The position numbers and the translations under genes are program-made. DNA of 64,000 nt, from the NCBI GenBank assembly GCA_902779355.1, contig CACZBF010000002.1, positions 9,633 to 73,632 of the forward strand, in the 5' to 3' direction. Source of the stretch: an uncultured Lachnospiraceae bacterium (GTDB lineage: Bacteria; Bacillota; Clostridia; Lachnospirales; Lachnospiraceae). The notes below the pieces were generated by a model. It saw nothing but the letters and a program-made list of their open reading frames with translations, was not told the origin of the DNA and did no database searches. This document shows, piece after piece, positions 1 to 64,000 of this stretch; within the stretch, counting starts at the first letter, position 1, and every line of letters begins with the position of its first letter.

Positions 1-288
1 GATCAGACCGATAAAGAACAGCGTCGTCGGGAACGGAAACTTATTGAAGCAATACTCGATCACCACCGACCCGCCGAAGATCGCGATCAGCATACCGATG
101 ATGATGGGCAGCAAAAAGATGATGTTCTTTTTAAACTCCTTAAAGAAATGGCTGAGACAATGGATCAGCTTGTCATAGATCCCCATCACGACCATCATGG
201 TCCCGCCGCTGACGCCGGGGATCACGTTGGCCAACCCGATCACGATACCTTTCAAAATATCCTTAATAAATGTTCCGACCGCTTTCAT
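1..288 (-). CDS. DUF368-family integral membrane protein (N-terminal part; gene runs off the left edge)
   Basis: ATG at 288-286 (minus). Translation is MKAVGTFIKDILKGIVIGLANVIPGVSGGTMMVVMGIYDKLI..., with the ANVIPGVSGGT signature and hydrophobic helices typical of DUF368 proteins. There is no stop inside the window. Confidence 0.7.
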   Translation of the reverse strand, partial: MKAVGTFIKDILKGIVIGLANVIPGVSGGTMMVVMGIYDKLIHCLSHFFKEFKKNIIFLLPIIIGMLIAIFGGSVVIEYCFNKFPFPTTLFFIGLI

Positions 289-1364
289 AACGCTCCTCTT
301 TCTTCCATATATTCTTTGATCGCATCCAGCAATGTCTGCATCTCCTCCGGCGTTCCGATTGAAATTCGAAGGTACGGGACGATCCGTTCCGGTTTGCTGA
401 AATGACGGACATAAATCTGCTTTTCACGAAGCGCTGTATAAAGCGCCTCACAATCAATCACCGGGTGTGTCACAAACAAAAAATTCGTCACAGAATCCGC
501 AAACACAAATCCCAGATCCCGCAGCTTATCCGCCGTCCACGCCCGGGTTCCGATGATCTTCCTTCTTGTCTCCTCAAAATAAGCGCGATCCGAAACTGCC
601 GCAGTCCCGGCAACGATCGCCGTTGTATTCATCGTGTAAGAGTTGAAGGAGTACTTTACATCGTTTAAATACCGGATCAATGTCTCGCAGGCGAACGCCA
701 TGCCGACCCGCATACCGGCCAGGGATCTGGATTTGGAAAAGGTCTGTGTCACAATCAGGTTGTCGTATTCCCTGATCCAAGGTACCACACTTTCTCCCCC
801 GAAATCAATGTATGCCTCATCCACGATCACGATCGTCTCCCGGTTTCTCTCGATGATCTCCTGCAGCACCGGAAGGTCAAGTGCTGTCCCGGTGGGGGCG
901 TTTGGATTGGCGATCACGATGCCGCCGTTCTCGCAGAAATAGTCTTCCTTTTTTATCAGAAGATTGCTGTCGAGCGGCTTCGTCTCATAAGGGATCCGCA
1001 GCATCTCCGCCCAGACATCGTAAAAGGAATACGTGATGTCCGGAAACAGGATCGGCCGGTCGCCGTTGAAGAATGTCAGAAACAGCATCGCCAGCACATC
1101 ATCCGACCCCACGCCAACGAAGACCTCTTCTTTTTTCAGATGCATCTCCTCCGCGATCGCGGAAAGCAATGGCTCCCCGGCAGGATCGGGATAACGCCGC
1201 AAAAGATCCGCGTCCAATTCCTGCAGCACTTTCCTGACGCCCGGTGCCGGCGGATAGGGATTCTCATTTGTATTCAGTTTGATGATCTTTGCTTCCTTCG
1301 GCTGCTCTCCCGGTGTGTAGGGAGTGACGCGCCGAATGTGTTGTTCGAAGTATCTCATCGACAT
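285..1364 (-). CDS. hisC: histidinol-phosphate aminotransferase
   Basis: Internal start MSMRYFEQHIRRVTPYTPGEQ in ORF 285..1637. Contains the LNTNENPYPP motif and the PLP-lysine context TQTFSKSRSLAGMRVG. The longer N-terminal extension overlaps the upstream gene and is R/G/C-rich junk. Confidence 0.9.
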   Translation of the reverse strand: MSMRYFEQHIRRVTPYTPGEQPKEAKIIKLNTNENPYPPAPGVRKVLQELDADLLRRYPDPAGEPLLSAIAEEMHLKKEEVFVGVGSDDVLAMLFLTFFNGDRPILFPDITYSFYDVWAEMLRIPYETKPLDSNLLIKKEDYFCENGGIVIANPNAPTGTALDLPVLQEIIERNRETIVIVDEAYIDFGGESVVPWIREYDNLIVTQTFSKSRSLAGMRVGMAFACETLIRYLNDVKYSFNSYTMNTTAIVAGTAAVSDRAYFEETRRKIIGTRAWTADKLRDLGFVFADSVTNFLFVTHPVIDCEALYTALREKQIYVRHFSKPERIVPYLRISIGTPEEMQTLLDAIKEYMEERGAL

Positions 1365-2569
1365 GTTTCCTTTGCAAGTGCTTGGAACGACGGCAGCGAG
1401 CGCTCGATCATTTCCGGCGAAACACAGTATGCGATCCGCACATATCCCGTGCAGCCGAATGCGCTTCCTTTCACAAGCAGAAGCCGCTCTGCTTTGGCCC
1501 GATCCACAAACGCCTGCTCCGCTTCCGCTGACACCGTCTGTTCTTCCGGTGCGCCCGGTACTTTCATCCAAAGGTAAAATGCGCCCTCCGGCTTCACACA
1601 GGTAAATCCATACAACGTCAGGCTTTCCAGGAGGCATTTCCGGTTATGGTCATAAAACGCCAACTCTGTCTTTTCGGACAGACACTGTGCAACTGCTTTC
1701 TGCATGAGCGATGGTGCATTCACAAATCCAAGCACACGATTGCTCTGTGTCAGCCCTTCCAGAAGGCGTTCCCCGTCTTCGATCTCCGGCGACACCGCAA
1801 GATACCCGATCCGCTCTCCGGGGAGCGATAAGGACTTGCTGAACGAATAACAGACGATCGTATCCTTATAATTCTTTGCGGGAAAAGTCTGTGCCGCTCC
1901 GTCATAAACCAGTTCCCGGTAAGGCTCGTCCGAGAGCAGGCAGATCGCATGTCCGACCCGCTTCTCCGCTTCCGTCAAAATCTCCCCGAGCCGCGTCAGC
2001 GTCTCTTCCGAATACACAACACCCGTAGGGTTATTCGGCGTATTGATAATGACTGCCTTCGTCTTAGGCGTGATCTTTTCTTTCAGCACCGACAGATTCG
2101 GCTGAAAGGTCAAAAGATCCGGTGCGACTTCTATAAGCGCGCCATCCCAGTTTGCCACGTAGTTTTTGTATTCTCCGAAATACGGTGCAAACACGATCAC
2201 TTCATCGCCGGGGTCTAGGATCGTCTTCAACGCAACATTGAGTCCGCCTGCTGCGCCGACTGTCATCACGATATGTGCCCAGTCATATGATGTCTTGAAG
2301 CGACGGTTTAAATCCGCTGCGATCGTCTCCCGCACATCCGGGAAGCCGGCATTGTTCATATAGCCGTGCAGCTCCAACGGGTCCGTCTCTTTCACGAGGT
2401 CCGCAATCACGCCCTTCAGCTTTTCCGGTGCCGGGACTGCGGGATTGCCAAGACTGTAATCATAGACATTTTCCGCGCCGTAGCGCTCCGCCATCGCCTT
2501 GCCTTCCGTAAACATCGCACGGATCGCCGATCCTTTTTGGATGCTTTCCTCGGTTTTTTTCGAGATCAT
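1355..2569 (-). CDS. class I/II PLP-dependent aminotransferase (aspartate/alanine aminotransferase-like)
   Basis: Start MISKKTEESIQKGSAIRAMF is preceded by GGAGG. Motifs NTPNNPTG and YSFSKSLSLPGERIGY (PLP lysine). The ATGA overlap with the upstream stop suggests translational coupling. Confidence 0.85.
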   Translation of the reverse strand: MISKKTEESIQKGSAIRAMFTEGKAMAERYGAENVYDYSLGNPAVPAPEKLKGVIADLVKETDPLELHGYMNNAGFPDVRETIAADLNRRFKTSYDWAHIVMTVGAAGGLNVALKTILDPGDEVIVFAPYFGEYKNYVANWDGALIEVAPDLLTFQPNLSVLKEKITPKTKAVIINTPNNPTGVVYSEETLTRLGEILTEAEKRVGHAICLLSDEPYRELVYDGAAQTFPAKNYKDTIVCYSFSKSLSLPGERIGYLAVSPEIEDGERLLEGLTQSNRVLGFVNAPSLMQKAVAQCLSEKTELAFYDHNRKCLLESLTLYGFTCVKPEGAFYLWMKVPGAPEEQTVSAEAEQAFVDRAKAERLLLVKGSAFGCTGYVRIAYCVSPEMIERSLPSFQALAKETCR

Positions 2570-3240
2570 TTGCGGCCTCCGTTTTCCTTCAGTGCGGCTT
2601 CGTCTTCTTCCAGTTTTTTCAGATCCTCCGGCGTCATGTACTTCCGGAAGATCCTCTCCAGGATGATGGAAAAGATCCATCCGAAACTCGCCGGCAGGAC
2701 AAAGATCAATGCGGGCAGGACATAACGGATCAGGATAGCGGCAAGGATCACCATTCCGATCATCAATGCAGACCAGGGAAGATTTGTCACGGAAAGGATC
2801 GCTGCATTTTTCAGCACGTGTTTCCAATCCAGTTCGAAGCGTGAGATATACGCGAAAATATAAACTGCCCAGATCGTTTCATAGATCATCAAAAACGTGA
2901 AGATGACATGGAACGCACCGAACGGCGAACCCTGCGGAACGAAATACGTCAGCAGGATATACCGGTCCAGATAGAAGACCACGTACAGCGCCAAAAGCAG
3001 CATCCAGATACCGGTTGCCTGCTTGAAATTCAGTTTGAACGCGGCCCAGAAATTCTTGATCACGTAGCCTCTTTCCTGCCGGATCACCTGTCGGATCACT
3101 GTGAAAAGCGCAGTTGTGGAGGCGCCGATCGTAAACACCGGAATACAGAACACAAGCCACAAAAAACTTGTCACCACGATATCAACGATCTTGTTCATCA
3201 CCGTTGTAAACTTACTGTCATAACTGAAAAAACCGGACAT
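2566..3240 (-). CDS. YesL-family (DUF624) multi-pass membrane protein
   Basis: 224 aa, SD AGGAGGGAAT before the ATG, about 6 hydrophobic helices. The N-terminus MSGFFSYDSKFTTVMNKIVDIV is typical of YesL/DUF624 proteins found next to sugar ABC loci. Confidence 0.65.
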   Translation of the reverse strand: MSGFFSYDSKFTTVMNKIVDIVVTSFLWLVFCIPVFTIGASTTALFTVIRQVIRQERGYVIKNFWAAFKLNFKQATGIWMLLLALYVVFYLDRYILLTYFVPQGSPFGAFHVIFTFLMIYETIWAVYIFAYISRFELDWKHVLKNAAILSVTNLPWSALMIGMVILAAILIRYVLPALIFVLPASFGWIFSIILERIFRKYMTPEDLKKLEEDEAALKENGGRK

Positions 3241-3329
3241 ATTCCCTCCTGTCAGGTCCGTTGACGTACCTCTAAATCATACACCACCTCAACATCTTTT
3301 GGAAGCACAACTTTGAATCGCATAAGACA

Positions 3330-3351
3330 ACCGGAGGATCGCTCCTCCGGT
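3330..3351 (-). terminator. hairpin downstream of abfA (ACCGGAGGA-N4-TCCTCCGGT)
   Basis: Perfect 9-bp GC-rich inverted repeat 50 nt after the abfA stop. The U-tract is weak (TGTCTTAT). Confidence 0.45.
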
Positions 3352-3399
3352 CTCTTCTGTGCCATATACCCTTGTAAAACCAACAAAGGAGCACCAGCT

Positions 3400-4905
3400 T
3401 TATTTTACCCGGATCATCACAACGCTTGCCTTCGGGATCGAAAGAACGATCTGCTTCCCATCGGCGCGATATCCGGCAAAAGCTTCTTCTTTCACGGTGT
3501 CCGGTACCTCGAAGGTATTCTTGTCATGGACATCTCCGCTCGTCAGGATGCTCGCTTCCACGACCTCATAGGTCTTGTTTTCCGCAAACTGTACGGTCAG
3601 CTCTTTCTCATCCGTCACGGAAAGGTTATTGACCGTGATGGTGATGATACCGTCTTTTTCGGAAACGGACTCCGTCAGGTCCGGTACCGTCCATTCCTCC
3701 ATGCCGATCTCCTGCGCACCCGTAATGGAACTTTGAAGCAGGTCGGCTCCCTGGTGATGACGGAACATGTGGAAGGCGTGCCACGTCGGCGTCTTTACCA
3801 TCCGTGCACCATCCGTCAGGATCACGGACTGAAGGACATTCACCATCTGTGCAATGCAGGCCATCTTGACACGATCGCAATGCTTGTTGAAGATGTTCAG
3901 CGTGATCCCTGCCACGAGCGCATCACGTACCGTGCTCTGCTGATACAGGAATCCCGGATTCGTGCCCGGCTCCACCGTGAACCAGGTGCCCCACTCATCT
4001 ACGGAAAGACCGATCTTCTTTTCGGGATCGAACTGATCGATGATCGCGCTGTGGCGGCTCACCAGTTCTTCCATATGATAAGCCTTGTTCAGCGTCTTGT
4101 ACCACGCAAGGTCATCATAGTCCGTCGCACTTCCTTTGATCTCCCAGCCCTCCGGATGCACATAATAATGGAGGGAAATATAATCCATGAACCCGTGGAA
4201 CTGTTCCGGCACATGGTCGAAGCAGGTGCGCAGTACGCCCTCCGTCCAATGATAATCATCCACGTTGGCGCCGCATGCCACTTTTTTCACCGGACGTTTC
4301 TCATCATACTGACGGATATAGGTCTGATACCGGCGATATTCGTTCCCGTAAAACTCCGGCGTCATGTTACCGCCGCATCCCCAGTTCTCATTGCCGACGC
4401 CAAAGTAGTCCACGTTCCACGGCTCCTCATGGCCGTTTTCTTTGCGCAGATCTGCCATCGGAGACACGCCTTTGAAGGTCATGTATTCCACCCACTCCGA
4501 CATTTCCTGTACGGTACCGCTTCCCATGTTTCCGTTGATATAAGTTTTGCAGCCGATCTGACGGCAGAGCTCCATGAACTCATGGGTTCCGAAGCTATTG
4601 TCCTCGGTCACCCCGCCCCAATGGGTGTTGATCATCTTTTTGCGTTTGCTCTTGTCCCCGATACCGTCTTTCCAATGGTACTCATCCGCAAAGCATCCGC
4701 CCGGCCAGCGCAGGACCGGTACCTTGATCTCCTTCAATGCATTGACCACGTCGGTACGCATACCGTTCACGTTCGGGATATCGGAGTTTTCTCCCACATA
4801 GAGTCCCTCATAGATGCATCGTCCCAGGTGCTCAGAAAAATGACCGTAGATCTCCGGCTCGATCCTTCCGCATTTCTTGTTTTCATTGATGACTAATTTT
4901 GCCAC
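3400..4905 (-). CDS. abfA: alpha-L-arabinofuranosidase, GH51
   Basis: GTG start at 4905, 6 nt after AAAGGAGGG. Sequence [37 protein letters not shown]...[15 protein letters not shown]...[11 protein letters not shown] is the classic GH51 AbfA pattern. Confidence 0.9.
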
Positions 4906-4919
4906 GATTTTCCCTCCTT

Positions 4920-6467
4920 TTACTCCTTCATGATATACTTTACGCCCCATAGGGACTGGTTGTTCTCTCCGATCCCGGAAAAGCAGAATGTGTTGTTCCC
5001 GGCTTCATCGATCATCTCGATCAACACCCCGTGATAGGTCACGCCGTCCACCGTGATATCCGCATAATTCGTGCCTTCCTTCACCTCATAGGTCCCGGCC
5101 AGGTCTCCCGTGATCTGCCCGTCCGCAAAACTGCATTTGACTGCCTCATTCACCTTTGCATCCACCGCCAGTCCATGATTCAGGAGGTACACCGTCCCGT
5201 CGAGATCATGCTTTTGGTATCCTTTTTCGGAAAGGGTCTCCCCGTTTGTGGCAAAGGGAAAAATGCAGGGCCATCCCTCTTCATTCACCGCCATCTGATG
5301 GACTCTCGGTTCATGATATTCATCCATCTTTTTGAAGCGCTGGTGATAGATGATAAACAGCTTCCCGTCCGATTCAAAAGTGGACTGGCCGCCCGGTGCC
5401 ATATAGGTTTGTGCCAGAGACGGAAGGGTGTAATTGCCCATCAGCTTCGTCCCGTATTTTTCAAAATGGTCGAGGTCATCGTCAATCCCCAGGGTATGTC
5501 CGGAAGCATCCACATAGGTGCCGTCCGGCTTGTCGCTTCGGAATACCCGGATCTGATAGCCGCCCATCTGCTGGAGATTGCCATAGGACAGGAACAGATA
5601 GTAGTAACCGGACTTTTCGTCGTACTGGATATAAGGGCCTTCAATGGGATGGTGAAATCCTCCCACCAGCCTTTTCCCGTAGTAATGATCCACCCCGTTC
5701 GCGTCATCCGTCTCCGGGTGGATGGGCTCATTCGTTTCCGGATCCAGTTCCAGCAAAAAGATACCGCCGGACCAGGAGCCGTATACCATCCACATCCGTC
5801 CGTCGGCGTCATAAAACATCGCCGGATCGATCGCATTCGGATAATACTGATTGTTAAATCCCGCCACCGTGATATAACGTTCGCGCAGTTTCTTATCCTC
5901 TCCGTTGATCTCATAATAATTGGTCTTGGTGGCATTCGGCTTCGTAAAACCGGAATAGATCACCGTCCCCTGATAATGATAAGGTCCGTCAATGGTTTTG
6001 CTTGTTGCATAGCAAAGATCCGACATGATATAGGAACTCGTGGTGCAAAAATACATCAGGTATTCTCCGGTGGTCCTGTTATAGATCACACTTGGCGCCC
6101 ACACCGAGTACCACTTGTCGGAATTCTTTCCCACAAAGGAAAAAGCATCAAAAGGTTCCTCGATCAGATTGTCATAGATCGGGTTCTTTGCATCCACACC
6201 GTCTGCCCACATTTTGAAGGTCCGAAGATCCTCTGTGGTCGCCGCCGTCATATGGGTCCCGTAGCAATAATAGGTGTGATCGTCTCCCTCGATGAGAAAG
6301 GGATCATGGAGAGACGCTCCCGCGCTGAAAGCGCCCTTCTCAATCTCCTCCTCCGGAAGTTCTTTGGGCAGAGACGATCCTGCTGCACCGCATCCTGCCA
6401 GTAATACAGCCGCCCCGGTCACCATTGCCATGATCTTTCCCATCCTTTTTCCGGTCTTTTCTCTCAT
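4920..6467 (-). CDS. GH43 endo-1,5-alpha-L-arabinanase-like lipoprotein
   Basis: Signal/lipobox [12 protein letters not shown]43 blocks [53 protein letters not shown]...YYLFLSYG. The start (6467 versus a later ATG) is uncertain. Confidence 0.8.
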
Positions 6468-6505
6468 CCTCTTGCTTCCTTGTATCCGCGTGTCTTCGCG
6501 GCTCT

Positions 6506-8437
6506 TTATATTTCCCGCATCCATACCTGCATTTCTCCTGTTTCCCGATTTCCCCAGTAGCAGTATGGTATCATCCTGACAACCGTTTCCTCCCGCTCCG
6601 GTCTTACGATCCTGTAAAGCCCGTCTGAGGGATCCCCGCGGAGAAGTTTCTTTCCCTTCAGTGTAACAACGGTGGTTCCGCCCAGCAATTCCTTTTCAAA
6701 AATCTCCCGGGGTGCAACCGCGGTATCGATGGAGATCGCGTTCAGATTTTTCCCGTTGTCCGTCTCCTCAGCAGCATAGACAAGCGGTCCTTTTTTCACC
6801 GCGACCTTCCCTGCGTCTGCGCGTACCTCCGGATCTGCATAGACAAAATGCGCGTCCATCCCAAAGGTCAGCTCCACCGTCTCTTTCTTTTTTGAGACCG
6901 GGATCCTGATGTAGCCCTTTTGCAGCGGGGCGTCAAGGATTTTTGCATTGCACAGCACCTTCGGATCCTTTGCATAGGACGGGATCCGCAGAAAGATCGA
7001 CCCTGTCGATCCATCCGGATTATCAACCATGATCTTTGTCCGCCCCTGAAAAGGCATCCCGGTCTCCACCGTGATCGTGACCGGTTTCCCGTCGAACTGT
7101 GCCTTTATTTCACACCCCACATGAAGATTCAGGTAAAGCGCATCCTCTCCCGTAAAGCAGACATATTCGCCGAGAGACGCCAGCGTCCTCGCAATATTCG
7201 GCGGACAGCATGCACAGCCAAACCACTTTTGCCTCACACTCTTCACATGGGCGACGGAAGTATGGTCCATACAAAACGCCGGCACCACGGAAAGAGGATT
7301 CACATAGAAAAAGCTCTTTCCGTCCATCGCAACGCCGGCCAAAACCGTGTTGTAAAGCGCCGTCTCCATCGTCTCGATATAGGAGGCATCATGGGTGATC
7401 TGCGCCATCCTGCGGCAGAAAAAAGCCAGCCCGATGGACGCGCAGGATTCCGAATAATTCCTATCGTTCGGAAGATCGTAGTCCGTGGTGAACCGTTCAT
7501 AGATGCCGCTGGATCCGATACCGCCGGTGACATACATCTGTTTTTCCACGATGTTCCGGTAAAGGGTCTCGCAGGATCTCAGCAGCTCTTCATCATGATA
7601 CTCATAAGCAAGATCTGCCATGGCCGCATACATATAAACGGCGCGGACGGCATGTCCTCTTGCGGTCTTCTGCGTTCTTACCGGTTCATCACATTGGGAG
7701 TATGCAGGAAAAAAAGGATCCGGATTGTGAAACACATCCGTCCAGTTTTCCTTTTCATGCTCATGTACAAGATAGTTGGGTTCGGTTCCTCTCCGGTCGA
7801 TGAATTCCTTCGCCATGTCCAGATATTTTCTTTTCCCGGTGGCGTGATACAGTTTGATCAGTCCGATCTCGATCTCCTGATGACCCGGAACCGCATTTTG
7901 ATATGCTTTTTTATGGAACGTCTCGCAGATCAGATCCGCGTTCTTTTCCATGATCTTCAACAGTCTGTCCTTGCCGGTCACTTCATAATAAGCAACGGCA
8001 GCTTCCATAAAATGTCCCGCGGTATAAAGCTCATGGCCCTCCCGCAGATTCGTAAATTTCCCCTCAGGCTCTTTGATGATGAAATACGTGTCCAGGTAGC
8101 CGTCGGGGCGCTGCGCCCGGGCGATCAGATCGATCGCCCCGTCAGCGGTCTGCTCCAATGTTTCATTTTTTTCATAGGAAAGTGAATAAGCGACTGCCTC
8201 CAGCCATTTTGCCAGATCCGTATCCTGAAACACGAATCCGTAGAATTCCCCCTCTCTTTCGCCTGCCGCTATCCTGAAATTTTCGATGCAGTGGCTGGGT
8301 TCAGCGGTAGGTTCCCTGTCATTCAGTACCGCCCACTGATAGGGAATGATCTCTTTTGTGACCAGAGAAGTGTATTTGTTAAAAAAACCGTCGTCGATAC
8401 GGATATCGTTCAGGTTGATGGTTTCGAGTTTTCGCAT
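6506..8437 (-). CDS. GH127 beta-L-arabinofuranosidase (DUF1680 / HypBA1-like)
   Basis: Start MRKLETINLNDIRIDDGFF with GAGGAA upstream. Long (alpha/alpha)6-type N-terminal region, and the Cys-rich segment QKWFGCACCPPNIARTLASLG characteristic of GH127. Confidence 0.85.
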   Translation of the reverse strand: MRKLETINLNDIRIDDGFFNKYTSLVTKEIIPYQWAVLNDREPTAEPSHCIENFRIAAGEREGEFYGFVFQDTDLAKWLEAVAYSLSYEKNETLEQTADGAIDLIARAQRPDGYLDTYFIIKEPEGKFTNLREGHELYTAGHFMEAAVAYYEVTGKDRLLKIMEKNADLICETFHKKAYQNAVPGHQEIEIGLIKLYHATGKRKYLDMAKEFIDRRGTEPNYLVHEHEKENWTDVFHNPDPFFPAYSQCDEPVRTQKTARGHAVRAVYMYAAMADLAYEYHDEELLRSCETLYRNIVEKQMYVTGGIGSSGIYERFTTDYDLPNDRNYSESCASIGLAFFCRRMAQITHDASYIETMETALYNTVLAGVAMDGKSFFYVNPLSVVPAFCMDHTSVAHVKSVRQKWFGCACCPPNIARTLASLGEYVCFTGEDALYLNLHVGCEIKAQFDGKPVTITVETGMPFQGRTKIMVDNPDGSTGSIFLRIPSYAKDPKVLCNAKILDAPLQKGYIRIPVSKKKETVELTFGMDAHFVYADPEVRADAGKVAVKKGPLVYAAEETDNGKNLNAISIDTAVAPREIFEKELLGGTTVVTLKGKKLLRGDPSDGLYRIVRPEREETVVRMIPYCYWGNRETGEMQVWMREI

Positions 8438-8480
8438 GGATCCATTCCTCGATTCATAAGGAAACGCTGATGAAAGCGCC

Positions 8481-9434
8481 TTACTCCTGATAAGAAAAAA
8501 CGGGTCTTTGTTCCGCATCCCACCTAATCTTCATCAGCTGGGTATGCCGGTTCGGATTGTAGAGCGGGTCTCCCTCGATCTTCGGTTCCGTCCTGGCATG
8601 GTACACGAGGATGTCATTGCCCTCCTCATCCACCGTGAAAGAATTGTGCCCCGGCCCGTAGATCCCCAGAGATGCATCCGTTGCCAGCACCGGGTGGCGT
8701 TCCTTTTTCCAGGAGCGGGGATCCAGAAGATCGCTGTCTTCGGATGCCGTCAGCATCCCCATGCAGTAGGCAGCTCCGGTTTCGCTGGCGGAATAGGTTA
8801 GGAAAAGATCGCCGCCGTGTTTGATGACGGCCGGACCTTCATTCACCCAGAAGCCGATCCGCTCCCAGTCATAATCCGGCGTGGTCAGGAGGACCTGTAC
8901 GGTTTTCAGCTTGTGCGGATTTTCCATTTCGGCGATATAGAGATTGCTGATCTGCTTTCCGACGCCGACTTTCTCCGCCCAGACATAGTAATGCTCTCCA
9001 TGATTTTCGAACACGGTCCCGTCCAGGGAAAATGCCTCAAAGGAAAACTCATCCGCATCTGCCCTTTCCATTTTTCCAAGCTCTTTCCATGTACCCGTCA
9101 CCGGATCCGCATCCGCACATTCCAGCACGTACGGACGCAGCGCCCAGATGTCATCCTTGCTGCTTCCCGCAAAATAAATGTACCAGTGTCCGTCCAGATA
9201 ATGCAGCTCCGGTGCCCAGATGTGCTGACTCATGGGACCGGATTCATGGCAATGCCAGATCTCGACCTCCTCCGCATCCGGAAGCCCGGCGAGATGCGAG
9301 GCTCTCCGCAGTACGATCCTGTCATACGCCGGCACGGACGCCGTAAAATAATAGCTGCCGTCTGTGTGCCGGTAAATATAAGGGTCTGCCCGCTGCATGA
9401 TCCATGGTTTATTGTAGGTAAGTGCAACACTCAT
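8481..9434 (-). CDS. GH43 alpha-L-arabinofuranosidase / exo-arabinanase (intracellular, no signal peptide)
   Basis: MSVALTYNKPWIMQRADPYIYRHTDGSYYFTASV..., WAPELHYLDGHWYIYFA, NEGPAVIKHGGDLFLTYSAS; single five-bladed propeller length (317 aa). Confidence 0.85.
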   Translation of the reverse strand: MSVALTYNKPWIMQRADPYIYRHTDGSYYFTASVPAYDRIVLRRASHLAGLPDAEEVEIWHCHESGPMSQHIWAPELHYLDGHWYIYFAGSSKDDIWALRPYVLECADADPVTGTWKELGKMERADADEFSFEAFSLDGTVFENHGEHYYVWAEKVGVGKQISNLYIAEMENPHKLKTVQVLLTTPDYDWERIGFWVNEGPAVIKHGGDLFLTYSASETGAAYCMGMLTASEDSDLLDPRSWKKERHPVLATDASLGIYGPGHNSFTVDEEGNDILVYHARTEPKIEGDPLYNPNRHTQLMKIRWDAEQRPVFSYQE

Positions 9435-9505
9435 TTTTATCTGTCTCCTGTCAGACACATCAGTTCCCTTTCGTACTTCGTACTCAGCTCGCTGTGTATC
9501 CTTCC

Positions 9506-10408
9506 TTAACCTTTCACGGCGCCTGCGGTCATACCATCGATCAGGTATTTCTGGAAGATCAGAAAGACAACCAGTACCGGAAGGATGGAAAACATCGAGC
9601 CCGCGATCAATACATCGTAGTTATTTCCATAGGGTGTCAGCAGCGTATTCAGTCCGATGGGAAGCGTGAACTTATCCGCGGAACGATAGACCAGCATCGG
9701 CCAAAGAAGATTGTTCCATGCGCCCATGGCACACAGGATCGCCATGGAGGCAAAGGCCGGCTTCGTGATCGGCATCATGATCTGCACGCAGATCCGGTAC
9801 TCGTTGGCACCGTCGATACGCCCTGCATCCAGGAGTTCTTTCGGCAGGCCCTGCATGTATTGTCGGAAGAAAAAGATCGTACCGGCGGCGCATAGCCCGG
9901 GCAGGATCACACCCCAGGTTGTATCGATGAGGTTCAAGGTGATGACCTCCTGATACAGAGGAAGCATCAGGATCTCAAAGGGCACCATCATGGTGGCGAT
10001 CACCAGGAAAAACAGGAGATTCTTTAATTTGAAATCATACATGGACAGCCCGTATGCCACAAAGAAGCACACAAAGAGCGTCCCGACCACGGTGATCAAT
10101 GTCAGGAGTACACTGTTCTTAAACCACATAAAGTATTTCGAGGAATCCTGTTTCCCGCCGTTCCCGCCAAAAATATAAATATAGTTGTCCAGGGTCATGG
10201 TCGAAAAATCCAGGTCGATGGAAAGGCCTTTCCGGATCAGTTCACGTCCGGGACGGAAAGATGCCAGAAGTCCCGCAAACAACGGAAATGCGATCAGTGC
10301 AGCGAGACCGCCAAAAAAGACCGTTGCCAGGATGGAAAGTACGGTGTGTTTCGTCCCGCCGATGGTATTGGACACACGTCTCTTTTTTACGGTTTGTGTT
10401 TTTGCCAT
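9506..10408 (-). CDS. carbohydrate ABC transporter permease (MalG/AraQ-like)
   Basis: ATG at 10408 lies 7 nt after AAGGAGGAG. Six TM helices and an EAA-loop-like DAGRIDGANEYRICVQIMMP. Confidence 0.9.
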   Translation of the reverse strand: MAKTQTVKKRRVSNTIGGTKHTVLSILATVFFGGLAALIAFPLFAGLLASFRPGRELIRKGLSIDLDFSTMTLDNYIYIFGGNGGKQDSSKYFMWFKNSVLLTLITVVGTLFVCFFVAYGLSMYDFKLKNLLFFLVIATMMVPFEILMLPLYQEVITLNLIDTTWGVILPGLCAAGTIFFFRQYMQGLPKELLDAGRIDGANEYRICVQIMMPITKPAFASMAILCAMGAWNNLLWPMLVYRSADKFTLPIGLNTLLTPYGNNYDVLIAGSMFSILPVLVVFLIFQKYLIDGMTAGAVKG

Positions 10409-10409
10409 C

Positions 10410-11327
10410 TTACTTCTCCTCCTTCTTGAATGTACCGGTCGCCACGAGCTGCACCATATTGATGCCAAGTGCTACCACAAGCAATACCAGTCCGACCGCG
10501 GATGCATATCCCATCTGGTTCTTCTCGATACCGCGTTTGTACAGATACCCGACGATGGTAAGACCGATGTTCTTCGGCGAGGAGTTTCCCGCCCATAACA
10601 TGAAGCTTTCCAGGAACATGGCAAGACCCGCATACACGGAGATGGTCAGCACGTAGATGATGGTGGGCTTCAAAAGGGGCACTGTCACATAACGGAATTT
10701 CTGCCAGCCAGATGCGCCGTCGATATCTGCCGATTCGTAAAGAGCCGGGTCTATATTTTTCAGTCCCGACAGGAAATACAGCATGTTCACGCCTGTCCAT
10801 CTCCAGCAGCACAGCAGCAGAAGCGCGAAGTACGCGGTCGGGTACATTTTCAGCCATTTGATGGGTGCCTGCCCGAAAAAGTCAAGCACCTGATTCATAA
10901 AACCGGTTTTATACTCAGAAAACATCAGCCGGAACAAGGTACCGGAGATGACGACCGAGGTCAGTGCCGGGATGTAAAGGATCGCTTTCCAGACACCCTT
11001 TGCCTTGACAAGATTGCTGTCGATCAACACGGCCCAGAGCATCGGGAACGGGATCAAAAAGACCAGTGTCAGAACCATGTACAGAACGGAGTTGCCGACT
11101 GCCTGATGAAAAACGGTGTCTTTTGCCAGCTTCGCGTAATTGCTGAACCCGACCCACTCCGCGCCACTGGGCTTGATATTCTGAAAGCTCATGGTCACGG
11201 TGCTTATCATCGGATAGATCCAGAAAATGGCAAAGCTGAGAATGAACGGCAGTACAAAAACGTACGGCGCCGTTTTCTGAGAGTATAAAAATCGCGTAAA
11301 GAAATTGCCAGATTTTGTCTTTTTCAC
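10410..11327 (-). CDS. carbohydrate ABC transporter permease (MalF/AraP-like)
   Basis: GTG start at 11327. EAA loop YESADIDGASGWQKFRYVTVPLLKP. Its stop is 1 nt before the next permease gene. Confidence 0.85.
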   Translation of the reverse strand: MKKTKSGNFFTRFLYSQKTAPYVFVLPFILSFAIFWIYPMISTVTMSFQNIKPSGAEWVGFSNYAKLAKDTVFHQAVGNSVLYMVLTLVFLIPFPMLWAVLIDSNLVKAKGVWKAILYIPALTSVVISGTLFRLMFSEYKTGFMNQVLDFFGQAPIKWLKMYPTAYFALLLLCCWRWTGVNMLYFLSGLKNIDPALYESADIDGASGWQKFRYVTVPLLKPTIIYVLTISVYAGLAMFLESFMLWAGNSSPKNIGLTIVGYLYKRGIEKNQMGYASAVGLVLLVVALGINMVQLVATGTFKKEEK

Positions 11328-11344
11328 TTTCCCAACCCCTTTTT

Positions 11345-11376
11345 GAAAATAGGGGCTGCAACAGGGCAGCCCCTAT
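11345..11376 (-). terminator. intra-operon hairpin after the binding-protein gene (partial terminator/attenuator)
   Basis: ATAGGGGCTGC-N6-GCAGCCCCTAT followed by TTTCAAAAA on the minus strand, between the binding-protein stop (11409) and the permease start (11327). Confidence 0.45.
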
Positions 11377-11408
11377 GAATCTGAGTCACAAGTTCAGTGT
11401 CTCAAGCA

Positions 11409-12857
11409 TTACTGCTCCAGATCGACCGCATCCTGGAGCTCCTGCAGAGCCTCATCAACATCCATACCCTGCTCCAGAACCTCGTTTGCGGTGGTGGTGC
11501 AGAAGTAATCGTTGATCGTCGGGCTGATAGCTACCACGGAGATCTTGCCGATACCATCTTTCACCTTGTTCAGGACATCATACGGATAGTTGCGGAAGAA
11601 CTGATTGTACTGGTTGCTGTCGTCATGTGCAAATGCGTCATCAGTCCAAAGAGCGGTGTTGCAAACGTCAAATCCGAGATTCTCCCAGATGTAGTTCTCA
11701 CCTTCCTCACCCATCTTCGCCCAACAGACGAATTCTGCTGCAAGCTCCTGTGCGTCGGACTGATCCGTTACAACCGTACCGGTACCGCCGATACCTACGG
11801 AATGACCCTGACTCTTGTCAAATACCGGGCAGGGAGCCAGATACCAGTTGCCTTTTTCTTCCGGCATGTAGTTCAGGAAACGGCTCATGTACCAGGCTGC
11901 CTTCGGGAAGGAAACGATGTTGTGGTCCAGAATGTTCTGGAAACCCGCCTCCAGGTCAACGTGTCCGTCGGGAGAGATCTCAGCCAGCCCGCTGTTCAGC
12001 CAATCCTGCTGCATGGTCAGCATTTTCTTTACGGAATCAAGCTGCACATTCGCCGGTCCTTCAAAGCCGCCGGTCCAGTCTTCGCCGTACTCAGCCATTG
12101 CAAGCCACATCCAGTCCGTGCCGCCCGTATCTACGGAGGTCCAGTACTTGCCTTCTGCATGATCGATACCGTCAAGATATCTCTCGCCCAGGGCTACATA
12201 GTCATCCCAGGTCTCCACTGCGTCGATATCTGCCTGGGTAAGTCCTGCTTTTTCCATCTCGCCAAGATTGTAATACATCAAGGTCGCACCTACATGGAAA
12301 GGAGCGCCGTAGTAGTTGCCGTCTGCACCTGCATAAGTATCAAGACGGGATTTTACCATGGTAGCTTCGTAAGGTGCCACATAATCATTTAAGGGAACCA
12401 GTCCTTCATCTTCGTATGCTACCACGTTCGGGAACTGACCGACTTCTACATCGCAGATATCCGGTGCGCCGGTTCCGGTCTGCAGGCTCATGATCATCTT
12501 CTGATGCATATCGCCGTACGGATAAGTCACTGTGGTGAGCTTGATCTGTTTGTCCGGATTCTCTGCGTTCCACTTGTCGCACATATCACGGTAGAACGTA
12601 CCATGTAATTCTACGAATGTCCAAAGCTCAAGGGGTGTACCGTCTTCCGGTCCCGTGGTATCGGTCACGGCCTCAACCTCTTCTGCCGCTTCTCCGCCTT
12701 CCGCTTCCGCAACCTCAGTAGCAGCTTCCTCCGCTGCATCTACTGCTGCATCCCCTGCTCCTGCTGCTGCTCCCCCGGCACTTGCACCGCCACAGCCTGC
12801 GAGAAGACTTGCTGCCATCGTTCCGCAAAGCAGAACACTGACTAATTTCTTCTTCAT
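11409..12857 (-). CDS. extracellular solute-binding lipoprotein (CUT1 family), probable arabino-oligosaccharide binding protein
   Basis: MKKKLVSVLLCGTMAASLLAGCGG lipobox, AGGAGGAAGG SD, an Ala/Gly/Glu-rich linker, then a family-1 binding-protein body. First gene of the ABC operon. Confidence 0.9.
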   Translation of the reverse strand: MKKKLVSVLLCGTMAASLLAGCGGASAGGAAAGAGDAAVDAAEEAATEVAEAEGGEAAEEVEAVTDTTGPEDGTPLELWTFVELHGTFYRDMCDKWNAENPDKQIKLTTVTYPYGDMHQKMIMSLQTGTGAPDICDVEVGQFPNVVAYEDEGLVPLNDYVAPYEATMVKSRLDTYAGADGNYYGAPFHVGATLMYYNLGEMEKAGLTQADIDAVETWDDYVALGERYLDGIDHAEGKYWTSVDTGGTDWMWLAMAEYGEDWTGGFEGPANVQLDSVKKMLTMQQDWLNSGLAEISPDGHVDLEAGFQNILDHNIVSFPKAAWYMSRFLNYMPEEKGNWYLAPCPVFDKSQGHSVGIGGTGTVVTDQSDAQELAAEFVCWAKMGEEGENYIWENLGFDVCNTALWTDDAFAHDDSNQYNQFFRNYPYDVLNKVKDGIGKISVVAISPTINDYFCTTTANEVLEQGMDVDEALQELQDAVDLEQ

Positions 12858-12916
12858 TGTCCTTCCTCCTATTTTGTGCTTCGTTAACAGGTTTGAGATT
12901 TGCATCTCTGATTCGT

Positions 12917-12945
12917 ATCATATCGGAGGTATTTTAGAATGTCAA
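12917..12945 (-). promoter_or_regulatory. sigma-A-type promoter for the arabinan ABC/GH operon (TTGACA-17-TATGAT)
   Basis: Minus strand reads TTGACA (12945-12940), a 17-nt spacer, then TATGAT (12922-17), about 60 nt upstream of ATG 12857. A second TTGACA-18-TAAAAT lies at 12988-12959. Confidence 0.45.
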
Positions 12946-13026
12946 TAATTATTTTAGTATTTTATGAAATAATTTAGTTTTTTGTCAATTTCTATAAAAA
13001 ACAGCCATGTCTTTTGTGATATTTAC

Positions 13027-13040
13027 CTAAAACGTTTTCG
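13027..13040. promoter_or_regulatory. cre-like box (CTAAAACGTTTTCG)
   Basis: Shares the AAAACGTTTTCGT core with the two boxes at 37842 and 37880. Lies in the divergent arabinan control region. Confidence 0.35.
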
Positions 13041-13092
13041 TAAACCCCTTGTTTTCCGTCCTTTTGTTAATATTTTGACAATCGTTTTGGGG

Positions 13093-13132
13093 CAATCTGA
13101 ATCGTTTTAGACTTTTCTAAACATTCAGATTG
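13093..13132. promoter_or_regulatory. about 40-bp imperfect palindrome, candidate operator of the ArsR-type regulator
   Basis: CAATCTGAATCGTTTTAGAC / TTTTCTAAACATTCAGATTG. The outer 10 bp are perfectly inverted and the inner arms match with 1-2 indels. It overlaps the -35 of the regulator promoter. Confidence 0.4.
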
Positions 13133-13157
13133 ACGTTTTTTTCTTTTATGTTATACT
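13130..13157 (+). promoter_or_regulatory. sigma-A-type promoter with extended -10 for the ArsR-type regulator gene
   Basis: TTGACG (13130-35), 16-nt spacer, TGtTATACT (-10 at 13152-57), about 110 nt upstream of ATG 13270. Confidence 0.5.
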
Positions 13158-13269
13158 GAATTAGTAAACACTTGTCTAAAGAATATATTTCAATCACCGC
13201 AACCCATCCGGTCATTCCGGTGGATGAAATATCTTCTTTATGATCCAAAAGGAAAGGAGTTTCTTCTCT

Positions 13270-14184
13270 ATGTTGCATATCGAAAACCTGGAAGACGGAC
13301 TGGAACTGTTCAAGTCCCTGGGTTCAGAGGTGCGGGTCGAGATCATACGCCAGCTTCTGCAGCATCCGGGCATGAACATGAACGAGCTGGCAGGACGGCT
13401 GAAAATCACAAACGGCGCCCTGACTTCCCATATCAAGAAGCTGGAGTCCTGCGGCATTGTCAAGACCAGCAGCGAGACCGCAAGCCACGGCAATCAAAAG
13501 ATCTGTTCCGTCCATGTGGACAAGATCCTGATCGACCTGATGCCCGGCTCACCGGTGGATGATCTTTATCAGGCCTCCATCAAAGTCGGACATTATTCCA
13601 ATCATGAGGTGTACCCCACCTGCGGGCTCGCCACGGCAGAGTCCATGGTCGGTGAAGTGGATGACCCCCGTTACTTTTCTCATCCGGACCGGTACAACGC
13701 GGACATTCTCTGGTTCACCCGCGGGTTTGTGGAATACGACATTCCGAACTTTATCCCCCCGAATCAGCAGATCACGGAGTTGATGATCGAAATGGAGATC
13801 TCCTCGGAAGCCCCGGGCGTGAACAACAACTGGCCAAGTGACATCCGTTTCTATCTGAACGGACAGAATGTAGGGGAATGGACATCCCCCGGAGACTTCG
13901 GAGATGTGCAGGGGATCTTCACGCCCGACTGGTGGTATCCGAACTGGAATCAATACGGTCTCTTAAAGCTTCTGGTGGTCAACCGCAACGGTACCTTCAT
14001 CGACGGCCGTCAGATCTCCGGGGTCACGACCACTGATCTCGCTCTGACGAGTACCAGCCAGATCAAATTCCGTCTTGCTGTGGAGGAAGACGCGGCACAC
14101 GTGGGAGGACTTACCATCTTCGGAAAGACCTTCGGCAACTACGCACAGGACATCGCTGTGCGGATCGGTTACATGCCGCAGTGA
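13270..14184 (+). CDS. ArsR-type winged-HTH transcriptional regulator with a ~220-aa C-terminal domain of unknown function
   Basis: ATG 10 nt after AAAGGAAAGGAG. N-terminal HTH LFKSLGSEVRVEIIRQLLQHPGMNMNELAGRLKITNGALTSHIKKLESCGIV. The C-terminal beta-rich region contains WWYPNWNQYG. Divergent from the arabinan operon. Confidence 0.8.
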   Translation: MLHIENLEDGLELFKSLGSEVRVEIIRQLLQHPGMNMNELAGRLKITNGALTSHIKKLESCGIVKTSSETASHGNQKICSVHVDKILIDLMPGSPVDDLYQASIKVGHYSNHEVYPTCGLATAESMVGEVDDPRYFSHPDRYNADILWFTRGFVEYDIPNFIPPNQQITELMIEMEISSEAPGVNNNWPSDIRFYLNGQNVGEWTSPGDFGDVQGIFTPDWWYPNWNQYGLLKLLVVNRNGTFIDGRQISGVTTTDLALTSTSQIKFRLAVEEDAAHVGGLTIFGKTFGNYAQDIAVRIGYMPQ

Positions 14185-14232
14185 TTCTAAGGTAACCGCA
14201 TATCATTCGTTCTTTGTATGAAAGGAATCGCC

Positions 14233-15891
14233 ATGCAAAAAAGACATCTTCTGCTTCCCGGTATCATGACTTTCATCATGCTTGCAGGCTGCGGCAATCC
14301 AGACGCAGCTGCCTCCGGCTCTGCACCGGCGGCGTCTCCCGCATCTGAAGCGACACCTCCCTCATCTGAAGCGGTTGCATCCGCTTCCCAGGTTGTGCCG
14401 GAAGATGTGATTCTGGAAAAGAGTCCTTACGGAAACCCCATCATCCGGCTCACGGATGAAAAGGGAGACCGCATCTACGGCGGGGACCCGGCCGTCTATG
14501 TGGACGGTGATACCGTCTATCTCTATACCGGCCATGATATGTCCACGGATGTCGAAGTATCCGAGGCGGCCTATCATATCCCGGAGTATTTCTGCTACTC
14601 TTCCAAGGATCTTTTGACCTGGACGCCGGAAGGGGTTGTGATGAACATGAGAGACGTTTCCTGGGCGAAGGATCACATCAGCGCCTGGGCCAGCCAGGTC
14701 ACCAGGCACACGGATCCCGATTCCGGAAAGGATCTTTATTATCTCTACTTCTGCTCCTGGGATAAGACAGGGGGTGGAAAGCAGTCCATCGGTGTAGCGG
14801 TTTCGGAAAGTCCAACCGGACCTTTCACGGATATCGGCGCGCCGCTTGTCATGGGCGTGATCACGAAACCCCAGACCTCCGCCTGGAACGATATCGACCC
14901 GACCGTATTTGTGGACACGGACGAAAATGGCGAGGAGCACCGCTATCTCGCCTGGGGAAATGCGATCTTTTATCTGTGTGAATTGAATCCGGACATGATC
15001 TCCGTCAAAGATCAGAACGGAGACGGCAAGATCACCTGCGGCCACAACCTGGAAGACGCCGATATCATGAGCAACAACAAAGGGCTGCTCTCCTACACAG
15101 AGGCACCGTGGCTCTATCGCAGGACGGATGAAAACGGCAACTGCACCGGCGATACCTATCTTTTCTACGCTTCCGAATGGCGAGAGTCCATGGCTTATTC
15201 CAGAACCAAAGATCTCAGGAGCGGCGTCTGGGAATACTCTCAGATCTTCATGCTCCCCACCGCCACCTGCAACACCAATCATGAGGCGATCTTTGATTTT
15301 CAGGGCAAAACCTACATGATGTATCACGACGGCGCGCTGCCGGGCGGCAATGGTTATCGCCGCAGTGCCTGCCTCCAGGAGCTTGTCTGGAATGACGACG
15401 GCACGATCTCCATGATGGAGGAATCCGCATCCGGCCTCACCGGCACGATCTCAACCATCACGGCCGCAGACGGCACACCGCTCTCTCATACGCATGTCGA
15501 CAACTCCTCTTCAGATGATGTCTATCCCTATACGGATATCGCCGTCGGCACTGCTCTCTCGGATGCCGAAAAAGATGCGCAATGGGTGATCGTCGCAGGA
15601 AAAAGCGACGAAGACGATCCCGCCCTTGTTTCCATTCAAGCGGAAAACAAGACCGGTCTTTTCCTGACCGCAAACGAGGACGGCTCTGTCACGCTCGCAC
15701 AGGATACGGACGGCAAAGCAGAGACTGCCGCCGCGCAGACCTTCCGCAGTGTCACCGGCTTAAACGGCGATCCCGACGCAGTCTCGTTCCGAAGTGTCAC
15801 AGATCCGGCCAAATATCTCACCGTCACAGACAGTATCCTGACCCTGACCGACGGATCAGATCCTGCCGGCACATCGTTTGTTGTGGATTAA
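14233..15891 (+). CDS. GH43 glycoside hydrolase lipoprotein with C-terminal CBM42 (AbfB-type arabinose-binding) module
   Basis: ATG 14233 has AAAGGA 6 nt upstream; ATG 14218 has no SD. Lipobox IMLAGCGN. GH43 blocks GGDPAVYVDGDTVYLY, WASQV, DIDPTVFVDTD, EAPWLY. The C-terminus VSFRSVTDPAKYLTV is CBM42-like. Confidence 0.85.
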   Translation: MQKRHLLLPGIMTFIMLAGCGNPDAAASGSAPAASPASEATPPSSEAVASASQVVPEDVILEKSPYGNPIIRLTDEKGDRIYGGDPAVYVDGDTVYLYTGHDMSTDVEVSEAAYHIPEYFCYSSKDLLTWTPEGVVMNMRDVSWAKDHISAWASQVTRHTDPDSGKDLYYLYFCSWDKTGGGKQSIGVAVSESPTGPFTDIGAPLVMGVITKPQTSAWNDIDPTVFVDTDENGEEHRYLAWGNAIFYLCELNPDMISVKDQNGDGKITCGHNLEDADIMSNNKGLLSYTEAPWLYRRTDENGNCTGDTYLFYASEWRESMAYSRTKDLRSGVWEYSQIFMLPTATCNTNHEAIFDFQGKTYMMYHDGALPGGNGYRRSACLQELVWNDDGTISMMEESASGLTGTISTITAADGTPLSHTHVDNSSSDDVYPYTDIAVGTALSDAEKDAQWVIVAGKSDEDDPALVSIQAENKTGLFLTANEDGSVTLAQDTDGKAETAAAQTFRSVTGLNGDPDAVSFRSVTDPAKYLTVTDSILTLTDGSDPAGTSFVVD

Positions 15892-15935
15892 GTGAAAAAG
15901 ATTCTCGATCTTCATTTAAGCGCAGCCTTCATTTT

Positions 15936-15964
15936 TTGACAGGTTCTGCCGATATAGATAATGG
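15936..15964 (+). promoter_or_regulatory. candidate promoter for the acidic coiled-coil gene
   Basis: TTGACA at 15936-41 followed 15-17 nt later by GATAAT/ATAATG (15957-63), about 95 nt upstream of ATG 16057. Confidence 0.3.
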
Positions 15965-16056
15965 AATACTATCTTTGTGCACGGAAGCGCAAAGGAATTG
16001 TGAGGCGATGCTTACTGAAAGTGGCATCGGATGCCGAATGCCAAGGAGGGCGCGCA

Positions 16057-17046
16057 ATGAATCTGTCAGTTCGACCATCTTTTCTGCAAGGAAATCAATC
16101 TGCTGCCAAGGGAATGACCGGGCAAAACGCGACATTGTTCACGCGTAACGGTTCTGTACATCTGTCCGGCGCCGGCATTGATCCCGCAAAACAATCTGAT
16201 CCGCACGAGGCCGCAAGGCAGTCCGCATTTGCGAGACGCCTGCGTCTGGCTGCGGAGGAGGCGAATCAGATGAAGCCGGCAGCGAAGACCTCGTCCAAAA
16301 AGGATTCCAAAACAACACCCAAAAAGAAGCTCATCTACAATTTTAAGGAGATCTCTGCGCAGATCTTTCGCGCGAAGAATTCTGTTTCTGCCGGGAAAGC
16401 TGTCTTTCAGGCAAAGCGCAAGGTCGTGGAGTTAAAGAAAAAACTTGCTTCCAAAGATGTCGATGCAGAAGAACTGTCGATTGCGCTCACGCATGCGAAA
16501 CGGATGGAGCTTGCGGCGCGGCGGAAGCAACGACATCTCGAGATCGAGGAATATGCCAAGAACCATCTGGACACGGAGGAAAAAAAGAGCGGATACGAAG
16601 ATGCGGCTTCTACGCTTCTGTCCGAGGCTGAAGAACGACTCGTTGAAGGGCAGGAAGAAGTGCTGGCGGAATCAGAAGAAGAACGGAAAGCAATGGCTGA
16701 AGAGCAATCAGAGCTGCTTTCTGAAGAGCTGTCAGAAGAAATGCAGGAAGAACTACAAGCTCTTCTTGGCGACGCCGAGGAAGAAGCCATGGCAATGCTG
16801 GAAGAAACGCTTGCGCAGATCGAGGGGCTTGAGATGGCCTCTCCCAACATGAGCGAAGAAGCGTTCAAAGAAATGCTACAAAAGCACCGCCACTCGGAGC
16901 AGAAAGAAATCCTGCGCGCCGACATGGATTACCTGAAAAACATGATCTCTTATCTGTATGAAAAAGGAGAAACAGAAAACTGCTTCACGACACCCTCTTC
17001 GGCGCCGCAAAGCAGCTTTGTCTGCACAGTTTCGTTTGAGGGGTAG
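16057..17046 (+). CDS. hypothetical acidic coiled-coil protein (329 aa)
   Basis: ATG 6 nt after AAGGAGGG. Basic N-terminal third (KKDSKTTPKKK), then a very Glu-rich helical region (EEERKAMAEEQSELLSEELSEEMQEELQALLGDAEEEAMAMLEE). I recognise no family. Confidence 0.6.
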   Translation: MNLSVRPSFLQGNQSAAKGMTGQNATLFTRNGSVHLSGAGIDPAKQSDPHEAARQSAFARRLRLAAEEANQMKPAAKTSSKKDSKTTPKKKLIYNFKEISAQIFRAKNSVSAGKAVFQAKRKVVELKKKLASKDVDAEELSIALTHAKRMELAARRKQRHLEIEEYAKNHLDTEEKKSGYEDAASTLLSEAEERLVEGQEEVLAESEEERKAMAEEQSELLSEELSEEMQEELQALLGDAEEEAMAMLEETLAQIEGLEMASPNMSEEAFKEMLQKHRHSEQKEILRADMDYLKNMISYLYEKGETENCFTTPSSAPQSSFVCTVSFEG

Positions 17047-17053
17047 CGCGATA

Positions 17054-17434
17054 CTACTCCACCACCGCAATCGCTTCGATCTCCACCAATGCCCCCTTCG
17101 GGATCGCTGCGGCCTGGAACGCCGCACGCGCCGGATAAGGCTCCGTAAAGAACTCCGCATAGACTTCGTTCATCGCTGTGAAATTTGCGATATCGGAAAG
17201 CAGCACGGTCGTCTTGACCACATCAGACATCTTTGCCCCTGCAGCGGCAAGGATGTTTTTGATATTGGTCAGGCTCTGTCTGGTCTGCGTTGCGATATCC
17301 GCTCCCGCGAACTCTCCCGTCACCGGATCGATCGGGATCTGCCCCGATACATAGATTGTATTGCCGCTTCGGATCGCCTGCGAATACGGGCCGATCGCCG
17401 CCGGCGCATCCTTGGTACTGACTGCCTGATTCAT
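17054..17434 (-). CDS. ridA: RidA-family reactive enamine/imine deaminase
   Basis: MNQAVSTKDAPAAIGPYSQAIRSGNTIYVSGQIPIDPVTGE...ARAAFQAAAIPKGALVEIEAIA is canonical YjgF/RidA. SD AAGGAGA. Confidence 0.9.
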   Translation of the reverse strand: MNQAVSTKDAPAAIGPYSQAIRSGNTIYVSGQIPIDPVTGEFAGADIATQTRQSLTNIKNILAAAGAKMSDVVKTTVLLSDIANFTAMNEVYAEFFTEPYPARAAFQAAAIPKGALVEIEAIAVVE

Positions 17435-17447
17435 CCTGTTCTCCTTT

Positions 17448-17702
17448 TTACCATTTCTTCTTCGGACAGCGGTTTGCCGCCACGTAAGCGCGGATCTCCA
17501 CATAGCACCCGCATGCCTCGCAGGTCGCTTCGGAAAGCTTTTCGCACGCCCGGCATACGGCGAGGCGCTCCTCATAAAGCGCCTCACTCGCCCGATCCTG
17601 CGGTTTGATCACCGCAAGATACTTTTGCAAATCCTTCTGGTCTTCCGCGGCCAGATCCCGCAGAAGACATTGTTTGCAAATCCTGACCGGCTTTTCTTCC
17701 AT
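17448..17702 (-). CDS. small Cys-rich protein (84 aa; CxxC x3 plus two further Cys), DUF6171-like
   Basis: ATG 17702 with an AAGGA SD overlapping the araD stop. Sequence MEEKPVRICKQCLLRD...AVCRACEKLSEATCEACGCYVE...NRCPKKKW. The family name is from memory and not certain. Confidence 0.6.
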   Translation of the reverse strand: MEEKPVRICKQCLLRDLAAEDQKDLQKYLAVIKPQDRASEALYEERLAVCRACEKLSEATCEACGCYVEIRAYVAANRCPKKKW

Positions 17703-17709
17703 GTAGTCC

Positions 17710-18402
17710 TTACTGTCCGTAGTATGCATTTGCTCCGTGTTTCCGGTAGAAATGCTTTTCCTTGATGTTGTCCGGCGCCGGCTTCACGTTCGGGTTCAGC
17801 GCCTCCGTGTTGCGTGCCATCTTTGCGACTTCTTCGAGCACCACCGCGTTGTGGACGGCTTCTGCCGCATCCTTCCCCCAGGTAAAGGGGCCATGGTTCT
17901 GGCAGAGCACTGCCGGTGTGTACTGCGGTTGGATGCCGCGGTTCTCAAACGTCTCGATGATTACAAGGCCGGTATTCTTCTCATAAGCCTCGTTGATCTC
18001 CTCCGTCGTCAGATTGCGCGCGCAGGGGATCGGTCCGAGGAAATAGTCCGCGTGTGTCGTTCCGTAAAGCGGGATGTCACGCCCCGCCTGCGCCCAGGCA
18101 ACCGCCTCCGGAGAATGGGTATGCACAATGCCGCCGATCACATCGTACTTTTTGTAAAGTTCGATGTGGGTCGCCGTATCACTGGAGGGTTTGTACTTTC
18201 CCTCAATGCGATTCCCTTCAAGATCCATCACCACCATATCTTCCGGCGTCAGCTTATCGTAGTCCACGCCGCTCGGTTTGATCACGAAATACCCGCTCTC
18301 CCGGTCGATCCCGGACACATTGCCCCAGGTATAGGTGATGAGGCCGCGCTTCGGCAGCTCCATATTTGCTTCATAGACATCTTTTTTTAATTGCTCCAGC
18401 AT
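17710..18402 (-). CDS. araD: L-ribulose-5-phosphate 4-epimerase
   Basis: Class II aldolase/epimerase pattern: [35 protein letters not shown]...[18 protein letters not shown]...YGTTHADYF. Confidence 0.95.
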
Positions 18403-18405
18403 CTC

Positions 18406-19860
18406 TTACCTCCCCGGTGTGAAAAACTTCTGCAGATCCGCTTCCGTCGTATCATCGCCGATCGTGATCAACTCTGTCCCGGTCAGCCGTGCAAACATGG
18501 CGATGTCTTCTCTCGTCAGCGCCGTGGACACCACCGAATGGTGCGCACCGCCTGCATAGCACCATGCTGCGGTACCGATCGCGAAATTCGGTTTATGGCG
18601 GTACATGATCCGCGCCACCGGAAGCTTCGGCATCGGCTCGGGCTGTTTCACGAGTTCGATGTCCGCGCAGATGATCCGGAAATGATCACCGAGGTCAATC
18701 AAGGTCACTTGGATCCCGTCGCCGGTCACACCGTCAAACACAAGCCGTGCGGGGTCTTCTTTTCCGCCGATCCCGAGCGGATGCACCTGGATCTCCGGCT
18801 TCGTCGCAGCAAATGCCGGCGGCACTTCCAGCATATGGGAAGCGAGTTCTAATTCCTGTCCTTTTTCCAGATCGTACGTGTAGTCCTCAATGAAGCCGGT
18901 CGCACCTTCTCTGCCTTCCGACATCTTCATCAGCACTGCGGAAAGTGCGCTGATCTTGTAATCGCCTTCCGGTCCGAACCCGATCCCTTTTGCCATCAGG
19001 TTCTGGGAAGCCAGACCCGGCAGCTGTTTTAAGCCATGCAGATCCTGGAACGTGTCTGTAAAAGCACCCACTCCGTTCTGCTTCATAAAGGTCTCCAGCG
19101 CCACCTCGTACTTCGCCTGCTCCCGCACTGCCTCGCGGTTGTCAGTTGCCATCGTGTACTTCGACTGATACTCACCCATCTTCTGGTCGATCTCAGCATC
19201 GGAAAGGGTGTTTGCCAGGGATGCGATCTCGCCGATCCCCCAGTACTTGATCTCCCAGCCATACTTGATCTCGCACTCCAGACGGTTGCCGTCCGTCACA
19301 GCCACATCCCGCATGTTGTTGCCGAAGGTTGCGACGGTCAGGTTCCTGCCGCAAGCGATCGCCGCTGCCACATGTGCAAAACGGCGGATCTTTGCGACCA
19401 CATCGTCATGCTTGTAAAATCCTGCAACCACTTCATGCGGAATACCGAGCCGTGCCAGGATGAAGCCATATTCGCGGTCTCCGTGTGCCGCCTGATTCAG
19501 GTTCATGAAATCCATGTCGATCTCGCTGTAAGGCAGCCGCTCATTCGCCTGCGTGTGCAGATGCAAAAGGGGCTTCCGCAGGATCTGCAGTCCCTTGATC
19601 CACATCTTGGCCGGTGAAAACGTGTGCATCCAAGTGATCACACCAACACAGTCATCATCATTCTCTGCAGCGCGGATGTCCTCCACGCAGACCTTTGAGG
19701 TCTCCACCGTCGGCATCAGCACGACTTCCGCTACATCCGACAGTTTCTCATTCAGGAACTGCACCATCTCCTGACAGTCTTTTCTGACCTGCGCGAGACA
19801 TTCCTCGCCATACAGATCCTGGCTGCCGGGAATAAAATAAAGTTTGCTCTTGCTTGCCAT
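18406..19860 (-). CDS. araA: L-arabinose isomerase
   Basis: ATG after GGAGGA. MASKSKLYFIPGSQDLYGEECL...VITWMHTFSPAKMW...NLNQAAHGDREYGF; about 484 aa, the typical AraA length. Confidence 0.95.
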   Translation of the reverse strand: MASKSKLYFIPGSQDLYGEECLAQVRKDCQEMVQFLNEKLSDVAEVVLMPTVETSKVCVEDIRAAENDDDCVGVITWMHTFSPAKMWIKGLQILRKPLLHLHTQANERLPYSEIDMDFMNLNQAAHGDREYGFILARLGIPHEVVAGFYKHDDVVAKIRRFAHVAAAIACGRNLTVATFGNNMRDVAVTDGNRLECEIKYGWEIKYWGIGEIASLANTLSDAEIDQKMGEYQSKYTMATDNREAVREQAKYEVALETFMKQNGVGAFTDTFQDLHGLKQLPGLASQNLMAKGIGFGPEGDYKISALSAVLMKMSEGREGATGFIEDYTYDLEKGQELELASHMLEVPPAFAATKPEIQVHPLGIGGKEDPARLVFDGVTGDGIQVTLIDLGDHFRIICADIELVKQPEPMPKLPVARIMYRHKPNFAIGTAAWCYAGGAHHSVVSTALTREDIAMFARLTGTELITIGDDTTEADLQKFFTPGR

Positions 19861-19873
19861 ATCGTCCTCCGCC

Positions 19874-20812
19874 TTATCTCGTTTCTTCAATCTTCTTTGC
19901 GATGCCTTCCGCATCCAGACCGTATTTATGGATCAGCTCTGCTGCCGGACCGGACTCGCCGAACACATCGTTGACGCCGATTCTCGTAAGCTTCGTCGGG
20001 CACTTCTCGGAAAGCAGTTCTGCTACCGCGCCGCCAAGTCCGCCGAGGATCGAATGCTCCTCTGCTGTGAAGACGCGGCCGGTCTTCTTTGCGGAAGCAA
20101 GCACCAGTTCTTCATCCAAAGGCTTGATCGTGTGGATGTTGATCACTTCCGCATCGATCCCTTTTGCCTTGAGGAGCTCTGCTGCGCCGAGTGCTTCCGG
20201 TACGCAAAGTCCCGTTGCGATGATCGTCAGATCCTTTCCTTCTTTCAAAAGGACACCCTTGCCGATCTCAAACTTGTAATCCGGATTGTCATTGATGACC
20301 GGAACCGCCGCACGTCCGAAGCGCATATAAACCGGTCCCTCATGCTCATAGGCTGCGCGCACTGCTGCCTTCGCCTCAATATCATCGCTGGGGTTGATAA
20401 CCACCATCCCCGGGATCTCGCGCATCAGCGCAAGGTCTTCAAGACACTGATGGGACGCACCATCTTCACCGACGGAAATGCCTGCATGGGTCGCACCGAT
20501 CTTGACGTTCAGATGCGGATAACCGATGGAGTTGCGCACCTGCTCATAAGCACGTCCTGCCGCAAACATCGCGAAGGAACTCATAAACGGTACCTTGCCG
20601 CAGGTTGCAAGCCCTGCTGCGATACCTGCCATATCACACTCTGCGATCCCGCAGTCGATGAAACGATCCGGGAATGCTTTCTTGAAAACCCCTGTCTTGG
20701 TCGCGCCCGCAAGGTCCGCATCCAATACGACGAGATCTTCTTTTTCTTTTCCAAGCTCCGCGAGCGCGTTACCGTAGCTCTCACGGGTTGCAATCTTCTT
20801 TACGTCAGCCAT
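19874..20812 (-). CDS. transketolase, C-terminal (pyrimidine-binding) subunit
   Basis: MADVKKIATRESYGNALAELG...FIDCGIAECDMAGIAAGLA...ATHAGISVGEDGASHQ; 312 aa split-transketolase B chain. Confidence 0.9.
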   Translation of the reverse strand: MADVKKIATRESYGNALAELGKEKEDLVVLDADLAGATKTGVFKKAFPDRFIDCGIAECDMAGIAAGLATCGKVPFMSSFAMFAAGRAYEQVRNSIGYPHLNVKIGATHAGISVGEDGASHQCLEDLALMREIPGMVVINPSDDIEAKAAVRAAYEHEGPVYMRFGRAAVPVINDNPDYKFEIGKGVLLKEGKDLTIIATGLCVPEALGAAELLKAKGIDAEVINIHTIKPLDEELVLASAKKTGRVFTAEEHSILGGLGGAVAELLSEKCPTKLTRIGVNDVFGESGPAAELIHKYGLDAEGIAKKIEETR

Positions 20813-21636
20813 TATGCAGCACCTCCTTTTGACAGTTCATCCATCGCCTGATGGTACTCTTCCTCATTCGGCGCTTTTCCGTGCCAGCCTACCTGGTTCT
20901 CCATAAAGGAAACGCCTTTGCCCTTCACCGTCTTCGCAATGATGGCAGTGGGCATGCCCTTTGTCGCTCTCGCCTCTTTGAAGGCGCTTCGGATCTCGTC
21001 AAAATCATTGCCGTTGATGTTGATCACATGGAAATTGAAGGCCTCGAATTTCTTGTCGATGGGATAGGGCGAGCAGACCTCGTCGATGGGGCCGTCGATC
21101 TGGAGATTGTTGTTGTCCACGATCACGACAAGGTTGTCGAGTTTCCGGAAGCCGGCAAACATGGATGCCTCCCAGATCTGTCCTTCCTGAATCTCGCCGT
21201 CACCGCAGAGGCAATACACACGGTAATCCTTGTTGTCCATCTTTCCTGCCAGAGCCATACCAACTGCTGCGGAAAGTCCCTGTCCGAGAGACCCGGAGCT
21301 CATATCCACGCCGGGGATATGCTTCATATCCGGATGTCCCTGCAGGTAAGACCCGGTGTGGCGCAGGGTCTCCAAGTCCTTCACCGGGAAAAAGCCGCGG
21401 TTCGCAAGCGTCGAATAAAAGCCCGGTGCAGTATGTCCTTTGGAAAGAACGAAGCGATCCCGGCCCTCTTTCTTCGGGTCTTTGGGGTCGATGTTCATCT
21501 CCTCAAAATACAGGTATGTGTAAAGATCGGCCGCCGAAAGAGACCCTCCGGGATGTCCGCTCTTTGCGTGATACGTTGCCGTGACGATCCCTTTCCGGAC
21601 TTCGTTCGCGGTTTCCATCAGTTCTTTGTTGTCCAT
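20812..21636 (-). CDS. transketolase, N-terminal (TPP-binding) subunit
   Basis: SGHPGGSLSAADL..., LCGDGEIQEGQIWEA, 274 aa. TAATG stop/start overlap with the C-terminal subunit gene. Confidence 0.9.
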   Translation of the reverse strand: MDNKELMETANEVRKGIVTATYHAKSGHPGGSLSAADLYTYLYFEEMNIDPKDPKKEGRDRFVLSKGHTAPGFYSTLANRGFFPVKDLETLRHTGSYLQGHPDMKHIPGVDMSSGSLGQGLSAAVGMALAGKMDNKDYRVYCLCGDGEIQEGQIWEASMFAGFRKLDNLVVIVDNNNLQIDGPIDEVCSPYPIDKKFEAFNFHVININGNDFDEIRSAFKEARATKGMPTAIIAKTVKGKGVSFMENQVGWHGKAPNEEEYHQAMDELSKGGAA

Positions 21637-21674
21637 ACTCTCTCCTTTCTGATATCACTCACTTGGATTTTTCA

Positions 21675-23267
<1,593 letters not shown>

Positions 23268-23323
23268 TTCTGTCCCTCCTGAAAAATACTGTTCCTTCTC
23301 ACACTCCAGGATCGCGGCTGCGC

Positions 23324-23367
23324 AAAAAACAAGAGCGACGATTCCCGAAGTGCAGATCATCGCTCTT
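23324..23367 (-). terminator. rho-independent terminator downstream of the giant ORF
   Basis: Minus strand reads AAGAGCGAUGAU-N12-AUCGUCGCUCUU (12 bp, one G-U pair) followed by GUUUUUU, 68 nt after the stop at 23435. Confidence 0.55.
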
Positions 23368-23402
23368 ATTGTATCACAAATATCCGGCAAAAAAAACGGT
23401 AA
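23368..23402 (-). promoter_or_regulatory. candidate extended -10 promoter (TGTGATACAAT) abutting the terminator stem
   Basis: TACAAT (23373-68) with an upstream TG motif. The -35 region is only a T-run. This is the only promoter-like element between the giant ORF and the kinase gene. Confidence 0.25.
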
Positions 23403-23434
23403 CTTTCGCCGCGTTCATCCGTAACCGGGAGTCC

Positions 23435-26400
23435 TTATCCACGGATAAACGCATCCAGACGGTTGATGTAGATAAAGATCTGATTCCGGTCTTTCTCACT
23501 TTCATTTAAGAGCAGGCTATACTCCGGATCACTGATCAGATCATAGAGACGATTCAGAATATCCTCTGCTTGACGGCAATTGGCAGGCGTTCTCTTGACC
23601 GCCGGTTCATTACTTCCCGTGATCTCAAAAGCCTCCCCCGCAATACTGCTGTATGCAACACGCAGATCCTGAAGCTTTTGTGCCTGCTCCACTTCCTTCT
23701 GTCTCTCCATCACCCTTTCCTGAAAATCACCCAGCTTCTTCCGATAAGAATTGTAAATCTTCCGGAGCGGTTCAGCGTCCTCATGGTTTAGATGAGACAA
23801 TGGAACAGCATTCAGTTTTTCCGTCAGTTCTACGCAAAGCCTGATGTTTTCCTCAGTAAGATCAGGGATCACCTGGCAGAGCAGCTGCGGACAATCCTCC
23901 TGCATCTTCATCAGGGAAATATAGGTTTTTTCGGCGGCTGCCAGCTCTTTTTCCTCCGCCTCCTGCTTTACGGTAAATTTCTCCCAGATCAGATCCACTG
24001 CGGCGTGAATACTATCCGCCGTCTCCTTCAGGCTGTCAGAAAGGAGCGTACGAAGATCCTCCTCCCTGATGCAGTGATCAAGTGCTTCCAGGTTGTCCCG
24101 TAAAATCTCCAGTTCCTCCAACTCCTTGTCCGTGGGCACCCCTTTGATGGCGGATGTCGCCATTTTGGTTTCCTTGCACAGTTTTTGCGCAAGTGTGTCC
24201 GCACGCTCCACAATGGCGGTACGGATCTGTTCCCTGATCCGTTCAGCGAGATCCGTGATCATATTCAGATTTGACTCCTCATCGGAAAGCAGATACTTCT
24301 CTCTGAAAAGTCTTGCGCCGGAAGAAATCACATCGTTCACAGCACTCATCTTGGCGGAAAGCTCTCTGAAAGACTTCACGTCTATCAGCTTCGTCTCCTC
24401 GATCAAAAGGACCGCACTGTTCTGAAGCTCCACCAGTTCTGATCTCATGGCAGTGATATCCTTTTGCATGAGCTGATGCGTTCTGTTCTGTTGCAGGAGT
24501 CTCATTCGCTCACTCAGCCGCTCCATCCTGCTCTTTACCATGCTCTCAGCTTCAGCCCCTGCTTTCTTATACTGCGGGTAAAGCTCCGGTCCGCTCATCA
24601 CCTTCTTTAAGGTTTCCTCAAAGCCATCCAGTTCTTCCTTCGTGACCGACTCCTTCTTCTCCAGGGAATCCGCCTTTCTTTCCCCGATCCCTATGATGGC
24701 ATCCACCACTCTGAGCTGGTCTTTTCCGATCATCCGGTTCACGTTTTCCTGCTGCTGTTTTAAGTGGTCATAAACGCTCTGCCATTTGGTCACAGCGGAA
24801 TAATCCACGGCCTTGAAGATATCCGGATGATCCTCCCGGAGCTTCTCCATTTTCTCAATAAAGCTTCTCAGCCCCTTCTCCGCCGACTGCAAGGGTTTCA
24901 ATCTCTCGTTGTAATGCTTCAGAACCCGCCCGGCTTTCTGCTGCGGCTTTTCTCCGGCCTTTGCTTCCACTTCACTTCCCTGGACAAGCTTTTCAATCTG
25001 GAGGAACAGACTCCCCATGGATTCCCCTTCCGAAAGCTTCTGCAGCTCATCGAGACACTGTTCGTTCTGGGTGTGCTCCTTCATTTTCTGCTGGAACTGT
25101 CTTTCCTTCTCTTCCTCCTGCCGTTCTTTTTCCTGTTGTGTCCTGTCTTTTTCCTCTTTTTCTCTGATATCGGAAAGCAGCTGTTTCTCCTTCCATTCTG
25201 CCTCCGATCCATCCTGTCCGAAGATACCGTATCCCTTGAGGATCTGCTCGTTTTCGTTATAAAGCCGAACCAGCTCCGGATCACGCTCTTCCTCGGGTAC
25301 CAGAAGACGATATGCAGTCAGAAGCTTGGGCAGATAACGGAGAGGAAGGTATTTCCGGTCTTTTTTCATATCCTCCCAGGCTTCACACAGCTTCTTCTCT
25401 TCATCCGTGGCAAGCTCCGGAATGATCTGCATGGCCTGACTTACGCGCCGGTAGTTTTGCAGCAGCACGTCCATGGAACCGCGTTTGATCACATCCTCGA
25501 TAAAGGCAGAATAGCCTTCCTTCAACTGGGACAGAAGATCCCTGACCGATGCCAGATCCTTCGCTCTTTCATAAAAATCGGAGCCTGCTTGTTCCCCGTA
25601 TTTGTTCAGATATTGTCCGCAGGAGAGCGCAAGGCTCGCCGCTTTTCTCGCCTCCTCCAGTTCCGGCGTGATCAGATCGCTGTCCTTCGTCTCCTTGATG
25701 GTTTTCACGGCATCCGTGATCACCGCATACTCCTGTTCTCTTTCCGCTTCCTGCGACGCCTGCAGCCGGGCAACACCGATCTGATCCCTGATCTGAATCA
25801 GCTCCTCCCGGAATGCACTGTTGTAAAGGCCGAATTCTTCCGAGCACCACTTTTGATACTGCGAGACCTCTTCTTCGAATTTGCGGATCAGTTCGAGACA
25901 CGCAAAAGCACGCTTGCCTTTCTCTCCGAGAAGGATCTCTTTTTGCAGGTTTCTGAGTCGTTCTTCTTTTCTGGTGCGCTCAGCCAGGATTTTTTGTTTC
26001 TGTCTCTCCTTCTCCAGTTCTATTTCCTGTTTTTTCAGGAGTTCTTTCCTTTCCTCCTCTTCCTTCTCCTGCTGGTCGGCAAGTTTCTTTTCAAGATCGG
26101 CCCGTTGCTGTTCTTTCACCTGCCTTTCCTTTTTTTCCTGTTCCTCGTTCTCCTTTGCCTTCTTCCTCTGATTATTGAGCTCTTTCCTTACGGATCTGAC
26201 GTAACGGTTATAGGCCTCGATCTCTTCGGGTATCAGGTAAAGATTGACCCGATCGGATTCCGCATTCAGCGGCGGGTAGTTCTGATAATCCCTGATCTCT
26301 TCCTCGGACATGGCATTCGGATCGTTTTTGATCTCTTCGATCTGTTCTTTGGTGAGGTAACGGAACACGTCCTTATAATCGCTAAGAACGCTTTGGACAT

Positions 26401-28318
26401 CAATGGCCCAGGTTTTCAGCTCCTCTCCCTTCATTTTTTTCGCATGTTCCCCACGGACACGTCGGCGCGCCGCAAGGCGTTCCTTTTTGATCCTTTTGAT
26501 CTCTTCCTCAAAATCGACGTTCTGACCGGCGCGGTTTTCTATCTCCTGGTCGAGCAGAGCCATTGCTTCATCCACCATCTTCTCAAGCTCTTTTTTCGAT
26601 CCCTTGAAGCTCTCCCGGATCATCCGCTCCAGTTTGACCCTTTCCTTGAGACGAACGTGAACCTTCTTCTGATTCTCCCGCTTCTCAAAGACTTTTCTCA
26701 ATTGTTCGACCTTCCAGTCTTCATACTTCGGGTCAGATGCATCGGAAAATCTAGAATTTCGAAGCTTTCTGTCCTCCTCCGGAATCTCCTTTTCCTCGAT
26801 GTATTCGTCTTTGATATTGGTATAGTCCGTCTCGAACTGCTTTTCTTCCTTCCGATAAAGCGAAAGAAGTGCATCCTCCGCCTCCATGGTTTGGGTTCTC
26901 TGCGCCTCCGGATAAAATTCCAATGAAAGGAGCCGGTTCTCCTCCTGGGAAAAATCCTCCCGGCCGTTTTCCAGTTTCTGTGCCAGAGAAAAAAGCCGTT
27001 TCACTCTCTCCTCCAATAGGATCAGACGCTGTTTTTCCTTCTTTGCCTCCCGTTCAAAGTATGCCGGAGAGATGGTTTTGTCCATGCGTTTCCTGTCGGT
27101 CTTTTCAAAACGGTGGTTCCTGTAGCGGCTGAAATTGGCGGAGGCGATGGCTTTTTTCAGTTCTCTTCTGACTGCCTTTGCCACCAGAACGGATTCCGAT
27201 GTCACCTCGACCTCACGATCCTGATACCGGACGGTTTCTTTCTTTTCTTCCGGTTTTTTCAGCTGTTTCTCCCCTGCTGCCGCTTCCCGGTATTCCCGGT
27301 ATATACGGTTGGGATCGTAGGTCTGTCCGCGTTTTACCAGAGCCAGATTCAGCAATGTTTCATTCCGTTGTCTGATCTCTGCCTGACTCTCCGTCACACG
27401 CGCAAACTGCTTCTGACATTCTGCAGCCATCATCTGACGGAAGCTGGCCGCCGTGGAGCTTTCCGTAAAGGCAACATAAGAATGAAGGGCGGACCGGTTT
27501 GCGACAGCATCCATGGGACAGGCAACCCCGTTCATCTTTTCCAGGAGTCTTAAAAACTCACGAAATGCAGGAAGGGCCTTCCCCTGCACGGAGATCTCAT
27601 ACTGACGCTGTTTTTCTTCTGCCGTCTCGTTGCCGCCGATTTTCGGATAGATCTTTGAGAGGATGGAAAGTCTTCTGTAGTCGCAATACAGGCTCCGGAA
27701 ATTTTTGGACGCAACTTCCGGATTTTGCAGCTGCGACGGAAATTCCATGGCGCGGGTTTCATCCATCATGTCCCTGATGGCACCTAAGGGCTCTTTTTTG
27801 AATCGATCCAGATATTTGGCAAAAAGACTCTTCTGATTGGAAGAGGGGGGATTCAGCAAAAACTCCTTTTGAGGAACAAACGAGAGGAGCAGTTCCACCA
27901 GAAGATCCTGCTGCGTCTTGCCATCACCAAGGGCAGCAAACAGTCCCTCCTTTTTCCGCCGGACCTCCTTCACCGCATCTACGATCTCTGTGCTGTAAAT
28001 GTCGTCCGTATTTACCAGCTGGTCATATTCCGCAAGAAAACCCTGCTGCATGGAATCTGTCAGTTCCGAGTATTTCATCAACGCAGAATTCTTCTGCTGA
28101 CGGAACTTATCCAGGTCCTTTTTTTGGATATGATCCTCGGCATTTCGATATGCAGTCTGAATCTGCCCGGACACCCCCTCCTGACGGCTCATGGTGTCCA
28201 TTTCCCGCGAGTAGGCGTCCCGCATCACCTGAAATTCCCTGGTTTTCCCGGTTGTGTCTACGGAATGAAATAACTGTTGTTGTTTCCGCTGCTCTTCCAG
28301 TGTAAAATGATCGCTCAT
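23435..28318 (-). CDS. orphan giant protein, 1,627 aa, predicted all-helical, E/K/Q/R/L-rich; no recognisable domain
   Basis: Uninterrupted 4,884-nt ORF with SD GAGGGGGGA 7 nt before ATG 28318. I see no signal peptide or TM-length hydrophobic run. Two dense charged tracts lie at about 25930-26175 and 25075-25170. Confidence 0.8.
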   Translation of the reverse strand: MSDHFTLEEQRKQQQLFHSVDTTGKTREFQVMRDAYSREMDTMSRQEGVSGQIQTAYRNAEDHIQKKDLDKFRQQKNSALMKYSELTDSMQQGFLAEYDQLVNTDDIYSTEIVDAVKEVRRKKEGLFAALGDGKTQQDLLVELLLSFVPQKEFLLNPPSSNQKSLFAKYLDRFKKEPLGAIRDMMDETRAMEFPSQLQNPEVASKNFRSLYCDYRRLSILSKIYPKIGGNETAEEKQRQYEISVQGKALPAFREFLRLLEKMNGVACPMDAVANRSALHSYVAFTESSTAASFRQMMAAECQKQFARVTESQAEIRQRNETLLNLALVKRGQTYDPNRIYREYREAAAGEKQLKKPEEKKETVRYQDREVEVTSESVLVAKAVRRELKKAIASANFSRYRNHRFEKTDRKRMDKTISPAYFEREAKKEKQRLILLEERVKRLFSLAQKLENGREDFSQEENRLLSLEFYPEAQRTQTMEAEDALLSLYRKEEKQFETDYTNIKDEYIEEKEIPEEDRKLRNSRFSDASDPKYEDWKVEQLRKVFEKRENQKKVHVRLKERVKLERMIRESFKGSKKELEKMVDEAMALLDQEIENRAGQNVDFEEEIKRIKKERLAARRRVRGEHAKKMKGEELKTWAIDVQSVLSDYKDVFRYLTKEQIEEIKNDPNAMSEEEIRDYQNYPPLNAESDRVNLYLIPEEIEAYNRYVRSVRKELNNQRKKAKENEEQEKKERQVKEQQRADLEKKLADQQEKEEEERKELLKKQEIELEKERQKQKILAERTRKEERLRNLQKEILLGEKGKRAFACLELIRKFEEEVSQYQKWCSEEFGLYNSAFREELIQIRDQIGVARLQASQEAEREQEYAVITDAVKTIKETKDSDLITPELEEARKAASLALSCGQYLNKYGEQAGSDFYERAKDLASVRDLLSQLKEGYSAFIEDVIKRGSMDVLLQNYRRVSQAMQIIPELATDEEKKLCEAWEDMKKDRKYLPLRYLPKLLTAYRLLVPEEERDPELVRLYNENEQILKGYGIFGQDGSEAEWKEKQLLSDIREKEEKDRTQQEKERQEEEKERQFQQKMKEHTQNEQCLDELQKLSEGESMGSLFLQIEKLVQGSEVEAKAGEKPQQKAGRVLKHYNERLKPLQSAEKGLRSFIEKMEKLREDHPDIFKAVDYSAVTKWQSVYDHLKQQQENVNRMIGKDQLRVVDAIIGIGERKADSLEKKESVTKEELDGFEETLKKVMSGPELYPQYKKAGAEAESMVKSRMERLSERMRLLQQNRTHQLMQKDITAMRSELVELQNSAVLLIEETKLIDVKSFRELSAKMSAVNDVISSGARLFREKYLLSDEESNLNMITDLAERIREQIRTAIVERADTLAQKLCKETKMATSAIKGVPTDKELEELEILRDNLEALDHCIREEDLRTLLSDSLKETADSIHAAVDLIWEKFTVKQEAEEKELAAAEKTYISLMKMQEDCPQLLCQVIPDLTEENIRLCVELTEKLNAVPLSHLNHEDAEPLRKIYNSYRKKLGDFQERVMERQKEVEQAQKLQDLRVAYSSIAGEAFEITGSNEPAVKRTPANCRQAEDILNRLYDLISDPEYSLLLNESEKDRNQIFIYINRLDAFIRG

Positions 28319-28356
28319 ACTCTCATCCCCCCTCAGTATGTTTTCTCAATCCATAA

Positions 28357-28381
28357 GGAAACGAAGCGATTTCGTTTCCTA
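28357..28381 (-). other. 10-bp hairpin between the protease gene and the giant ORF
   Basis: AGGAAACGAA-N5-TTCGTTTCCT. On the minus strand it is followed by TATGGATT (poor U-tract), so it may be a processing or partial-termination site. Confidence 0.35.
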
Positions 28382-28400
28382 TACTCCTTTATACGATGGA

Positions 28401-30554
28401 TTATGTTGTCTGGAAGCTGATACTGCCATCTTCATTCACACTGAACTGTACTGCATCGGAGAGATAATAATCTCCGTAAATGTCGTCGATGGAGAACAGA
28501 TATCTGTAATCCGCCGGCTCCATCAGGTCATAGTAGATAGCGGTTTCAGAATCCACTGTGTACTCGCTTCCGTAGTAGGGTAATTCATCGTCCCCGTCCA
28601 TGCTGTAAGCCGTATAGGTCGGCACGATCACATCCCCTTCCTTCAGAGGGATGATGTTTCTGGCCGCCGAACCGTTTTCATCGATTCCGTCCCAGGTCCC
28701 CTCAATCTCGACCGATCCGTCTGCAAAATACTGCTTCATTCTGAGGTTCGTCTCCTCGCCGTTGAGGAGGATCGTTGCCGTGTAAAGGTTGTACTCATCC
28801 GTCACTTCGACCAGATAAATGGATAGGTTCTGGCCATCCGGGAGCGACAGCCAATAGCCGTCGAAATCATCATAGAAGACTCCCGTCTCCCAGTCTCCGT
28901 TCACATCCCGGCTCTCTCCGAGCACGATCAGATTTTCTCCGTCAGACGAAATTTCATAAACCAGCGCGCTCACGTCAGACGCATTTTCATTTCCGTTTTC
29001 GTCCAGTTGGAACCAGAAGGTTCCCTGCTCGTCCAACTGCGGTTCTTCCGCAAACGTGATATACGGGCTCTCTCCGGTCGGTTCATACTCATCCAGATAT
29101 GCCCAGTGGGAATCGTCCTCCTGCTCAGTAGAATGCCACTCACCTGCATCGTCGAACCATTGCGTGTCATCGTAGTCTTCAACCGGCGTGCCTGCGACAC
29201 CGCTCTGATTCTGCCGGTCTACAAACGAAAGGTAATAGGGGCTGATACAGACCTTACCAAAAATCGACAACTCCTCAGAACCCTGGATGCTCAGCGGATA
29301 ATACATGGAAAGGCCGGACGCCCCCTGATGCCCCGGTCCTTCCGCAGAATAGACGACGGCAAGATCCAGATCCTTCAGGACCGTTTTCGCGCAGTCGGCA
29401 TAGTCTTCTCCGGCGCCAATGATCCCGCCCAGATCCACCATGTTGGTATAGCCTTCGGTCGCATTGTTTCCGCCATAGTTATCCGAAGACTTGATCGCTC
29501 TTACGATCTGAGAAAGATCAGTGGCATCCTTTCCCGCTTCATACATCCCTCTTGCATATGCATTAAAGCTTTCCAGCAGTTCATCCACCTTCGAAAGATC
29601 GATCACCGACTGCGTCGCGACATCGTCCTCACCGCTTTCTACACAGGAAGCAAGAAAGCTGTCACAGATCACCTTCCCGACTGCAGCGCCATCCGCTCCC
29701 GGATTCTTTGCAATAAAGTCACTGATCGCCGTATAATCATAACCGCTGCCCGGCATGATCTCCTGCGAGGCCACCATGTAATCCGCGTAAGAAGCCACCA
29801 CGTTTGCTGTCTCTATGGTTGCCATCAGACAGGCATCGAACCCGATAAAATCAAATTTGCGCCCAAACGTCTCTGCACAGGCAAGTAACGCACTATCCAG
29901 CTGTTTGAGATCCATGGAATCGCCATAATTGATCTCGTCAAAGCAGACCCCTGTGATGCTGCCGCCGCCGTGATCCCATAAAATGAGCCCCATATGATCC
30001 GACGGATAATTGGTGACGCCCCATTGCAGGAAATTGGCAAGCGTCTGTGGATCCGCCATGTTTGACATCTCCACTTCATCCACCAGGTACATCTCTCCAT
30101 CCTGGATCAGATACCTCTGGTTGGTCTGGTTGTCTATCACTTCGTTGTTCCACGTCTCTGTACCGCCGGTCTCCACCACAAACCGGAGATGATCGCCCTT
30201 GGTCTGGATCATCTCCCCCAGATCGCCGGTTGCGGCTCCGTACTCACTTTCCAGATCCGTTCCGCAAAGATAGACAAAGATCGTCCACGCATCATCCCCG
30301 ATGTCAGCTGCCTGATCGCCGAATGTGATACGGTCGATATTCATCTCACCGCTTGCGCCGTCCACATTCAGGCTCACACCGGTGATCTTGTCAAGGAGGG
30401 AGGTACTCCCTTGCGCCCCTTCCGATTGTCCTGTTGTTTCCGCCCCGTCCATTGCGCCCGGGTCGTTCTCATTTCCTGCACTGTCCCCTGTACATGCGGT
30501 TGCCGACACGGCAAACACAAGTGCCAGGATAGCTGCCAATAGTTTTCGTTTCAC
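28401..30554 (-). CDS. clostripain-family (peptidase C11) cysteine protease lipoprotein with a ~300-aa C-terminal extension
   Basis: GTG start 30554 (the next in-frame Met lies beyond the signal peptide). Lipoprotein-like LALVFAVSATAC. Catalytic His/Cys contexts GLILWDHGGGS and FIGFDACLMAT. Confidence 0.85.
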   Translation of the reverse strand: MKRKLLAAILALVFAVSATACTGDSAGNENDPGAMDGAETTGQSEGAQGSTSLLDKITGVSLNVDGASGEMNIDRITFGDQAADIGDDAWTIFVYLCGTDLESEYGAATGDLGEMIQTKGDHLRFVVETGGTETWNNEVIDNQTNQRYLIQDGEMYLVDEVEMSNMADPQTLANFLQWGVTNYPSDHMGLILWDHGGGSITGVCFDEINYGDSMDLKQLDSALLACAETFGRKFDFIGFDACLMATIETANVVASYADYMVASQEIMPGSGYDYTAISDFIAKNPGADGAAVGKVICDSFLASCVESGEDDVATQSVIDLSKVDELLESFNAYARGMYEAGKDATDLSQIVRAIKSSDNYGGNNATEGYTNMVDLGGIIGAGEDYADCAKTVLKDLDLAVVYSAEGPGHQGASGLSMYYPLSIQGSEELSIFGKVCISPYYLSFVDRQNQSGVAGTPVEDYDDTQWFDDAGEWHSTEQEDDSHWAYLDEYEPTGESPYITFAEEPQLDEQGTFWFQLDENGNENASDVSALVYEISSDGENLIVLGESRDVNGDWETGVFYDDFDGYWLSLPDGQNLSIYLVEVTDEYNLYTATILLNGEETNLRMKQYFADGSVEIEGTWDGIDENGSAARNIIPLKEGDVIVPTYTAYSMDGDDELPYYGSEYTVDSETAIYYDLMEPADYRYLFSIDDIYGDYYLSDAVQFSVNEDGSISFQTT

Positions 30555-30558
30555 TTTC

Positions 30559-32430
30559 TTAATCCTCTGCTATGACAATAAAGCAATCTTCATCTCCCCA
30601 TTCCACCATCGTGTCTTTCGGAGGATTGGAGATGATCGTATAACTGTCTGTCTCCGGGTCATATTTCCGGTATCCGATCAGGACCTCTTGGCGAATTGCT
30701 GCCGCATAGCCAGCCGTATAAATGTTGACCGGCCGCTCGGTACGGATATAATGCTTCGCGGGACGTACATAGATCTCCGATCCCTCCTCCGTCAGCAATT
30801 CATGGAAGATCTCCTTCAACTCGCGGTACTGCGAGATCTGCGCCAGGAGCAGGCTCGAGATATTCCGGCCAATGACAAAATCGTTGACCTCCGTGATCTC
30901 GGCAAGTTCCTCGTTCTCAGAACGAAGCACCTCGCTCGTCACCTTCATACGGTGTCCCTTTCCGGCCAGATATTTCAGCTGCAACAGCACCATCAGGATC
31001 TTGGCGTCTTTCATTTCCGCATCCTCATCCGTCATCCCATCCTCGGCATCCGCCAGAACAAGCACGAGCGTGTTATCATTTCTCAAAAGTTTCTCCAGCT
31101 CGTCGCGGTCGTAGATATCCGTCACCAGCACCTGCAATTTGATGTTCTCGAAACTAAGGGCATTCAGTTCCTCATAATGCTCCGCCTGATCCTCCGGGAT
31201 CGCAATGGTGACAAGGGATCCGTTTGCCACGTAGTGATCCTCTTCCCCTAAGATCAGCGGGATATTACTGCTGTACCCAAGGATCAGAATGTCGTTTGTC
31301 AGCGGATCTTCCGGTACATGCTTCGTAAGGACCGCTGTCTGATCCACAGCGGCCGGTTCTGCAGCCGGCGTACTCACCCCGTCATCCTCCGCAAACAGGA
31401 TCAGTCTGTCCCCTGCTTCCAATACAGTCTGCGGATCCGGATTGATCAGGATCTGTCCGTCCGGCTTTCTCATGCCGGCCACAATGGAAACCGGGAAATA
31501 GCGGTTCAACTCAAACATCGGCTGGCCGACGACCTCCGGATGTTCCTCGATGTAAAACTCACTGCCGTCATAATCGAAGAGCTCGGTATAAACGGCCGAA
31601 AGACCGGCATGTCTGCTGGTGTGTGCAATGATGCGGCTCATAGCATCCCTGAAGCTCAGGATCTCCGCATAGCCTTCGCCCGCGATCTCCGCCGCCTGAA
31701 TGTTGTGTTCGTCACGAATCACGGCTGTGATGTAGCAGTTTTTGTTGCCGGACTCCTTGATGAGCTTCGTGACGGCAAGGATGCTTTTGATCGTCAGGAA
31801 ATCATCATCCACATTGATGATGACGCTGCGGCAGGTGTCGATGGAGCACACGGCCAGATCATTCAGGTCGCAGATACTGCCGGATCTACAGATGACACGT
31901 GTCGTCTTCGTATCCGGGAACCGCTGGCGGATATGTTCGTCCATCTCATCCTTCGGGATCTTGTCATCCATAATGACAAGCGCCTCTCTCTTTTGATTCA
32001 GGTTCGCTTCGATCAGTTCGGAAACGATCGTATAGATCCCGTTATCCGTCCCCAGGACCACAACGTGATTTTGTTCCACAACAATGGATTTTCCTCGCCT
32101 GAGCTCTTGTACCCTGTCATCGATCGCATTGCAGATAATACCGGTCAAAGTACTGGTCAGCAGGATTCCGATAAAGCAGACCACCAGCATGAAAACGATG
32201 TAAAAAACAGAGCCGTCTCCGTCTTCCGCCATGGTACCCGGGTCCATGATGTGAAGCAGGGCCGTGAACACACCGTTTGCATAACCCGCGTCCCGGTTGA
32301 AGATCGCATAAACCAGAAGTCCTACCCCAAACACCGCTATGGCGGTCACAATAAACAGAAGCCGGACCAATGCGCCGGTGCCGGACGCCATCTGGTTGTC
32401 AAACCAGTACTGAAACTTATTCTTTTTCAT
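30559..32430 (-). CDS. CASTOR/POLLUX-related putative cation channel with tandem RCK/TrkA-like domains
   Basis: ATG 32430 after GAGAGGAGA. N-terminal TM helices (LLFIVTAIAVFGVGLLVYAIF; FYIVFMLVVCFIGILLTSTL) flank a pore-loop-like HIMDPGTMAED. Two Rossmann-like starts follow: HVVVLGTDNGIYTIV and DILILGYSSNIPLIL. Confidence 0.75.
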   Translation of the reverse strand: MKKNKFQYWFDNQMASGTGALVRLLFIVTAIAVFGVGLLVYAIFNRDAGYANGVFTALLHIMDPGTMAEDGDGSVFYIVFMLVVCFIGILLTSTLTGIICNAIDDRVQELRRGKSIVVEQNHVVVLGTDNGIYTIVSELIEANLNQKREALVIMDDKIPKDEMDEHIRQRFPDTKTTRVICRSGSICDLNDLAVCSIDTCRSVIINVDDDFLTIKSILAVTKLIKESGNKNCYITAVIRDEHNIQAAEIAGEGYAEILSFRDAMSRIIAHTSRHAGLSAVYTELFDYDGSEFYIEEHPEVVGQPMFELNRYFPVSIVAGMRKPDGQILINPDPQTVLEAGDRLILFAEDDGVSTPAAEPAAVDQTAVLTKHVPEDPLTNDILILGYSSNIPLILGEEDHYVANGSLVTIAIPEDQAEHYEELNALSFENIKLQVLVTDIYDRDELEKLLRNDNTLVLVLADAEDGMTDEDAEMKDAKILMVLLQLKYLAGKGHRMKVTSEVLRSENEELAEITEVNDFVIGRNISSLLLAQISQYRELKEIFHELLTEEGSEIYVRPAKHYIRTERPVNIYTAGYAAAIRQEVLIGYRKYDPETDSYTIISNPPKDTMVEWGDEDCFIVIAED

Positions 32431-32483
32431 CACTTTCTCCTCTCAATTCTCTCCTTCTTTCTTTTCTGAAAGAAGGTAGTTCC

Positions 32484-32511
32484 ATCATAACTCTCAAATC
32501 GAAAAATGTCA
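32484..32511 (-). promoter_or_regulatory. candidate promoter of the channel-protease unit (TGACAT-16-TATGAT)
   Basis: Minus strand reads TGACAT (32511-06), a 16-nt spacer, then TATGAT (32489-84), about 55 nt upstream of the ATG. The -35 sits inside an 8-bp inverted repeat AAATGTCA-N10-TGACATTT. Confidence 0.4.
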
Positions 32512-32551
32512 GCCTAAATGGTGACATTTCTAAAAAATCCTGTAATTACGC

Positions 32552-32587
32552 AAAAAAATCTCCGCCCTCAAGGACGGAGACTTTTTT
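32552..32587 (-). terminator. rho-independent terminator of the monosaccharide ABC operon
   Basis: TCTCCGTCC-TTGA-GGGCGGAGA flanked by an A-run and a T-run (could act in both directions), 11 nt after the permease stop. Confidence 0.7.
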
Positions 32588-32597
32588 GTCTGAGTGA

Positions 32598-33773
32598 TTA
32601 TTTCGTTGTACTCTTCTTTGCTGCGAGGATGTCGAACACCACGGCGCCGAGGAGCACCAGACCTTTGACGATCTTCTGCCAGTCGGCATTGACACCCATC
32701 AGGGACATACCGAGGTTGATGACACCGATCAGCGTTGCACCGACAACCATACCGGTGATCTTACCGGATCCGCCGTATGCGGAAACGCCGCCGACCACGC
32801 AGGCTGCGATGGCATCCATTTCGAAATAGGTACCGGCTGTCGAGTTCGCTGCCTGAAACCGCGCGGATACGATGAACGTTGTCACTGCGGTCAATACTGC
32901 CATGTTCAGATAAGCCAGGAACATGATCTTTCTCGTATCAATACCGGAAAGCCTCGTTGCCTCCGCATTGTCACCGATCGTGTAGAAGTAACGTCCGGTC
33001 GTCGTCTTGGAAGTGATGAAACTGTAAAGCAGGACGATCGCCACCACCCATACCAGTACAGTCGGGATACCGCCGGATAATGCGAGCTTGTAAGCAAACA
33101 GCATGATCGCTGCGACACCCAGCACGCTCTTTAAGATCACGGCCATCAGAGAATCTGCTTCGTATCCTTTTTTCAGCTTTCTCGCTCTGGTTGAAAAAAC
33201 GAGCACCACCAACAGCACACTTGCGACGATACCTACGATGAGGCAGATCAGGTTCAGCTGCCCGACCGGAGTGGAAAACAGCTTCCCGGAGAACAGTGCC
33301 AGATAGGTCTCCTCATTGGAGAGGGAAATACTACCCGTCGTGCTGTTTGCACTCAGGATCGCCGTACCAAGACCGCGGAATGCCAGATAACCGGCCAGAG
33401 TCGCAATCCATGGCGGGATGTTGACATACGCGATCAGGAAACCGAGCACACATCCGTAAATCACGCCGATCAAAAGCATGATTCCGATAGATACACCCGC
33501 GCCAAACTGCTTGACCGTCATCAGCACACCACCGACCGCTCCGAGGAAACATACAAAGGATCCGCAGGAGAGATCGATATTACCACCGGTCAGCATACAC
33601 ATCAACATACCGGTAGCAAGGATAAATACATACGCGTTTTGCGTGATCAACGCATTGAAGTTCATTGCCTGGAACATCGAACCGCCTGTCATAATCGTGA
33701 AAAAGATGTAGACCAGGACAAGAACGATGAGCATTGCATTCTTTTTTAATACATTCACAGTTTTACTTGCCAT
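32598..33773 (-). CDS. monosaccharide ABC transporter permease (XylH/GguB-like), paralog 2
   Basis: 391 aa with about 10 TM helices. The motif TGGNIDLSCGS is typical of the CUT2 permease family. Confidence 0.9.
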   Translation of the reverse strand: MASKTVNVLKKNAMLIVLVLVYIFFTIMTGGSMFQAMNFNALITQNAYVFILATGMLMCMLTGGNIDLSCGSFVCFLGAVGGVLMTVKQFGAGVSIGIMLLIGVIYGCVLGFLIAYVNIPPWIATLAGYLAFRGLGTAILSANSTTGSISLSNEETYLALFSGKLFSTPVGQLNLICLIVGIVASVLLVVLVFSTRARKLKKGYEADSLMAVILKSVLGVAAIMLFAYKLALSGGIPTVLVWVVAIVLLYSFITSKTTTGRYFYTIGDNAEATRLSGIDTRKIMFLAYLNMAVLTAVTTFIVSARFQAANSTAGTYFEMDAIAACVVGGVSAYGGSGKITGMVVGATLIGVINLGMSLMGVNADWQKIVKGLVLLGAVVFDILAAKKSTTK

Positions 33774-33785
33774 GTCTCTTCCCCT

Positions 33786-34952
33786 TTACTTTTTCTTTTT
33801 ATTTGACAGCACGTCAAAGATGATAGCCAATAATACGACAATACCTTTTACTACCGTCTGGTAGTTGGCGTTGACACCCATGATACTCATACCCTGGTTG
33901 ATGACACCCATGATCAGAGCACCGATGACAATTCCGAATACGCTGCCCTCTCCACCGTATGCGGAAGCACCGCCGATGAAGCAGGCCGCGATGGCGTCCA
34001 TTTCGTAGCAGTTGCCGGCCGTCGGCTGTGCAAGCCCGGCTCTGGCTGCTACCAGGATACCTGCGAGTCCGGACATCAAACCCATATTGATATACGCATA
34101 AAAGTATACCTTTCTGGAATCAATACCGGAAAGATTGGTTGCCTTTTCATTGCCGCCGACCGCATAGAGGTAACGACCCATGCGGGTGTTCTTCGTGATG
34201 TAGGTGTAAACCAGGAGCACCAACGCAATCCAGATCAGCACCGTCGGCAGACCTTTGTAATTTGCAAGCTTATAGAAGATCCAGATCACAACCACACTGA
34301 TGATCGCAACCTTGATCAGCTCGGTGTAAAGCGGCTGTACTTCGTACTGCTTACGCTTTGCGGAAATACGGGAACGGAATACCATGATGATGTAGATCGT
34401 CACGGCAATGAGTCCGACCAGAAGACAGGTCAGGTTCATATCCTTCCCATGGAAAATATCCGGGATGTAGCAATCCGAACCACCACCGAATACATTCAGG
34501 AAGGTCGTATTGCTGATACCGATCGTATACCCCTGCATGATGACGTTGGACAGTCCGCGGAACGCGTACATACCGGCCAGCGTCGCGATAAAGGGCGGCA
34601 CCTTCACATAGGCGATCCAGAAACCCTGCCAGATACCTACCAGCAGGCCGCCGATCATCATGATCGCAACTGCAACCCAAACGTTGATGTTCTTCTGCAT
34701 GATCACGGCACCGATGCCGCCGACAAAGCAGACCACGGAACCGCAGGCCAGATCGATGTTACCACCGGTCAGGATACAGAGCAGCATACCTGCTGCAAGC
34801 ACGAACACGTATGCGTTCTGGGAGATCAGGTTGTTGATGTTCTGCGGAAGCAGGATACCCCCGCCCGTATTGATCTGGAAAAAGATGACGATAACGATCA
34901 GCGCGATCGCCATCGTGTATTTTCTGAGCACACTGGTGATCTTCAAACTCAT
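33786..34952 (-). CDS. monosaccharide ABC transporter permease (XylH/GguB-like), paralog 1
   Basis: 388 aa, [11 protein letters not shown] motif, ATGA overlap with the ATPase stop. Confidence 0.9.
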
Positions 34953-36496
34953 GCTGCGTCACCTCCTCCCGTCGACTGGATGATGCAGGCCATGATATTC
35001 TCCTGCGTCGCTTCGGATGCTTTCATCTCACCGACAAATTTCCCTTCATTCATAATATAGATCCGGTCACTCATGCCGATAACCTCCGGAAGCTCGGAAG
35101 AGATCATGACCACCGACTTTCCTTCCGCGACAAGATCGTTGATGATGCAATAGATCTCGTACTTCGCACCGACGTCGATACCTCTGGTCGGTTCGTCCAG
35201 GATCAGGATATCCGGATTCGTAAACATCCATTTTGCAAGAAGCACTTTCTGCTGGTTACCACCGGAAAGATTGCCGACGCTCTGTTCGACGGTCGGCGTC
35301 TTGGTCTTCAGCTTATTCTTGTACTCAACTGCAACATTGTACTCCTGGTCGGTATCGATCACGCCGCGCTGGCTGACGCCCTTCATATTGGCAAGGGACG
35401 TATTCACACGGATGGACTTGCCTAGCACAAGCCCGTTGCCCTTCCGGTCCTCCGTCACATAAGCAAGCTTTGCATCGATCGCTTCACGAGGCGACTTCAG
35501 ATTGACGGTCTGTCCGTTAAGCTGCATTGTCCCCGTGATCGTGGAACCGTAAGACTTTCCGAAAATACTCATTGCAAGCTCGGTACGTCCTGCGCCCATC
35601 AGACCGTAAATACCAACCACTTCGCCTTTGCGGACGTTGAAGTTGACATTGTCGACCACCTTACGCTCCGCATAGATCGGATGGAATACCGTCCAATCTT
35701 TGACTTCCATATTGACTTCGCCGATCTCGACACCACTCCGCTTCGGGAAACGATCCGTGATCTCGCGGCCAACCATGCCCTTGATGATCCGCTCTTCACT
35801 CACTTCATTTTCGTGGCAGTCAAGCGTCTCTACCGTGGAACCGTCACGGACGACAGTGATCTTATCCGCAACGTAAACCACCTCATTCAGTTTATGGGTG
35901 ATAATGATCATCGTCATACCCTGCTTCTTGAAAGAAAGCATCAAATCCAGAAGCGCTCTGGAATCCGTCTCATTCAATGACGATGTCGGCTCATCCAGGA
36001 TCAGCAGCTTTGCATTTTTGGCGAGTGCTTTTGCGATCTCGACCAACTGCTGTTTTCCTGTTCCTATATCTTTCACCAGCACACGAGACGATTCCGACAA
36101 GCCCACCATCTTCAGATACTTGTCCGCCTCGCCGTAGGTTTCATTCCAATTGATCGCGTTTTTGGTGCCCCGCTCATTTCCGAGGAACATGTTTTCCCCG
36201 ATCGTCATCTGCGGTACCAGGGCCAGCTCCTGATGAATGATCACGATTCCCTTTTTCTCGGAATCCTTGATCTTCTGGAACTGACAGACTTCCCCATTGT
36301 AAATGATATCTCCCTCATAAGTCCCATGCGGATAGATGCCGCTGAGGACGTTCATAAGGGTGGATTTACCCGCTCCGTTCTCTCCGACAAGTGCGTGGAT
36401 TTCTCCCTCTTCAACCTGGAAATTGACATTGTCAAGTGCCTTGACACCGGGGAAAGTTTTGGTAATATTTTTCATTTCAAGAATTACCTTGCCCAA
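34949..36496 (-). CDS. sugar ABC transporter ATP-binding protein (fused double ATPase, MglA/GguA-like)
   Basis: TTG start 5 nt after [28 protein letters not shown]. Walker A motifs GENGAGKST and GLMGAGRTE, signature LSGGNQQK. Confidence 0.9.
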
Positions 36497-36542
36497 AATA
36501 TCCCTCCTCTGTATACGTCAGTTAACATCTGCTTTACATTTT

Positions 36543-36572
36543 AACAGGCGGGCTAAAGAAAACCCGCCTGTT
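36543..36572 (-). terminator. intra-operon hairpin after the binding-protein gene
   Basis: AACAGGCGGG-N10-CCCGCCTGTT between the binding-protein stop (36600) and the ATPase start (36496). Confidence 0.45.
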
Positions 36573-36599
36573 TAAATGATGTGTTCGTTCGAACTGAGA

Positions 36600-37703
36600 T
36601 TACTTCAGCTGATCCTCGGTGTAGTAGCCGGAATCGATCAACAGCTCTTTGTAGTTGTTTGCATCCGCGAATACGGGCTCGCAAAGGTAAGACGGAACAG
36701 TGATCTTGTTGTTGTTGTAGGTCTCGGTGTCGTTGACATCAACCTCAGAACCACTTAGGATCTGGCCAACCATCTTAACAACCTGGCTTGCAAGTGTACG
36801 GGTATCTTTGAATACGGACATAGACTGCTTTCCAGCGATCATGTTCTTCGTGTTCTCGATATCGCAGTCCTGACCGGTGATGATCGGGTACTTGCCGGTG
36901 TAGTTTGCTGCAAGAGCGTTCTCTACGCCAAGAGCGGTAGAGTCGTTGGAGCAAAGCCATACATCAAGCTCGGTGCCGTCTGCATAGTAGGTGGACAGGA
37001 TGTTCTCTGCACGCTTCTGAGCTACATCAGTACCCCAGGTCGGAGTTGCAACATCTTCGAATGCGGTCTGGCCGGAAACGACGTTCAGCTTGCCCTCGTC
37101 GATGTACGGCTTCAGAAGATCCATAGCACCGTTGAAGAAGAAGCCTGCGTTGTTGTCGCCCGGGTCACCAGCGGTGAACTCGATGTTGAACGGGCCGGAA
37201 GCATTGTCAAGATCAAGCGTATCGATGACATACTGACCCTGAACCTGACCAACTTTGTAGTTGTCGAACGTTGCATAGTAGGAAACTGCATCGGAGTCCA
37301 TCAGAAGACGGTCATAAGCGATAACCGGGATTCCTGCATCCTTTGCCATGTCAAGAGCTTCACCAAGGGAAGAACCCTCGATTGCTGCGATAACGAGCAC
37401 GTTGCATCCGCCGGAGATCATGTTCTCAACCTGGGACAGCTGCTGCTGTACATCGTTTGCTGCGTACTGAAGGTCTACATCGTAACCTGCTGCCTTCAGA
37501 TCCTTCTCCATGTTCGCGCCGTCCTGGTTCCATCTCTGCAGATCCTTTGTCGGCATGGAAACACCAACCTTGCTGCCACCAGCTGCTCCACCAGCTGCTG
37601 CGCCGCCTGCTGCTGCACCGCCTGCTGCCGGGCCTGCACAGCCTGCGAAAAGGCTTGCTACCATTGCGACACTCAAGAAAGCGCCAAGTAGTTTTTTCTT
37701 CAT
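36600..37703 (-). CDS. ChvE/XylF-type monosaccharide-binding lipoprotein (CUT2)
   Basis: MKKKLLGAFLSVAMVASLFAGCAG lipobox, an (A/G)-rich linker, then a periplasmic-binding-protein type I fold (VGVSMPTKDLQRWNQDG...). Confidence 0.9.
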   Translation of the reverse strand: MKKKLLGAFLSVAMVASLFAGCAGPAAGGAAAGGAAAGGAAGGSKVGVSMPTKDLQRWNQDGANMEKDLKAAGYDVDLQYAANDVQQQLSQVENMISGGCNVLVIAAIEGSSLGEALDMAKDAGIPVIAYDRLLMDSDAVSYYATFDNYKVGQVQGQYVIDTLDLDNASGPFNIEFTAGDPGDNNAGFFFNGAMDLLKPYIDEGKLNVVSGQTAFEDVATPTWGTDVAQKRAENILSTYYADGTELDVWLCSNDSTALGVENALAANYTGKYPIITGQDCDIENTKNMIAGKQSMSVFKDTRTLASQVVKMVGQILSGSEVDVNDTETYNNNKITVPSYLCEPVFADANNYKELLIDSGYYTEDQLK

Positions 37704-37804
37704 TCTTTCTCTCCTCCTTAGTTTGTTAAAAATGAATGAAAACCGTTGTGCGTGTCTCCCACGCATCAACCCGCTTACAGGAACTAGGTTAACACAACGT
37801 CATT

Positions 37805-37819
37805 AGTAATCGTTTGCAT
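37805..37819 (-). promoter_or_regulatory. cre-like box, perfect match to WTGNAANCGNWNNCW
   Basis: Minus strand reads ATGCAAACGATTACT, about 100 nt upstream of ATG 37703. Confidence 0.45.
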
Positions 37820-37841
37820 CTTTCTGTCTTTTTTTATCATT

Positions 37842-37855
37842 TGAAAACGTTTTCG
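37842..37855. promoter_or_regulatory. cre-like palindromic box TGAAAACGTTTTCG (copy 1)
   Basis: Contains the perfect 12-bp palindrome GAAAACGTTTTC. One terminal mismatch to the cre consensus. Confidence 0.45.
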
Positions 37856-37879
37856 TGAAAAGAAAAAGGACATTCTTGC

Positions 37880-37893
37880 TGAAAACGTTTTCG
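37880..37893. promoter_or_regulatory. cre-like palindromic box TGAAAACGTTTTCG (copy 2)
   Basis: Identical 15-nt string TGAAAACGTTTTCGT to copy 1, 38 bp away. Confidence 0.45.
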
Positions 37894-37940
37894 TTCCGCA
37901 AAAATGTCCTGTTGACAGTTTCCTGTAAATTCTGCAACGC

Positions 37941-39347
37941 CTACTGGAAAGGCTTGATCCATGCGGCATAGCCGGCAGGCACTGATGTGTACTGGAGGAG
38001 ATATCCGTCGCTCGTTTCCTCCATCACCTTGCAGTAGAGCTCACCGCCCGCTTCTACCTGAAGATTGTCATATACCTCCAGCGGCGTCTCCGTTTCGAAC
38101 AACGCCCTGTCGTTTGCCACGGCAACGATCCCGCCGTAGTAACGTTTTGCCGCGCCATGTTTTCCTTCTATCTTATGGAAGGAAACCGGTACCGTCGTCT
38201 TCAGCGGCTGCGGCTCCGTGTGCCCGGTGTTGACGTAGATCTTGTAAGATCCGCCGATCCCGGTCACGTGCGAAATCGTTAAAGAACCTTCATGCCCCTT
38301 CGGATAGACCACCATTTCATTGGCGATCTCAAGATCCACGGCTGCGCTCTTCTTCGTATCCGGAGAGATCAGCACCTGTCCTCCCACGGTATAGCTCTCG
38401 ATCCGGCCGCAGAGATTGACGTTGCTCCCGGCCACGCCATATTTCGTGCGTTTCTCCGAACCGATATTGCCGACGATCACATCGCCCGTATGCAGACCGA
38501 TCCCCATCTCTAGCGTGGCGTATCCGTGCTCGTTGTTCCATTTATTGATGTCAGCCATCGTGCGCTGCATCTCAAGCGCTGCAGCAACCGCATCCGCCGC
38601 ATGATGATCCGACTGCGCCGGTGCGCCGAAGATCGCCATGATCCCATCACCGATAAACTCGATAATCGTGCCGTTGTATCGCTGGATCACCTCTGTCATG
38701 GCGCCGAGATAATGGTTGAGCATCGTGATCAGGTCGTTGGCATCCATATGCTCACTCAGCGCGGTAAAGCCTCTGAGGTCGCTCATCATGATCGTGAGCA
38801 CCTGCTTCTTGCCGCCGAGCGCAAGCCCGTCCGGCGTATCCAGGAGCTGCTTCACGATCTCGTCGGAAAGGAATCGTCCGAATGTCGTGCTGAGGAGCTG
38901 ATTACGCATCTCCAGGCGCTCGTTGAGGCTCTGAATCCGCTTCAGCGACTCTGCCGCATCACGAAGCTCCATGAGCTCACTCATATCACGGAACACGATG
39001 ATCACGCCCGTGCGTTCTTTGTTCTCCGTGTAGAAAGAAGTGACCACACGCAGGACCAGCTTTTTTTCGCCGACCATATAAGAAACGATGGCATCATGCG
39101 CCTTCGCCCGGTCATAGACCGCGTTCAGTACCGCCTGGGAAAACTCGTCGTTCTCCGGCCTCTCAAAGAAAACAGCCGCAAACTTCCGCCCCAGCGTCTC
39201 CTCCCGATTCAGCGCAAGGATCTCTTCCGCTGCCGGATTAAAGTACTCAATGACACCGTCAAATCCGATCAGCATAACGCCTTCGGACATGTGCCGGACA
39301 ATACTGTCTGTTTGGAATCCCGATGGATCATTCAACGGTTTTTGCAC
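37941..39347 (-). CDS. PAS-domain class III adenylate/guanylate cyclase with a ~95-aa C-terminal extension
   Basis: Cyclase motifs MMSDLRGFT, IEFIGDGIMAIFG, GLHTGDVIVGNIG, GSNVNLCGRIES. N-terminal PAS (GVMLIGFDGVIEYFNPAAEEILAL). The start is uncertain: GTG 39347 (GAGGAG SD), GTG 39380 or ATG 39290. Confidence 0.85.
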   Translation of the reverse strand: MQKPLNDPSGFQTDSIVRHMSEGVMLIGFDGVIEYFNPAAEEILALNREETLGRKFAAVFFERPENDEFSQAVLNAVYDRAKAHDAIVSYMVGEKKLVLRVVTSFYTENKERTGVIIVFRDMSELMELRDAAESLKRIQSLNERLEMRNQLLSTTFGRFLSDEIVKQLLDTPDGLALGGKKQVLTIMMSDLRGFTALSEHMDANDLITMLNHYLGAMTEVIQRYNGTIIEFIGDGIMAIFGAPAQSDHHAADAVAAALEMQRTMADINKWNNEHGYATLEMGIGLHTGDVIVGNIGSEKRTKYGVAGSNVNLCGRIESYTVGGQVLISPDTKKSAAVDLEIANEMVVYPKGHEGSLTISHVTGIGGSYKIYVNTGHTEPQPLKTTVPVSFHKIEGKHGAAKRYYGGIVAVANDRALFETETPLEVYDNLQVEAGGELYCKVMEETSDGYLLQYTSVPAGYAAWIKPFQ

Positions 39348-40362
39348 GATACTCCTCTGTCTCCTTCTGAATCTCAGCACTTGGCATTTCGTTGTTCTCC
39401 TCAGCCTTTGTCACCTGATATACCAGACGGCAGGCGTTCAGATAATCCTTTGTCAGTCTCCGCAGACGGGAAGAAAGATGAGATAAGATCATGCGGACCT
39501 TCGGCGGATTCTGCTCAAAAAGATCGTAAAGGTCCTCAGGCTGGATCGTTTCGATCGTGGTCTCATCCTCCAGCGTGATCGCGGTCGCGCTGCGCGGATC
39601 GCTGCAGATCATCCCCATCTCGCCAAAGAACTGATTCGGATAAACCTCCGTCAGCAGCTTCTCGGACGGTGTCGCATAATCACGATAGATACCAATCTTG
39701 CCACTGTGTACATCATACATACAGTTGCCATTCTCGCCTTCGCGGAAGATAACGGTCCCCTTCGGGAACTGCTCCACCTGTACGGAAAAGCCTTCGGAAA
39801 GATTTCTTTCCTCTTGCTGTCTGGCTGCCTCAACACTGACCTGTGATGCAGTTTTCCGGTGCATGCTATAGTAAGCCGCGTGTTTCTTAAGGCGCTGGAT
39901 CAGACTCTCACTCCGTCCGCTCGTATCACCCGGCTTCATCTCCCTGATCGCTGCATTGACCTCAGCATAATCATTGGTGAGCACACGCACTCTGTCGCCC
40001 AGATAACGCATGATCTCAAGGATCATATCCGGCGAGGAACGGAAGTATTCGTCCATCTGCCCGGACGGCACCTCGATCATTTCCACATCATCACTCAACG
40101 ATACAGCGGTAGCGCTGCGGGCGAAAGATTCGATGACAGCCATTTCCCCAAGAAACTGTCCCTTCCCAAGCTCCGTCAGAAGCTTCTCTCCGCTCTCCCC
40201 ATAGTTGGCATAGACCCCAACCTTGCCGCCGGTGATCTGGTAAAAGCATTCTCCTTCGTCTCCCTCACGGAAGATCACATCGCCTTTTGCGAACTGCTTT
40301 GTTTGCATCTCTTTAACCTGCCTTTCCTTCTCTTTTTGGTTGATTGAAACCGCTGTTTTCAT
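39328..40362 (-). CDS. tandem cyclic-nucleotide-binding (CNB) domain protein without an output domain
   Basis: Two phosphate-binding cassettes: GQFLGEMAVIESFARSATAVS and NQFFGEMGMICSDPRSATAIT. Each follows a beta-barrel start (FAKGDVIFREGDEG / FPKGTVIFREGENG). The C-terminus is a short helical tail with no HTH. Confidence 0.85.
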   Translation of the reverse strand: MKTAVSINQKEKERQVKEMQTKQFAKGDVIFREGDEGECFYQITGGKVGVYANYGESGEKLLTELGKGQFLGEMAVIESFARSATAVSLSDDVEMIEVPSGQMDEYFRSSPDMILEIMRYLGDRVRVLTNDYAEVNAAIREMKPGDTSGRSESLIQRLKKHAAYYSMHRKTASQVSVEAARQQEERNLSEGFSVQVEQFPKGTVIFREGENGNCMYDVHSGKIGIYRDYATPSEKLLTEVYPNQFFGEMGMICSDPRSATAITLEDETTIETIQPEDLYDLFEQNPPKVRMILSHLSSRLRRLTKDYLNACRLVYQVTKAEENNEMPSAEIQKETEEYRAKTVE

Positions 40363-40412
40363 TTTACGCCTTCACTTTTTGATTTTCAACAGCACATTCT
40401 TGCACTCGGATC

Positions 40413-41444
40413 TCAGCCGCCATCTCCTTTTGCATAAAGATACACTTCGTCTCTTGTATGGAATCCGCTGCCGATGATCACGCTGTCGATGTTGTCTCTG
40501 GTCACGGCGATCGGCGTGAGAACGATCGCCGGCACGTCGTAAGTGCCGTCGTTTTCCGTCCCGGTCAGATCGTTGACCTTTTCCCCTTTGATCAGCGCGA
40601 TCGTTGCCTTGGCTGCTGCGCGGGCTTCTTTTTCCACAGGCTTATAGATCGTGGTGAGCTGTGTCCCCTGCACGATCCGCTGACAGGCCTCCAGCTCCGC
40701 ATCCTGTCCTGTCACAAGGATATGACCTGCCTTCCTGCGCTCTGCAAGAAACCGCACCACCTGTGTCGCGATGCCGTCATTCCCGCACATCAGCGCATCC
40801 ACTTCGTCCGGGATCGATGGATTCTGTGCCAGAAAATCATAGGCATTCTCCGGCCGCCAGCCAGCGGTATAAAAGATGTCCTGCACCGTGATCCCGTTCT
40901 GCGCGCAGATATCCTGAAAGCCTTCATTGACGCCCCAGACGTTGTTGTCCTCGGTCGGCCCGGAGAGCATATACACCGTCCCCACGCCGCCTTTTTTGAC
41001 CAGCGCTTCCGCCATCAATTCACCGACGCGGCGGTTGTCAAAGGACACATAGAGATCCGCATTCGCATTGTTCAGCATCCGGTCATAGGCAACGACGACG
41101 ATCCCTTTCGCGCGCGCCTCCGCTACCACATCCTTCAAACGTTCCGCATCGACACCGACGATCACGATCGCGTCCATGTTTTTGTCGATCAGATACTCGA
41201 TCTGCTCAATCTGCGTCGCCACATCTCCGTTGGCATTCTGTACATTCACCTCGGCGCCGGCCTCCTTCGCCGTGGAAACAAAGACGTCGCGATCCCGCTC
41301 CCACCGTTCGATCAGAAAGGAGTCAAAGCTGATGCCGATCGAAATCTTGTCGTCCGCCGGTGACACCACCGGTTCTGTCTCCACGGGTTCGGCGCATCCC
41401 GCAAGGAGCAGCAACGCGCAGAGGATCCCTAAGATCTTTTTCAT
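40413..41444 (-). CDS. XylF-like periplasmic sugar-binding lipoprotein (sensor partner type, cf. XylFII)
   Basis: Lipobox LLLLAGCAEP. PBP type I body (ISIGISFDSFLIERWERDRD...). TGATG overlap with the response-regulator stop. No cognate permease or ATPase genes are adjacent. Confidence 0.8.
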   Translation of the reverse strand: MKKILGILCALLLLAGCAEPVETEPVVSPADDKISIGISFDSFLIERWERDRDVFVSTAKEAGAEVNVQNANGDVATQIEQIEYLIDKNMDAIVIVGVDAERLKDVVAEARAKGIVVVAYDRMLNNANADLYVSFDNRRVGELMAEALVKKGGVGTVYMLSGPTEDNNVWGVNEGFQDICAQNGITVQDIFYTAGWRPENAYDFLAQNPSIPDEVDALMCGNDGIATQVVRFLAERRKAGHILVTGQDAELEACQRIVQGTQLTTIYKPVEKEARAAAKATIALIKGEKVNDLTGTENDGTYDVPAIVLTPIAVTRDNIDSVIIGSGFHTRDEVYLYAKGDGG

Positions 41445-43042
41445 CACCTCACCCCTTCCTTGTACTCCGTCGGCGTCACACCGACGTTTTTCTTGAAGGT
41501 TCTGGAAAAATAGTTCGGATCCGCATAGCCCACGCAGGCACAGATCTCCTTCATCGAAAGATCTGACCCGCTGAGGAGCTCTTTGGCATGGTCGATCCTG
41601 ACATTCGTCAGGTATTCAATGAAGTTTTCTCCGGTCTCTTCCTTAAATATCTTGCTGAAATAATACGGGCTGATATCCACGATCCGTGAGACATCGTCCA
41701 GGGACAGATCTTTCCCATAGTTTTCGTTGATGTAATCCTTCGCACGTCCGACCGCGGATTTCGTGCGTTTCACACTGCTGCCGGAGACAAGGCGCACCGC
41801 ATCGGTGAGCTTCCTTAAGAACCACGCTCGCAGCCGCTCTTTGTCTTCTCCGATCTCCAGAATCTCCGGGAGGTAGGATGCTCTGGAAAGGAAGCGATAG
41901 GTCTCGTTGCTGCTGTGATAAGCGATCGTCTCCGCGCGGATCACAAATTCCAGCGTCTTCAGCTGGATATCTGAGAGCGCATCGCCATAGGTATCGCACA
42001 TCCAGTCAAAAAAGCGGATTGCCTCCTCCTGCTGTGCCTTTTCGTCGCCCTTTTCCGTCGCCTCAAAAATCGCCTTCTCGGTCTCCACCGGATAGTTTTC
42101 CTCGAAACTGCACCCGGACGGAATATCATCCACATGCGCCACACTTCCCTCCGACTGGATCAGCGCACGCAGCGCATCGTGATAAGAATCGATCGCTGCC
42201 ATTGGCTCGGTGATGCGGCCGAACCCCATCCGGGCCTCGATCTCCGTACGGGTCCTGATCTTTCTCATCAGCTCTCTGGCACGGTCGATCTGCTCGACAC
42301 GTTCGTTATAATCCTGCTCTTTTTCATCCGTCGGAAAATAGACGGCGATCTTGTTGCCGGTCACCGCACCGACAAAGCAGTGAAAATAACTACGGATCAA
42401 CTCACGCACCTCGGTATAATGCGTATGGAGTTTGATGGAACTGCCGACAGCATTTGTCATGTGGTTCCCGACGCGGCTGTCTCCGAAGACCAGCACGCCC
42501 AGATAACACCTGCTCTCCTTGATGTCCAGCAGATTTTTATAGTTCTCCACATCCTCCTCGAAATACTCCTGAAACAGGAGGCTGTAGATCAGTCCGTTTT
42601 CGATGACCGGCGCCACGATCTCCATTTTTTCTTTGATCATGAGCTCACGGTTGCGGCTTTCTCTGGCGCTGTCGACCTGACGCATCGCATCCCGCAGGAC
42701 TTCTAAGATCCGCTCCTTGTCGACGGGTTTGGAAAGATACTCGCGCACGCCGAGGTTGATTGCCTCTTTCGCATAATCAAACTTGTCATAGGCGCTCATG
42801 ATGATCACCAACAGGGAATCATTGTTGCGGCGGATCTCGCGGATTGCCTCGATCCCGTTGATGCCGGGCATGTGGATATCCATAAACGCAATATCCGGAC
42901 GGAATGTCTCTGCCAGTTCGATCACGGCGCGTCCGGTTTTCGCGGAGCGGATCTCGCACTGCCCTTTGAATTCTTTTTCAATAATGAACGTCAGCGACTC
43001 GATGACGATCCCCTCGTCATCCGCCAGCATGATTCGATACAT
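41444..43042 (-). CDS. two-component response regulator with AraC-type output (YesN-like)
   Basis: Receiver MYRIMLADDEGIV...IAFMDIHMPGINGIEA. C-terminal AraC HTH ICACVGYADPNYFSRTFKKNVGVTPTEYK. Confidence 0.9.
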   Translation of the reverse strand: MYRIMLADDEGIVIESLTFIIEKEFKGQCEIRSAKTGRAVIELAETFRPDIAFMDIHMPGINGIEAIREIRRNNDSLLVIIMSAYDKFDYAKEAINLGVREYLSKPVDKERILEVLRDAMRQVDSARESRNRELMIKEKMEIVAPVIENGLIYSLLFQEYFEEDVENYKNLLDIKESRCYLGVLVFGDSRVGNHMTNAVGSSIKLHTHYTEVRELIRSYFHCFVGAVTGNKIAVYFPTDEKEQDYNERVEQIDRARELMRKIRTRTEIEARMGFGRITEPMAAIDSYHDALRALIQSEGSVAHVDDIPSGCSFEENYPVETEKAIFEATEKGDEKAQQEEAIRFFDWMCDTYGDALSDIQLKTLEFVIRAETIAYHSSNETYRFLSRASYLPEILEIGEDKERLRAWFLRKLTDAVRLVSGSSVKRTKSAVGRAKDYINENYGKDLSLDDVSRIVDISPYYFSKIFKEETGENFIEYLTNVRIDHAKELLSGSDLSMKEICACVGYADPNYFSRTFKKNVGVTPTEYKEGVR

Positions 43043-43057
43043 CTCTCGTTTCCCTTT

Positions 43058-44548
43058 CTATGATTCCTGTGATGTGATCTGCGCTGCATCGGGCGCATCC
43101 TTTTCTTCCTGCGCTTCGACCGGGATCGGGATCCTGATCGTCACGGTCGTGCCCTTTCCAAGGCCCTCACTGTTGATCTCAAAGACACGGTCGTCCTTAT
43201 AGAGAAGCCGCAGACGGCTTGCCACGTTCTGCAGGCCGATCCCGCCGTGTTCTCCGCTCGGCTCTTCCACAGAGGGCTTTCCGTTCTGGATCTCAAAAAG
43301 TTTCTCCGGCGTGATCCCCGCGCCGTTATCCGTAATGTCGATCCTGCAGCAGCCGTCCTCTCCGGAGACTTTCATCCTGATCACGCCTTCTCCCGCCATA
43401 TCCCTGATCCCGTGAGAAACCGCGTTTTCCACGACAGGCTGCAGCGTCATCGCAGGAAGTTCCACGGAAAGGAGCGACGGATCCACTTCTTTTTCATAAC
43501 CGACCTCTCCCGAAAAGCGGATATTGATAATGTAGATATAGGTGTCCACCATCGTGATCTCATCGGACAGCGGCACCGGCGCATCCTGCTTTTTGATGTT
43601 GTAGCGGAAAAAGTCCGCGACATTCTGGATATACTCGTAGGTACGATCCGCATCCTCCATCATGGCAAGCTGCGCACCCGCATTCAACGTATTGAACAAA
43701 AAATGCGGATTGATCTGCGCCTGCAGAAACCGCAGCTGCGCTTCATGCAGCCTTACCTCCGTCACGACGCCGCGCCGGATACTGTCCAGCATACGGTTGA
43801 ATGCCGTGATGAGGATACCAGGTTCGTCCTTGACATTCGTGTCCGGGATCACCACATCGTAGTTGCCGTCCGCCACCTGTCCGGCAGCGCCGGCCAGTGT
43901 CGCAAGCGGCTGTGTGATCCGGCGCACCACGACGATCGCAAGCAGAATGTTGAGCAGTGTGATCCAGACAAAGACCAGCACGTTTGCCACGACGACCGTG
44001 TGAAAGGACCGCGTCATCTCGAGATAATTGGTGGAGTTGCTGTTTAAGAGCTCGTTGTTCAGACTGTTGATATAGACTCTGAGATACCCGTACAGCGTTG
44101 TCGCGTTCTCATATTGCAGACGGTACTTGTCGATGTTGCGCCCGCGCTTTGCCTCGATCGCGGCATCCGTGACCTCCAGATACCGGTCACTCATCATCCG
44201 GATATTGCGTTCCATCCGAACCGTCCGCTCGCCGGTCACTTCATAAGGAAGAGATGCGATCTGGTCGCTGTAATCCTGATACGCTTTGTAATAGGCATCC
44301 ATGTCATCCGTGGACTTTGTCTCGAGGAATCCCGTCATCGTATACTGCACGGTGTCGAGCGATTCGGAAAGTTCGCTGAGGGAAATGTTGCCTTCGAACA
44401 CGTCATCCAACGTGGAAACGGTCTGATACACATTCCGGTAGACAAACAGATCCGCCATCAGCATGATCACGGCCGTGATGCTGTAGGTGAGGATCAGTTT
44501 TTTGCGGATAGACAGATCGGAAAAGAATTTCTCCAGTCTCAGTCTCAT
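43058..44548 (-). CDS. sensor histidine kinase (YesM/LytS-type, HAMP + His_kinase + HATPase_c)
   Basis: Two TM helices with an extracytoplasmic loop. RFLQAQINPHFLFNTLN H-box and GGIGLQNVASRL G-box. ATGA overlap with the upstream gene. Confidence 0.9.
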   Translation of the reverse strand: MRLRLEKFFSDLSIRKKLILTYSITAVIMLMADLFVYRNVYQTVSTLDDVFEGNISLSELSESLDTVQYTMTGFLETKSTDDMDAYYKAYQDYSDQIASLPYEVTGERTVRMERNIRMMSDRYLEVTDAAIEAKRGRNIDKYRLQYENATTLYGYLRVYINSLNNELLNSNSTNYLEMTRSFHTVVVANVLVFVWITLLNILLAIVVVRRITQPLATLAGAAGQVADGNYDVVIPDTNVKDEPGILITAFNRMLDSIRRGVVTEVRLHEAQLRFLQAQINPHFLFNTLNAGAQLAMMEDADRTYEYIQNVADFFRYNIKKQDAPVPLSDEITMVDTYIYIINIRFSGEVGYEKEVDPSLLSVELPAMTLQPVVENAVSHGIRDMAGEGVIRMKVSGEDGCCRIDITDNGAGITPEKLFEIQNGKPSVEEPSGEHGGIGLQNVASRLRLLYKDDRVFEINSEGLGKGTTVTIRIPIPVEAQEEKDAPDAAQITSQES

Positions 44549-45594
44549 TCTTCCCCTCCCTGTGCTTTCACGGTTTCCTTGTCCACCACGTAGGTGTCCG
44601 CCATAAAGTATTCGCTGACATAGCCGCTGTCCAGATATTCGTTCAATGCGGTAGTGCAATCCTTGCCCATCTGCACCGCATCCACCGTGATCGTTGCTGA
44701 CAGGATCTCATTCTCGATCGCTTTGCGGATGCTTTCGGAATCATAATAGCCGATGATGCTGCACTGTCCCACGACGTTGTTGTCCACGGCCGCCTGGTAG
44801 GCGCTGTTGGTATGCTCTTCATTCAATGCCACGAGAATATCCGGTACATTCTCCGGATCCATCAGGAGCTCCGTCACGGAACGCTGGGAGGCAAAGGTGC
44901 CGAAATCATCTATTTCGCGGGTCTCGAAATCGATCCGCCCGTAAAGATCGGCATCCGCCGAAACACTGTCGCGAATTGTGCTGATGAGGAGTTTTTGGGA
45001 CTCCGCATCTGCATTTTTCCCGGTCAGCACTGTGATCTTCAGTCGATTCCTATCATTCAGCAGTTTTTTCGCAAGGATCACGACCTGTCGTCCGTATAGC
45101 CCACCAAGATCATATCGGCTGATGCCGACGTAGCTGATCCTGCCGGTCCCGGCGTCGTCATTTCCGCCCACCAGCACCACCGGGATCCCTGCCTCGGTCG
45201 CAGCAGCGATCTCGTTTTTCTCGGCATTCCGGTTGACATTCTCGACGATGATCCCGTCCACGCCGGATGCAACTGCGATCCTGATCCGTTCCTCCAGACT
45301 GTATCCGACCGCAAGGTCCGACGCGAAGTCCTCCACAAAGGCATCCGTGTCTTCGCCTTCCTTGTGCGCGCCTTCATAGACTTCTTTCCAGAAAGAGGAA
45401 TTCTCCTCATCCGAGATAAACGCATAATACCGGTCGTAAGTCTTTAATGCTTCCTCTTTCTTTCCGGAAAGGTTTGCACTCCGCTGCGACCAGAACAGCG
45501 CCAAAGCAGTCGCGATCGTGGTCAGAACCAATAATAACGGGAGAATCCAATAGTATCGTCTTCTTCCCTTTTTCCCTTCGGGAACGGTTTTCAT
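44545..45594 (-). CDS. membrane-anchored periplasmic-binding-protein-like (sugar-binding fold) protein
   Basis: N-terminal anchor YYWILPLLLVLTTIATALALFW, then a PBP type I-like pattern (YYAFISDEENSSFWKEVYEGA...GIPVVLVGG...). ATGA overlaps at both ends. Confidence 0.7.
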   Translation of the reverse strand: MKTVPEGKKGRRRYYWILPLLLVLTTIATALALFWSQRSANLSGKKEEALKTYDRYYAFISDEENSSFWKEVYEGAHKEGEDTDAFVEDFASDLAVGYSLEERIRIAVASGVDGIIVENVNRNAEKNEIAAATEAGIPVVLVGGNDDAGTGRISYVGISRYDLGGLYGRQVVILAKKLLNDRNRLKITVLTGKNADAESQKLLISTIRDSVSADADLYGRIDFETREIDDFGTFASQRSVTELLMDPENVPDILVALNEEHTNSAYQAAVDNNVVGQCSIIGYYDSESIRKAIENEILSATITVDAVQMGKDCTTALNEYLDSGYVSEYFMADTYVVDKETVKAQGGEE

Positions 45595-47552
45595 GCGCCC
45601 TCCGGGAGTTGCAAGGTCTGACCCGCATAGATCAGGCGCGGATTGGCAATGACATTTTTGTTCAGGTCATAAAGTTCTTCCCAACGGGTGCCGTCGCCAT
45701 ACAGCTTATCGGCGATGATCCAGAGGGTGTCATCCTGCTGCACCTCGTAAGTATCTTTGCCTGCCGAAGTCGCATCCTCCGCAGTGTCCTCCTCCGGCTT
45801 GCTCTCATCGGAGGTCTCGGCGCTCTCTTCCGTCTTCTCGTCGTCAGACTTCTCCTCGTCAGACTTCTCATCCTCGGACTTTTCGTCCTTTGCCTCTTGG
45901 CTGTCTGCCGTGAGGATCGTATCATCCCCTCTCGGCTCACTGTACGTAGAGGCCGGGATCACGCCGTTTAGTTCTTTTTCAATGTACTGCGTGATCGCAT
46001 CATCCAGGAGATATCCCGTATCAAAGTTGTCTTTGGCGCCGAATACCGCATAGGTATCTCCGCCCGCTGCCACGAAATCATTCGTGATCACGGCATAGGT
46101 CGCTTTTTCGTCAAACGGCTTTCCGTTGACGCTCTCCACCGAAACGCGCTGAATGGAGTTCGGCTGATGGTAGGTGGAGTTCGGATAAAGATCTCCTCCG
46201 TCATATGCTTTTGTCGTATCGATCGTAAATTTGATCCCGCTGGTCTGCGGAAATCCTCCGAGAGGTTCCGGCGTACTGAAGGTGCTGGCTTCCAGAGCCT
46301 CCAGCAGTTCCTCTCCCGTGACATAGACTACAGCCACGCTGTTTCCAAACGGAAATACCGTATTCAGATCCTTTTTCGTAATATCTCCCTTGGGAAGTGT
46401 ATCGCGAATACCGCCGCCGTTTTCCAATGCGATCACATGATCCGGATCTGTTTCCAGAATACTCGGATCCTGCAGGATATACCATTTCATCGCATCCGTC
46501 GTCAGATCTCCGAGGGCAATCTCCTGATCTCTTCCGATATCACCGCCGCCCACAAGCTCCACTTCGCTCTGCGCGATGACCTCGCCGTACTCCTTATCAA
46601 CGGTATCTTCAATCTCTTTCGCCACTTTTTGCACGGTGTCATCCTGCGTGAGGTTCTCTGTGGAGATCAGATAGTGGTCAGCGATCTTTCCATCCTCATC
46701 CACTTCCACCACGCCGATATAAGCGAATTTGCTGCCGGTGGACTGGATCGGCTCCCCGTCATGCGTTTCTGTCATCACGGTATGGGAATGTCCGTCAATC
46801 AGGAAATCAATCCCTTTTGTATTTTCATAAAGGTCGATAGATCGGTTCCCGCTGTCCGCGGAAGAATCATCCACCCCAAGATGCGTCAGTCCGATCACAA
46901 GATCCGCACCATCTTTCTTCAACTGATCAACCACTTCCTGTACGCGATGATCCATTTTCTCGCCGCCAAGGAAAGTCAGTCCCTTTATATTCTCGGGATT
47001 CGCCTTTGTCTGACTCTCCGCCGTATCGATCCCGAAGAAGCCGATCGTCTTGCCGCCTTTCGTCTGATAGGTCCATGTCGGAGGCAAAATCTCTTTTTCG
47101 TCCTTATAGAGGTTTGCGCAGATCAGGGCAAACTCCGCCTCTTTCAGATTGGAGGTAGCAGCCGCCTCTCCGAAGTCAAAGTCATGGTTTCCAAGTGTCG
47201 CAACATCATAACCCGCTGCATTCATCATCTTGACAGCATCCGCGCCGTTCGCTGTATTCACGTACGGTCCGCCCTGCGAAAAATCGCCGGCGTCCGCCAT
47301 GATCACTTCGGCTCCCAGCGCCTCAAATGCATCCCGCATTGCCGTCATCATGGCATACCCGTCAATCGCGCCGTGCACATCATTGGAATGGATGATCACG
47401 GTCTTTCCCGTATAATCTCCGTCCGGCATTTCCCGTACATCCGCCGGATATTCCGTTTCATCCGCCAACACCGTTTCCGGTATCATCGGGAGCGAAAGGA
47501 GCACGCAGCCTGCGCCCAGGATCCCTGCCAATATCCTTTTGATCTGTCTCAT
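45591..47552 (-). CDS. secreted bifunctional metallophosphatase/5'-nucleotidase with an acidic linker and C-terminal LysM domain
   Basis: Signal peptide present. IIHSNDVHG and TLGNHDFDFG metallophosphoesterase motifs, a 5'-nucleotidase C-terminal domain, and LysM YEVQQDDTLWIIADKLYGDGTRWEELYDLNK. Confidence 0.85.
   Translation of the reverse strand: MRQIKRILAGILGAGCVLLSLPMIPETVLADETEYPADVREMPDGDYTGKTVIIHSNDVHGAIDGYAMMTAMRDAFEALGAEVIMADAGDFSQGGPYVNTANGADAVKMMNAAGYDVATLGNHDFDFGEAAATSNLKEAEFALICANLYKDEKEILPPTWTYQTKGGKTIGFFGIDTAESQTKANPENIKGLTFLGGEKMDHRVQEVVDQLKKDGADLVIGLTHLGVDDSSADSGNRSIDLYENTKGIDFLIDGHSHTVMTETHDGEPIQSTGSKFAYIGVVEVDEDGKIADHYLISTENLTQDDTVQKVAKEIEDTVDKEYGEVIAQSEVELVGGGDIGRDQEIALGDLTTDAMKWYILQDPSILETDPDHVIALENGGGIRDTLPKGDITKKDLNTVFPFGNSVAVVYVTGEELLEALEASTFSTPEPLGGFPQTSGIKFTIDTTKAYDGGDLYPNSTYHQPNSIQRVSVESVNGKPFDEKATYAVITNDFVAAGGDTYAVFGAKDNFDTGYLLDDAITQYIEKELNGVIPASTYSEPRGDDTILTADSQEAKDEKSEDEKSDEEKSDDEKTEESAETSDESKPEEDTAEDATSAGKDTYEVQQDDTLWIIADKLYGDGTRWEELYDLNKNVIANPRLIYAGQTLQLPEGA
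45841..45885. repeat. three tandem 15-nt units encoding the acidic (D/E-K-S) linker
   Basis: tcgtcagacttctcc / tcgtcagacttctca / tcctcggacttttcg. Units 1 and 2 are identical at 14 of 15 positions. Confidence 0.6.
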
Positions 47553-47624
47553 TTGTTTTCCTCCAGTCTTCTCTCATAGTTTTCATGCATATGCCGATTT
47601 TACCATCTTTTTCGAAAAAAGGGA

Positions 47625-47664
47625 ACAAAAAAGGACGGCTGCGTCTTCTCCGCTTGCCGTCCTT
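47625..47664 (-). terminator. rho-independent terminator after the small charged-protein gene
   Basis: AAGGACGGC-N16-GCCGTCCTT followed by TTTTTTG on the minus strand. Confidence 0.65.
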
Positions 47665-47695
47665 TCAGGACTTCATTTGATTCATTTAGGATCTC

Positions 47696-47947
47696 CTATA
47701 CCAGAAAATTGATGACCGTGAATTGATACAATTCTTCGTCGCGCGGATCCTTTTCTTTCGGTGTCCGCTTCGCCGCTTTGTAATACCCCGGCGGGTGTTC
47801 TTCGCTGCGGGAGTTCACTGCGGTTTCATCCTTGCTGTCCACCACACGGGATACTTTTTTCTCCCATTTCTTTTCACGTCCTTTGCCGTCTGTACGAAAC
47901 GCCTGATACTGTTCCGCCATCACCTGTTCGATTACGCCCGGATACAT
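47696..47947 (-). CDS. small highly charged hypothetical protein (83 aa)
   Basis: Strong SD AAAGGAGGAAAAAACC before the ATG, with terminators on both sides. K/E/R-rich (GKGREKKWEKKVSRV...KRTPKEKDPRDEE). No family recognised. Confidence 0.5.
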   Translation of the reverse strand: MYPGVIEQVMAEQYQAFRTDGKGREKKWEKKVSRVVDSKDETAVNSRSEEHPPGYYKAAKRTPKEKDPRDEELYQFTVINFLV

Positions 47948-47964
47948 GGTTTTTTCCTCCTTTC

Positions 47965-48006
47965 CAAAAAAATATAGGGGAGAGTTTTATTCCTCTCACC
48001 CTATAT
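47965..48006 (-). terminator. rho-independent terminator after galT
   Basis: ATATAGGGTGAGAG-N8-CTCTCCCCTATAT (one bulge) followed by TTTTTTTGG on the minus strand. Confidence 0.6.
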
Positions 48007-48059
48007 ATCGTCAGACTATTCAGAAAGTTTAGTCTATTCTTCCTCAATTCCCATCCGTT

Positions 48060-49589
48060 TCAATCGATTGATCCTGTAAAACGCAGAAATGCGCTGCGTC
48101 CCTCGCTCGTACACTTGTAAACACCGGCGTCTGAGAGCACCTGCGCAAAGACCAGACCGATCTCCTCCTCAAGGATCCCGTGGATGTTCTCTGCATGCAG
48201 GTCGGCGTGCTTTGCGCGTATCTCGTCTGCCCAGTCAGCATGCTTTTCCAACACTTCATCTGCACGAAGATCTGCGCCTGAGAGCATTGCGGATGCAAGC
48301 CTTGCCATCTCTTCCTTCAGGCGGCTCGGCAGAACGGCCAGTCCCATCACCTCGATCAGGCCGATGTTTTCTTTTTTGATGTGGTGCAGTTTCTCATGCG
48401 GATGGTAAACACCGAGCGGATGTTCCTCGGTCGTGATGTTGTTTCGCAGCACAAGGTCGAGTTCGAAATTCTCATCCCGCCGCCTTGCGATCGGCGTGAT
48501 CGTGTTGTGCGGTTCGCCGTCCGTTTCCGCGAAAATAAACGCCGCTTCGTCCGTATAGCCCCGCCATGCAAGAAGGATCTTATCCGCCAGCTCCACGATC
48601 CGGTTCTTATCCGGCCCGTTCAGTCGGATCACGGACATCGGCCACTTCACGATGCCTGCCTTGATATCCTCAAACCCCGCAAAGGAGATCTCCTGCTCCA
48701 CCTCAGCACGCGCCATCGGGAACGTGTAATGACCGCCCTGAAAATGATCGTGCGAAAGGATCGAGCCGCCAACGATCGGAAGATCCGCGTTGCTCCCGAC
48801 AAAATAATGCGGGAACTGCTCCACAAAATCCAGAAGCTTGCCGAACGTCGCCCGTTCGATCTTCATCGGGATATGCTTCGCGTTGAAGCAGATGCAGTGC
48901 TCGTTGTAATAGACGTACGGAGAGTACTGCAAAAACCATTCGGACCCGTTGATCGTGATCGGGATGATCCGGTGGTTCTGTCTCGCCGGGTGGTTGACTC
49001 TGCCGGCATAGCCCTCATTTTCCTTACATAACAGGCACTTCGGATAGCCGCTTTGCTTCGCCGCTTTCGCAGCCGCGATCGCTTTCGGATCCTTTTCCGG
49101 TTTGCTGAGATTGATCGTGATATCGAGCGTCCCGAAAGGCGTCTCGGTTTTCCATTTCAGGTCTTTTTTTACGCGATACCGGCGGATGTAATCGCTGTCA
49201 CAACTCAGCTTGTAATAATAATCCGTCGCCGCAAGCGGTCCCTCCTTCTCATAGAGACTGCGGAACTTCGCTTCCACCTCGCTCGGACGCGGCATGAGAC
49301 AGTTCATGATCTTCGTATCAAATAGATCCCGATACGTGATCGTATCTTCCGGCAGAAGCACCTTTGCGGCAGCTGCATCAAGAAGCGCTTTCAAAATTCC
49401 CTCCAGCGCATCCTCCGCTTTCTTTTGATCGGTCAGACGATTCTGATGTGCTGACACCACCTCATCTTCCAGTCCGTCCAGCCCGCATTGCGCCAGCAGC
49501 AGATTCGTCGTATAGCTGCGGTCACGCTCCGTGATCAATCCAGTCACCAGCGCGTAATCCACCAAATTCAGAATCTGTTCTTCTACCAT
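48060..49589 (-). CDS. galT: UDP-glucose--hexose-1-phosphate uridylyltransferase (type 2, Firmicute GalT)
   Basis: 509 aa. MVEEQILNLVDYALVTGLITERDRSYTTNLLL... N-terminus and the active-site region SILSHDHFQGG. Confidence 0.9.
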   Translation of the reverse strand: MVEEQILNLVDYALVTGLITERDRSYTTNLLLAQCGLDGLEDEVVSAHQNRLTDQKKAEDALEGILKALLDAAAAKVLLPEDTITYRDLFDTKIMNCLMPRPSEVEAKFRSLYEKEGPLAATDYYYKLSCDSDYIRRYRVKKDLKWKTETPFGTLDITINLSKPEKDPKAIAAAKAAKQSGYPKCLLCKENEGYAGRVNHPARQNHRIIPITINGSEWFLQYSPYVYYNEHCICFNAKHIPMKIERATFGKLLDFVEQFPHYFVGSNADLPIVGGSILSHDHFQGGHYTFPMARAEVEQEISFAGFEDIKAGIVKWPMSVIRLNGPDKNRIVELADKILLAWRGYTDEAAFIFAETDGEPHNTITPIARRRDENFELDLVLRNNITTEEHPLGVYHPHEKLHHIKKENIGLIEVMGLAVLPSRLKEEMARLASAMLSGADLRADEVLEKHADWADEIRAKHADLHAENIHGILEEEIGLVFAQVLSDAGVYKCTSEGRSAFLRFTGSID

Positions 49590-49610
49590 TTCCTTTGTTC
49601 CTCTCTTTCC

Positions 49611-50783
49611 TCATACCGGGATCCTGTGCGGACCGTCTCCGATCTCTACCACATAAAAGTCCGCCTGCTTCCCGGTGCGTTTCTCATAGGCTTCGCCAAC
49701 CGCTTTTTGGAACGCGTCGATCGCACCGTTCTCCACGATGCTGACCGTACAGCCGCCGAAGCCGCCGCCTGTGATCCGCGACCCGATCACGCCCGGCACT
49801 TTCCATGCCTCTTCGACGAGCACATCGATCTCCGGACAGGATACTTCATAATCATCCCGCAGCGATACATGGGATTGGTTCATCAATTCTCCGAACAGCT
49901 TGATGTCGTTGTTCTTCAACGCCTCCACCGCGCGGACCGTCCGCTGGTTTTCATAAACCGCATGCTTTGCTCTTTTCTGCCGCACCGGATCCTTGATGGC
50001 ATCCTTACTTTTCTCAAACGCTTCCTCCGTGAGGTCACCAAGCGTCTTGATATCTGTCACGCTCTGCAGTTCGGCGAGCGCCGTCTCGCATTCTGTGCGC
50101 CGCTCATTGTATGCGGACGCCACGAGCGAATGCTTCACATTGGAATTGGTCACGACAACAGATGCATCCTTTAAAGCCACCGGCGCATAGGTGAATTCCA
50201 GCGTCGCCGTGTCCAGAAAGATCGCATGATCTTTTTTGCCCATGGCGGATGCAAACTGGTCCATGATCCCGCAGTTCATGCCGTTGTACTGATTCTCGGA
50301 AAACTGTCCGATCTTCGCCAGATCCTCATTGGTAACAGAAAAGCCAAACAGGTCCTTTAACAGAAATCCTGTCAGCACTTCCAGAGACGCCGAGGAAGAA
50401 AGTCCGGAGCCTGCGGGGATATTCCCCCGGATCAATAGATCAAGCCCCTTTTCTACTTTCATCCCACGCTCTGTAAATGCCCACATAACCCCCTTCGGAT
50501 AAGCCGTCCAGTTCTTGTCCTCCTTTGGGTGGAAGTCGGACAACGAAGTCTCAACGACGCCGTTCTTCTCAAAGTTCATCGAGTAAAACCGCAGTTTCTC
50601 ATCATCGCGTTTGCGTGCGACAGCGTAGGTCCCGATCGTCAGCGCGCAGGGAAACACATGCCCGCCGTTATAGTCGGTATGCTCCCCGATCAGATTTACG
50701 CGCCCGGGCGCAAAGTACATCCGGATGTCTCCGTCAGCCCCGTAAAGTTCTTTGAATTTTGCAAGCATTTTCTGGTGTTCCAT
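49611..50783 (-). CDS. galK: galactokinase
   Basis: GRVNLIGEHTDYNGGHVFP signature and GHMP motif PAGSGLSSSASL. Confidence 0.95.
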   Translation of the reverse strand: MEHQKMLAKFKELYGADGDIRMYFAPGRVNLIGEHTDYNGGHVFPCALTIGTYAVARKRDDEKLRFYSMNFEKNGVVETSLSDFHPKEDKNWTAYPKGVMWAFTERGMKVEKGLDLLIRGNIPAGSGLSSSASLEVLTGFLLKDLFGFSVTNEDLAKIGQFSENQYNGMNCGIMDQFASAMGKKDHAIFLDTATLEFTYAPVALKDASVVVTNSNVKHSLVASAYNERRTECETALAELQSVTDIKTLGDLTEEAFEKSKDAIKDPVRQKRAKHAVYENQRTVRAVEALKNNDIKLFGELMNQSHVSLRDDYEVSCPEIDVLVEEAWKVPGVIGSRITGGGFGGCTVSIVENGAIDAFQKAVGEAYEKRTGKQADFYVVEIGDGPHRIPV

Positions 50784-50798
50784 AGCAACCCTCCTTGA

Positions 50799-53700
50799 TC
50801 AGATCCCGCAGAAGCGGAATGTGAATACCTTTTCCTTCGACACATCCAGCAGGTACTCCGGATGCGTCTCAGCGCCCCAGCTGTCGTCTCCCGCGACACC
50901 CATCTGCATCTCGGCAACGCGCACGACCGTGTAATGCACCTCCGGCAGTTCATAGGCATGCATCGCATTTTCGATCTCATGCGGCGTCCACGGCAGCGCC
51001 GAAAACGAAAGGTCATCTCCCGAGAAGCATAAGCCTCTTCCTTTCCGGTCCATCACCTTGGCATAGCGCACGCCGCACTTGTTGCCGCATTCCTGCGGAA
51101 CGAGATAAGCTGCGTAGTTGTCCGCCACCTTGTTTTCAAAGATGCCGAGTCTCCCGCCGCGGAGGCGATCCACGTAGGTTTCATCGGGTCCGAGTCCGTA
51201 CCATTTCACGCGGTCATAGTCTGCGTCCATCTTGAAAAGCATGCCAAACTCCGGCATATCCGGAAGTCCTTTCACGGGCGTGTAGCGGAGCGTCGTCTCT
51301 ACCATCCCGTCTGCGAACACTTCATAAGCAACCGTGCATTCCGCCGCAGGCTCCGTCGGCAGATAATACTTTACCGTGACCACGACGCTGTGCTCTTTCT
51401 CCTCAACGAGCGGCGCGGTATTTTCAAAACGGTCACTGCTCTTTCCGGTCACATACATGCTCGCGATCTTCCACTGCGCATAGCGCTGCGGCATCCGGTT
51501 GCCATTGTCGTTCGCGGTCGGCGCACGCCAGAAGTTCGGCTTCGGGATCGCCTTCAGCATCTCCACGCCGCCATACACATACGACGTCATGCCGGGATAC
51601 AGCGTGGAAAACATCACGGAGAAATGTTCTCCGGAAATGCCAAGATTGAGTTTCCCATGCACGACCCGCAACTTCCCGTCGCAATGATAAGAAGTCCGTT
51701 CTTTCTTATAAACAGTCTCTCCAAACGCGACCTCGTGCCCTGCTTTCGCCCAGAGCGTGTCCTCGCGCAGCGTGAACGAAACGTTGACCGCAAACTCCGG
51801 CGCACAACTTTGCAGCGACGCTGCGGCGGCTTTCCGCGCATTCACTTCCGTCAAAAGGTCGGACGGGATCGGGAAGGTCTCTTTAGAAAGCGGCGCCACG
51901 GAAAGCTCCGCCGGCACGACCCGCACGGTCTCGCCGTCTGCGAGCAGGCTGATCCATGCATCATACGTATCCGCATTGGTAAACAGGTGCTTGTTGTGCA
52001 CCGTGAATTCTTTTTTCTCCTGGTCAAAGGTCACCGTCAGGTTTTGATAGTTGTATTTGACCTCCTGCATCTTCGGTGAGGGGTCTCGCTCTGCCGCCGT
52101 GACGATACCGTTTCCGGAAAAATCGAAGTCCGTCGGACGCTCGTCAAAATCTCCGCCGTATGCCTGGAACCATTTCCCGTAACGATCCTTTTTCGCGATG
52201 GACTGGTCGATGTAATCCCAGATGAAACCGCCTTGATAACGCGGCTCACGATCGGACAGGTCCGTGTATTTATGCATGCCGCCGCAGGAATTGCCCATGG
52301 CGTGCGTGTACTCGCAGCAGATGAACGGCTTGTCCGGATGCTCTGCAAGGAACTGCTCGATGTCCGCCACCGACGGATACATCTCACTTTCCATATCACT
52401 GGTATCGTTATAGCTGCGATCCCAGAACACCCCCTCATAGTGCACAAGTCTGTGTGGATCGAGCTTGCGGAAGAGCTGGCTCATCTCGTAAATAACCTTG
52501 CCGCCGTAGGACTCGTTGCCGCAGGACCAGATTAAGATCGAAGGATGGTTCTTGTCCCGCTGGTAGCAAGAATTGATACGGTCAAGCAGCAGCGGCTGCC
52601 AGATCTCTTGATTACCCGGCACAACGAAGTCCTCCGTCGCCGTTTTCCGTAAAAAGGCGTCCCAGCTGCCATGAGACTCCAGATTGTTTTCCGCGATCAT
52701 ATACAGACCGTAGCGGTCGCAAAGCGCATAGATCAAAGAATCATCCGGGTAATGGCTGGTACGGATCGCGTTGATGTTGTGCCGTTTCATCGTCAGGATG
52801 TCTTTCTTCAACGCTTCGGCATCCGGCACGCGTCCGGAATGCGTGTTGAATTCATGCCGGTTGACGCCCTTGAATACGATGCGTTTGCCGTTTAGGAGCA
52901 TGAGTCCGTCTTTCATCTCAAACCGGCGGAAGCCCACATCCTGCCGGATCACTTCCTTTACTTCACCCGCCTGGTCCTTCACTGTCAAAAGAAGTTCATA
53001 CAGGTTCGGTGTCTCCGCGCTCCAAAGCTCCGGTGCTTTCACCTCCGCGGACACCGTATTTTCTCCATCTTTGGACGGACAGCTTTCTTTCCAGATCTCC
53101 TCGCCGTCATACGCCAGCGAGAAGTCGATGCTGCCCTCTCCCTCCGAACGCCATGTGAGATTGAGCGTCCCCTGATCAAACGTGTCGTTCAAAGTCGGCA
53201 CCACGGAAAGATCCGCTACATGGGCCCTCGGCACGGCGTACAGATACACGCTCCTAAAGATCCCGGAGAACCGGTAAAAATCCTGATCCTCGCACCAGCT
53301 CCCGGCCGTCCATTTCCAGACACGCACCGCCAGGAAGTTCTCTCCGTCGACAAGTGCCTCTGTCAGGTCAAACTCCGCCGGATCAAAGGTGTTTTCACTG
53401 TAACCGATATAGGCGCCGTTCAAAAACAGCGCGAAGCCGCTCTCCACACCCTGAAACGAGATCCGGATCTTTTCTCCCTGCATATGCGCCGGCAGGGAAA
53501 ACGTCAGCGCATAATCCGCCACGGGTGAAAACTCCGTCGGTATCTCCGGTGGATTCAGTTCCTCATGACCGTCCCAGGGATAGGCCACGTTCGTATACTG
53601 GGGTCTGTCATACCCTTCCATCTGGATATGGGAAGGCACGCGGATCTCTTCCCACCCGATGACATTCCCTTTGTCTTTCCAGAACCCGTCCAATGCCTGC

Positions 53701-53879
53701 GCTTCATTTTTCGCATAATGAAACTTCCAGCATCCGTCCAGGCTCATCCGGTAACGGGTCTCCCCGCAAAGAAGCTCCTCCACCGAGCCGTACGGAATAT
53801 GATCCGAATGTGCGGGAAGCCGGTTTTCCTGAAAAACTGCAGGATCCCGTACAATTTTGCTGTCAAATTCTTTTTTCAT
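50799..53879 (-). CDS. lacZ: beta-galactosidase, GH2
   Basis: ATG 53879 lies 7 nt after AGAGGG. Acid/base context WSCGNESYGG and nucleophile context ICCEYTHAMGNS. About 1,026 aa. Confidence 0.9.
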   Translation of the reverse strand: MKKEFDSKIVRDPAVFQENRLPAHSDHIPYGSVEELLCGETRYRMSLDGCWKFHYAKNEAQALDGFWKDKGNVIGWEEIRVPSHIQMEGYDRPQYTNVAYPWDGHEELNPPEIPTEFSPVADYALTFSLPAHMQGEKIRISFQGVESGFALFLNGAYIGYSENTFDPAEFDLTEALVDGENFLAVRVWKWTAGSWCEDQDFYRFSGIFRSVYLYAVPRAHVADLSVVPTLNDTFDQGTLNLTWRSEGEGSIDFSLAYDGEEIWKESCPSKDGENTVSAEVKAPELWSAETPNLYELLLTVKDQAGEVKEVIRQDVGFRRFEMKDGLMLLNGKRIVFKGVNRHEFNTHSGRVPDAEALKKDILTMKRHNINAIRTSHYPDDSLIYALCDRYGLYMIAENNLESHGSWDAFLRKTATEDFVVPGNQEIWQPLLLDRINSCYQRDKNHPSILIWSCGNESYGGKVIYEMSQLFRKLDPHRLVHYEGVFWDRSYNDTSDMESEMYPSVADIEQFLAEHPDKPFICCEYTHAMGNSCGGMHKYTDLSDREPRYQGGFIWDYIDQSIAKKDRYGKWFQAYGGDFDERPTDFDFSGNGIVTAAERDPSPKMQEVKYNYQNLTVTFDQEKKEFTVHNKHLFTNADTYDAWISLLADGETVRVVPAELSVAPLSKETFPIPSDLLTEVNARKAAAASLQSCAPEFAVNVSFTLREDTLWAKAGHEVAFGETVYKKERTSYHCDGKLRVVHGKLNLGISGEHFSVMFSTLYPGMTSYVYGGVEMLKAIPKPNFWRAPTANDNGNRMPQRYAQWKIASMYVTGKSSDRFENTAPLVEEKEHSVVVTVKYYLPTEPAAECTVAYEVFADGMVETTLRYTPVKGLPDMPEFGMLFKMDADYDRVKWYGLGPDETYVDRLRGGRLGIFENKVADNYAAYLVPQECGNKCGVRYAKVMDRKGRGLCFSGDDLSFSALPWTPHEIENAMHAYELPEVHYTVVRVAEMQMGVAGDDSWGAETHPEYLLDVSKEKVFTFRFCGI

Positions 53880-53896
53880 TTTCACGCCCTCTTAGG

Positions 53897-53928
53897 TAAA
53901 AAAAGAGCCTCCTAGACACAGAGGCTCC
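53897..53928 (-). terminator. hairpin/terminator between the ABC permease gene and lacZ
   Basis: GAGCCTC-N9-GAGGCTC followed by TTTTTTTA on the minus strand. Confidence 0.5.
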
Positions 53929-53939
53929 TTTTTCACTTG

Positions 53940-54788
53940 TTATTTTACTGCGCCGGTGATACCTTCCGCGAACTGCTTCTGCAGGACGAAGAAGATAATG
54001 ATCGTCGGCATCGTCGAGAACAACACGCCCATCATCAGCATGCCGTAATCAACCGTATAGCCGTTTGCCAGGTTTGCGATCAGGATCGGCATCGTCTGCG
54101 CCTCGTTCTTTCTCAATACGACGCGCGGCCACAGATAGGAGTTCCATGCGTTCATAAACGTGATAACCGCTGCTGCCGCATAGGTGGATTTCATAACCGG
54201 CATGTACATTCTGAAGAAGATCGAGAGCTCGGAAAGGCCGTCGATCCGGGCTGCCTCCATGATATCCGGCGGGAAGTTCCTGGAATTCTGCCGGAACATC
54301 ATGATCATAAACGGTGTGGAAATGGCCGGAAGCACAAAGCCCCATACCGTATCGAGAAGATGCACCTTGCTCATCATCGTGAATAACGGGATCATCGTCG
54401 CCACTCCGGGGATCATCATTGCCATCAGAAGGATCGCAAAGAGGATGTCCTTTCCTTTGTCATGGTAAAGTTCAAATCCGTATCCTGCCAGGGAGCAGAC
54501 AAAGAGGCAAAGCAGCGTCTGCACGATCGCATAGAGGAACGAATTCCCCATGGACCGCCAGAGGTTTGTATTCGCCACCAGATTTTTGAAATTCTCTGCG
54601 GCATAGGTGCCGAACCAGATTTTACCGCGTGCCACATCGACGGTCGTATTCGTCGCCGCCGTGATCATCCAGTAGAGCGGGAAGACCGAAAAGAACGCCA
54701 CGATGGACAGGAAGATATAACTCGGGATCAGCCTGCGCTGGATCATATTTCCTTTGATCTTTGTTTTTTTCTCAGTCACGCGTATCAC
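53940..54788 (-). CDS. carbohydrate ABC transporter permease (MalG-like)
   Basis: GTG 54788 preceded by GTAGGTGAT; the alternative is ATG 54746. EAA loop EAARIDGLSELSIFFRMYMP. Confidence 0.85.
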   Translation of the reverse strand: MIRVTEKKTKIKGNMIQRRLIPSYIFLSIVAFFSVFPLYWMITAATNTTVDVARGKIWFGTYAAENFKNLVANTNLWRSMGNSFLYAIVQTLLCLFVCSLAGYGFELYHDKGKDILFAILLMAMMIPGVATMIPLFTMMSKVHLLDTVWGFVLPAISTPFMIMMFRQNSRNFPPDIMEAARIDGLSELSIFFRMYMPVMKSTYAAAAVITFMNAWNSYLWPRVVLRKNEAQTMPILIANLANGYTVDYGMLMMGVLFSTMPTIIIFFVLQKQFAEGITGAVK

Positions 54789-55683
54789 CTACTTTCAGAT
54801 TGATCACCGCGAGGATCGCCACGATGATAAAGACGAAGAACGACATTGCCGACGCGTAGCCGAAGTTGGCAACACCTGTTCCGAACGCGTTGTTATAGAT
54901 GTAATGGGACATCGTCATCGTCGTACCCGCCGGACCGCCGCTGGTCAGATTGACCGACTCGTCAAACAGCTGCAGGGTACCGTTGATGGACATGATGAAT
55001 GTCATGATGATGACCGGACGAAGCAGCGGCACCGTCACGTGCCAGAAAGTTTTCCAACCGTTCGCACCGTCAATCTTTGCCGCTTCATACACGGAGTATT
55101 CGATATTCTGTAAACCGGCCAGATAGAAGACCATGTTGTAGCCTGTCCATCTCCAGACCAGCGCAAGGATGATCACAAACCGTGCCGTCCCTGTCTGTCC
55201 GAGCCAGTTGATATTTTCGTTGATAAGGTGCAGGTTCATCAGGATCGTATTGATGAGCCCCTGCGTCGCAAACAGCGACCGGAAGATCAATGAATAGGAA
55301 ACCAGCGAAACTGCGCAAGGCAGGAAAATGCAGGTCCTGAAAAAGCCGCGGAGCTTCAGGTCTTTGTTGTTGAGAAGCTGCGCAAGAAGAATGGCAACGA
55401 TCAACATGATCGGCACCTGAATGATCAGGTAAAGGAACGTGTTCCCGACCGATGTCATGAAGACCTTGTCCTTAAACATGCGGGTGTAGTTGAAGACCAC
55501 CGGATCCGCCCATTTCATATTGGCGGCGGAGCCTGTCTTGAATGATGTGATGAGCGCCGAAACCATGGGCCAGAAGCTGAAGACGACGATCATGGCGGAC
55601 GCTACGATCAAAAATCCCCAGCCGGCGGCTTTTTGTTTTGCTCCGACTGACATACCGCTCTTTTTCAATTGAGTACCCCCCAT
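54772..55683 (-). CDS. carbohydrate ABC transporter permease (MalF-like)
   Basis: EAA loop YEAAKIDGANGWKTFWHVTVP and 6 TM helices. The start (55683 versus 55653) is uncertain. Confidence 0.85.
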   Translation of the reverse strand: MGGTQLKKSGMSVGAKQKAAGWGFLIVASAMIVVFSFWPMVSALITSFKTGSAANMKWADPVVFNYTRMFKDKVFMTSVGNTFLYLIIQVPIMLIVAILLAQLLNNKDLKLRGFFRTCIFLPCAVSLVSYSLIFRSLFATQGLINTILMNLHLINENINWLGQTGTARFVIILALVWRWTGYNMVFYLAGLQNIEYSVYEAAKIDGANGWKTFWHVTVPLLRPVIIMTFIMSINGTLQLFDESVNLTSGGPAGTTMTMSHYIYNNAFGTGVANFGYASAMSFFVFIIVAILAVINLKVGDTRD

Positions 55684-55773
55684 CCCTTTGATGATAATAG
55701 AAACGTCTTTTGTAAGAACGGGGAACCGGAAAACCGATCCCCCGTTTGTGTCTTACCTATTCGGAAACTCTGA

Positions 55774-57189
55774 TTAGTTCTGGCTTCCTGCGATTTCGAA
55801 CTCAAGCTGTTCCTGAGCGCTTGCGATCTCGTCGTCAATGTTTGCACCGTTGATGATGTTGGTGATCGCATTGCCGACCAGTGTACGCATGTTGTAGTGA
55901 AAATCACTCTGCTGTACGACCGGAACGTTTGCGCCGTTTGCCACGATGTCAGCGTAGATTGCCTGGCCACCGAAGTAGTCCACACCTTCCTGATAAACAC
56001 CGGACTTGCCTGCGGAGATGCAGGTCGTGATCACGCCGCCGTTCTTCAGCGCGTTGTCATAAGTCTCCATGGAGCCTTCGCCGCCGCCGAAGGTGTATGC
56101 AAGGAAATCCTTTGCAAGATCCGGCTTGGTGCAGTTTGCGGTAATGTAAAGAGAAGAACCGCCGTTTGCTGCGTATCCTTCCTTGCCGCCGTCAAGCGTC
56201 GGAAGTGTGGTCAGTGCCCACTTGCCGCTGTTTGCGTCTACCTGCTCGATGGTCGGGATGATCCAGTTGCCGTTCATAACGCCTGCAACCTGATCGCCTA
56301 CGATCGTCTGATCCGTGTAATCAGACCAGCTGTTTGCCAGGATGATGGTGCCGTCCTGTGCGCCCTGTACGATAACTTCGATGATCTTCTTGAAGGTCTC
56401 GTTGCCTACCAGATCCGGAGTCGTGTTGTCTTTCCACTGAGACTTGCCTTCTGCCTGCATGAACATGTACGGAAGGTCATCACCGGAGTGATCCATGGAA
56501 AGAAGTGCCATACCGGTCTTATCCTTGACATCCTTTGCGATCTCAAGCCAACGCTCCCAGGTGATACCGGTCACGTCGTCGATCGTGTAACCGCACTCCT
56601 CAAGGATATCGGTACGATATGCGAATACCGCGGTACCATTATCCACCGGTGCGCCGTAGTGCTTGCCGCCGATGGTGCTGTAGGAAAGCTTCTCTGCGCC
56701 GAAGTCATCCCAGTTGATGTTGGCGCCTTCCAGATCCTGCCATGCATCCGGATAATCCGCAACGAACTTCTGGATGTAGTGATCCTGGAACAGAACGATG
56801 TCCGGCAGAGTGCTGTAGTCGCCAGCGGATGCTGCGAGTGTCACTGCCTGCTCTACATCGGAAGAACCGGACTGGGTAACGATGTTGAGCGTGAAATCCG
56901 GATCTACTGCCTTGTAAGCCTCAGCTGCTGCTTCCAGTGCCGGGATATTGAAGTTTGCATCCCATGCGTAAACGGAGAGCTCATGCTCACCTTCGCTTGC
57001 AACGTCAGCCGTCGGTGCTGCTTCTTCCTCTCCGCCTGCATTTGCATCTGCTGCCGGAGCTGCTGCCTCAGTTGCTGCGGTTGCACCTGCATCTGCTGCG
57101 CCGCCTGCTGCTGCAGTGCCGCCACAGCCGGCGAGCGTGAACGCGCCCATTGCTGCAACCAGAAGAACAGAAACTACTTTTTTCTTCAT
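55774..57189 (-). CDS. extracellular solute-binding lipoprotein (CUT1), probable galacto-oligosaccharide/lactose binding protein
   Basis: MKKKVVSVLLVAAMGAFTLAGCGG lipobox, GGGAGGAAAAAA SD, A/G/E-rich linker. Confidence 0.9.
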   Translation of the reverse strand: MKKKVVSVLLVAAMGAFTLAGCGGTAAAGGAADAGATAATEAAAPAADANAGGEEEAAPTADVASEGEHELSVYAWDANFNIPALEAAAEAYKAVDPDFTLNIVTQSGSSDVEQAVTLAASAGDYSTLPDIVLFQDHYIQKFVADYPDAWQDLEGANINWDDFGAEKLSYSTIGGKHYGAPVDNGTAVFAYRTDILEECGYTIDDVTGITWERWLEIAKDVKDKTGMALLSMDHSGDDLPYMFMQAEGKSQWKDNTTPDLVGNETFKKIIEVIVQGAQDGTIILANSWSDYTDQTIVGDQVAGVMNGNWIIPTIEQVDANSGKWALTTLPTLDGGKEGYAANGGSSLYITANCTKPDLAKDFLAYTFGGGEGSMETYDNALKNGGVITTCISAGKSGVYQEGVDYFGGQAIYADIVANGANVPVVQQSDFHYNMRTLVGNAITNIINGANIDDEIASAQEQLEFEIAGSQN

Positions 57190-57361
57190 ACGTTTTTTCC
57201 TCCCAAAAATGATTGTGCGACGCAGGAAACGGATTTCGCAAAACCAGTGTGTGCATTTTGACCAAAATCACATGCCTTTATCGCGATTACTCTGTCATTT
57301 TAACAAAGTCTTTCGCGCAATTACACCTTGCTTTCAATTAAAAAAGGCGCAAATTCGACCA

Positions 57362-57375
57362 CGAAATCGTTTTCG
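57362..57375. promoter_or_regulatory. cre-like imperfect palindrome CGAAATCGTTTTCG
   Basis: Related to the AAACGTTTTCG core seen at 13027 and 37842/37880. Lies 173 nt upstream of the binding-protein ATG. Confidence 0.3.
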
Positions 57376-57376
57376 A

Positions 57377-58357
57377 TTACCATCCTTCCAAAGGAAGAAC
57401 ATTGTAATCCTGCAAACGACTTTGATAATTCGTCTTCGCACGTTTCCAATGATAAGGGGATGTGTTCATGTATTTCCGAAAGTTCCGGTTGAACGTTGAT
57501 GTGGTGGAAAAGCCGCATTCGGAAGCGACCTGATCCATAGGATAATCGGTTCTGCGCATGAGTTCACAGGCTTTCTGGATTCGCACCAGATTCACATAGT
57601 CCATCGGCGGGAGATTCACATAGTCCACAAACAAGCGACGCATATGCGTTTCCGAAAGACTGCACTGTGCAGCCAGATCCTGCGCCTTGATCTCTGACGC
57701 ATAATTGACATCAATAAAATGCAGGGCGGGTCGAATCTGCGCAATAGACACATTTTCGACCTCTTTCCGCTTCCGTCTCGTCTTCTTTTTTTCTGCTGCC
57801 TCCGCAGCTGCTTTCGCTGCCGCCTCTTTCTCCGCCTCTTTTAAGCGAAGCAGCTCCAGCAGAAAGACCTTCAGAAGGTAGCGCGTCGTCTCCTGATGCG
57901 TGTCACGGCCTTTCCTGAACTCGTCCAGAATCTTTTTGACCGTCAGCGAGATCTCCTGATTCTGCGTCACATCGGAAAGGCTAGGGCTTTCATTGAGCGC
58001 TTCCAGTACAGCAAGCTGCTTTGCGGAATTATCTGGATACATCTCCAGAAGGAGGCTTGCGGGATCGATAAACAGATACTCCCAATAATCCTCCTTTTCC
58101 GAAAACGTGGTGTGCGGGAAATGGGCCGGGATCGCAGAAAGTGCGCCGGTCTCATAGACTGCTTTTTTTTCATCGAGCACGAGGATCCCGTGTCCGTAAT
58201 GGCAATAACCGATCTCAAAGAGGTTGTGGAAATGCAGGTACTTTTCCCCGATCCCGTAAAGGCGCTTCCATTTGTCGCCATACAACGCGAGTGCGCTTTC
58301 GCCCTCCGGGATCTCATAAAAGCGGAATTCGATTGTCTCCCTTTTTTTTCGTGCCAT
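57377..58357 (-). CDS. AraC-family transcriptional regulator (cupin N-terminus, 2x HTH C-terminus)
   Basis: C-terminus LMRRTDYPMDQVASECGFSTTSTFNRNFRKYMNTSPYHW. Unusual internal EAEKEAAAKAAAEAAEKKKTRRKRKE linker. Confidence 0.85.
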   Translation of the reverse strand: MARKKRETIEFRFYEIPEGESALALYGDKWKRLYGIGEKYLHFHNLFEIGYCHYGHGILVLDEKKAVYETGALSAIPAHFPHTTFSEKEDYWEYLFIDPASLLLEMYPDNSAKQLAVLEALNESPSLSDVTQNQEISLTVKKILDEFRKGRDTHQETTRYLLKVFLLELLRLKEAEKEAAAKAAAEAAEKKKTRRKRKEVENVSIAQIRPALHFIDVNYASEIKAQDLAAQCSLSETHMRRLFVDYVNLPPMDYVNLVRIQKACELMRRTDYPMDQVASECGFSTTSTFNRNFRKYMNTSPYHWKRAKTNYQSRLQDYNVLPLEGW

Positions 58358-58375
58358 AGAATCCTTACTGCCGGA

Positions 58376-60070
58376 TCATTCGTTTCCGATCACGGGAATC
58401 TGTGCCAGCGCCGCCGCCTGTGCTGCGGAAAGCTGCGATTTCAGAGAAGCAAGCTGTGCCTCATAATTGACAAGCTGGTCATAATTCGTCACGAGTCCGC
58501 GATTTTCCGGTGACAGATAATTATAGATATTTCTCGCGCGCACCAGTGCCGGCTCGGACGCAAGGCTCACCATACCGCCCACGGAATTGATCGCGCTGAC
58601 TGCCATGGAAGCCATCTGCGCTTCCGATGCGGTCGCCGTGGAATCCATACGGTACACAAAAACAGGTGTGCCGACTTCTACGAGGTCATAGAGCTGCCCC
58701 GCCACAGAATTGGAAAGATTCACACATCCGTGCGAGCCGTTTGTCAGGTAGATGCTGCCGCCAAACGACGAGCGCCAGGTCGCGTCATGCAAGCCCTCTC
58801 CCGCATCAAACGGCATCCAGTAGTTCACATGGGAGCGATAGTTTTCACCTACGAGATCACGATCCGTCTCCTTCGAATAGATCGGATAAACGCCGACGTG
58901 CGTGATCGTGCCTTTTCCGACACATCCCGTCACGCAAGGTGCATCGAGCGCCAGCACGCCGTCCTTGTAGCAGAACATATGCTGCGCGGAAAGATTGACT
59001 TCCACATAAGTGTCGCCGTAATCCTTGTCCCCGCGGGAAGCGCCGCGGTATTCATACATCGGCTCTCTTGTGATGTCCCGTCCCGCCTGTACGTCGGAAA
59101 GGAGCTGCTCCGTCTCGGCCGCCTGATCGATCTTCCAGCCGTAATACACGCTCTGGAAGGTGATGTCCTGATCATAGGAAGTAGAAAAGTCCTTCGGCAC
59201 GCCGTAGGTGTCCGTCTCCTTTGCAAGATCCTCCACATAGCGCGCGATCGCCTGTTTATCCACCTGGATATCATTATTTTCATCCGCCGAAAGCCAGCCC
59301 GCGATCGTCTCTCCCGTGATCGTACGGGTGTCCGGCCCCATATCCAGTGTGATCGTATGCATTGCATAGTTGTTAAGCTTCGAAGCAAGCGTCACGAGTT
59401 TATCATCCTCCGCTGTCACCTGCGGCAGGATATAACAGCCGGCCTTTGTCAGATCCAGCATCGGTGTCATGGTCGAAACAGCATCCGTCACGGCCTGCTC
59501 CATCGCCGCCGTATCGATCGTGCTGCCGTAGTCCTCCGGGAGAACGACAAACCCTTCCTCTGTATAATCGGAAAGCCTTGCATCCTGTGGAGGCAGCATA
59601 TTCTCCGGCTGCATGCAGTCAAGCGCATGGATCGCATCCTCCAGCGCGACGTTATCATAACTCACCATCGTGCCGACAGTCAGCGCATTTCCCTTGAAGA
59701 GCGCTGCCGGCCAGGTAAAACTATTCTGCGCCGCAAGGAGCTCGTCCAGCTCGCCGTGAAAATCCGGTGAAATGGAGATCTCTTCTCCGCTGATCGTCTC
59801 GATCTCTCCGCTGTTGGTCTGGATGGAAAGCGTGTAGGCATGCACCTGATCGCGGATCTCATCCTCCACGGCCGCCGCGTTCTGTCCGCCTGCTTCGATC
59901 CCGTTGATCGTCGTGTTCGGCAAAAAGTGCGTCCGATAATAAAGAGAAAATGCAATGTAAACTGCTGCAATTCCAAGCACTGTGATCAGCAGGATCAGGC
60001 CAAGCACCTTCTTTGCTTTTCCTGTTTGTTTCTGTGTTCTGCTTTTTTTCGTTGTCTGTGTTTCCGCCAT
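58376..60070 (-). CDS. L,D-transpeptidase (YkuD domain) with N-terminal membrane anchor
   Basis: Anchor VLGLILLITVLGIAAVYIAFSLY. Catalytic region HDATWRSSFGG...TNGSHGCVNLS. Confidence 0.85.
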   Translation of the reverse strand: MAETQTTKKSRTQKQTGKAKKVLGLILLITVLGIAAVYIAFSLYYRTHFLPNTTINGIEAGGQNAAAVEDEIRDQVHAYTLSIQTNSGEIETISGEEISISPDFHGELDELLAAQNSFTWPAALFKGNALTVGTMVSYDNVALEDAIHALDCMQPENMLPPQDARLSDYTEEGFVVLPEDYGSTIDTAAMEQAVTDAVSTMTPMLDLTKAGCYILPQVTAEDDKLVTLASKLNNYAMHTITLDMGPDTRTITGETIAGWLSADENNDIQVDKQAIARYVEDLAKETDTYGVPKDFSTSYDQDITFQSVYYGWKIDQAAETEQLLSDVQAGRDITREPMYEYRGASRGDKDYGDTYVEVNLSAQHMFCYKDGVLALDAPCVTGCVGKGTITHVGVYPIYSKETDRDLVGENYRSHVNYWMPFDAGEGLHDATWRSSFGGSIYLTNGSHGCVNLSNSVAGQLYDLVEVGTPVFVYRMDSTATASEAQMASMAVSAINSVGGMVSLASEPALVRARNIYNYLSPENRGLVTNYDQLVNYEAQLASLKSQLSAAQAAALAQIPVIGNE

Positions 60071-60074
60071 CTTA

Positions 60075-61988
60075 TTATTCCAGTCCCTCAATTTCCTGCA
60101 GCCACAGCGCTGCACTCGCATCGCTCGGCATCCTCAGATCTCCGCGCGGGCTGACCGCAACCGATCCGACCTTCGGTCCATCCGGGAGGCAGCTGCGCTT
60201 AAACTGCTGCGCAAAGAACCGCCGTACAAAAACGGTCAGCCACTTTACGATCTCCTTGCGGTCATACGCCCCTTCAAACGCATACTCCGCCATACGAAGG
60301 AGCTTCTTCGGGGAAAATCCGAAACGCAGCATATAATATAAGAAAAAGTCGTGCAATTCATACGGTCCGACCAGATCCTCCGTCTTCTGGCTGATCTTGC
60401 CGTCCTCACCCGGCAGCAGCTCCGGGCTCACCGGCGTATCGAGCACATCCAGCAATACTTTTGCGAGCGTCTCATCGCCGCAGGTATCTGCCACGTAGCG
60501 CACAAGATAACGTACAAGGGTCTTCGGCACTGAACCGTTGACTGCATACATCGACATATGATCCCCATTATAGGTCGCCCATCCGAGCGCCAGTTCCGAA
60601 AGATCGCCCGTGCCGACCACAAGGCCGTTGCACTGATTGCCGACATCCATCAGGATCTGCGTCCGCTCTCTCGCCTGGCTGTTTTCGTATGTCACGTCAT
60701 GATTGTTTGCATCCTGTCCGATATCCGAAAAATGCTGTGTCACCGCATCCCGGATCGGAATCTTCCGGAACTCGGCGCCAACCGATCTGATCAGGCTGAC
60801 CGCATTGTCATAGGTCCGGTCCGTCGTCCCGAAGCCCGGCATCGTGATCGCAATGATATCCGACCGCTTCCATCCGAGCAGGTCAAACGCTCTTGCTGCC
60901 ACGAGCAGCGCCAGCGTGGAATCAAGACCGCCGGAGATCCCGACGATCGCTTTTTGGCAACGTGTGTGTGCCAGCCGCTTTTTGAGCCCCAGTGCCTGGA
61001 TCGACAAAATCTCTTCGCACCGGATCTTCCGTGTCGCTTCATCCGCCGGCACAAAGGGGTTCCTTTCCAGTCTGCGGGTCAGATCCGTTTCCGTCAGGTT
61101 CAGATGGAACGGAACGACCGTCGCTTCTTTCGTCTCGGCTATGCCAAAACAGGTCTGTCTTGCCCGCTCTGCCGAAAGCCGCTTTACATCGATCTCCGTC
61201 AACAACACGCCGTTTGCAAACCGTTTCGACTCTGCGAGCAGGATGCCGTTTTCCGCGATCAGATCATGTCCGCCAAAGACGAGATCCGTCGTGGACTCTC
61301 CTTCTCCCGCACAGGCATAGACATAACCGCAGATCAGACGTGCCGACTGGTTCGTCACAAGCGCCTGCCGATACTCGGACTTCCCGACGATCTCATCGCT
61401 TGCGGAAAGATTGACAATGACAGTCGCACCGCGAAGCGCATGCGTATTGCTGGGCGGGTCGGGCGCAAACAGGTCTTCGCAGATCTCCGCCGCCACCATG
61501 AGTTCCGGCATCTTTGCACAGGAAAAATAAAGGTCTCTGCCGAAGGGCACTTCCGCGCCGCCGAGTGTGATCATCCGGCAGGTTTTGGGTCCGGGCACAA
61601 AATTTCTGGCCTCATAAAACTCTCCGTAATTCGGCAGATGGGTTTTCGGCACGACGCCAAGGATCTGTCCGCGGTTTAATGCCGCTGCCGTATTGTAAAG
61701 GCGTCCTGCGCGCCGGATCGGCAGCCCGACAAAGAGCAGCGCATCCAGATCCTTCGTCTCCGCCGCGATCGTATGCAGCGCTTCTTCCGCTGCACTTAGA
61801 AGTGTATCCTGCAAAAACAGATCGCCGCAGGTATAACCGGTGATCGAAAGCTCCGGTGTCACGATGAGTTTCGCACCACCCACTGCCGCTTCCCGGATAC
61901 CCGCGAGGAGCGCTTCCGTATTTTTCTTTGTATCTGCCACCGTCACATCGGGAGTGACTGCCGCGACCTTTAGAAATCCGTCTTTCAT
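60075..61988 (-). CDS. nadE: glutamine-dependent NAD+ synthetase
   Basis: N-terminal CN-hydrolase domain (LIVTPELSITGY...) plus the PP-loop GISGGLDSTLAL. 637 aa. Confidence 0.9.
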   Translation of the reverse strand: MKDGFLKVAAVTPDVTVADTKKNTEALLAGIREAAVGGAKLIVTPELSITGYTCGDLFLQDTLLSAAEEALHTIAAETKDLDALLFVGLPIRRAGRLYNTAAALNRGQILGVVPKTHLPNYGEFYEARNFVPGPKTCRMITLGGAEVPFGRDLYFSCAKMPELMVAAEICEDLFAPDPPSNTHALRGATVIVNLSASDEIVGKSEYRQALVTNQSARLICGYVYACAGEGESTTDLVFGGHDLIAENGILLAESKRFANGVLLTEIDVKRLSAERARQTCFGIAETKEATVVPFHLNLTETDLTRRLERNPFVPADEATRKIRCEEILSIQALGLKKRLAHTRCQKAIVGISGGLDSTLALLVAARAFDLLGWKRSDIIAITMPGFGTTDRTYDNAVSLIRSVGAEFRKIPIRDAVTQHFSDIGQDANNHDVTYENSQARERTQILMDVGNQCNGLVVGTGDLSELALGWATYNGDHMSMYAVNGSVPKTLVRYLVRYVADTCGDETLAKVLLDVLDTPVSPELLPGEDGKISQKTEDLVGPYELHDFFLYYMLRFGFSPKKLLRMAEYAFEGAYDRKEIVKWLTVFVRRFFAQQFKRSCLPDGPKVGSVAVSPRGDLRMPSDASAALWLQEIEGLE

Positions 61989-62105
61989 ATTGACGCCTCT
62001 TCCTTCTATATCAATGGAAAAAATCTACTATATCTTAGCAGGATTATCTTGCAAAAGCAAGCGCCGCGCTTGATTTCACGGCAGAATGTGCGTATACTTG
62101 ATGCG

Positions 62106-63122
62106 ATGAAAGAGTTTGAACATTATATCCGAAAACGCATACGCCATATCTACCGAAAGTCGCTGATCTTTCCGGTTGTTTTCCTTGTGCTTTTGATCGC
62201 GCTCTATTTCTGGACGAACATCTCGTCCGTGGTTTTTCCGCAGCCGATCGGCACAGCCAGCAACAAGGCTTACGGGACCGTCGATCTGGAAGATCTTCGT
62301 TTCACCGGATACACGGAAACCGTCTTCGGCGCAGTCAACGGCTATTACTACTACACGATCAAAGACAATGCCTGCTACCTTGTCCTGCTCTCTCCGCAAA
62401 CCTGCGAGCAGGGTCTGCCCTTTATTTCCTATGCCATGATCCGCTGCAAACTGACACCGCTGTCGGAGACACAGCAGACTGTTCTTGCTTCGCTCTCCAA
62501 GGATCTCGACTGGACCGAGAGCGGCATCAAAAGCAGTTTTGCCCCGCTCTACTTCAACGAGCCGGACTATCATTACACCGCCACTGTGGTGTTGTTTGTG
62601 CTGATGATCATCTTCGGGGCGCATGCGCTCTATGACATCATCACCGCGCTCCTGTATATCCGCTTCCCGCATATGTCTCCGATGATCCATCCGCTGTCCA
62701 AATTCGGAAACGCAAAGGTGATCTTAGAAAGAGCCGAGGAAGAACTTCTGACGCTTCCCCAGCTTGCTACGGATGACCTTTTTATTACGGAACATTATTT
62801 TATCGGTGTGACGGACCGTACCGTCGCCGTGATCCCGATCCGTGAGATCATCTGGGTGTATAAGCATTCCACCCTGCACAAATTCCTCTGGTATCACTTC
62901 AGCATTTCCTATACCTTAAGCATCACCGCCAGGAAGCATATTTACATCCATTTTCCGAAAAACACCAAGACGGACATCGACGGTATCATAGACTATCTTT
63001 CGGAAGCGAACCACAAGATCCTCGTCGGTTTCTCCGAGGAGAACCGCCTCCAGGTACAGGCGATGCAGGGTACCCCCTTACAGCTCGATAAATTCCTTGC
63101 ATTTTTCAAACGCAGGATCTGA
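62106..63122 (+). CDS. hypothetical two-TM membrane protein (DUF6709-like)
   Basis: MKEFEHYIRKRIRHIYRKSLIFPVVFLVLLIALYFW plus a second TM helix TATVVLFVLMIIFGAHALYDII. The family name is from memory. TTG 62049 is an alternative start. Confidence 0.55.
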   Translation: MKEFEHYIRKRIRHIYRKSLIFPVVFLVLLIALYFWTNISSVVFPQPIGTASNKAYGTVDLEDLRFTGYTETVFGAVNGYYYYTIKDNACYLVLLSPQTCEQGLPFISYAMIRCKLTPLSETQQTVLASLSKDLDWTESGIKSSFAPLYFNEPDYHYTATVVLFVLMIIFGAHALYDIITALLYIRFPHMSPMIHPLSKFGNAKVILERAEEELLTLPQLATDDLFITEHYFIGVTDRTVAVIPIREIIWVYKHSTLHKFLWYHFSISYTLSITARKHIYIHFPKNTKTDIDGIIDYLSEANHKILVGFSEENRLQVQAMQGTPLQLDKFLAFFKRRI

Positions 63123-63136
63123 TGTTTCTTTACAAC

Positions 63137-63175
63137 AAAAGATGCCATGCGCATTTTCGCATGGCACCTTTTGTT
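63137..63175. terminator. bidirectional terminator between convergent genes
   Basis: TGCCATGCG-N6-CGCATGGCA flanked by an A-rich and a T-rich run. Confidence 0.55.
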
Positions 63176-63189
63176 TGTGGATCACTTCC

Positions 63190-64000
63190 TTATTTTTTCC
63201 CGAACAGTCCTTTGAAGAAATTGGAAATGCTCTCTCCCACCGAGCGGAAAAACTCTGTCACGCCGTTCGCTGCACTCGTGGCTTTCTGATAGCCTTCCAC
63301 CATCTGCGTCAACGCCTTCGGATCCAAGTCCAGCTGGTCCAGTTTCATCAGAAGGCTGATGACCTGGCTGCGCTCGGAATCGGAAAGCGTCACGCCATAA
63401 GATTTGCAGGCTTCGTCCACTGCTGTAGAAATGCTCGCTTCGTCATGAAGGTTGTTTTCCTTCATATAATTCTTGAGGTATGCCAGCAGCTGCTCGATCG
63501 TGCTCGGATCCAGATCGGACAGCGCGCCCTCCAGATTACCCGTCACGATCAGCTCGTTTAACGCACCGTCGATCGTGTTCACGTCGATCGTCTTACCGGT
63601 CATGTTTTCATACGCCTTGAAGATCCCGACCAGCGCTGCAGTACCGGAAATATTAGACGGCCCTGCCACGATGATCTTGGCATCCGTGATGCCGGCCGTT
63701 GCGCAGGCGTTCCGATACATACCTTCCGTACAGAAGGAAATGTTCTTGGTCGTGATATCAAGCCCGGATCCCGGCTCTGTCTGATACACCACGACGGAAG
63801 AAAGAGAATGCGTGCCGATCGCGTTCGGATCCACATAGGAATCCAGATATTTATGCTCGTCCGCATTCGTAATGTATGTCACATCATAGTCGCCAAGCTT
63901 CGATGCATCGACCTCGAGGAGCTGCAACACGGTCGCCTGCTGCTCCGGTGTCAAATCCGCGCCAAGCGCCAGATACGGCTTTTTGTCCGCCGCATATAAA
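63190..64000 (-). CDS. DUF1002-domain protein (C-terminal part; 5' end outside the window)
   Basis: The frame stays open to the window edge (..YAADKKPYLALGADLTPEQQATVLQLL..). The repeated helical pattern with a C-terminal amphipathic tail FFKGLFGKK is typical of DUF1002. Confidence 0.7.
   Translation of the reverse strand, partial: LYAADKKPYLALGADLTPEQQATVLQLLEVDASKLGDYDVTYITNADEHKYLDSYVDPNAIGTHSLSSVVVYQTEPGSGLDITTKNISFCTEGMYRNACATAGITDAKIIVAGPSNISGTAALVGIFKAYENMTGKTIDVNTIDGALNELIVTGNLEGALSDLDPSTIEQLLAYLKNYMKENNLHDEASISTAVDEACKSYGVTLSDSERSQVISLLMKLDQLDLDPKALTQMVEGYQKATSAANGVTEFFRSVGESISNFFKGLFGKK

What the first reader, a model, noticed from the sequence alone, without database searches (positions are those of the whole stretch)
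23435..28318. Orphan 1,627-aa helical, charge-rich giant protein with no recognisable domain
Seen in sequence:
- One uninterrupted 4,884-nt ORF with a good SD (GAGGGGGGA, 7 nt before the ATG) and a strong terminator 68 nt downstream.
- By eye there is no signal peptide, no TM-length hydrophobic run, no cell-wall anchor and no catalytic signature.
- Composition is dominated by E/K/Q/R/L.
- Two very dense charged tracts look like ER/K single-alpha-helix or coiled-coil spacers between larger, less charged helical blocks. One is at nt ~25930-26175 (NEEQEKKERQVKEQQRADLEKKLADQQEKEEEERKELLKKQEIELEKERQKQKILAERTRKEERLR). The other is at nt ~25075-25170 (EKEEKDRTQQEKERQEEEKERQFQQKMKE).

Inference:
- It is not SMC-like, because there is no N-terminal Walker A head or C-terminal signature motif.
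- It is not in a phage or T7SS context, and there is no LXG/WXG motif.
- A cytoplasmic protein of this size inside a sugar-utilisation region, directly downstream of a channel and a protease, is the least explained object in the window.
Basis: partly seen in the sequence, partly recalled or inferred. Interest (0 to 1): 0.72.

Follow-up and report, generated by a model that had tools for sequence, protein, structure and literature searches.

The report
Orphan giant helical protein gene cassette
This is a real, selected gene for a 1,627-residue all-helical protein with no detectable relatives, carried on a 5-kb accessory cassette recently exchanged between related rumen Lachnospiraceae lineages; its function is unknown and is most likely structural rather than enzymatic.

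Summary
An intact 4,884-nt ORF lies on the minus strand at 23435-28318, with the stated ribosome-binding site, terminator, composition and two charged tracts.

No Pfam, NCBIfam, PHROG, PADLOC or PDB match was found. Searches of billions of proteins returned only its own ≥97% cluster of 11 members. AlphaFold2 single-sequence models are almost entirely helical but low-confidence, and Foldseek gives only generic helical rods.

The gene is real and constrained: dN/dS is 0.1-0.23 and every full-length allele is intact.

New findings:
- A related MAG has the same channel-C11-FGGY synteny but no giant gene, so the gene is a 5.0-kb indel between the C11 stop codon and a terminator shared with that empty site.
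- The channel and protease therefore do not need it.
- Flanking genes differ at dS 0.57-0.94 between three carrier lineages, while the giant gene differs at dS 0.025-0.07. This indicates recent exchange by homologous recombination, or a gene-specific sweep.

Best guess (0.4): a cytoplasmic, non-enzymatic modular scaffold with two ER/K spacer helices. A conflict or defence role cannot be excluded. The sequence family is new, but there is no evidence for a new kind of system.

The parts
23435..28318 (-). Giant ORF: 1,627 aa, 191 kDa, pI 5.6, predicted almost entirely alpha-helical, with no signal peptide or TM segment
   Evidence: dN/dS is 0.10-0.23 between alleles.
23397..28400 (-). 5.0-kb indel (cassette) missing from the syntenic empty site of a related MAG. 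It holds an 82-nt leader, the ORF and a 38-nt tail, and lies between the C11 stop codon and the T8 run shared with the empty site. The boundary is ambiguous by about 1 nt.
   Evidence: Empty site is L009 12161-12301.
28326..28334 (-). Shine-Dalgarno sequence GAGGGGGGA, 7 nt before the ATG
28356..28380 (-). Leader hairpin AGGAAACGAA-AUCGC-UUCGUUUCCU, 20 nt after the C11 stop codon, with no U-tract. It is identical or nearly so in lineages A and D and weaker in B. Its role is unknown; attenuator or RNA end are possibilities.
   Evidence: (the fold of the whole leader is not significant, z = -1.27)
27914..27937 (-). Residues 128-135, AALGDGKT. This is the only match to the Walker-A pattern [AG]x4GK[ST] and is probably chance.
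   Evidence: 5% of shuffled sequences contain such a match. There is no Walker B, and the low-confidence AF2 model places it between two helices.
25937..26209 (-). ER/K tract 1, residues 704-794. It is about 60% charged and modelled within one continuous helix spanning residues 697-799. Candidate single alpha-helix spacer of about 13-14 nm.
   Evidence: Opposite-charge pairs at i/i+3 and i/i+4 exceed shuffles at z ≈ 2, P = 0.02-0.03.
25067..25207 (-). ER/K tract 2, residues 1038-1084. It is about 62% charged and modelled as a helix at low confidence.
   Evidence: The charge-pair arrangement does not differ significantly from shuffles (P = 0.07-0.17).
23438..23716 (-). C-terminal module, residues about 1535-1627. 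This is the best-predicted part, modelled as four helices (seg 717-772, 783-801, 803-811, 813-831). Alleles of 1,635 aa add RKVVTNPV at the end.
   Evidence: (pLDDT 59-91)
23389..23396 (-). T8 run present in the empty site as well; homology with the empty site resumes here
23322..23367 (-). Intrinsic terminator (hairpin plus U-tract), also present in the empty site, that now ends the transcription unit after the giant gene
28401..30554 (-). Upstream neighbour: 717-aa Peptidase_C11 (clostripain-family) protein with an N-terminal signal peptide and a lipobox-like ATAC. It is not dependent on the giant gene.
30559..32433 (-). Upstream neighbour: Castor/Pollux-type RCK ion channel, ending 4 nt before the C11 start codon
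32484..32512 (-). Best sigma-70-like promoter match (10/12) upstream of the channel gene. It is a possible promoter for a channel-C11-giant transcript, by consensus match only.

Best explanation
**Shown**
- The ORF is a genuine protein-coding gene under purifying selection.
- It encodes a 191-kDa, acidic, non-repetitive protein that is almost entirely alpha-helical. It has no export signal and no detectable relatives outside its own ≥97% cluster.
- It sits on a 5.0-kb indel, inserted or retained between the C11 stop codon and a terminator shared with the empty site, in a small clade of ruminant-gut Lachnospiraceae.
- A related lineage has the same locus without it.
- Three lineages whose flanking genes are diverged at species level carry nearly identical copies. 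The copy has therefore recently moved between them by homologous recombination in the immediate flanks.

**Inferred**
- The protein is cytoplasmic and non-enzymatic.
- It works as an elongated modular scaffold or tether made of three helical modules: N about 1-700, middle about 800-1035, and C about 1085-1627.
- Two stiff ER/K-type helices, about 13-14 nm and about 7 nm long, hold the modules apart and act as spacers between binding modules.
- It is probably transcribed by read-through from the channel-C11 unit, because it lies upstream of that unit's terminator.
- It is not a functional partner of the channel or the protease.
For: **Real gene**
- dN/dS is 0.15 (A-B), 0.23 (A-D) and 0.16 (B-D). 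It is 0.10 in the most diverged 5' 630 nt. 69 of 105 A-B differences fall on third codon positions.
- 5.0% of possible single-nucleotide changes would create a stop codon. About 5 stops would be expected among the 105 A-B differences, and none is seen.
- Seven of the eight listed full-length alleles (1,627 or 1,635 aa) were read and have no internal stop.
- GC by codon position and codon usage resemble the neighbouring genes.

**Helical, with no export signal**
- AF2 secondary structure is almost entirely helical, with one continuous helix over residues 697-799.
- The highest Kyte-Doolittle 19-residue mean is 0.98. There is no LPxTG motif.

**Non-enzymatic and non-repetitive**
- There are no family hits in Pfam, NCBIfam, PADLOC, PHROGs or PDB sequences.
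- There is no catalytic motif set and no internal repeat.

**ER/K spacers**
- Only two tracts meet the charge and hydrophobicity criteria. The charge-pair arrangement in tract 1 exceeds shuffles, P ≈ 0.02-0.03.
- Single alpha-helix (SAH) domains are described as semi-flexible linkers in prokaryotic and eukaryotic proteins (PMC5378345 abstract).

**Rod-like**
- The only Foldseek matches are weak hits to spectrin or plakin repeats, the MUN domain, the dynein tail and designed helical repeat proteins.

**Accessory cassette**
- The empty site is in L009, which is also L028.
- Flank dS is 0.57-0.94. Giant-gene dS is 0.025-0.07.
- The A-D high-identity tract runs only from about 28450 to about 23200.
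- Three distinct flank backgrounds carry the gene.
Against: - There is no direct evidence for any function, partner, location or expression.
- The AF2 models are low-confidence (mean pLDDT 46 and 54), so the module boundaries and the 'rod' shape are weak.
- Tract 2 shows no significant charge patterning. Single-alpha-helix versus coiled-coil behaviour cannot be decided by sequence.
- A purely structural housekeeping role does not explain why the gene is dispensable in a sister lineage yet has recently spread across lineages. That pattern fits conflict or niche-adaptation genes better.
- The absence of a profile hit does not exclude a divergent catalytic domain in the roughly 700-residue N-terminal part.
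- The exhaustive search did not even return the protein's own cluster, so its negative result is weaker than it looks.
Confidence: 0.4

Rival explanations
1. The gene is a conflict or defence module. It would be a single-gene anti-phage or anti-mobile-element factor, or another niche-adaptive factor, whose benefit drove its recent spread across lineages. The helical body would act as a sensor or decoy, or carry a domain too divergent to recognise.
For: - Distribution is accessory, with presence or absence at one fixed site.
- dS is 10-30 times lower than in the flanks across three lineages.
- Alleles are mosaic.
- The same locus has a second variable spot that holds MazE-PIN, PIN plus a transposase, or an AAA_14/DUF4143 ATPase in other lineages. 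That resembles a variable island.
Against: - There is no PADLOC or PHROG hit.
- There is no nuclease, NTPase, protease, TIR or SIR2-type domain or motif set.
- There is no partner gene inside the cassette.
- The window lineage has no toxin-antitoxin or defence genes nearby; the context is sugar catabolism.
Confidence: 0.2
2. The protein is exported or surface-associated by a non-classical route. It would be a substrate or partner of the adjacent extracellular C11 (Arg-specific clostripain-like) lipoprotein, forming a helical fibril or a processed product.
For: - It lies immediately downstream of C11 and upstream of the shared terminator, so co-transcription is plausible.
- It is rich in Arg and Lys (18%).
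- Long helical rods are common among Gram-positive surface proteins. In another MAG the ORF after a related channel is a secreted Ala-rich protein with a signal-like N-terminus, a hydrophobic C-terminal segment and no Pfam hit.
Against: - There is no signal peptide, TM segment, LPxTG, LXG or WXG motif, and no secretion-system genes in 64 kb.
- Channel-C11 occurs without it, and C11 homologues sit in unrelated contexts.
- It has no sequence repeats, unlike typical surface fibrils.
Confidence: 0.1
3. The protein is a degenerate SMC/Rad50/SbcC-like or other P-loop protein. The ATPase head would be split between the N-terminus (AALGDGKT, residues 128-135) and the C-terminus (LLLNE, residues 1602-1606), joined by long helices.
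For: - There is one match to [AG]x4GK[ST], conserved in all alleles.
- An 'hhhhNE' string lies near the C-terminus.
- There is a weak sub-threshold DUF3584 hit (E = 0.029, 12 bits against a cut-off of 31).
Against: - The Walker-A pattern occurs in 5% of shuffles. There is no hhhhD[DE], no LSGG-like motif and no CxxC hook.
- There is no SMC_N, AAA_23 or SbcC_Walker_B profile hit even at E ≤ 10 on segments.
- Only 21 residues follow 'LLLNE', too few for D- and H-loops.
- The motif sits between two helices in the (low-confidence) model, not after a strand.
- Heptad-like segments cover only about a quarter of the protein.
Confidence: 0.05
4. The ORF is non-functional. It would be a chance or decaying open frame, or an artefact of purine-rich sequence, with the real gene perhaps on the other strand (720-aa ORF at 24764-26926, + strand).
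For: - It has no homologues and no domains.
- A long antisense ORF exists.
- One assembly carries a frameshifted copy (P0009 and P0010).
Against: - dN/dS is 0.1-0.23, with third-position bias in the minus-strand frame.
- About 5 stops would be expected among 105 differences and none is seen.
- It has a strong Shine-Dalgarno sequence and an ATG start, and host-like codon usage.
- The antisense ORF is what GAR- and AAR-rich codons produce.
Confidence: 0.03

Closest known systems
ER/K single alpha-helix (SAH) domain proteins, for example the myosin VI/X lever extensions (general description in PMC5378345)
   Same: There are two Pro/Gly-free tracts of 91 and 47 residues, about 60% charged and ≤17% hydrophobic. 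Tract 1 is modelled as part of one continuous 103-residue helix. The tracts lie between less charged helical blocks, as spacers do.
   Different: There is no homology to any SAH-containing family. Charge-pair ordering is only marginally above shuffles for tract 1 and not significant for tract 2. Whether the helices are monomeric has not been tested. The tracts make up less than 9% of the protein.
Spectrin-repeat, plakin and EzrA-type helical-bundle rod proteins
   Same: The protein is all-alpha and built from many 15-60-residue helices. These are the best, though non-significant, Foldseek matches: plectin plakin repeats E = 0.034 and beta-spectrin repeats E = 0.2-0.4.
   Different: No match reaches E ≤ 1e-3 and TM-scores are ≤0.35. 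There is no spectrin or EzrA Pfam hit, no internal repeat periodicity and no N-terminal TM anchor of the kind EzrA has (that EzrA feature is from my own knowledge).
Bacterial coiled-coil-rich cytoskeletal proteins (crescentin, FilP/Scy, Ccrp)
   Same: It is a large, charged, helical bacterial protein with no export signal and no enzymatic domain.
   Different: Heptad-like segments cover only about 27% of residues in nine separate patches, rather than one continuous rod. There is no sequence similarity. Those proteins are conserved core genes of their lineages (my own knowledge), whereas this one is an accessory cassette.
SMC/Rad50/SbcC/MukB-type ATPases
   Same: The size is similar, helices are long, and there is a single Walker-A-like string near the N-terminus.
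   Different: There are no profile hits, no Walker B or signature motif, and no hinge or zinc hook.
Phage tape-measure and minor-tail proteins
   Same: They are long helical proteins and appear among the weak BFVD Foldseek matches (E = 2e-3 to 0.2, TM < 0.2).
   Different: There is no phage context in 64 kb, no PHROG hit, no tblastn hit in 50,697 phage records, no IMG/VR hit and no TM segments.

Membership tests
SMC/Rad50/SbcC-type ABC ATPases | N-terminal Walker A within an SMC_N or AAA_23-type head recognised by profile | tested here: not met
   There is no Pfam or NCBIfam hit for the whole protein or for segments at E ≤ 10. There is a lone pattern match, AALGDGKT at residues 128-135, which 5% of shuffles also contain.
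SMC/Rad50/SbcC-type ABC ATPases | C-terminal Walker B (hhhhDE) and signature motif (LSGG-like) | tested here: not met
   Regex scan found 0 hhhhD[DE] and 0 [LIVM]SGG. Only 'LLLNE' is present, 21 residues from the end.
SMC/Rad50/SbcC-type ABC ATPases | Central hinge or CxxC zinc hook between two long coiled-coil arms | tested here: not met
   There is no CxxC. Heptad-like segments are short and scattered.
ER/K single alpha-helix (SAH) segments | Long tract rich in E, K and R (plus Q), poor in hydrophobic residues, without Pro or Gly | tested here: met
   Residues 704-794 and 1038-1084 are the only regions with ≥55% charged, ≤20% hydrophobic and no Pro or Gly in 28-residue windows.
ER/K single alpha-helix (SAH) segments | Ordered opposite charges at i/i+4 (and i/i+3) beyond what composition gives | tested here: inconclusive
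   Tract 1 gives z = 1.9-2.0, P = 0.02-0.03. Tract 2 gives z = 1.0-1.5, P = 0.07-0.17, against 2,000 shuffles.
ER/K single alpha-helix (SAH) segments | Stable monomeric helix in solution | not testable with these tools
   This needs CD, analytical ultracentrifugation or SAXS on the isolated tracts. AF2 models one helix over residues 697-799 at pLDDT about 66-77.
Spectrin-repeat / EzrA-like rods | Recognisable repeat units by profile or by internal periodicity | tested here: not met
   There are no Pfam hits. Self-BLASTP found no off-diagonal match at E ≤ 10. The best window-against-window hhalign probability is 24.9%, between the two ER/K tracts only.
Spectrin-repeat / EzrA-like rods | Structural match to three-helix-bundle repeats | tested here: inconclusive
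   Foldseek against PDB gives plectin 5j1i at E = 0.034 and spectrin at E = 0.2-0.4, with TM ≤ 0.35 and nothing at E ≤ 1e-3. The query models have mean pLDDT of 46 and 54.
Phage tape-measure proteins | Location in a tail-gene module, with a tape-measure profile or PHROG match | tested here: not met
   Neighbours are sugar-catabolic genes. There is no PHROG hit at E < 0.1, no phage tblastn hit and no IMG/VR hit.
T7SS LXG/WXG substrates and polymorphic toxins | N-terminal LXG or WXG100 domain, T7SS genes nearby, variable C-terminal toxin with a downstream immunity gene | tested here: not met
   There is no LXG or WXG Pfam hit and no WxG motif. No Pfam hit to a secretion-system component was found among the ORFs scanned. 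The C-termini of the two allele types are homologous rather than replaced. The next gene is the FGGY kinase.
Gram-positive surface fibrillar proteins (M-like, LPXTG-anchored) | Signal peptide, cell-wall anchor and sequence repeats | tested here: not met
   There is no hydrophobic N-terminus, no LPxTG and no repeats.
Known anti-phage defence systems (PADLOC-DB 2.0) | Match to a model of a known or candidate defence protein | tested here: not met
   There are 0 families at E ≤ 1.

The most novel reading that the evidence does not exclude
The cassette encodes the founding member of an unseen protein family. On this reading, the protein's selective value (for example single-gene protection against a rumen phage, predator or competitor, or a new kind of intracellular tether) has driven a recent gene-specific sweep across several Lachnospiraceae lineages. 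It would then be a new single-gene adaptive module built from non-repetitive helical domains with ER/K spacers, not just an uncharacterised scaffold.
Probability: 0.2. Interest if true: 0.75.

Novelty: new variant of a known kind. Interest (0 to 1): 0.5.

Why it matters
**Orphan status.** A 1,627-residue protein under purifying selection with no detectable relative among billions of sequences is an extreme case of a taxonomically restricted gene. Such genes are usually short.

**Population signal.** The gene is nearly identical across lineages whose neighbouring genes differ at dS 0.6-0.9, and it is absent from the same site in a sister lineage. This shows that it is being moved and kept, so it does something that matters in the rumen.

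**Practical value.**
- It is a well-delimited 5-kb target with natural 'with' and 'without' backgrounds for testing the function of a giant orphan.
- It is a possible bacterial example of ER/K spacer helices.

**Annotation caution.** The adjacent channel and C11 protease should not be used to infer its function.

Tried and rejected
**Profile and sequence searches**
- Whole-protein and segment scans against Pfam, NCBIfam, PADLOC, PHROGs and PDB sequences found nothing significant.
- The best sub-threshold hits are compositional: SGTA_dimer E = 0.006, DUF1062 E = 0.022 and DUF3584 E = 0.029.

**Homologue searches**
- The full-length word-indexed search returned only P0001, but it was saturated at 8,000 candidates, probably by E/K-rich words.
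- Residues 1-345 returned only a 100%-identical fragment.
- Exhaustive phmmer of residues 800-1627 against 1.84 billion representatives gave 0 hits. Neither nor one search returned the protein's own cluster representative, so recall is imperfect or the protein's own cluster is hidden.

**Pattern and tblastn scans**
- GTDB species representatives gave no hit.
- JGI metagenomes gave one 1,275-bp fragment.
- IMG/VR gave no hit. Plasmid and phage tblastn gave none.

**Structure**
- Only near-identical sequences exist, so AF2 ran without an alignment. Models are low-confidence.
- Foldseek against PDB and BFVD found nothing at E ≤ 1e-3.

**Co-occurrence test**
- Large ORFs downstream of related channels in other MAGs are unrelated. 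They include a C11-amidase fusion, a Flg_new-repeat protein and a secreted Ala-rich protein.

**Mobile-element signatures**
- The cassette ends show no target-site duplication or inverted repeat. No integrase or transposase lies in the window near the gene, and there is no tRNA or Rfam hit.

**Other**
- Internal repeats were rejected.
- Foreign origin is not supported by GC content or codon usage.
- A literature search for the run and assembly accessions found nothing.
Full report
**1. The observation**

The ORF runs from 28318 down to 23435 on the minus strand and encodes 1,627 aa from an ATG start. GAGGGGGGA at 28326-28334 precedes the ATG by 7 nt.

The hairpin and U-tract terminator lie at 23322-23367, about 65-68 nt past the stop codon. 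The 3' region folds at -40.3 kcal/mol, z = -3.7.

Composition is E 14.0, L 10.3, K 9.8, R 8.1, A 7.2 and Q 6.7 %. Mass is 190.9 kDa and pI is 5.6. The most hydrophobic 19-residue window scores only 0.98 on the Kyte-Doolittle scale. LPxTG, WxG, CxxC and HExxH motifs are absent.

The two quoted peptides are residues 724-789 (nt 25952-26149) and 1053-1081 (nt 25076-25162). A scan for Pro/Gly-free windows with ≥55% charged and ≤20% hydrophobic residues finds exactly two regions, 704-794 and 1038-1084.

The upstream genes are a Castor/RCK channel and a Peptidase_C11 protein. The rest of the window encodes arabinan, arabinose and galactose utilisation, sugar ABC transporters and sensors. No Pfam hit to a phage or secretion-system component was found among the ORFs scanned. 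There is no tRNA and no Rfam hit.

**2. Is it a real gene?**

Yes. I compared three alleles from different genomic backgrounds: A is this window, B is L001 and D is L013.
- dN/dS is 0.15-0.23 overall and 0.10 in the most diverged 5' 630 nt.
- 69 of 105 A-B differences are at third codon positions.
- 5.0% of possible point changes would create a stop codon. About 5 stops would be expected among 105 neutral changes, and none occurs.
- Of the eight listed full-length alleles (1,627 or 1,635 aa), the seven whose sequences were read have no internal stop.
- GC by codon position (58/31/60%) and codon choice resemble the neighbouring genes.

The 720-aa antisense ORF at 24764-26926 (+) is the expected by-product of GAR- and AAR-rich codons.

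**3. Does it belong to anything known?**

No match was found in Pfam, NCBIfam, PADLOC, PHROGs or PDB sequences, either for the whole protein or for four segments at permissive thresholds.

Sequence searches gave the following results.
- A search of 5.8 billion proteins returned only P0001, at 97% identity.
- The 90% cluster has 11 members, all ≥97% identical or fragments.
- The N-terminal 345 residues found only an identical fragment.
- Exhaustive phmmer with residues 800-1627 against 1.84 billion representatives found nothing.

One caveat applies. Searches did not return the protein's own cluster representative, so these negatives are not airtight.

Other collections were also negative. Scans of 185,579 species-representative genomes, JGI metagenomes and IMG/VR gave nothing apart from one 1,275-bp fragment. 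tblastn against plasmid and phage collections gave nothing.

AlphaFold2 had to run without an alignment. Mean pLDDT was 46 for residues 1-800 and 54 for residues 796-1627.
- Secondary structure is almost entirely helical.
- One continuous helix spans residues 697-799.
- The better-predicted parts are about residues 1126-1445 and 1536-1627.

Foldseek against PDB and BFVD gave no hit at E ≤ 1e-3. The weak hits were generic rods: plakin and spectrin repeats, the MUN domain, the dynein tail, designed helical repeat proteins and tape-measure-like proteins.

There are no internal repeats. Heptad-like patches cover about a quarter of the residues.

A single Walker-A-pattern match, AALGDGKT at residues 128-135, is at chance level: 5% of shuffles contain one. 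No Walker B or signature motif accompanies it.

**4. The locus in relatives**

Contigs carrying the gene show channel-C11-giant-FGGY kinase-transketolase-AraA.

A related Lachnospiraceae MAG, GCA_045661345.1, appears here as L009 and also as L028. It was the only representative genome in the GTDB scan whose channel is 90% identical; the next best is 76%. Its synteny matches from the sugar ABC transporter through channel and C11 to the FGGY kinase. Only 141 nt separate C11 from FGGY, and there is no giant gene.

Junction alignments place the indel at window 28400 to about 23397, a length of 5.0 kb. Homology with the empty site stops right after the C11 stop codon and resumes at a T8 run. The strong terminator follows that run and is present in the empty site too.

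No target-site duplication or inverted repeat was seen. The direction of the event, insertion or precise deletion, cannot be resolved.

Three conclusions follow.
- Channel and C11 do not need the giant gene.
- The 'strong terminator' is present in the empty site too, so it was not brought in by the giant gene.
- The gene probably relies on read-through from the channel-C11 unit. The leader hairpin at 28356-28380 has no U-tract, and the only promoter-like match near the gene is weak.

C11 has a signal peptide with a lipobox-like cysteine, so it acts outside the cell. Full-length C11 homologues are numerous: 3,887 hits at E ≤ 1e-10, and those that carry a source name are mostly Lachnospiraceae. 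They occur in unrelated contexts. Large ORFs that follow related channels in other MAGs are unrelated to the giant protein.

**5. Population signal**

| Comparison | Region | dS or nucleotide identity |
|---|---|---|
| A, B, C, D (all pairs but one) | flanking genes | dS 0.57-0.94 |
| A-D | giant gene | dS 0.025 |
| A-B | giant gene, whole | dS 0.07 |
| A-B | giant gene, central 3.6 kb | dS 0.03 |
| A-B | giant gene, 5' 630 nt | dS 0.30 |
| A-B | giant gene, codons 1401-1567 | dS 0.13 |
| C-D | channel gene | 99.9% nt identity |
| C-D | C11 gene | 84.5% nt identity |

The C-D channel pair is the one exception to the flank range (dS 0.002). The flank values correspond to 78-91% nucleotide identity, which is species-level divergence over the shared block.

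In the A-D comparison, the ≥96% identity tract runs only from about 28450 to about 23200. That is the cassette plus a few tens of bases of each flank.

Three flank backgrounds carry near-identical cassettes, and further alleles are mosaics of A-type and B-type ends. The cassette has therefore been exchanged recently between diverged lineages by homologous recombination. The more diverged ends of the B allele show that the gene is not brand new in the clade.

The whole locus is a recombination mosaic, as the C-D channel and C11 values show.

**6. Mechanism**

What is shown is a selected, accessory, non-repetitive, all-helical, acidic 191-kDa protein with no export signal and two ER/K tracts.

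My best inference, at confidence 0.4, is a non-enzymatic modular scaffold or tether. Three helical modules would be separated by stiff charged helices of about 13-14 nm and about 7 nm, calculated at 0.15 nm per residue. SAH domains are described as semi-flexible linkers in prokaryotes and eukaryotes (PMC5378345).

The scaffold idea does not explain the cross-lineage spread or the dispensability in a sister lineage. For that reason a conflict, defence or niche-adaptation role is the main rival (0.2).

The other rivals rank lower:
- an exported partner or substrate of C11 (0.1);
- a degenerate SMC-like ATPase (0.05);
- a non-functional ORF (0.03).

**7. Verdict**

The implied link to the channel and protease does not.

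The sequence family is new. The architecture, a helical rod with ER/K spacers, is a known kind of protein design, and nothing here demonstrates a new kind of system. Interest is moderate (0.5). The gene is a clean, well-delimited and evidently selected giant orphan with natural presence and absence backgrounds, but it has no functional handle yet.

Noticed in passing
window 32434-32597; L009 7171-7838; L001 242-1899; L013 311-1603: There is a second variable spot just upstream of the channel gene. The window has a bare 164-nt spacer there. Related lineages carry MazE plus PIN, PIN plus a DDE_3 transposase, or an AAA_14/DUF4143 ATPase at the same place.
   Followed up: partly
L009 8038-9996 versus L013 1768-3639: The channel genes of two lineages are 99.9% identical in nucleotide sequence, while their adjacent C11 genes are 84.5% and their FGGY genes 85% identical. 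The whole locus is a recombination mosaic, not only the giant gene.
   Followed up: partly
window 28401-30554 (-) and 30559-32433 (-): The C11 clostripain-family protein has a signal peptide with a lipobox-like ATAC and starts 4 nt after the stop codon of a Castor/RCK channel. It is the fastest-evolving gene of the block: 73-76% aa identity and dN 0.15-0.17, against 0.006-0.056 for its neighbours. The reason for pairing a channel with a secreted protease is unknown.
   Followed up: partly
window 24764-26926 (+): A 720-aa antisense ORF lies inside the giant gene. It is a by-product of purine-rich GAR and AAR codons, and substitutions follow the minus-strand frame.
   Followed up: yes
proteins P0009 and P0010 (ENA assemblies), equivalent to window about 25150-25170: In ENA assemblies, P0009 (6,314-nt contig) leaves the reading frame inside ER/K tract 2, ending ...LLSDIREKGKRQDTTGK.... 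P0010 (3,536-nt contig) starts just downstream at MKEHTQNEQ.... This may be a sequencing or assembly error in an A/G-rich run, or a real pseudogene. It has not been resolved.
   Followed up: no
window 37941-39380 (-) and 39328-40362 (-): A PAS-domain adenylate/guanylate cyclase and a protein with two cNMP-binding domains sit beside the sugar ABC transporter and a sugar-binding-protein, histidine kinase and AraC-type response-regulator set. This suggests cyclic-nucleotide control of sugar uptake.
   Followed up: no
window 15961-17046 (+) and 16958-17608 (+): Two ORFs of 361 and 216 aa have no Pfam hit at E ≤ 1e-5. On related contigs a 329-aa gene with no family is called at the first position.
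   Followed up: no
tool behaviour: The exhaustive representative search (residues 800-1627) and the word-indexed search with residues 1-345 both failed to return the protein's own cluster representative (P0001). That protein is in the collection. Negative results from these tools should be read with that in mind.
   Followed up: partly

Follow-up and report, generated by a model that had tools for sequence, protein, structure and literature searches.

A class III cyclase paired with a stand-alone tandem CNB protein: a conserved cassette in rumen and gut Clostridia, found here beside monosaccharide uptake genes

To our knowledge, cGMP signalling is known in few bacteria (Synechocystis, Rhodospirillum centenum, Xanthomonas and Sinorhizobium), and the receptors identified there carry an output domain. 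Firmicutes serve as the textbook case of bacteria that control carbon use with no cyclic mononucleotide. In the guanylyl cyclase Cya2 of Synechocystis, substrate specificity is set by a Glu/Gly pair (E488, G562) (PMC6005667, PMC4215837), the E488K change turns the enzyme into an adenylyl cyclase (PMC5995499), and Tyr572 strongly raises guanylyl cyclase activity (PMC4215837). In Xanthomonas campestris, adjacent genes encode a class III cyclase (XC_0250) and a receptor with a cyclic-nucleotide-binding (CNB) domain (XC_0249) (PMC3770947). In Clostridium beijerinckii, the XylFII-LytS-YesN sensor comprises a sugar-binding lipoprotein, a LytS-type kinase and a YesN-type AraC regulator, with an adjacent monosaccharide ABC transporter as its regulatory target (PMC8050422). 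Here we describe a locus in a 64,000-nucleotide stretch of DNA from an uncultured Lachnospiraceae bacterium (contig CACZBF010000002.1; hereafter the window). Its core, a cyclase gene and a CNB gene, is a pair conserved in rumen and gut Clostridia that we take to be a self-contained cyclic-nucleotide signalling cassette, and we found no published description of it.

All genes of the locus lie on the minus strand (Table 1), with the cyclase/CNB pair flanked on one side by a three-component sugar sensor of the XylFII/LytS/YesN type and on the other by a monosaccharide ABC operon of the ChvE/GguAB type. A preliminary description of this DNA had proposed sensor genes in the order binding protein, kinase, regulator, binding protein, and had linked the pair to a sugar-sensing and uptake locus; Pfam bears out the former, and NCBIfam the downstream ChvE/GguAB operon. 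By gene layout, not by sugar specificity, the flanking genes correspond to a XylFII-LytS-YesN-type sensor (Pfam, NCBIfam). The start of its first gene, which is kept in relatives L001, L081 and L083, overlaps the stop of an upstream 5′-nucleotidase gene by 4 nt, and the kinase start (ATG 44548) in turn overlaps the stop codon of the gene preceding it. The middle domain of the YesN-type regulator is weakly GGDEF_2-like in Pfam. The lipoprotein nearest the pair scores 265 bits against NCBIfam XylF, under the 504 cut-off, and is presumed to be the sugar-sensing binding protein, analogous to XylFII. In the ABC operon, GguA scores 826 bits (cut-off 810), GguB 465 (450) and ChvE 456 (460), with 382 bits for the second GguB-type gene against the GguB model; the binding-protein gene probably starts at ATG ~37703. 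The lacZ/galK/galT order is the same in relative L081.

Table 1. Features of the locus, in window coordinates.
Feature	Coordinates	Strand	Basis
lacZ (GH2 beta-galactosidase), galK, galT, upstream of sensor operon	48060..53885	-	Pfam
Membrane-anchored periplasmic-binding-protein-like gene, sensor operon gene 1	44545..45594	-	Pfam Peripla_BP_4, E 4.7e-21
LytS/YesM-type sensor histidine kinase	43058..44548	-	Pfam HAMP, His_kinase (PF06580), HATPase_c
YesN-type response regulator (REC + AraC-type HTH)	41444..43042	-	Pfam Response_reg E 1.8e-26, HTH_18 E 1.4e-24
XylF-like lipoprotein	40413..41447	-	Pfam Peripla_BP_4 E 7.9e-53; N-terminal lipobox LLAGC
Promoter-like site TTGAAA-17-TAAAAT, just 5′ of CNB gene	40361..40389	-	Consensus scan, 10/12 matches
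Stand-alone tandem CNB protein, 344 aa (ATG 40362) or 326 aa (ATG 40308)	39328..40362	-	Pfam cNMP_binding twice, E 1.3e-41
Phosphate-binding cassette, CNB-A, GEMAVIESFARSAT, aa 72-85	40108..40149	-	GEMA...RSAT
Phosphate-binding cassette, CNB-B, GEMGMICSDPRSAT, aa 247-260	39583..39624	-	GEMG...RSAT
PAS + transducer element + class III cyclase (Glu/Gly type) + PilZ-like barrel, 468 aa from GTG 39347	37941..39347	-	Pfam
PAS sensor domain, aa 14-125	38973..39308	-	Pfam PAS, PAS_4, PAS_9, E ~2e-9 to 4e-9
Transducer element (TFGRFLSD) + catalytic domain, aa ~155-370	38238..38885	-	Alignment to Cya2
PilZ-like beta barrel, aa ~380-468	37944..38210	-	AlphaFold2 pLDDT 84, >90 over barrel
Intrinsic-terminator-like hairpin + U-tract, immediately 3′ of cyclase stop codon	37858..37910	-	RNA fold
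Cre-like palindrome CGAAAACGTTTTCA, two exact copies	37880-37893 and 37842-37855	-	Pattern search
ChvE/GguA/GguB/GguB-type multiple-monosaccharide ABC transporter operon	32598..37769	-	NCBIfam + Pfam

The CNB protein consists of two intact CNB domains only. Pfam finds no domain besides the two cNMP_binding matches, and the AlphaFold2 model (pLDDT 83.5) predicts two beta barrels and, after each of them, a helix of 30-37 residues; the ~55 residues past CNB-B form one long and one short helix (286-322, 329-336). The preliminary description had denied it any helix-turn-helix (HTH), kinase or channel module, and this stands: neither Pfam nor the model contains an HTH, no DNA-binding, kinase or channel module emerged from Pfam, the AlphaFold model, Foldseek or the 150 best-matching representatives, and the Foldseek structure matches are CNB proteins only. 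Across 84 family sequences, the G, E and R of the CNB-A cassette are kept in all and its S in 82; in CNB-B, G and E (84/84), R (82/84), S/T (84/84) and T (84/84) are retained likewise. This putative reader of ~326-344 aa thus has two intact domains and a long helix after each. Because it has no output domain, it must work through contacts with another protein, contacts that we infer to be nucleotide-dependent; such a bare tandem-CNB protein would represent a minimal nucleotide sensor. The choice of start codon affects its spacing from the sensor operon: the 50-nt gap to the upstream binding-protein gene described earlier holds for ATG 40362, and becomes 104 nt from ATG 40308 (M19), where most homologues begin. 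The promoter-like site, a consensus match only, overlaps ATG 40362, which favours ATG 40308 as the true start.

The protein had also been called PKA-R-like. In domain composition the label is apt, since PKA-R and PKG likewise carry two consecutive CNB domains with intact phosphate-binding cassettes, and the best PDB matches are PfPKG by sequence (E 3e-20) and PKA-R by Foldseek (E ~1e-13 to 5e-15). Beyond composition we rejected it: unlike PKA-R, the protein has no dimerisation/docking domain, inhibitor (pseudosubstrate) segment or kinase partner gene. CNB-A begins within ~20 residues of the N-terminus, and at residue 1 in most homologues. Global superposition of the predicted structure on PKA-R is poor (TM 0.23-0.31, rmsd 12-20 Å), and the inter-domain arrangement is predicted to be unlike, each CNB barrel being followed by a CRP-like long helix. 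Pfam identified no kinase gene in the operon that could encode a PKA catalytic partner, and a Ser/Thr kinase neighbours the CNB gene in L028 only.

The cyclase architecture proposed earlier (a PAS domain, the catalytic motifs and a beta-rich C-terminal extension) is recovered by Pfam, by the translation, in which SDLRGFT, IGDGIMAIFG, GNIG and VNLCGRIES are all present, and by the AlphaFold2 model; profile searches for Guanylate_cyc, cNMP_binding and PAS likewise confirm the domain assignments in both proteins, with Guanylate_cyc at aa 182-342 of the cyclase (E 1.9e-29, 103 bits). Its start at GTG 39347, with GAGGAG 5 nt upstream, gives the 20-nt overlap with the CNB gene first reported, and an alternative start at TTG 39335 would reduce this to 8 nt; both fit the family N-terminus. 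Across cassette loci, the CNB gene often appears translationally coupled to the cyclase gene. Among proteins of solved structure, its nearest relative is the guanylyl cyclase Cya2 (2W01; E 9e-53), with 46.7% identity across 195 aa. Alignment shows the catalytic residues to be intact, as had been claimed, with D, R, E, D, G, N, R and K mapping to Cya2 D448, R450, E488, D492, G562, N569, R573 and K608 (table in PMC6005667); of these, the equivalents of D448, D492, N569, R573 and K608 are invariant in 63 CNB-linked cyclases, and that of R450 is kept in 62 of 63. The sequence therefore contains every residue class associated with class III cyclase competence: the metal Asp pair, Asn/Arg and the phosphate-binding Arg/Lys. 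Identity with Cya2 extends to the aspartates that bind metal, the N/R pair of the transition state, the SEKRTKYG strand and the residues equivalent to E488 and G562. The protein would be a cytoplasmic, dimeric class III writer, and its PAS domain would probably control it through a coiled-coil linker and the transducer element, a motif of the described FGRY type (PMC5995499).

No Pfam family covers the last ~95 aa of the cyclase, and relaxing the threshold to E 10 still yields no PilZ match in Pfam. At the level of predicted structure, 19 of the best 20 Foldseek PDB matches to this region are PilZ domains, a fold match of moderate strength (E 6e-3 to 0.1, TM 0.44-0.58). The predicted fold is shared with the c-di-GMP receptors Alg44, BcsA and YcgR; in contrast to them, the barrel lacks a Pfam PilZ match and the c-di-GMP motifs RxxxR and (D/N)xSxxG, which are also absent from the family alignment. 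A PilZ-like domain is present in all full-length CNB-linked cyclases, with EGKHG, YDN and AGG as family-invariant motifs of the barrel. It probably cannot bind c-di-GMP canonically, and is probably a regulatory or docking domain.

The CNB family, whose members are about 300-345 aa long, extends to at least 228 species genomes, mostly of rumen Lachnospiraceae and Oscillospiraceae. Among the best 150 matches from 1.84 billion representatives, every full-length match is stand-alone (family length 285-347 aa) and none is fused to an output domain. Of 80 related loci, 61 have a class III cyclase gene no more than 1.2 kb from the CNB gene, and the pairing is therefore not due to chance; in 51 of the 80 the cyclase gene is on the same strand and downstream, often overlapping or less than 70 nt away. 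Cultured carriers of the cassette include Butyrivibrio, Pseudobutyrivibrio and Lachnospiraceae strains AC3007, AD3010 and NE2001.

Linkage of the pair to sugar genes is recurrent and not general. The sensor-pair-transporter order is identical in L001, L081 and L083, relatives at 77-82% identity. Orthologous ChvE/GguAB transporters (73-88% identical) also adjoin pairs that are just ~45-50% identical, in other gene orders: at eight Oscillospiraceae/Saccharofermentans loci the transporter comes first and then the pair, at L036 the two are divergent, and at L052 the CNB gene adjoins ChvE/GguAB without a cyclase. ChvE/GguAB thus stands beside the CNB gene or pair in 10 of 43 fully flanked loci, at no fewer than three separate positions in the CNB tree, although the loci are phylogenetically related, so that such counts exaggerate how many independent events took place. 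Cyclase-less CNB genes adjoin other ABC transporters of the same class at L062 and at L017, L019 and L023. The preliminary description had suggested surveying how often the pair is linked to YesM/YesN-type sensors: linkage to the sugar sensor holds for only around one in four fully flanked loci, and linkage to the same transporter recurs in other lineages.

The pair resembles a mobile cassette that carries its own promoter-like site and strong terminator. The hairpin that follows the cyclase (dG -22 kcal/mol, z -5.6) was matched in stability by 0 of 200 shuffles and is succeeded by UUUUUCUUUU. The 237-nt spacer between the pair and the ABC operon holds both copies of CGAAAACGTTTTCA, a pattern with 8 strand-matches in the window against 0.65 expected (both strands, up to 2 mismatches). 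A cre guard had been proposed for the ABC operon; however, the first of the two exact copies (37880-37893) forms the tip of the terminator hairpin.

We propose that the cassette conveys an intracellular, PAS-sensed signal to the control of monosaccharide uptake by way of a cGMP cyclase and its CNB receptor, a reading we regard as evenly balanced between right and wrong. The cGMP product, the PAS control, the protein-protein action and the identity of the target are all inferred parts of this proposal. The CNB protein would bind the transporter ATPase, the kinase or the YesN-type regulator, and the cassette would thereby feed the signal into control of ChvE/GguAB (possibly galactose) uptake. 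Roughly three in four family loci lack a sugar system within 10 kb, so the general partner of the CNB protein may have nothing to do with sugar uptake; the cyclase itself is one candidate. In the corresponding alternative, which we consider somewhat unlikely, the CNB protein is a feedback subunit or nucleotide sink of its own cyclase and the sugar locus is the incidental site of a mobile cassette. The cyclase is indeed the only universal neighbour of the CNB gene, often overlapping or at very short spacing, every linked cyclase keeps the PilZ-like domain as a possible docking site, most loci have no sugar system and the cassette carries its own transcription signals. Yet the same orthologous transporter sits beside the pair in at least three lineages and in different gene orders, and the cyclase-less paralogues that still adjoin transporters of this class are orphans with no cyclase to regulate.

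As to the messenger, bacterial class III cyclases are mostly adenylyl cyclases, and source annotations label relatives "adenylate cyclase". It is nonetheless unlikely, in our estimate, that the same architecture uses cAMP, with the cyclase as adenylyl cyclase and the tandem CNB protein as cAMP receptor. The base-selecting pair is Glu/Gly (IIEFIGDG and TKYGVAG align with Cya2) rather than Lys/Asp: across CNB-linked cyclases, the adenylyl cyclase Lys position is Glu in 62 of 63 and the Asp position Gly in 60 of 63, and replacing this Glu by Lys is by itself enough to give Cya2 adenylyl cyclase activity (PMC5995499). Among characterised proteins, the nearest relative is also a guanylyl cyclase. 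The suggested check of substrate-specifying residues thus favours cGMP, and because the cyclase carries the Glu/Gly pair of this proven guanylyl cyclase, cGMP is the more likely product; the enzyme would most likely convert GTP to cGMP. Two features lean the other way or are neutral. The position of Cya2 Tyr572, which enhances GTP use (PMC4215837), is Gly in 62-63 of 63 CNB-linked cyclases (NLCGR here, NLTYR in Cya2), and this leaves some doubt about the specificity of the cyclase. In the CNB cassettes the motif is R-S-A-T; at this position E. coli CRP, a cAMP receptor, has RS and the cGMP receptor CgrA has RT (PMC10187061), and although RS is the cAMP form, the sequence of the receptor thus gives no basis for choosing between cAMP and cGMP.

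A broader version of the cGMP proposal adds an eraser. At 28 loci, a gene for an endonuclease-IV-like TIM barrel lies between the CNB and cyclase genes, and this protein may be the phosphodiesterase of the cassette; the 64-kb window itself encodes no phosphodiesterase gene. We think it distinctly improbable that the cassette is a complete three-part cGMP system, with cyclase writer, tandem-CNB reader and TIM-barrel eraser, in which the reader gates sugar uptake. The trinuclear-metal barrel would then be a new kind of phosphodiesterase in many species, and the reader would gate monosaccharide ABC uptake or the YesN regulator by cGMP-dependent contact. If true, this would be a cGMP counterpart of inducer exclusion or catabolite control in a phylum thought to rely on CcpA/HPr only.

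Two further identities fare far worse. It is very improbable that an overlooked DNA-binding domain makes the CNB protein a conventional CRP/FNR-type transcription factor: its best NCBIfam match is CRP (E 7e-24, far under cut-off) and a CRP-like long C-helix follows each barrel, but a second CNB domain occupies the place of the CRP DNA-binding domain, with two helices only, and no Pfam HTH, after it. It is scarcely credible that the pair is a Pycsar-type anti-phage system, an infection-triggered cyclic-pyrimidine cyclase with a CNB effector, since the domain-level PADLOC matches that accompany the two-gene layout (PycC E 1.8e-24; CNB part of PycTIR E 4.5e-20) span the shared cyclase and CNB domains only. 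A TIR, transmembrane or other toxic module is absent, the cyclase is equipped with a PAS sensor, and the surroundings are metabolic genes whose synteny is kept between species, unlike a defence island.

Occurring in more than 200 species of the principal fibre-degrading families of the rumen, the cassette would, on the uptake-control reading, add a regulatory layer to the choice and import of plant monosaccharides, and its cultured carriers make the idea directly testable.

Compared with described systems, the cyclase is closest to Synechocystis Cya2, with which it shares a homodimer-type class III catalytic domain, the Glu/Gly pair, the SEKRTKYG strand, an FGR[FY] transducer preceding the catalytic domain and a C-terminal extension of ~100-120 aa following it (homology of the extensions is not implied). 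Cya2 is anchored in the membrane and carries an extracellular CHASE2 sensor; the cyclase here is cytoplasmic and PAS-linked, without CHASE2 or a membrane anchor. A CNB gene adjoins it, while in Synechocystis, according to a review, the cGMP receptor protein is still to be discovered (PMC10187061); the cassette would supply a receptor class for Cya2-type cyclases. The adjacency of cyclase and CNB receptor genes, in a dedicated cyclic-mononucleotide pathway without a CRP-type factor, recalls XC_0250/XC_0249 of Xanthomonas campestris (PMC3770947). However, in XC_0249 a single CNB domain is joined to a GGDEF output, where we find a tandem CNB protein that lacks one; XC_0250 bears tetratricopeptide repeats, and the cyclase of this Gram-positive anaerobe has PAS and PilZ-like domains. 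The flanking genes resemble XylFII-LytS-YesN of C. beijerinckii in the sensor trio and its adjacent transporter, but that system was described without cyclic-nucleotide genes (PMC8050422); here an extra membrane-anchored binding-protein-like gene is present, the transporter is of the ChvE/GguAB type rather than XylFGH, and the cyclase/CNB cassette separates it from the sensor.

The tandem CNB gene and the PAS-cyclase gene are embedded, with all relevant genes of the window on the minus strand, between a sugar-sensor operon and a sugar-transporter operon (Table). Pfam HMM searches upheld every architecture given in the preliminary description. On their Pfam and NCBIfam identities, the genes on either side of the pair correspond to a three-component sugar sensor of the XylFII-LytS-YesN type, which controls a neighbouring ABC transporter (PMC8050422). 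By NCBIfam, the transporter is a ChvE/GguA/GguB "multiple monosaccharide" system, with bit scores against cut-off of 826/810 for GguA, 465/450 for GguB and, just under, 456/460 for ChvE. The lacZ (GH2)-galK-galT genes (48060-53885) stand directly 5' of the sensor operon, an order shared by L081, one of the related genome loci fetched around homologues of the CNB protein, and their placement hints that the sugar sensed and transported is galactose or a galactoside product. The 5'-nucleotidase carries an acidic linker rich in Ser, Glu and Lys and, at its C-terminus, a LysM domain. The stop of its gene and the start of the first sensor gene share 4 nt; the nucleotidase gene is kept in the relative L083 and is not in L081 or L001. 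Elsewhere in the window, an ORF of 1627 aa without a Pfam match at E 1e-5 lies in a region of strongly negative AT skew, after which come genes for a clostripain-family peptidase and an RCK/Castor-Pollux-type channel protein.

Table. Positions of features in the window (sugar-locus genes in order of transcription) and in related loci (L-numbers)
Sequence	Feature	Position	Strand	Remark
Window	lacZ (GH2 beta-galactosidase)	53885-50799	-	
Window	galK	50783-49611	-	3' of lacZ
Window	galT	49589-48060	-	3' of galK
Window	secreted 5'-nucleotidase/metallophosphoesterase with LysM domain	47552-45591	-	5' of sensor genes
Window	membrane-anchored binding-protein-like gene	45594-44545	-	Pfam
Window	HAMP/His_kinase/HATPase kinase	44548-43058	-	Pfam
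Window	REC + AraC-HTH regulator	43042-41444	-	Pfam
Window	XylF-like lipoprotein of sensor	41447-40413	-	Pfam; XylF-like by NCBIfam
Window	promoter-like site	40389-40361		consensus match
Window	tandem CNB gene	40362-39328	-	Pfam
Window	class III cyclase gene	39347-37941	-	Pfam
Window	spacer, cyclase to transporter operon			237 nt
Window	binding protein, double-cassette ATPase, two permeases	37703-32598	-	Pfam, NCBIfam
Window	RCK/Castor-Pollux-type channel protein	30559-32433		
Window	clostripain-family peptidase	28401-30554		
Window	ORF, 1627 aa	23435-28318	-	
Window	near-copy of CGAAAACGTTTTCA	13027-13040		2 mismatches
Window	near-copy of CGAAAACGTTTTCA	57362-57375		2 mismatches
Window	ORF, 326 aa	57377-58357		
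L002	stand-alone TIM barrel	1572-2366		
L010	stand-alone TIM barrel	10968-11756		
L069	TIM barrel fused to PAS-cyclase	10989-13127		
L017	cyclase-less CNB paralogue	4871-5857		
L019	cyclase-less CNB paralogue	10022-10996		
L023	cyclase-less CNB paralogue	10019-10993		
L028	kinase gene directly 5' of CNB, TIM-barrel and GH2 genes	8274-13436		

The cyclase opens with a PAS domain (aa 14-125), followed by a helical linker that closes with TFGRFLSD; a class III catalytic domain and a C-terminal extension complete its four parts. A motif of the TFGRFLSD type is a transducer element described for Cya2-type cyclases (PMC5995499), and of the solved structures, the catalytic domain of the Synechocystis guanylyl cyclase Cya2 matches best (2W01, E 9e-53; 46.7% identity over 195 aa, 51.7% over the core). 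Mapped through the Cya2 residue table (PMC6005667), the metal ligands D448/D492 fall on SDLRGF and FIGDG, N569/R573 on VNLCGR and K608 on YPKG, and R450 likewise has an equivalent. The base-selecting pair E488/G562 maps to IIEFIGDG and TKYGVAG, giving the Glu/Gly of Cya2 at positions occupied by Lys/Asp(Thr) in adenylyl cyclases and Glu/Cys(Ser) in mammalian guanylyl cyclases (PMC4215837; PMC6005667); E488K alone converts Cya2 to an adenylyl cyclase (PMC5995499). In an alignment of 63 cyclases adjoining a tandem CNB gene, the Glu is present in 62 and the Gly in 60, and this residue pattern makes cGMP a more likely product than cAMP. Against that pattern, cAMP as the messenger stays a live alternative, one of two main rivals, because the Tyr preceding R573 in Cya2, reported to raise GTP turnover (PMC4215837), is replaced by Gly in 62 of the 63.

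An AlphaFold2 model of the extension (aa 360-468), built from 44 homologues, has a pLDDT of 84 overall and >90 over a six-strand barrel and terminal helix. PilZ domains made up 19 of its first 20 Foldseek matches in the PDB (E 6e-3 to 0.1, TM 0.44-0.58), including Alg44, PA2989-type, cellulose synthase, PA0012 and MotI. Although the fold is PilZ-like, the c-di-GMP-binding motifs RxxxR and (D/N)xSxxG are absent from the extension and Pfam PilZ gave no match to it even at E 10, and a role as c-di-GMP receptor was rejected. EGKHG, YDN and AGG are invariant features across the family. Present in every full-length CNB-linked cyclase, the most distant ones included, the extension is a hallmark of these enzymes and may serve in docking or regulation; Cya2 activity also requires an uncharacterised C-terminal extension (PMC5995499).

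When one genome per species was scanned, relatives of the CNB protein turned up in at least 228 stretches, 80 of which were examined as loci. Carriers are mostly rumen Lachnospiraceae (including Butyrivibrio and Pseudobutyrivibrio), Oscillospiraceae and Saccharofermentans, with a few MAGs labelled Anaerolineaceae. In 61 of the 80 loci, the CNB gene has a class III cyclase no more than 1.2 kb away (downstream and co-directional in 51, convergent in 7, upstream in 4), and the cyclase is adjacent in 34 of the 43 with at least 8 kb on either side; the remaining loci are mostly truncated contigs, or second copies in genomes that hold a linked copy as well. The two genes often overlap or lie <70 nt apart, suggesting translational coupling. 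Four rumen MAGs labelled Anaerolineaceae, Chloroflexi or Leptolinea (L033, L037, L046, L056) hold a CNB gene with a convergent cyclase, accompanied in L033, L037 and L046 by a TIM-barrel gene and in L033 and L037 by a nearby ABC transporter of the same class as in the window; such carriers reflect either inter-phylum transfer within the rumen or binning error. In Butyrivibrio loci (L041, L043, L054, L058 and others), genes for a STAS anti-sigma antagonist, a SpoIIE-type PP2C phosphatase and two conserved proteins without a Pfam match are found repeatedly no more than a few kb from the pair, a recurrence that may be genus-level synteny. The sole kinase gene adjoining a CNB family member among the loci examined, of the Hanks Ser/Thr type, is that of L028.

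The link to sugar uptake seen in the window recurs but is not universal: an orthologous ChvE/GguAB system is present in 10 of the 43 loci flanked by at least 8 kb on both sides, a count inflated by shared ancestry. The order is sensor, pair, transporter in the window, L001, L081 and L083 (CNB proteins 77-82% identical). The pair lies directly 3' of the transporter in eight Oscillospiraceae/Saccharofermentans loci, with sensor genes preceding the transporter in all five that reach far enough upstream; in L036 the pair is divergent from sensor and transporter, and in L052 the CNB gene stands beside two sugar ABC systems with the cyclase absent. Between these other arrangements and the window, transporter proteins are 73-88% identical but CNB proteins only 45-50%, and in a neighbour-joining tree of CNB proteins the sugar-linked loci fall in at least three separate places. 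Cyclase-less CNB genes adjoin further ABC transporters of the same class; L062 reads binding protein, ATPase, permease, aldo-keto reductase, CNB, and in a cyclase-less paralogue clade (L017, L019, L023) the CNB gene neighbours a nucleoside ABC transporter of the Bmp/PnrA type, with a REC + HD-GYP (HD_5) protein on the other side of the CNB gene in L019 and L023 (Pfam was run on L019, whose cluster L023 shares). Genomes of that clade also hold a cyclase-linked copy, for example L016 beside L019 in strain AD3010. From the varied arrangements, the separate tree positions and the cyclase-less cases, the association with this transporter class is therefore recurrent. For the function, the main rival is a CNB protein that does no more than regulate or buffer its own cyclase, at a location that is incidental.

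In the window, a promoter-like TTGAAA-17-TAAAAT overlaps ATG 40362, and a hairpin directly 3' of the cyclase stop (dG -22 kcal/mol, z -5.6) is followed by UUUUUCUUUU, which suggests that the pair can form a transcription unit by itself. Translation of the CNB gene would start at ATG 40362 or at ATG 40308 (M19), the equivalent of which begins most homologues. Read-through from the sensor operon is possible because no terminator was found after the sensor lipoprotein gene. In loci without an intervening cassette (L036, L063 and others), that gene directly adjoins the ChvE gene, which fits insertion of the cassette into this spacer in the window's lineage. Of two exact CGAAAACGTTTTCA palindromes, near the cre consensus, the first makes up the hairpin tip; the second lies 25 nt beyond it, 5' of the ChvE gene. 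The motif is enriched in the window (8 strand-matches versus 0.65 expected, both strands, at most 2 mismatches), and of two near-copies, that at 57362-57375 lies just 3' of a 326-aa ORF weakly similar to the response regulator. Judged by sequence, the copies suggest a catabolite-control operator shared across the window.

In 28 of the 80 loci (L002, L010 and 26 others), a gene for a ~260-aa TIM barrel separates the CNB gene from the cyclase gene; the window has none. The top 120 relatives of this barrel are all stand-alone, and L069, whose PAS-cyclase has a distantly related barrel joined to its N-terminus, is the only such fusion among the loci. Pfam assigns the protein to AP_endonuc_2, and databases annotate it as "sugar phosphate isomerase/epimerase". 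We rejected a sugar isomerase providing a "sugar input": nine residues (H71, H112, E149, D176, H179, H202, D211, H213, E242) are invariant and, aligned to E. coli Nfo, fall on conserved His, Asp and Glu, positions reported by Hosfield et al. 1999 as the nine ligands that hold the trinuclear metal site of endonuclease IV. A PDB profile search put sugar epimerases (6e-7 or weaker) below E. coli Nfo (2e-8), the M. tuberculosis endonuclease IV (7e-11) and, as best match, MJ1311 (3e-27), which is predicted to be an endonuclease IV homologue (PMC2770678). The predicted chemistry is phosphodiester hydrolysis; that the barrel serves as the phosphodiesterase of the cassette is speculation.

The CNB protein itself comprises, by Pfam, two cNMP_binding domains and nothing more. 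Both phosphate-binding cassettes retain Gly-Glu and Arg-Ser/Thr-Ala-Thr, and across 84 family sequences their G, E and R vary hardly or not at all. The R-S-A-T motif does not distinguish between cAMP and cGMP. In the AlphaFold2 model (pLDDT 83.5), two beta barrels are each followed by a 30-37-residue helix, with a conserved linker helix at aa 152-172, disorder at aa 175-187 and no helix-turn-helix. The nearest solved chains by sequence are CNB domains of Plasmodium PKG and PKA regulatory subunits, and Foldseek returned PKG/PKA-R chains at E ~1e-13 to 5e-15, yet whole-chain superposition was poor (TM 0.23-0.31), pointing to matching domains in a predicted inter-domain arrangement that differs. 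A family profile search covered 1.84 billion representative proteins, of which the best 150 were assessed for length and coverage; the full-length single-stretch matches among them were all 285-347 aa, none of the 150 had an output domain, and longer matches in the same search were unrelated multi-CNB repeat proteins. Pfam, NCBIfam, the model, Foldseek and these relatives together ruled out a hidden output domain, bearing out the claim that the protein has no helix-turn-helix, kinase or channel module. Its description as "PKA-R-like" survives for two intact CNB domains and fails for the rest: the CNB domains resemble those of a PKA regulatory subunit, whereas no docking domain, inhibitor segment or kinase partner gene accompanies the protein of the window. 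Given this different arrangement and the lack of a helix-turn-helix, the protein is not a subunit of the PKA-R type and not a CRP/FNR factor. Four Cys and His residues, C214, H219, H295 and C311, are family-specific and invariant or nearly so; the first two belong to a CMYDxHxG motif in the second barrel, H295 and C311 lie in the C-terminal helix, and the four could form a metal or redox site. Pycsar-type anti-phage defence, with PADLOC matches at domain level only, and a cryptic CRP-type transcription factor, for which Pfam and the model gave no helix-turn-helix and Foldseek matched only CNB proteins, are both poorly supported.

Collectively, the best-supported reading is of a dedicated cyclic-nucleotide cassette, probably using cGMP, whose CNB receptor would act through protein-protein contact and which, in the window's lineage, appears integrated into an uptake locus for a monosaccharide, possibly galactose. 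All of its building blocks are known domain types. In the literature searched, with some terms unspecific, neither comparable cyclic-nucleotide signalling in Lachnospiraceae, Butyrivibrio or Clostridia nor a bacterial stand-alone tandem CNB receptor was described; CbpB, a two-CNB protein, has reportedly been found in Myxococcus xanthus. The cassette puts a probable cGMP system in a phylum without any described, offers a receptor class for Cya2-type cyclases and, present in more than 200 species, is testable in cultured strains; cultured carriers include Lachnospiraceae bacterium AC3007 and AD3010, Butyrivibrio sp. FCS014 and Pseudobutyrivibrio sp. MD2005. The cGMP pathways known from bacteria work through CRP-type factors (CgrA, Clr) or through the CNB-GGDEF fusion XC_0249 (PMC10187061; PMC3770947), whereas the receptor here consists of CNB domains only.
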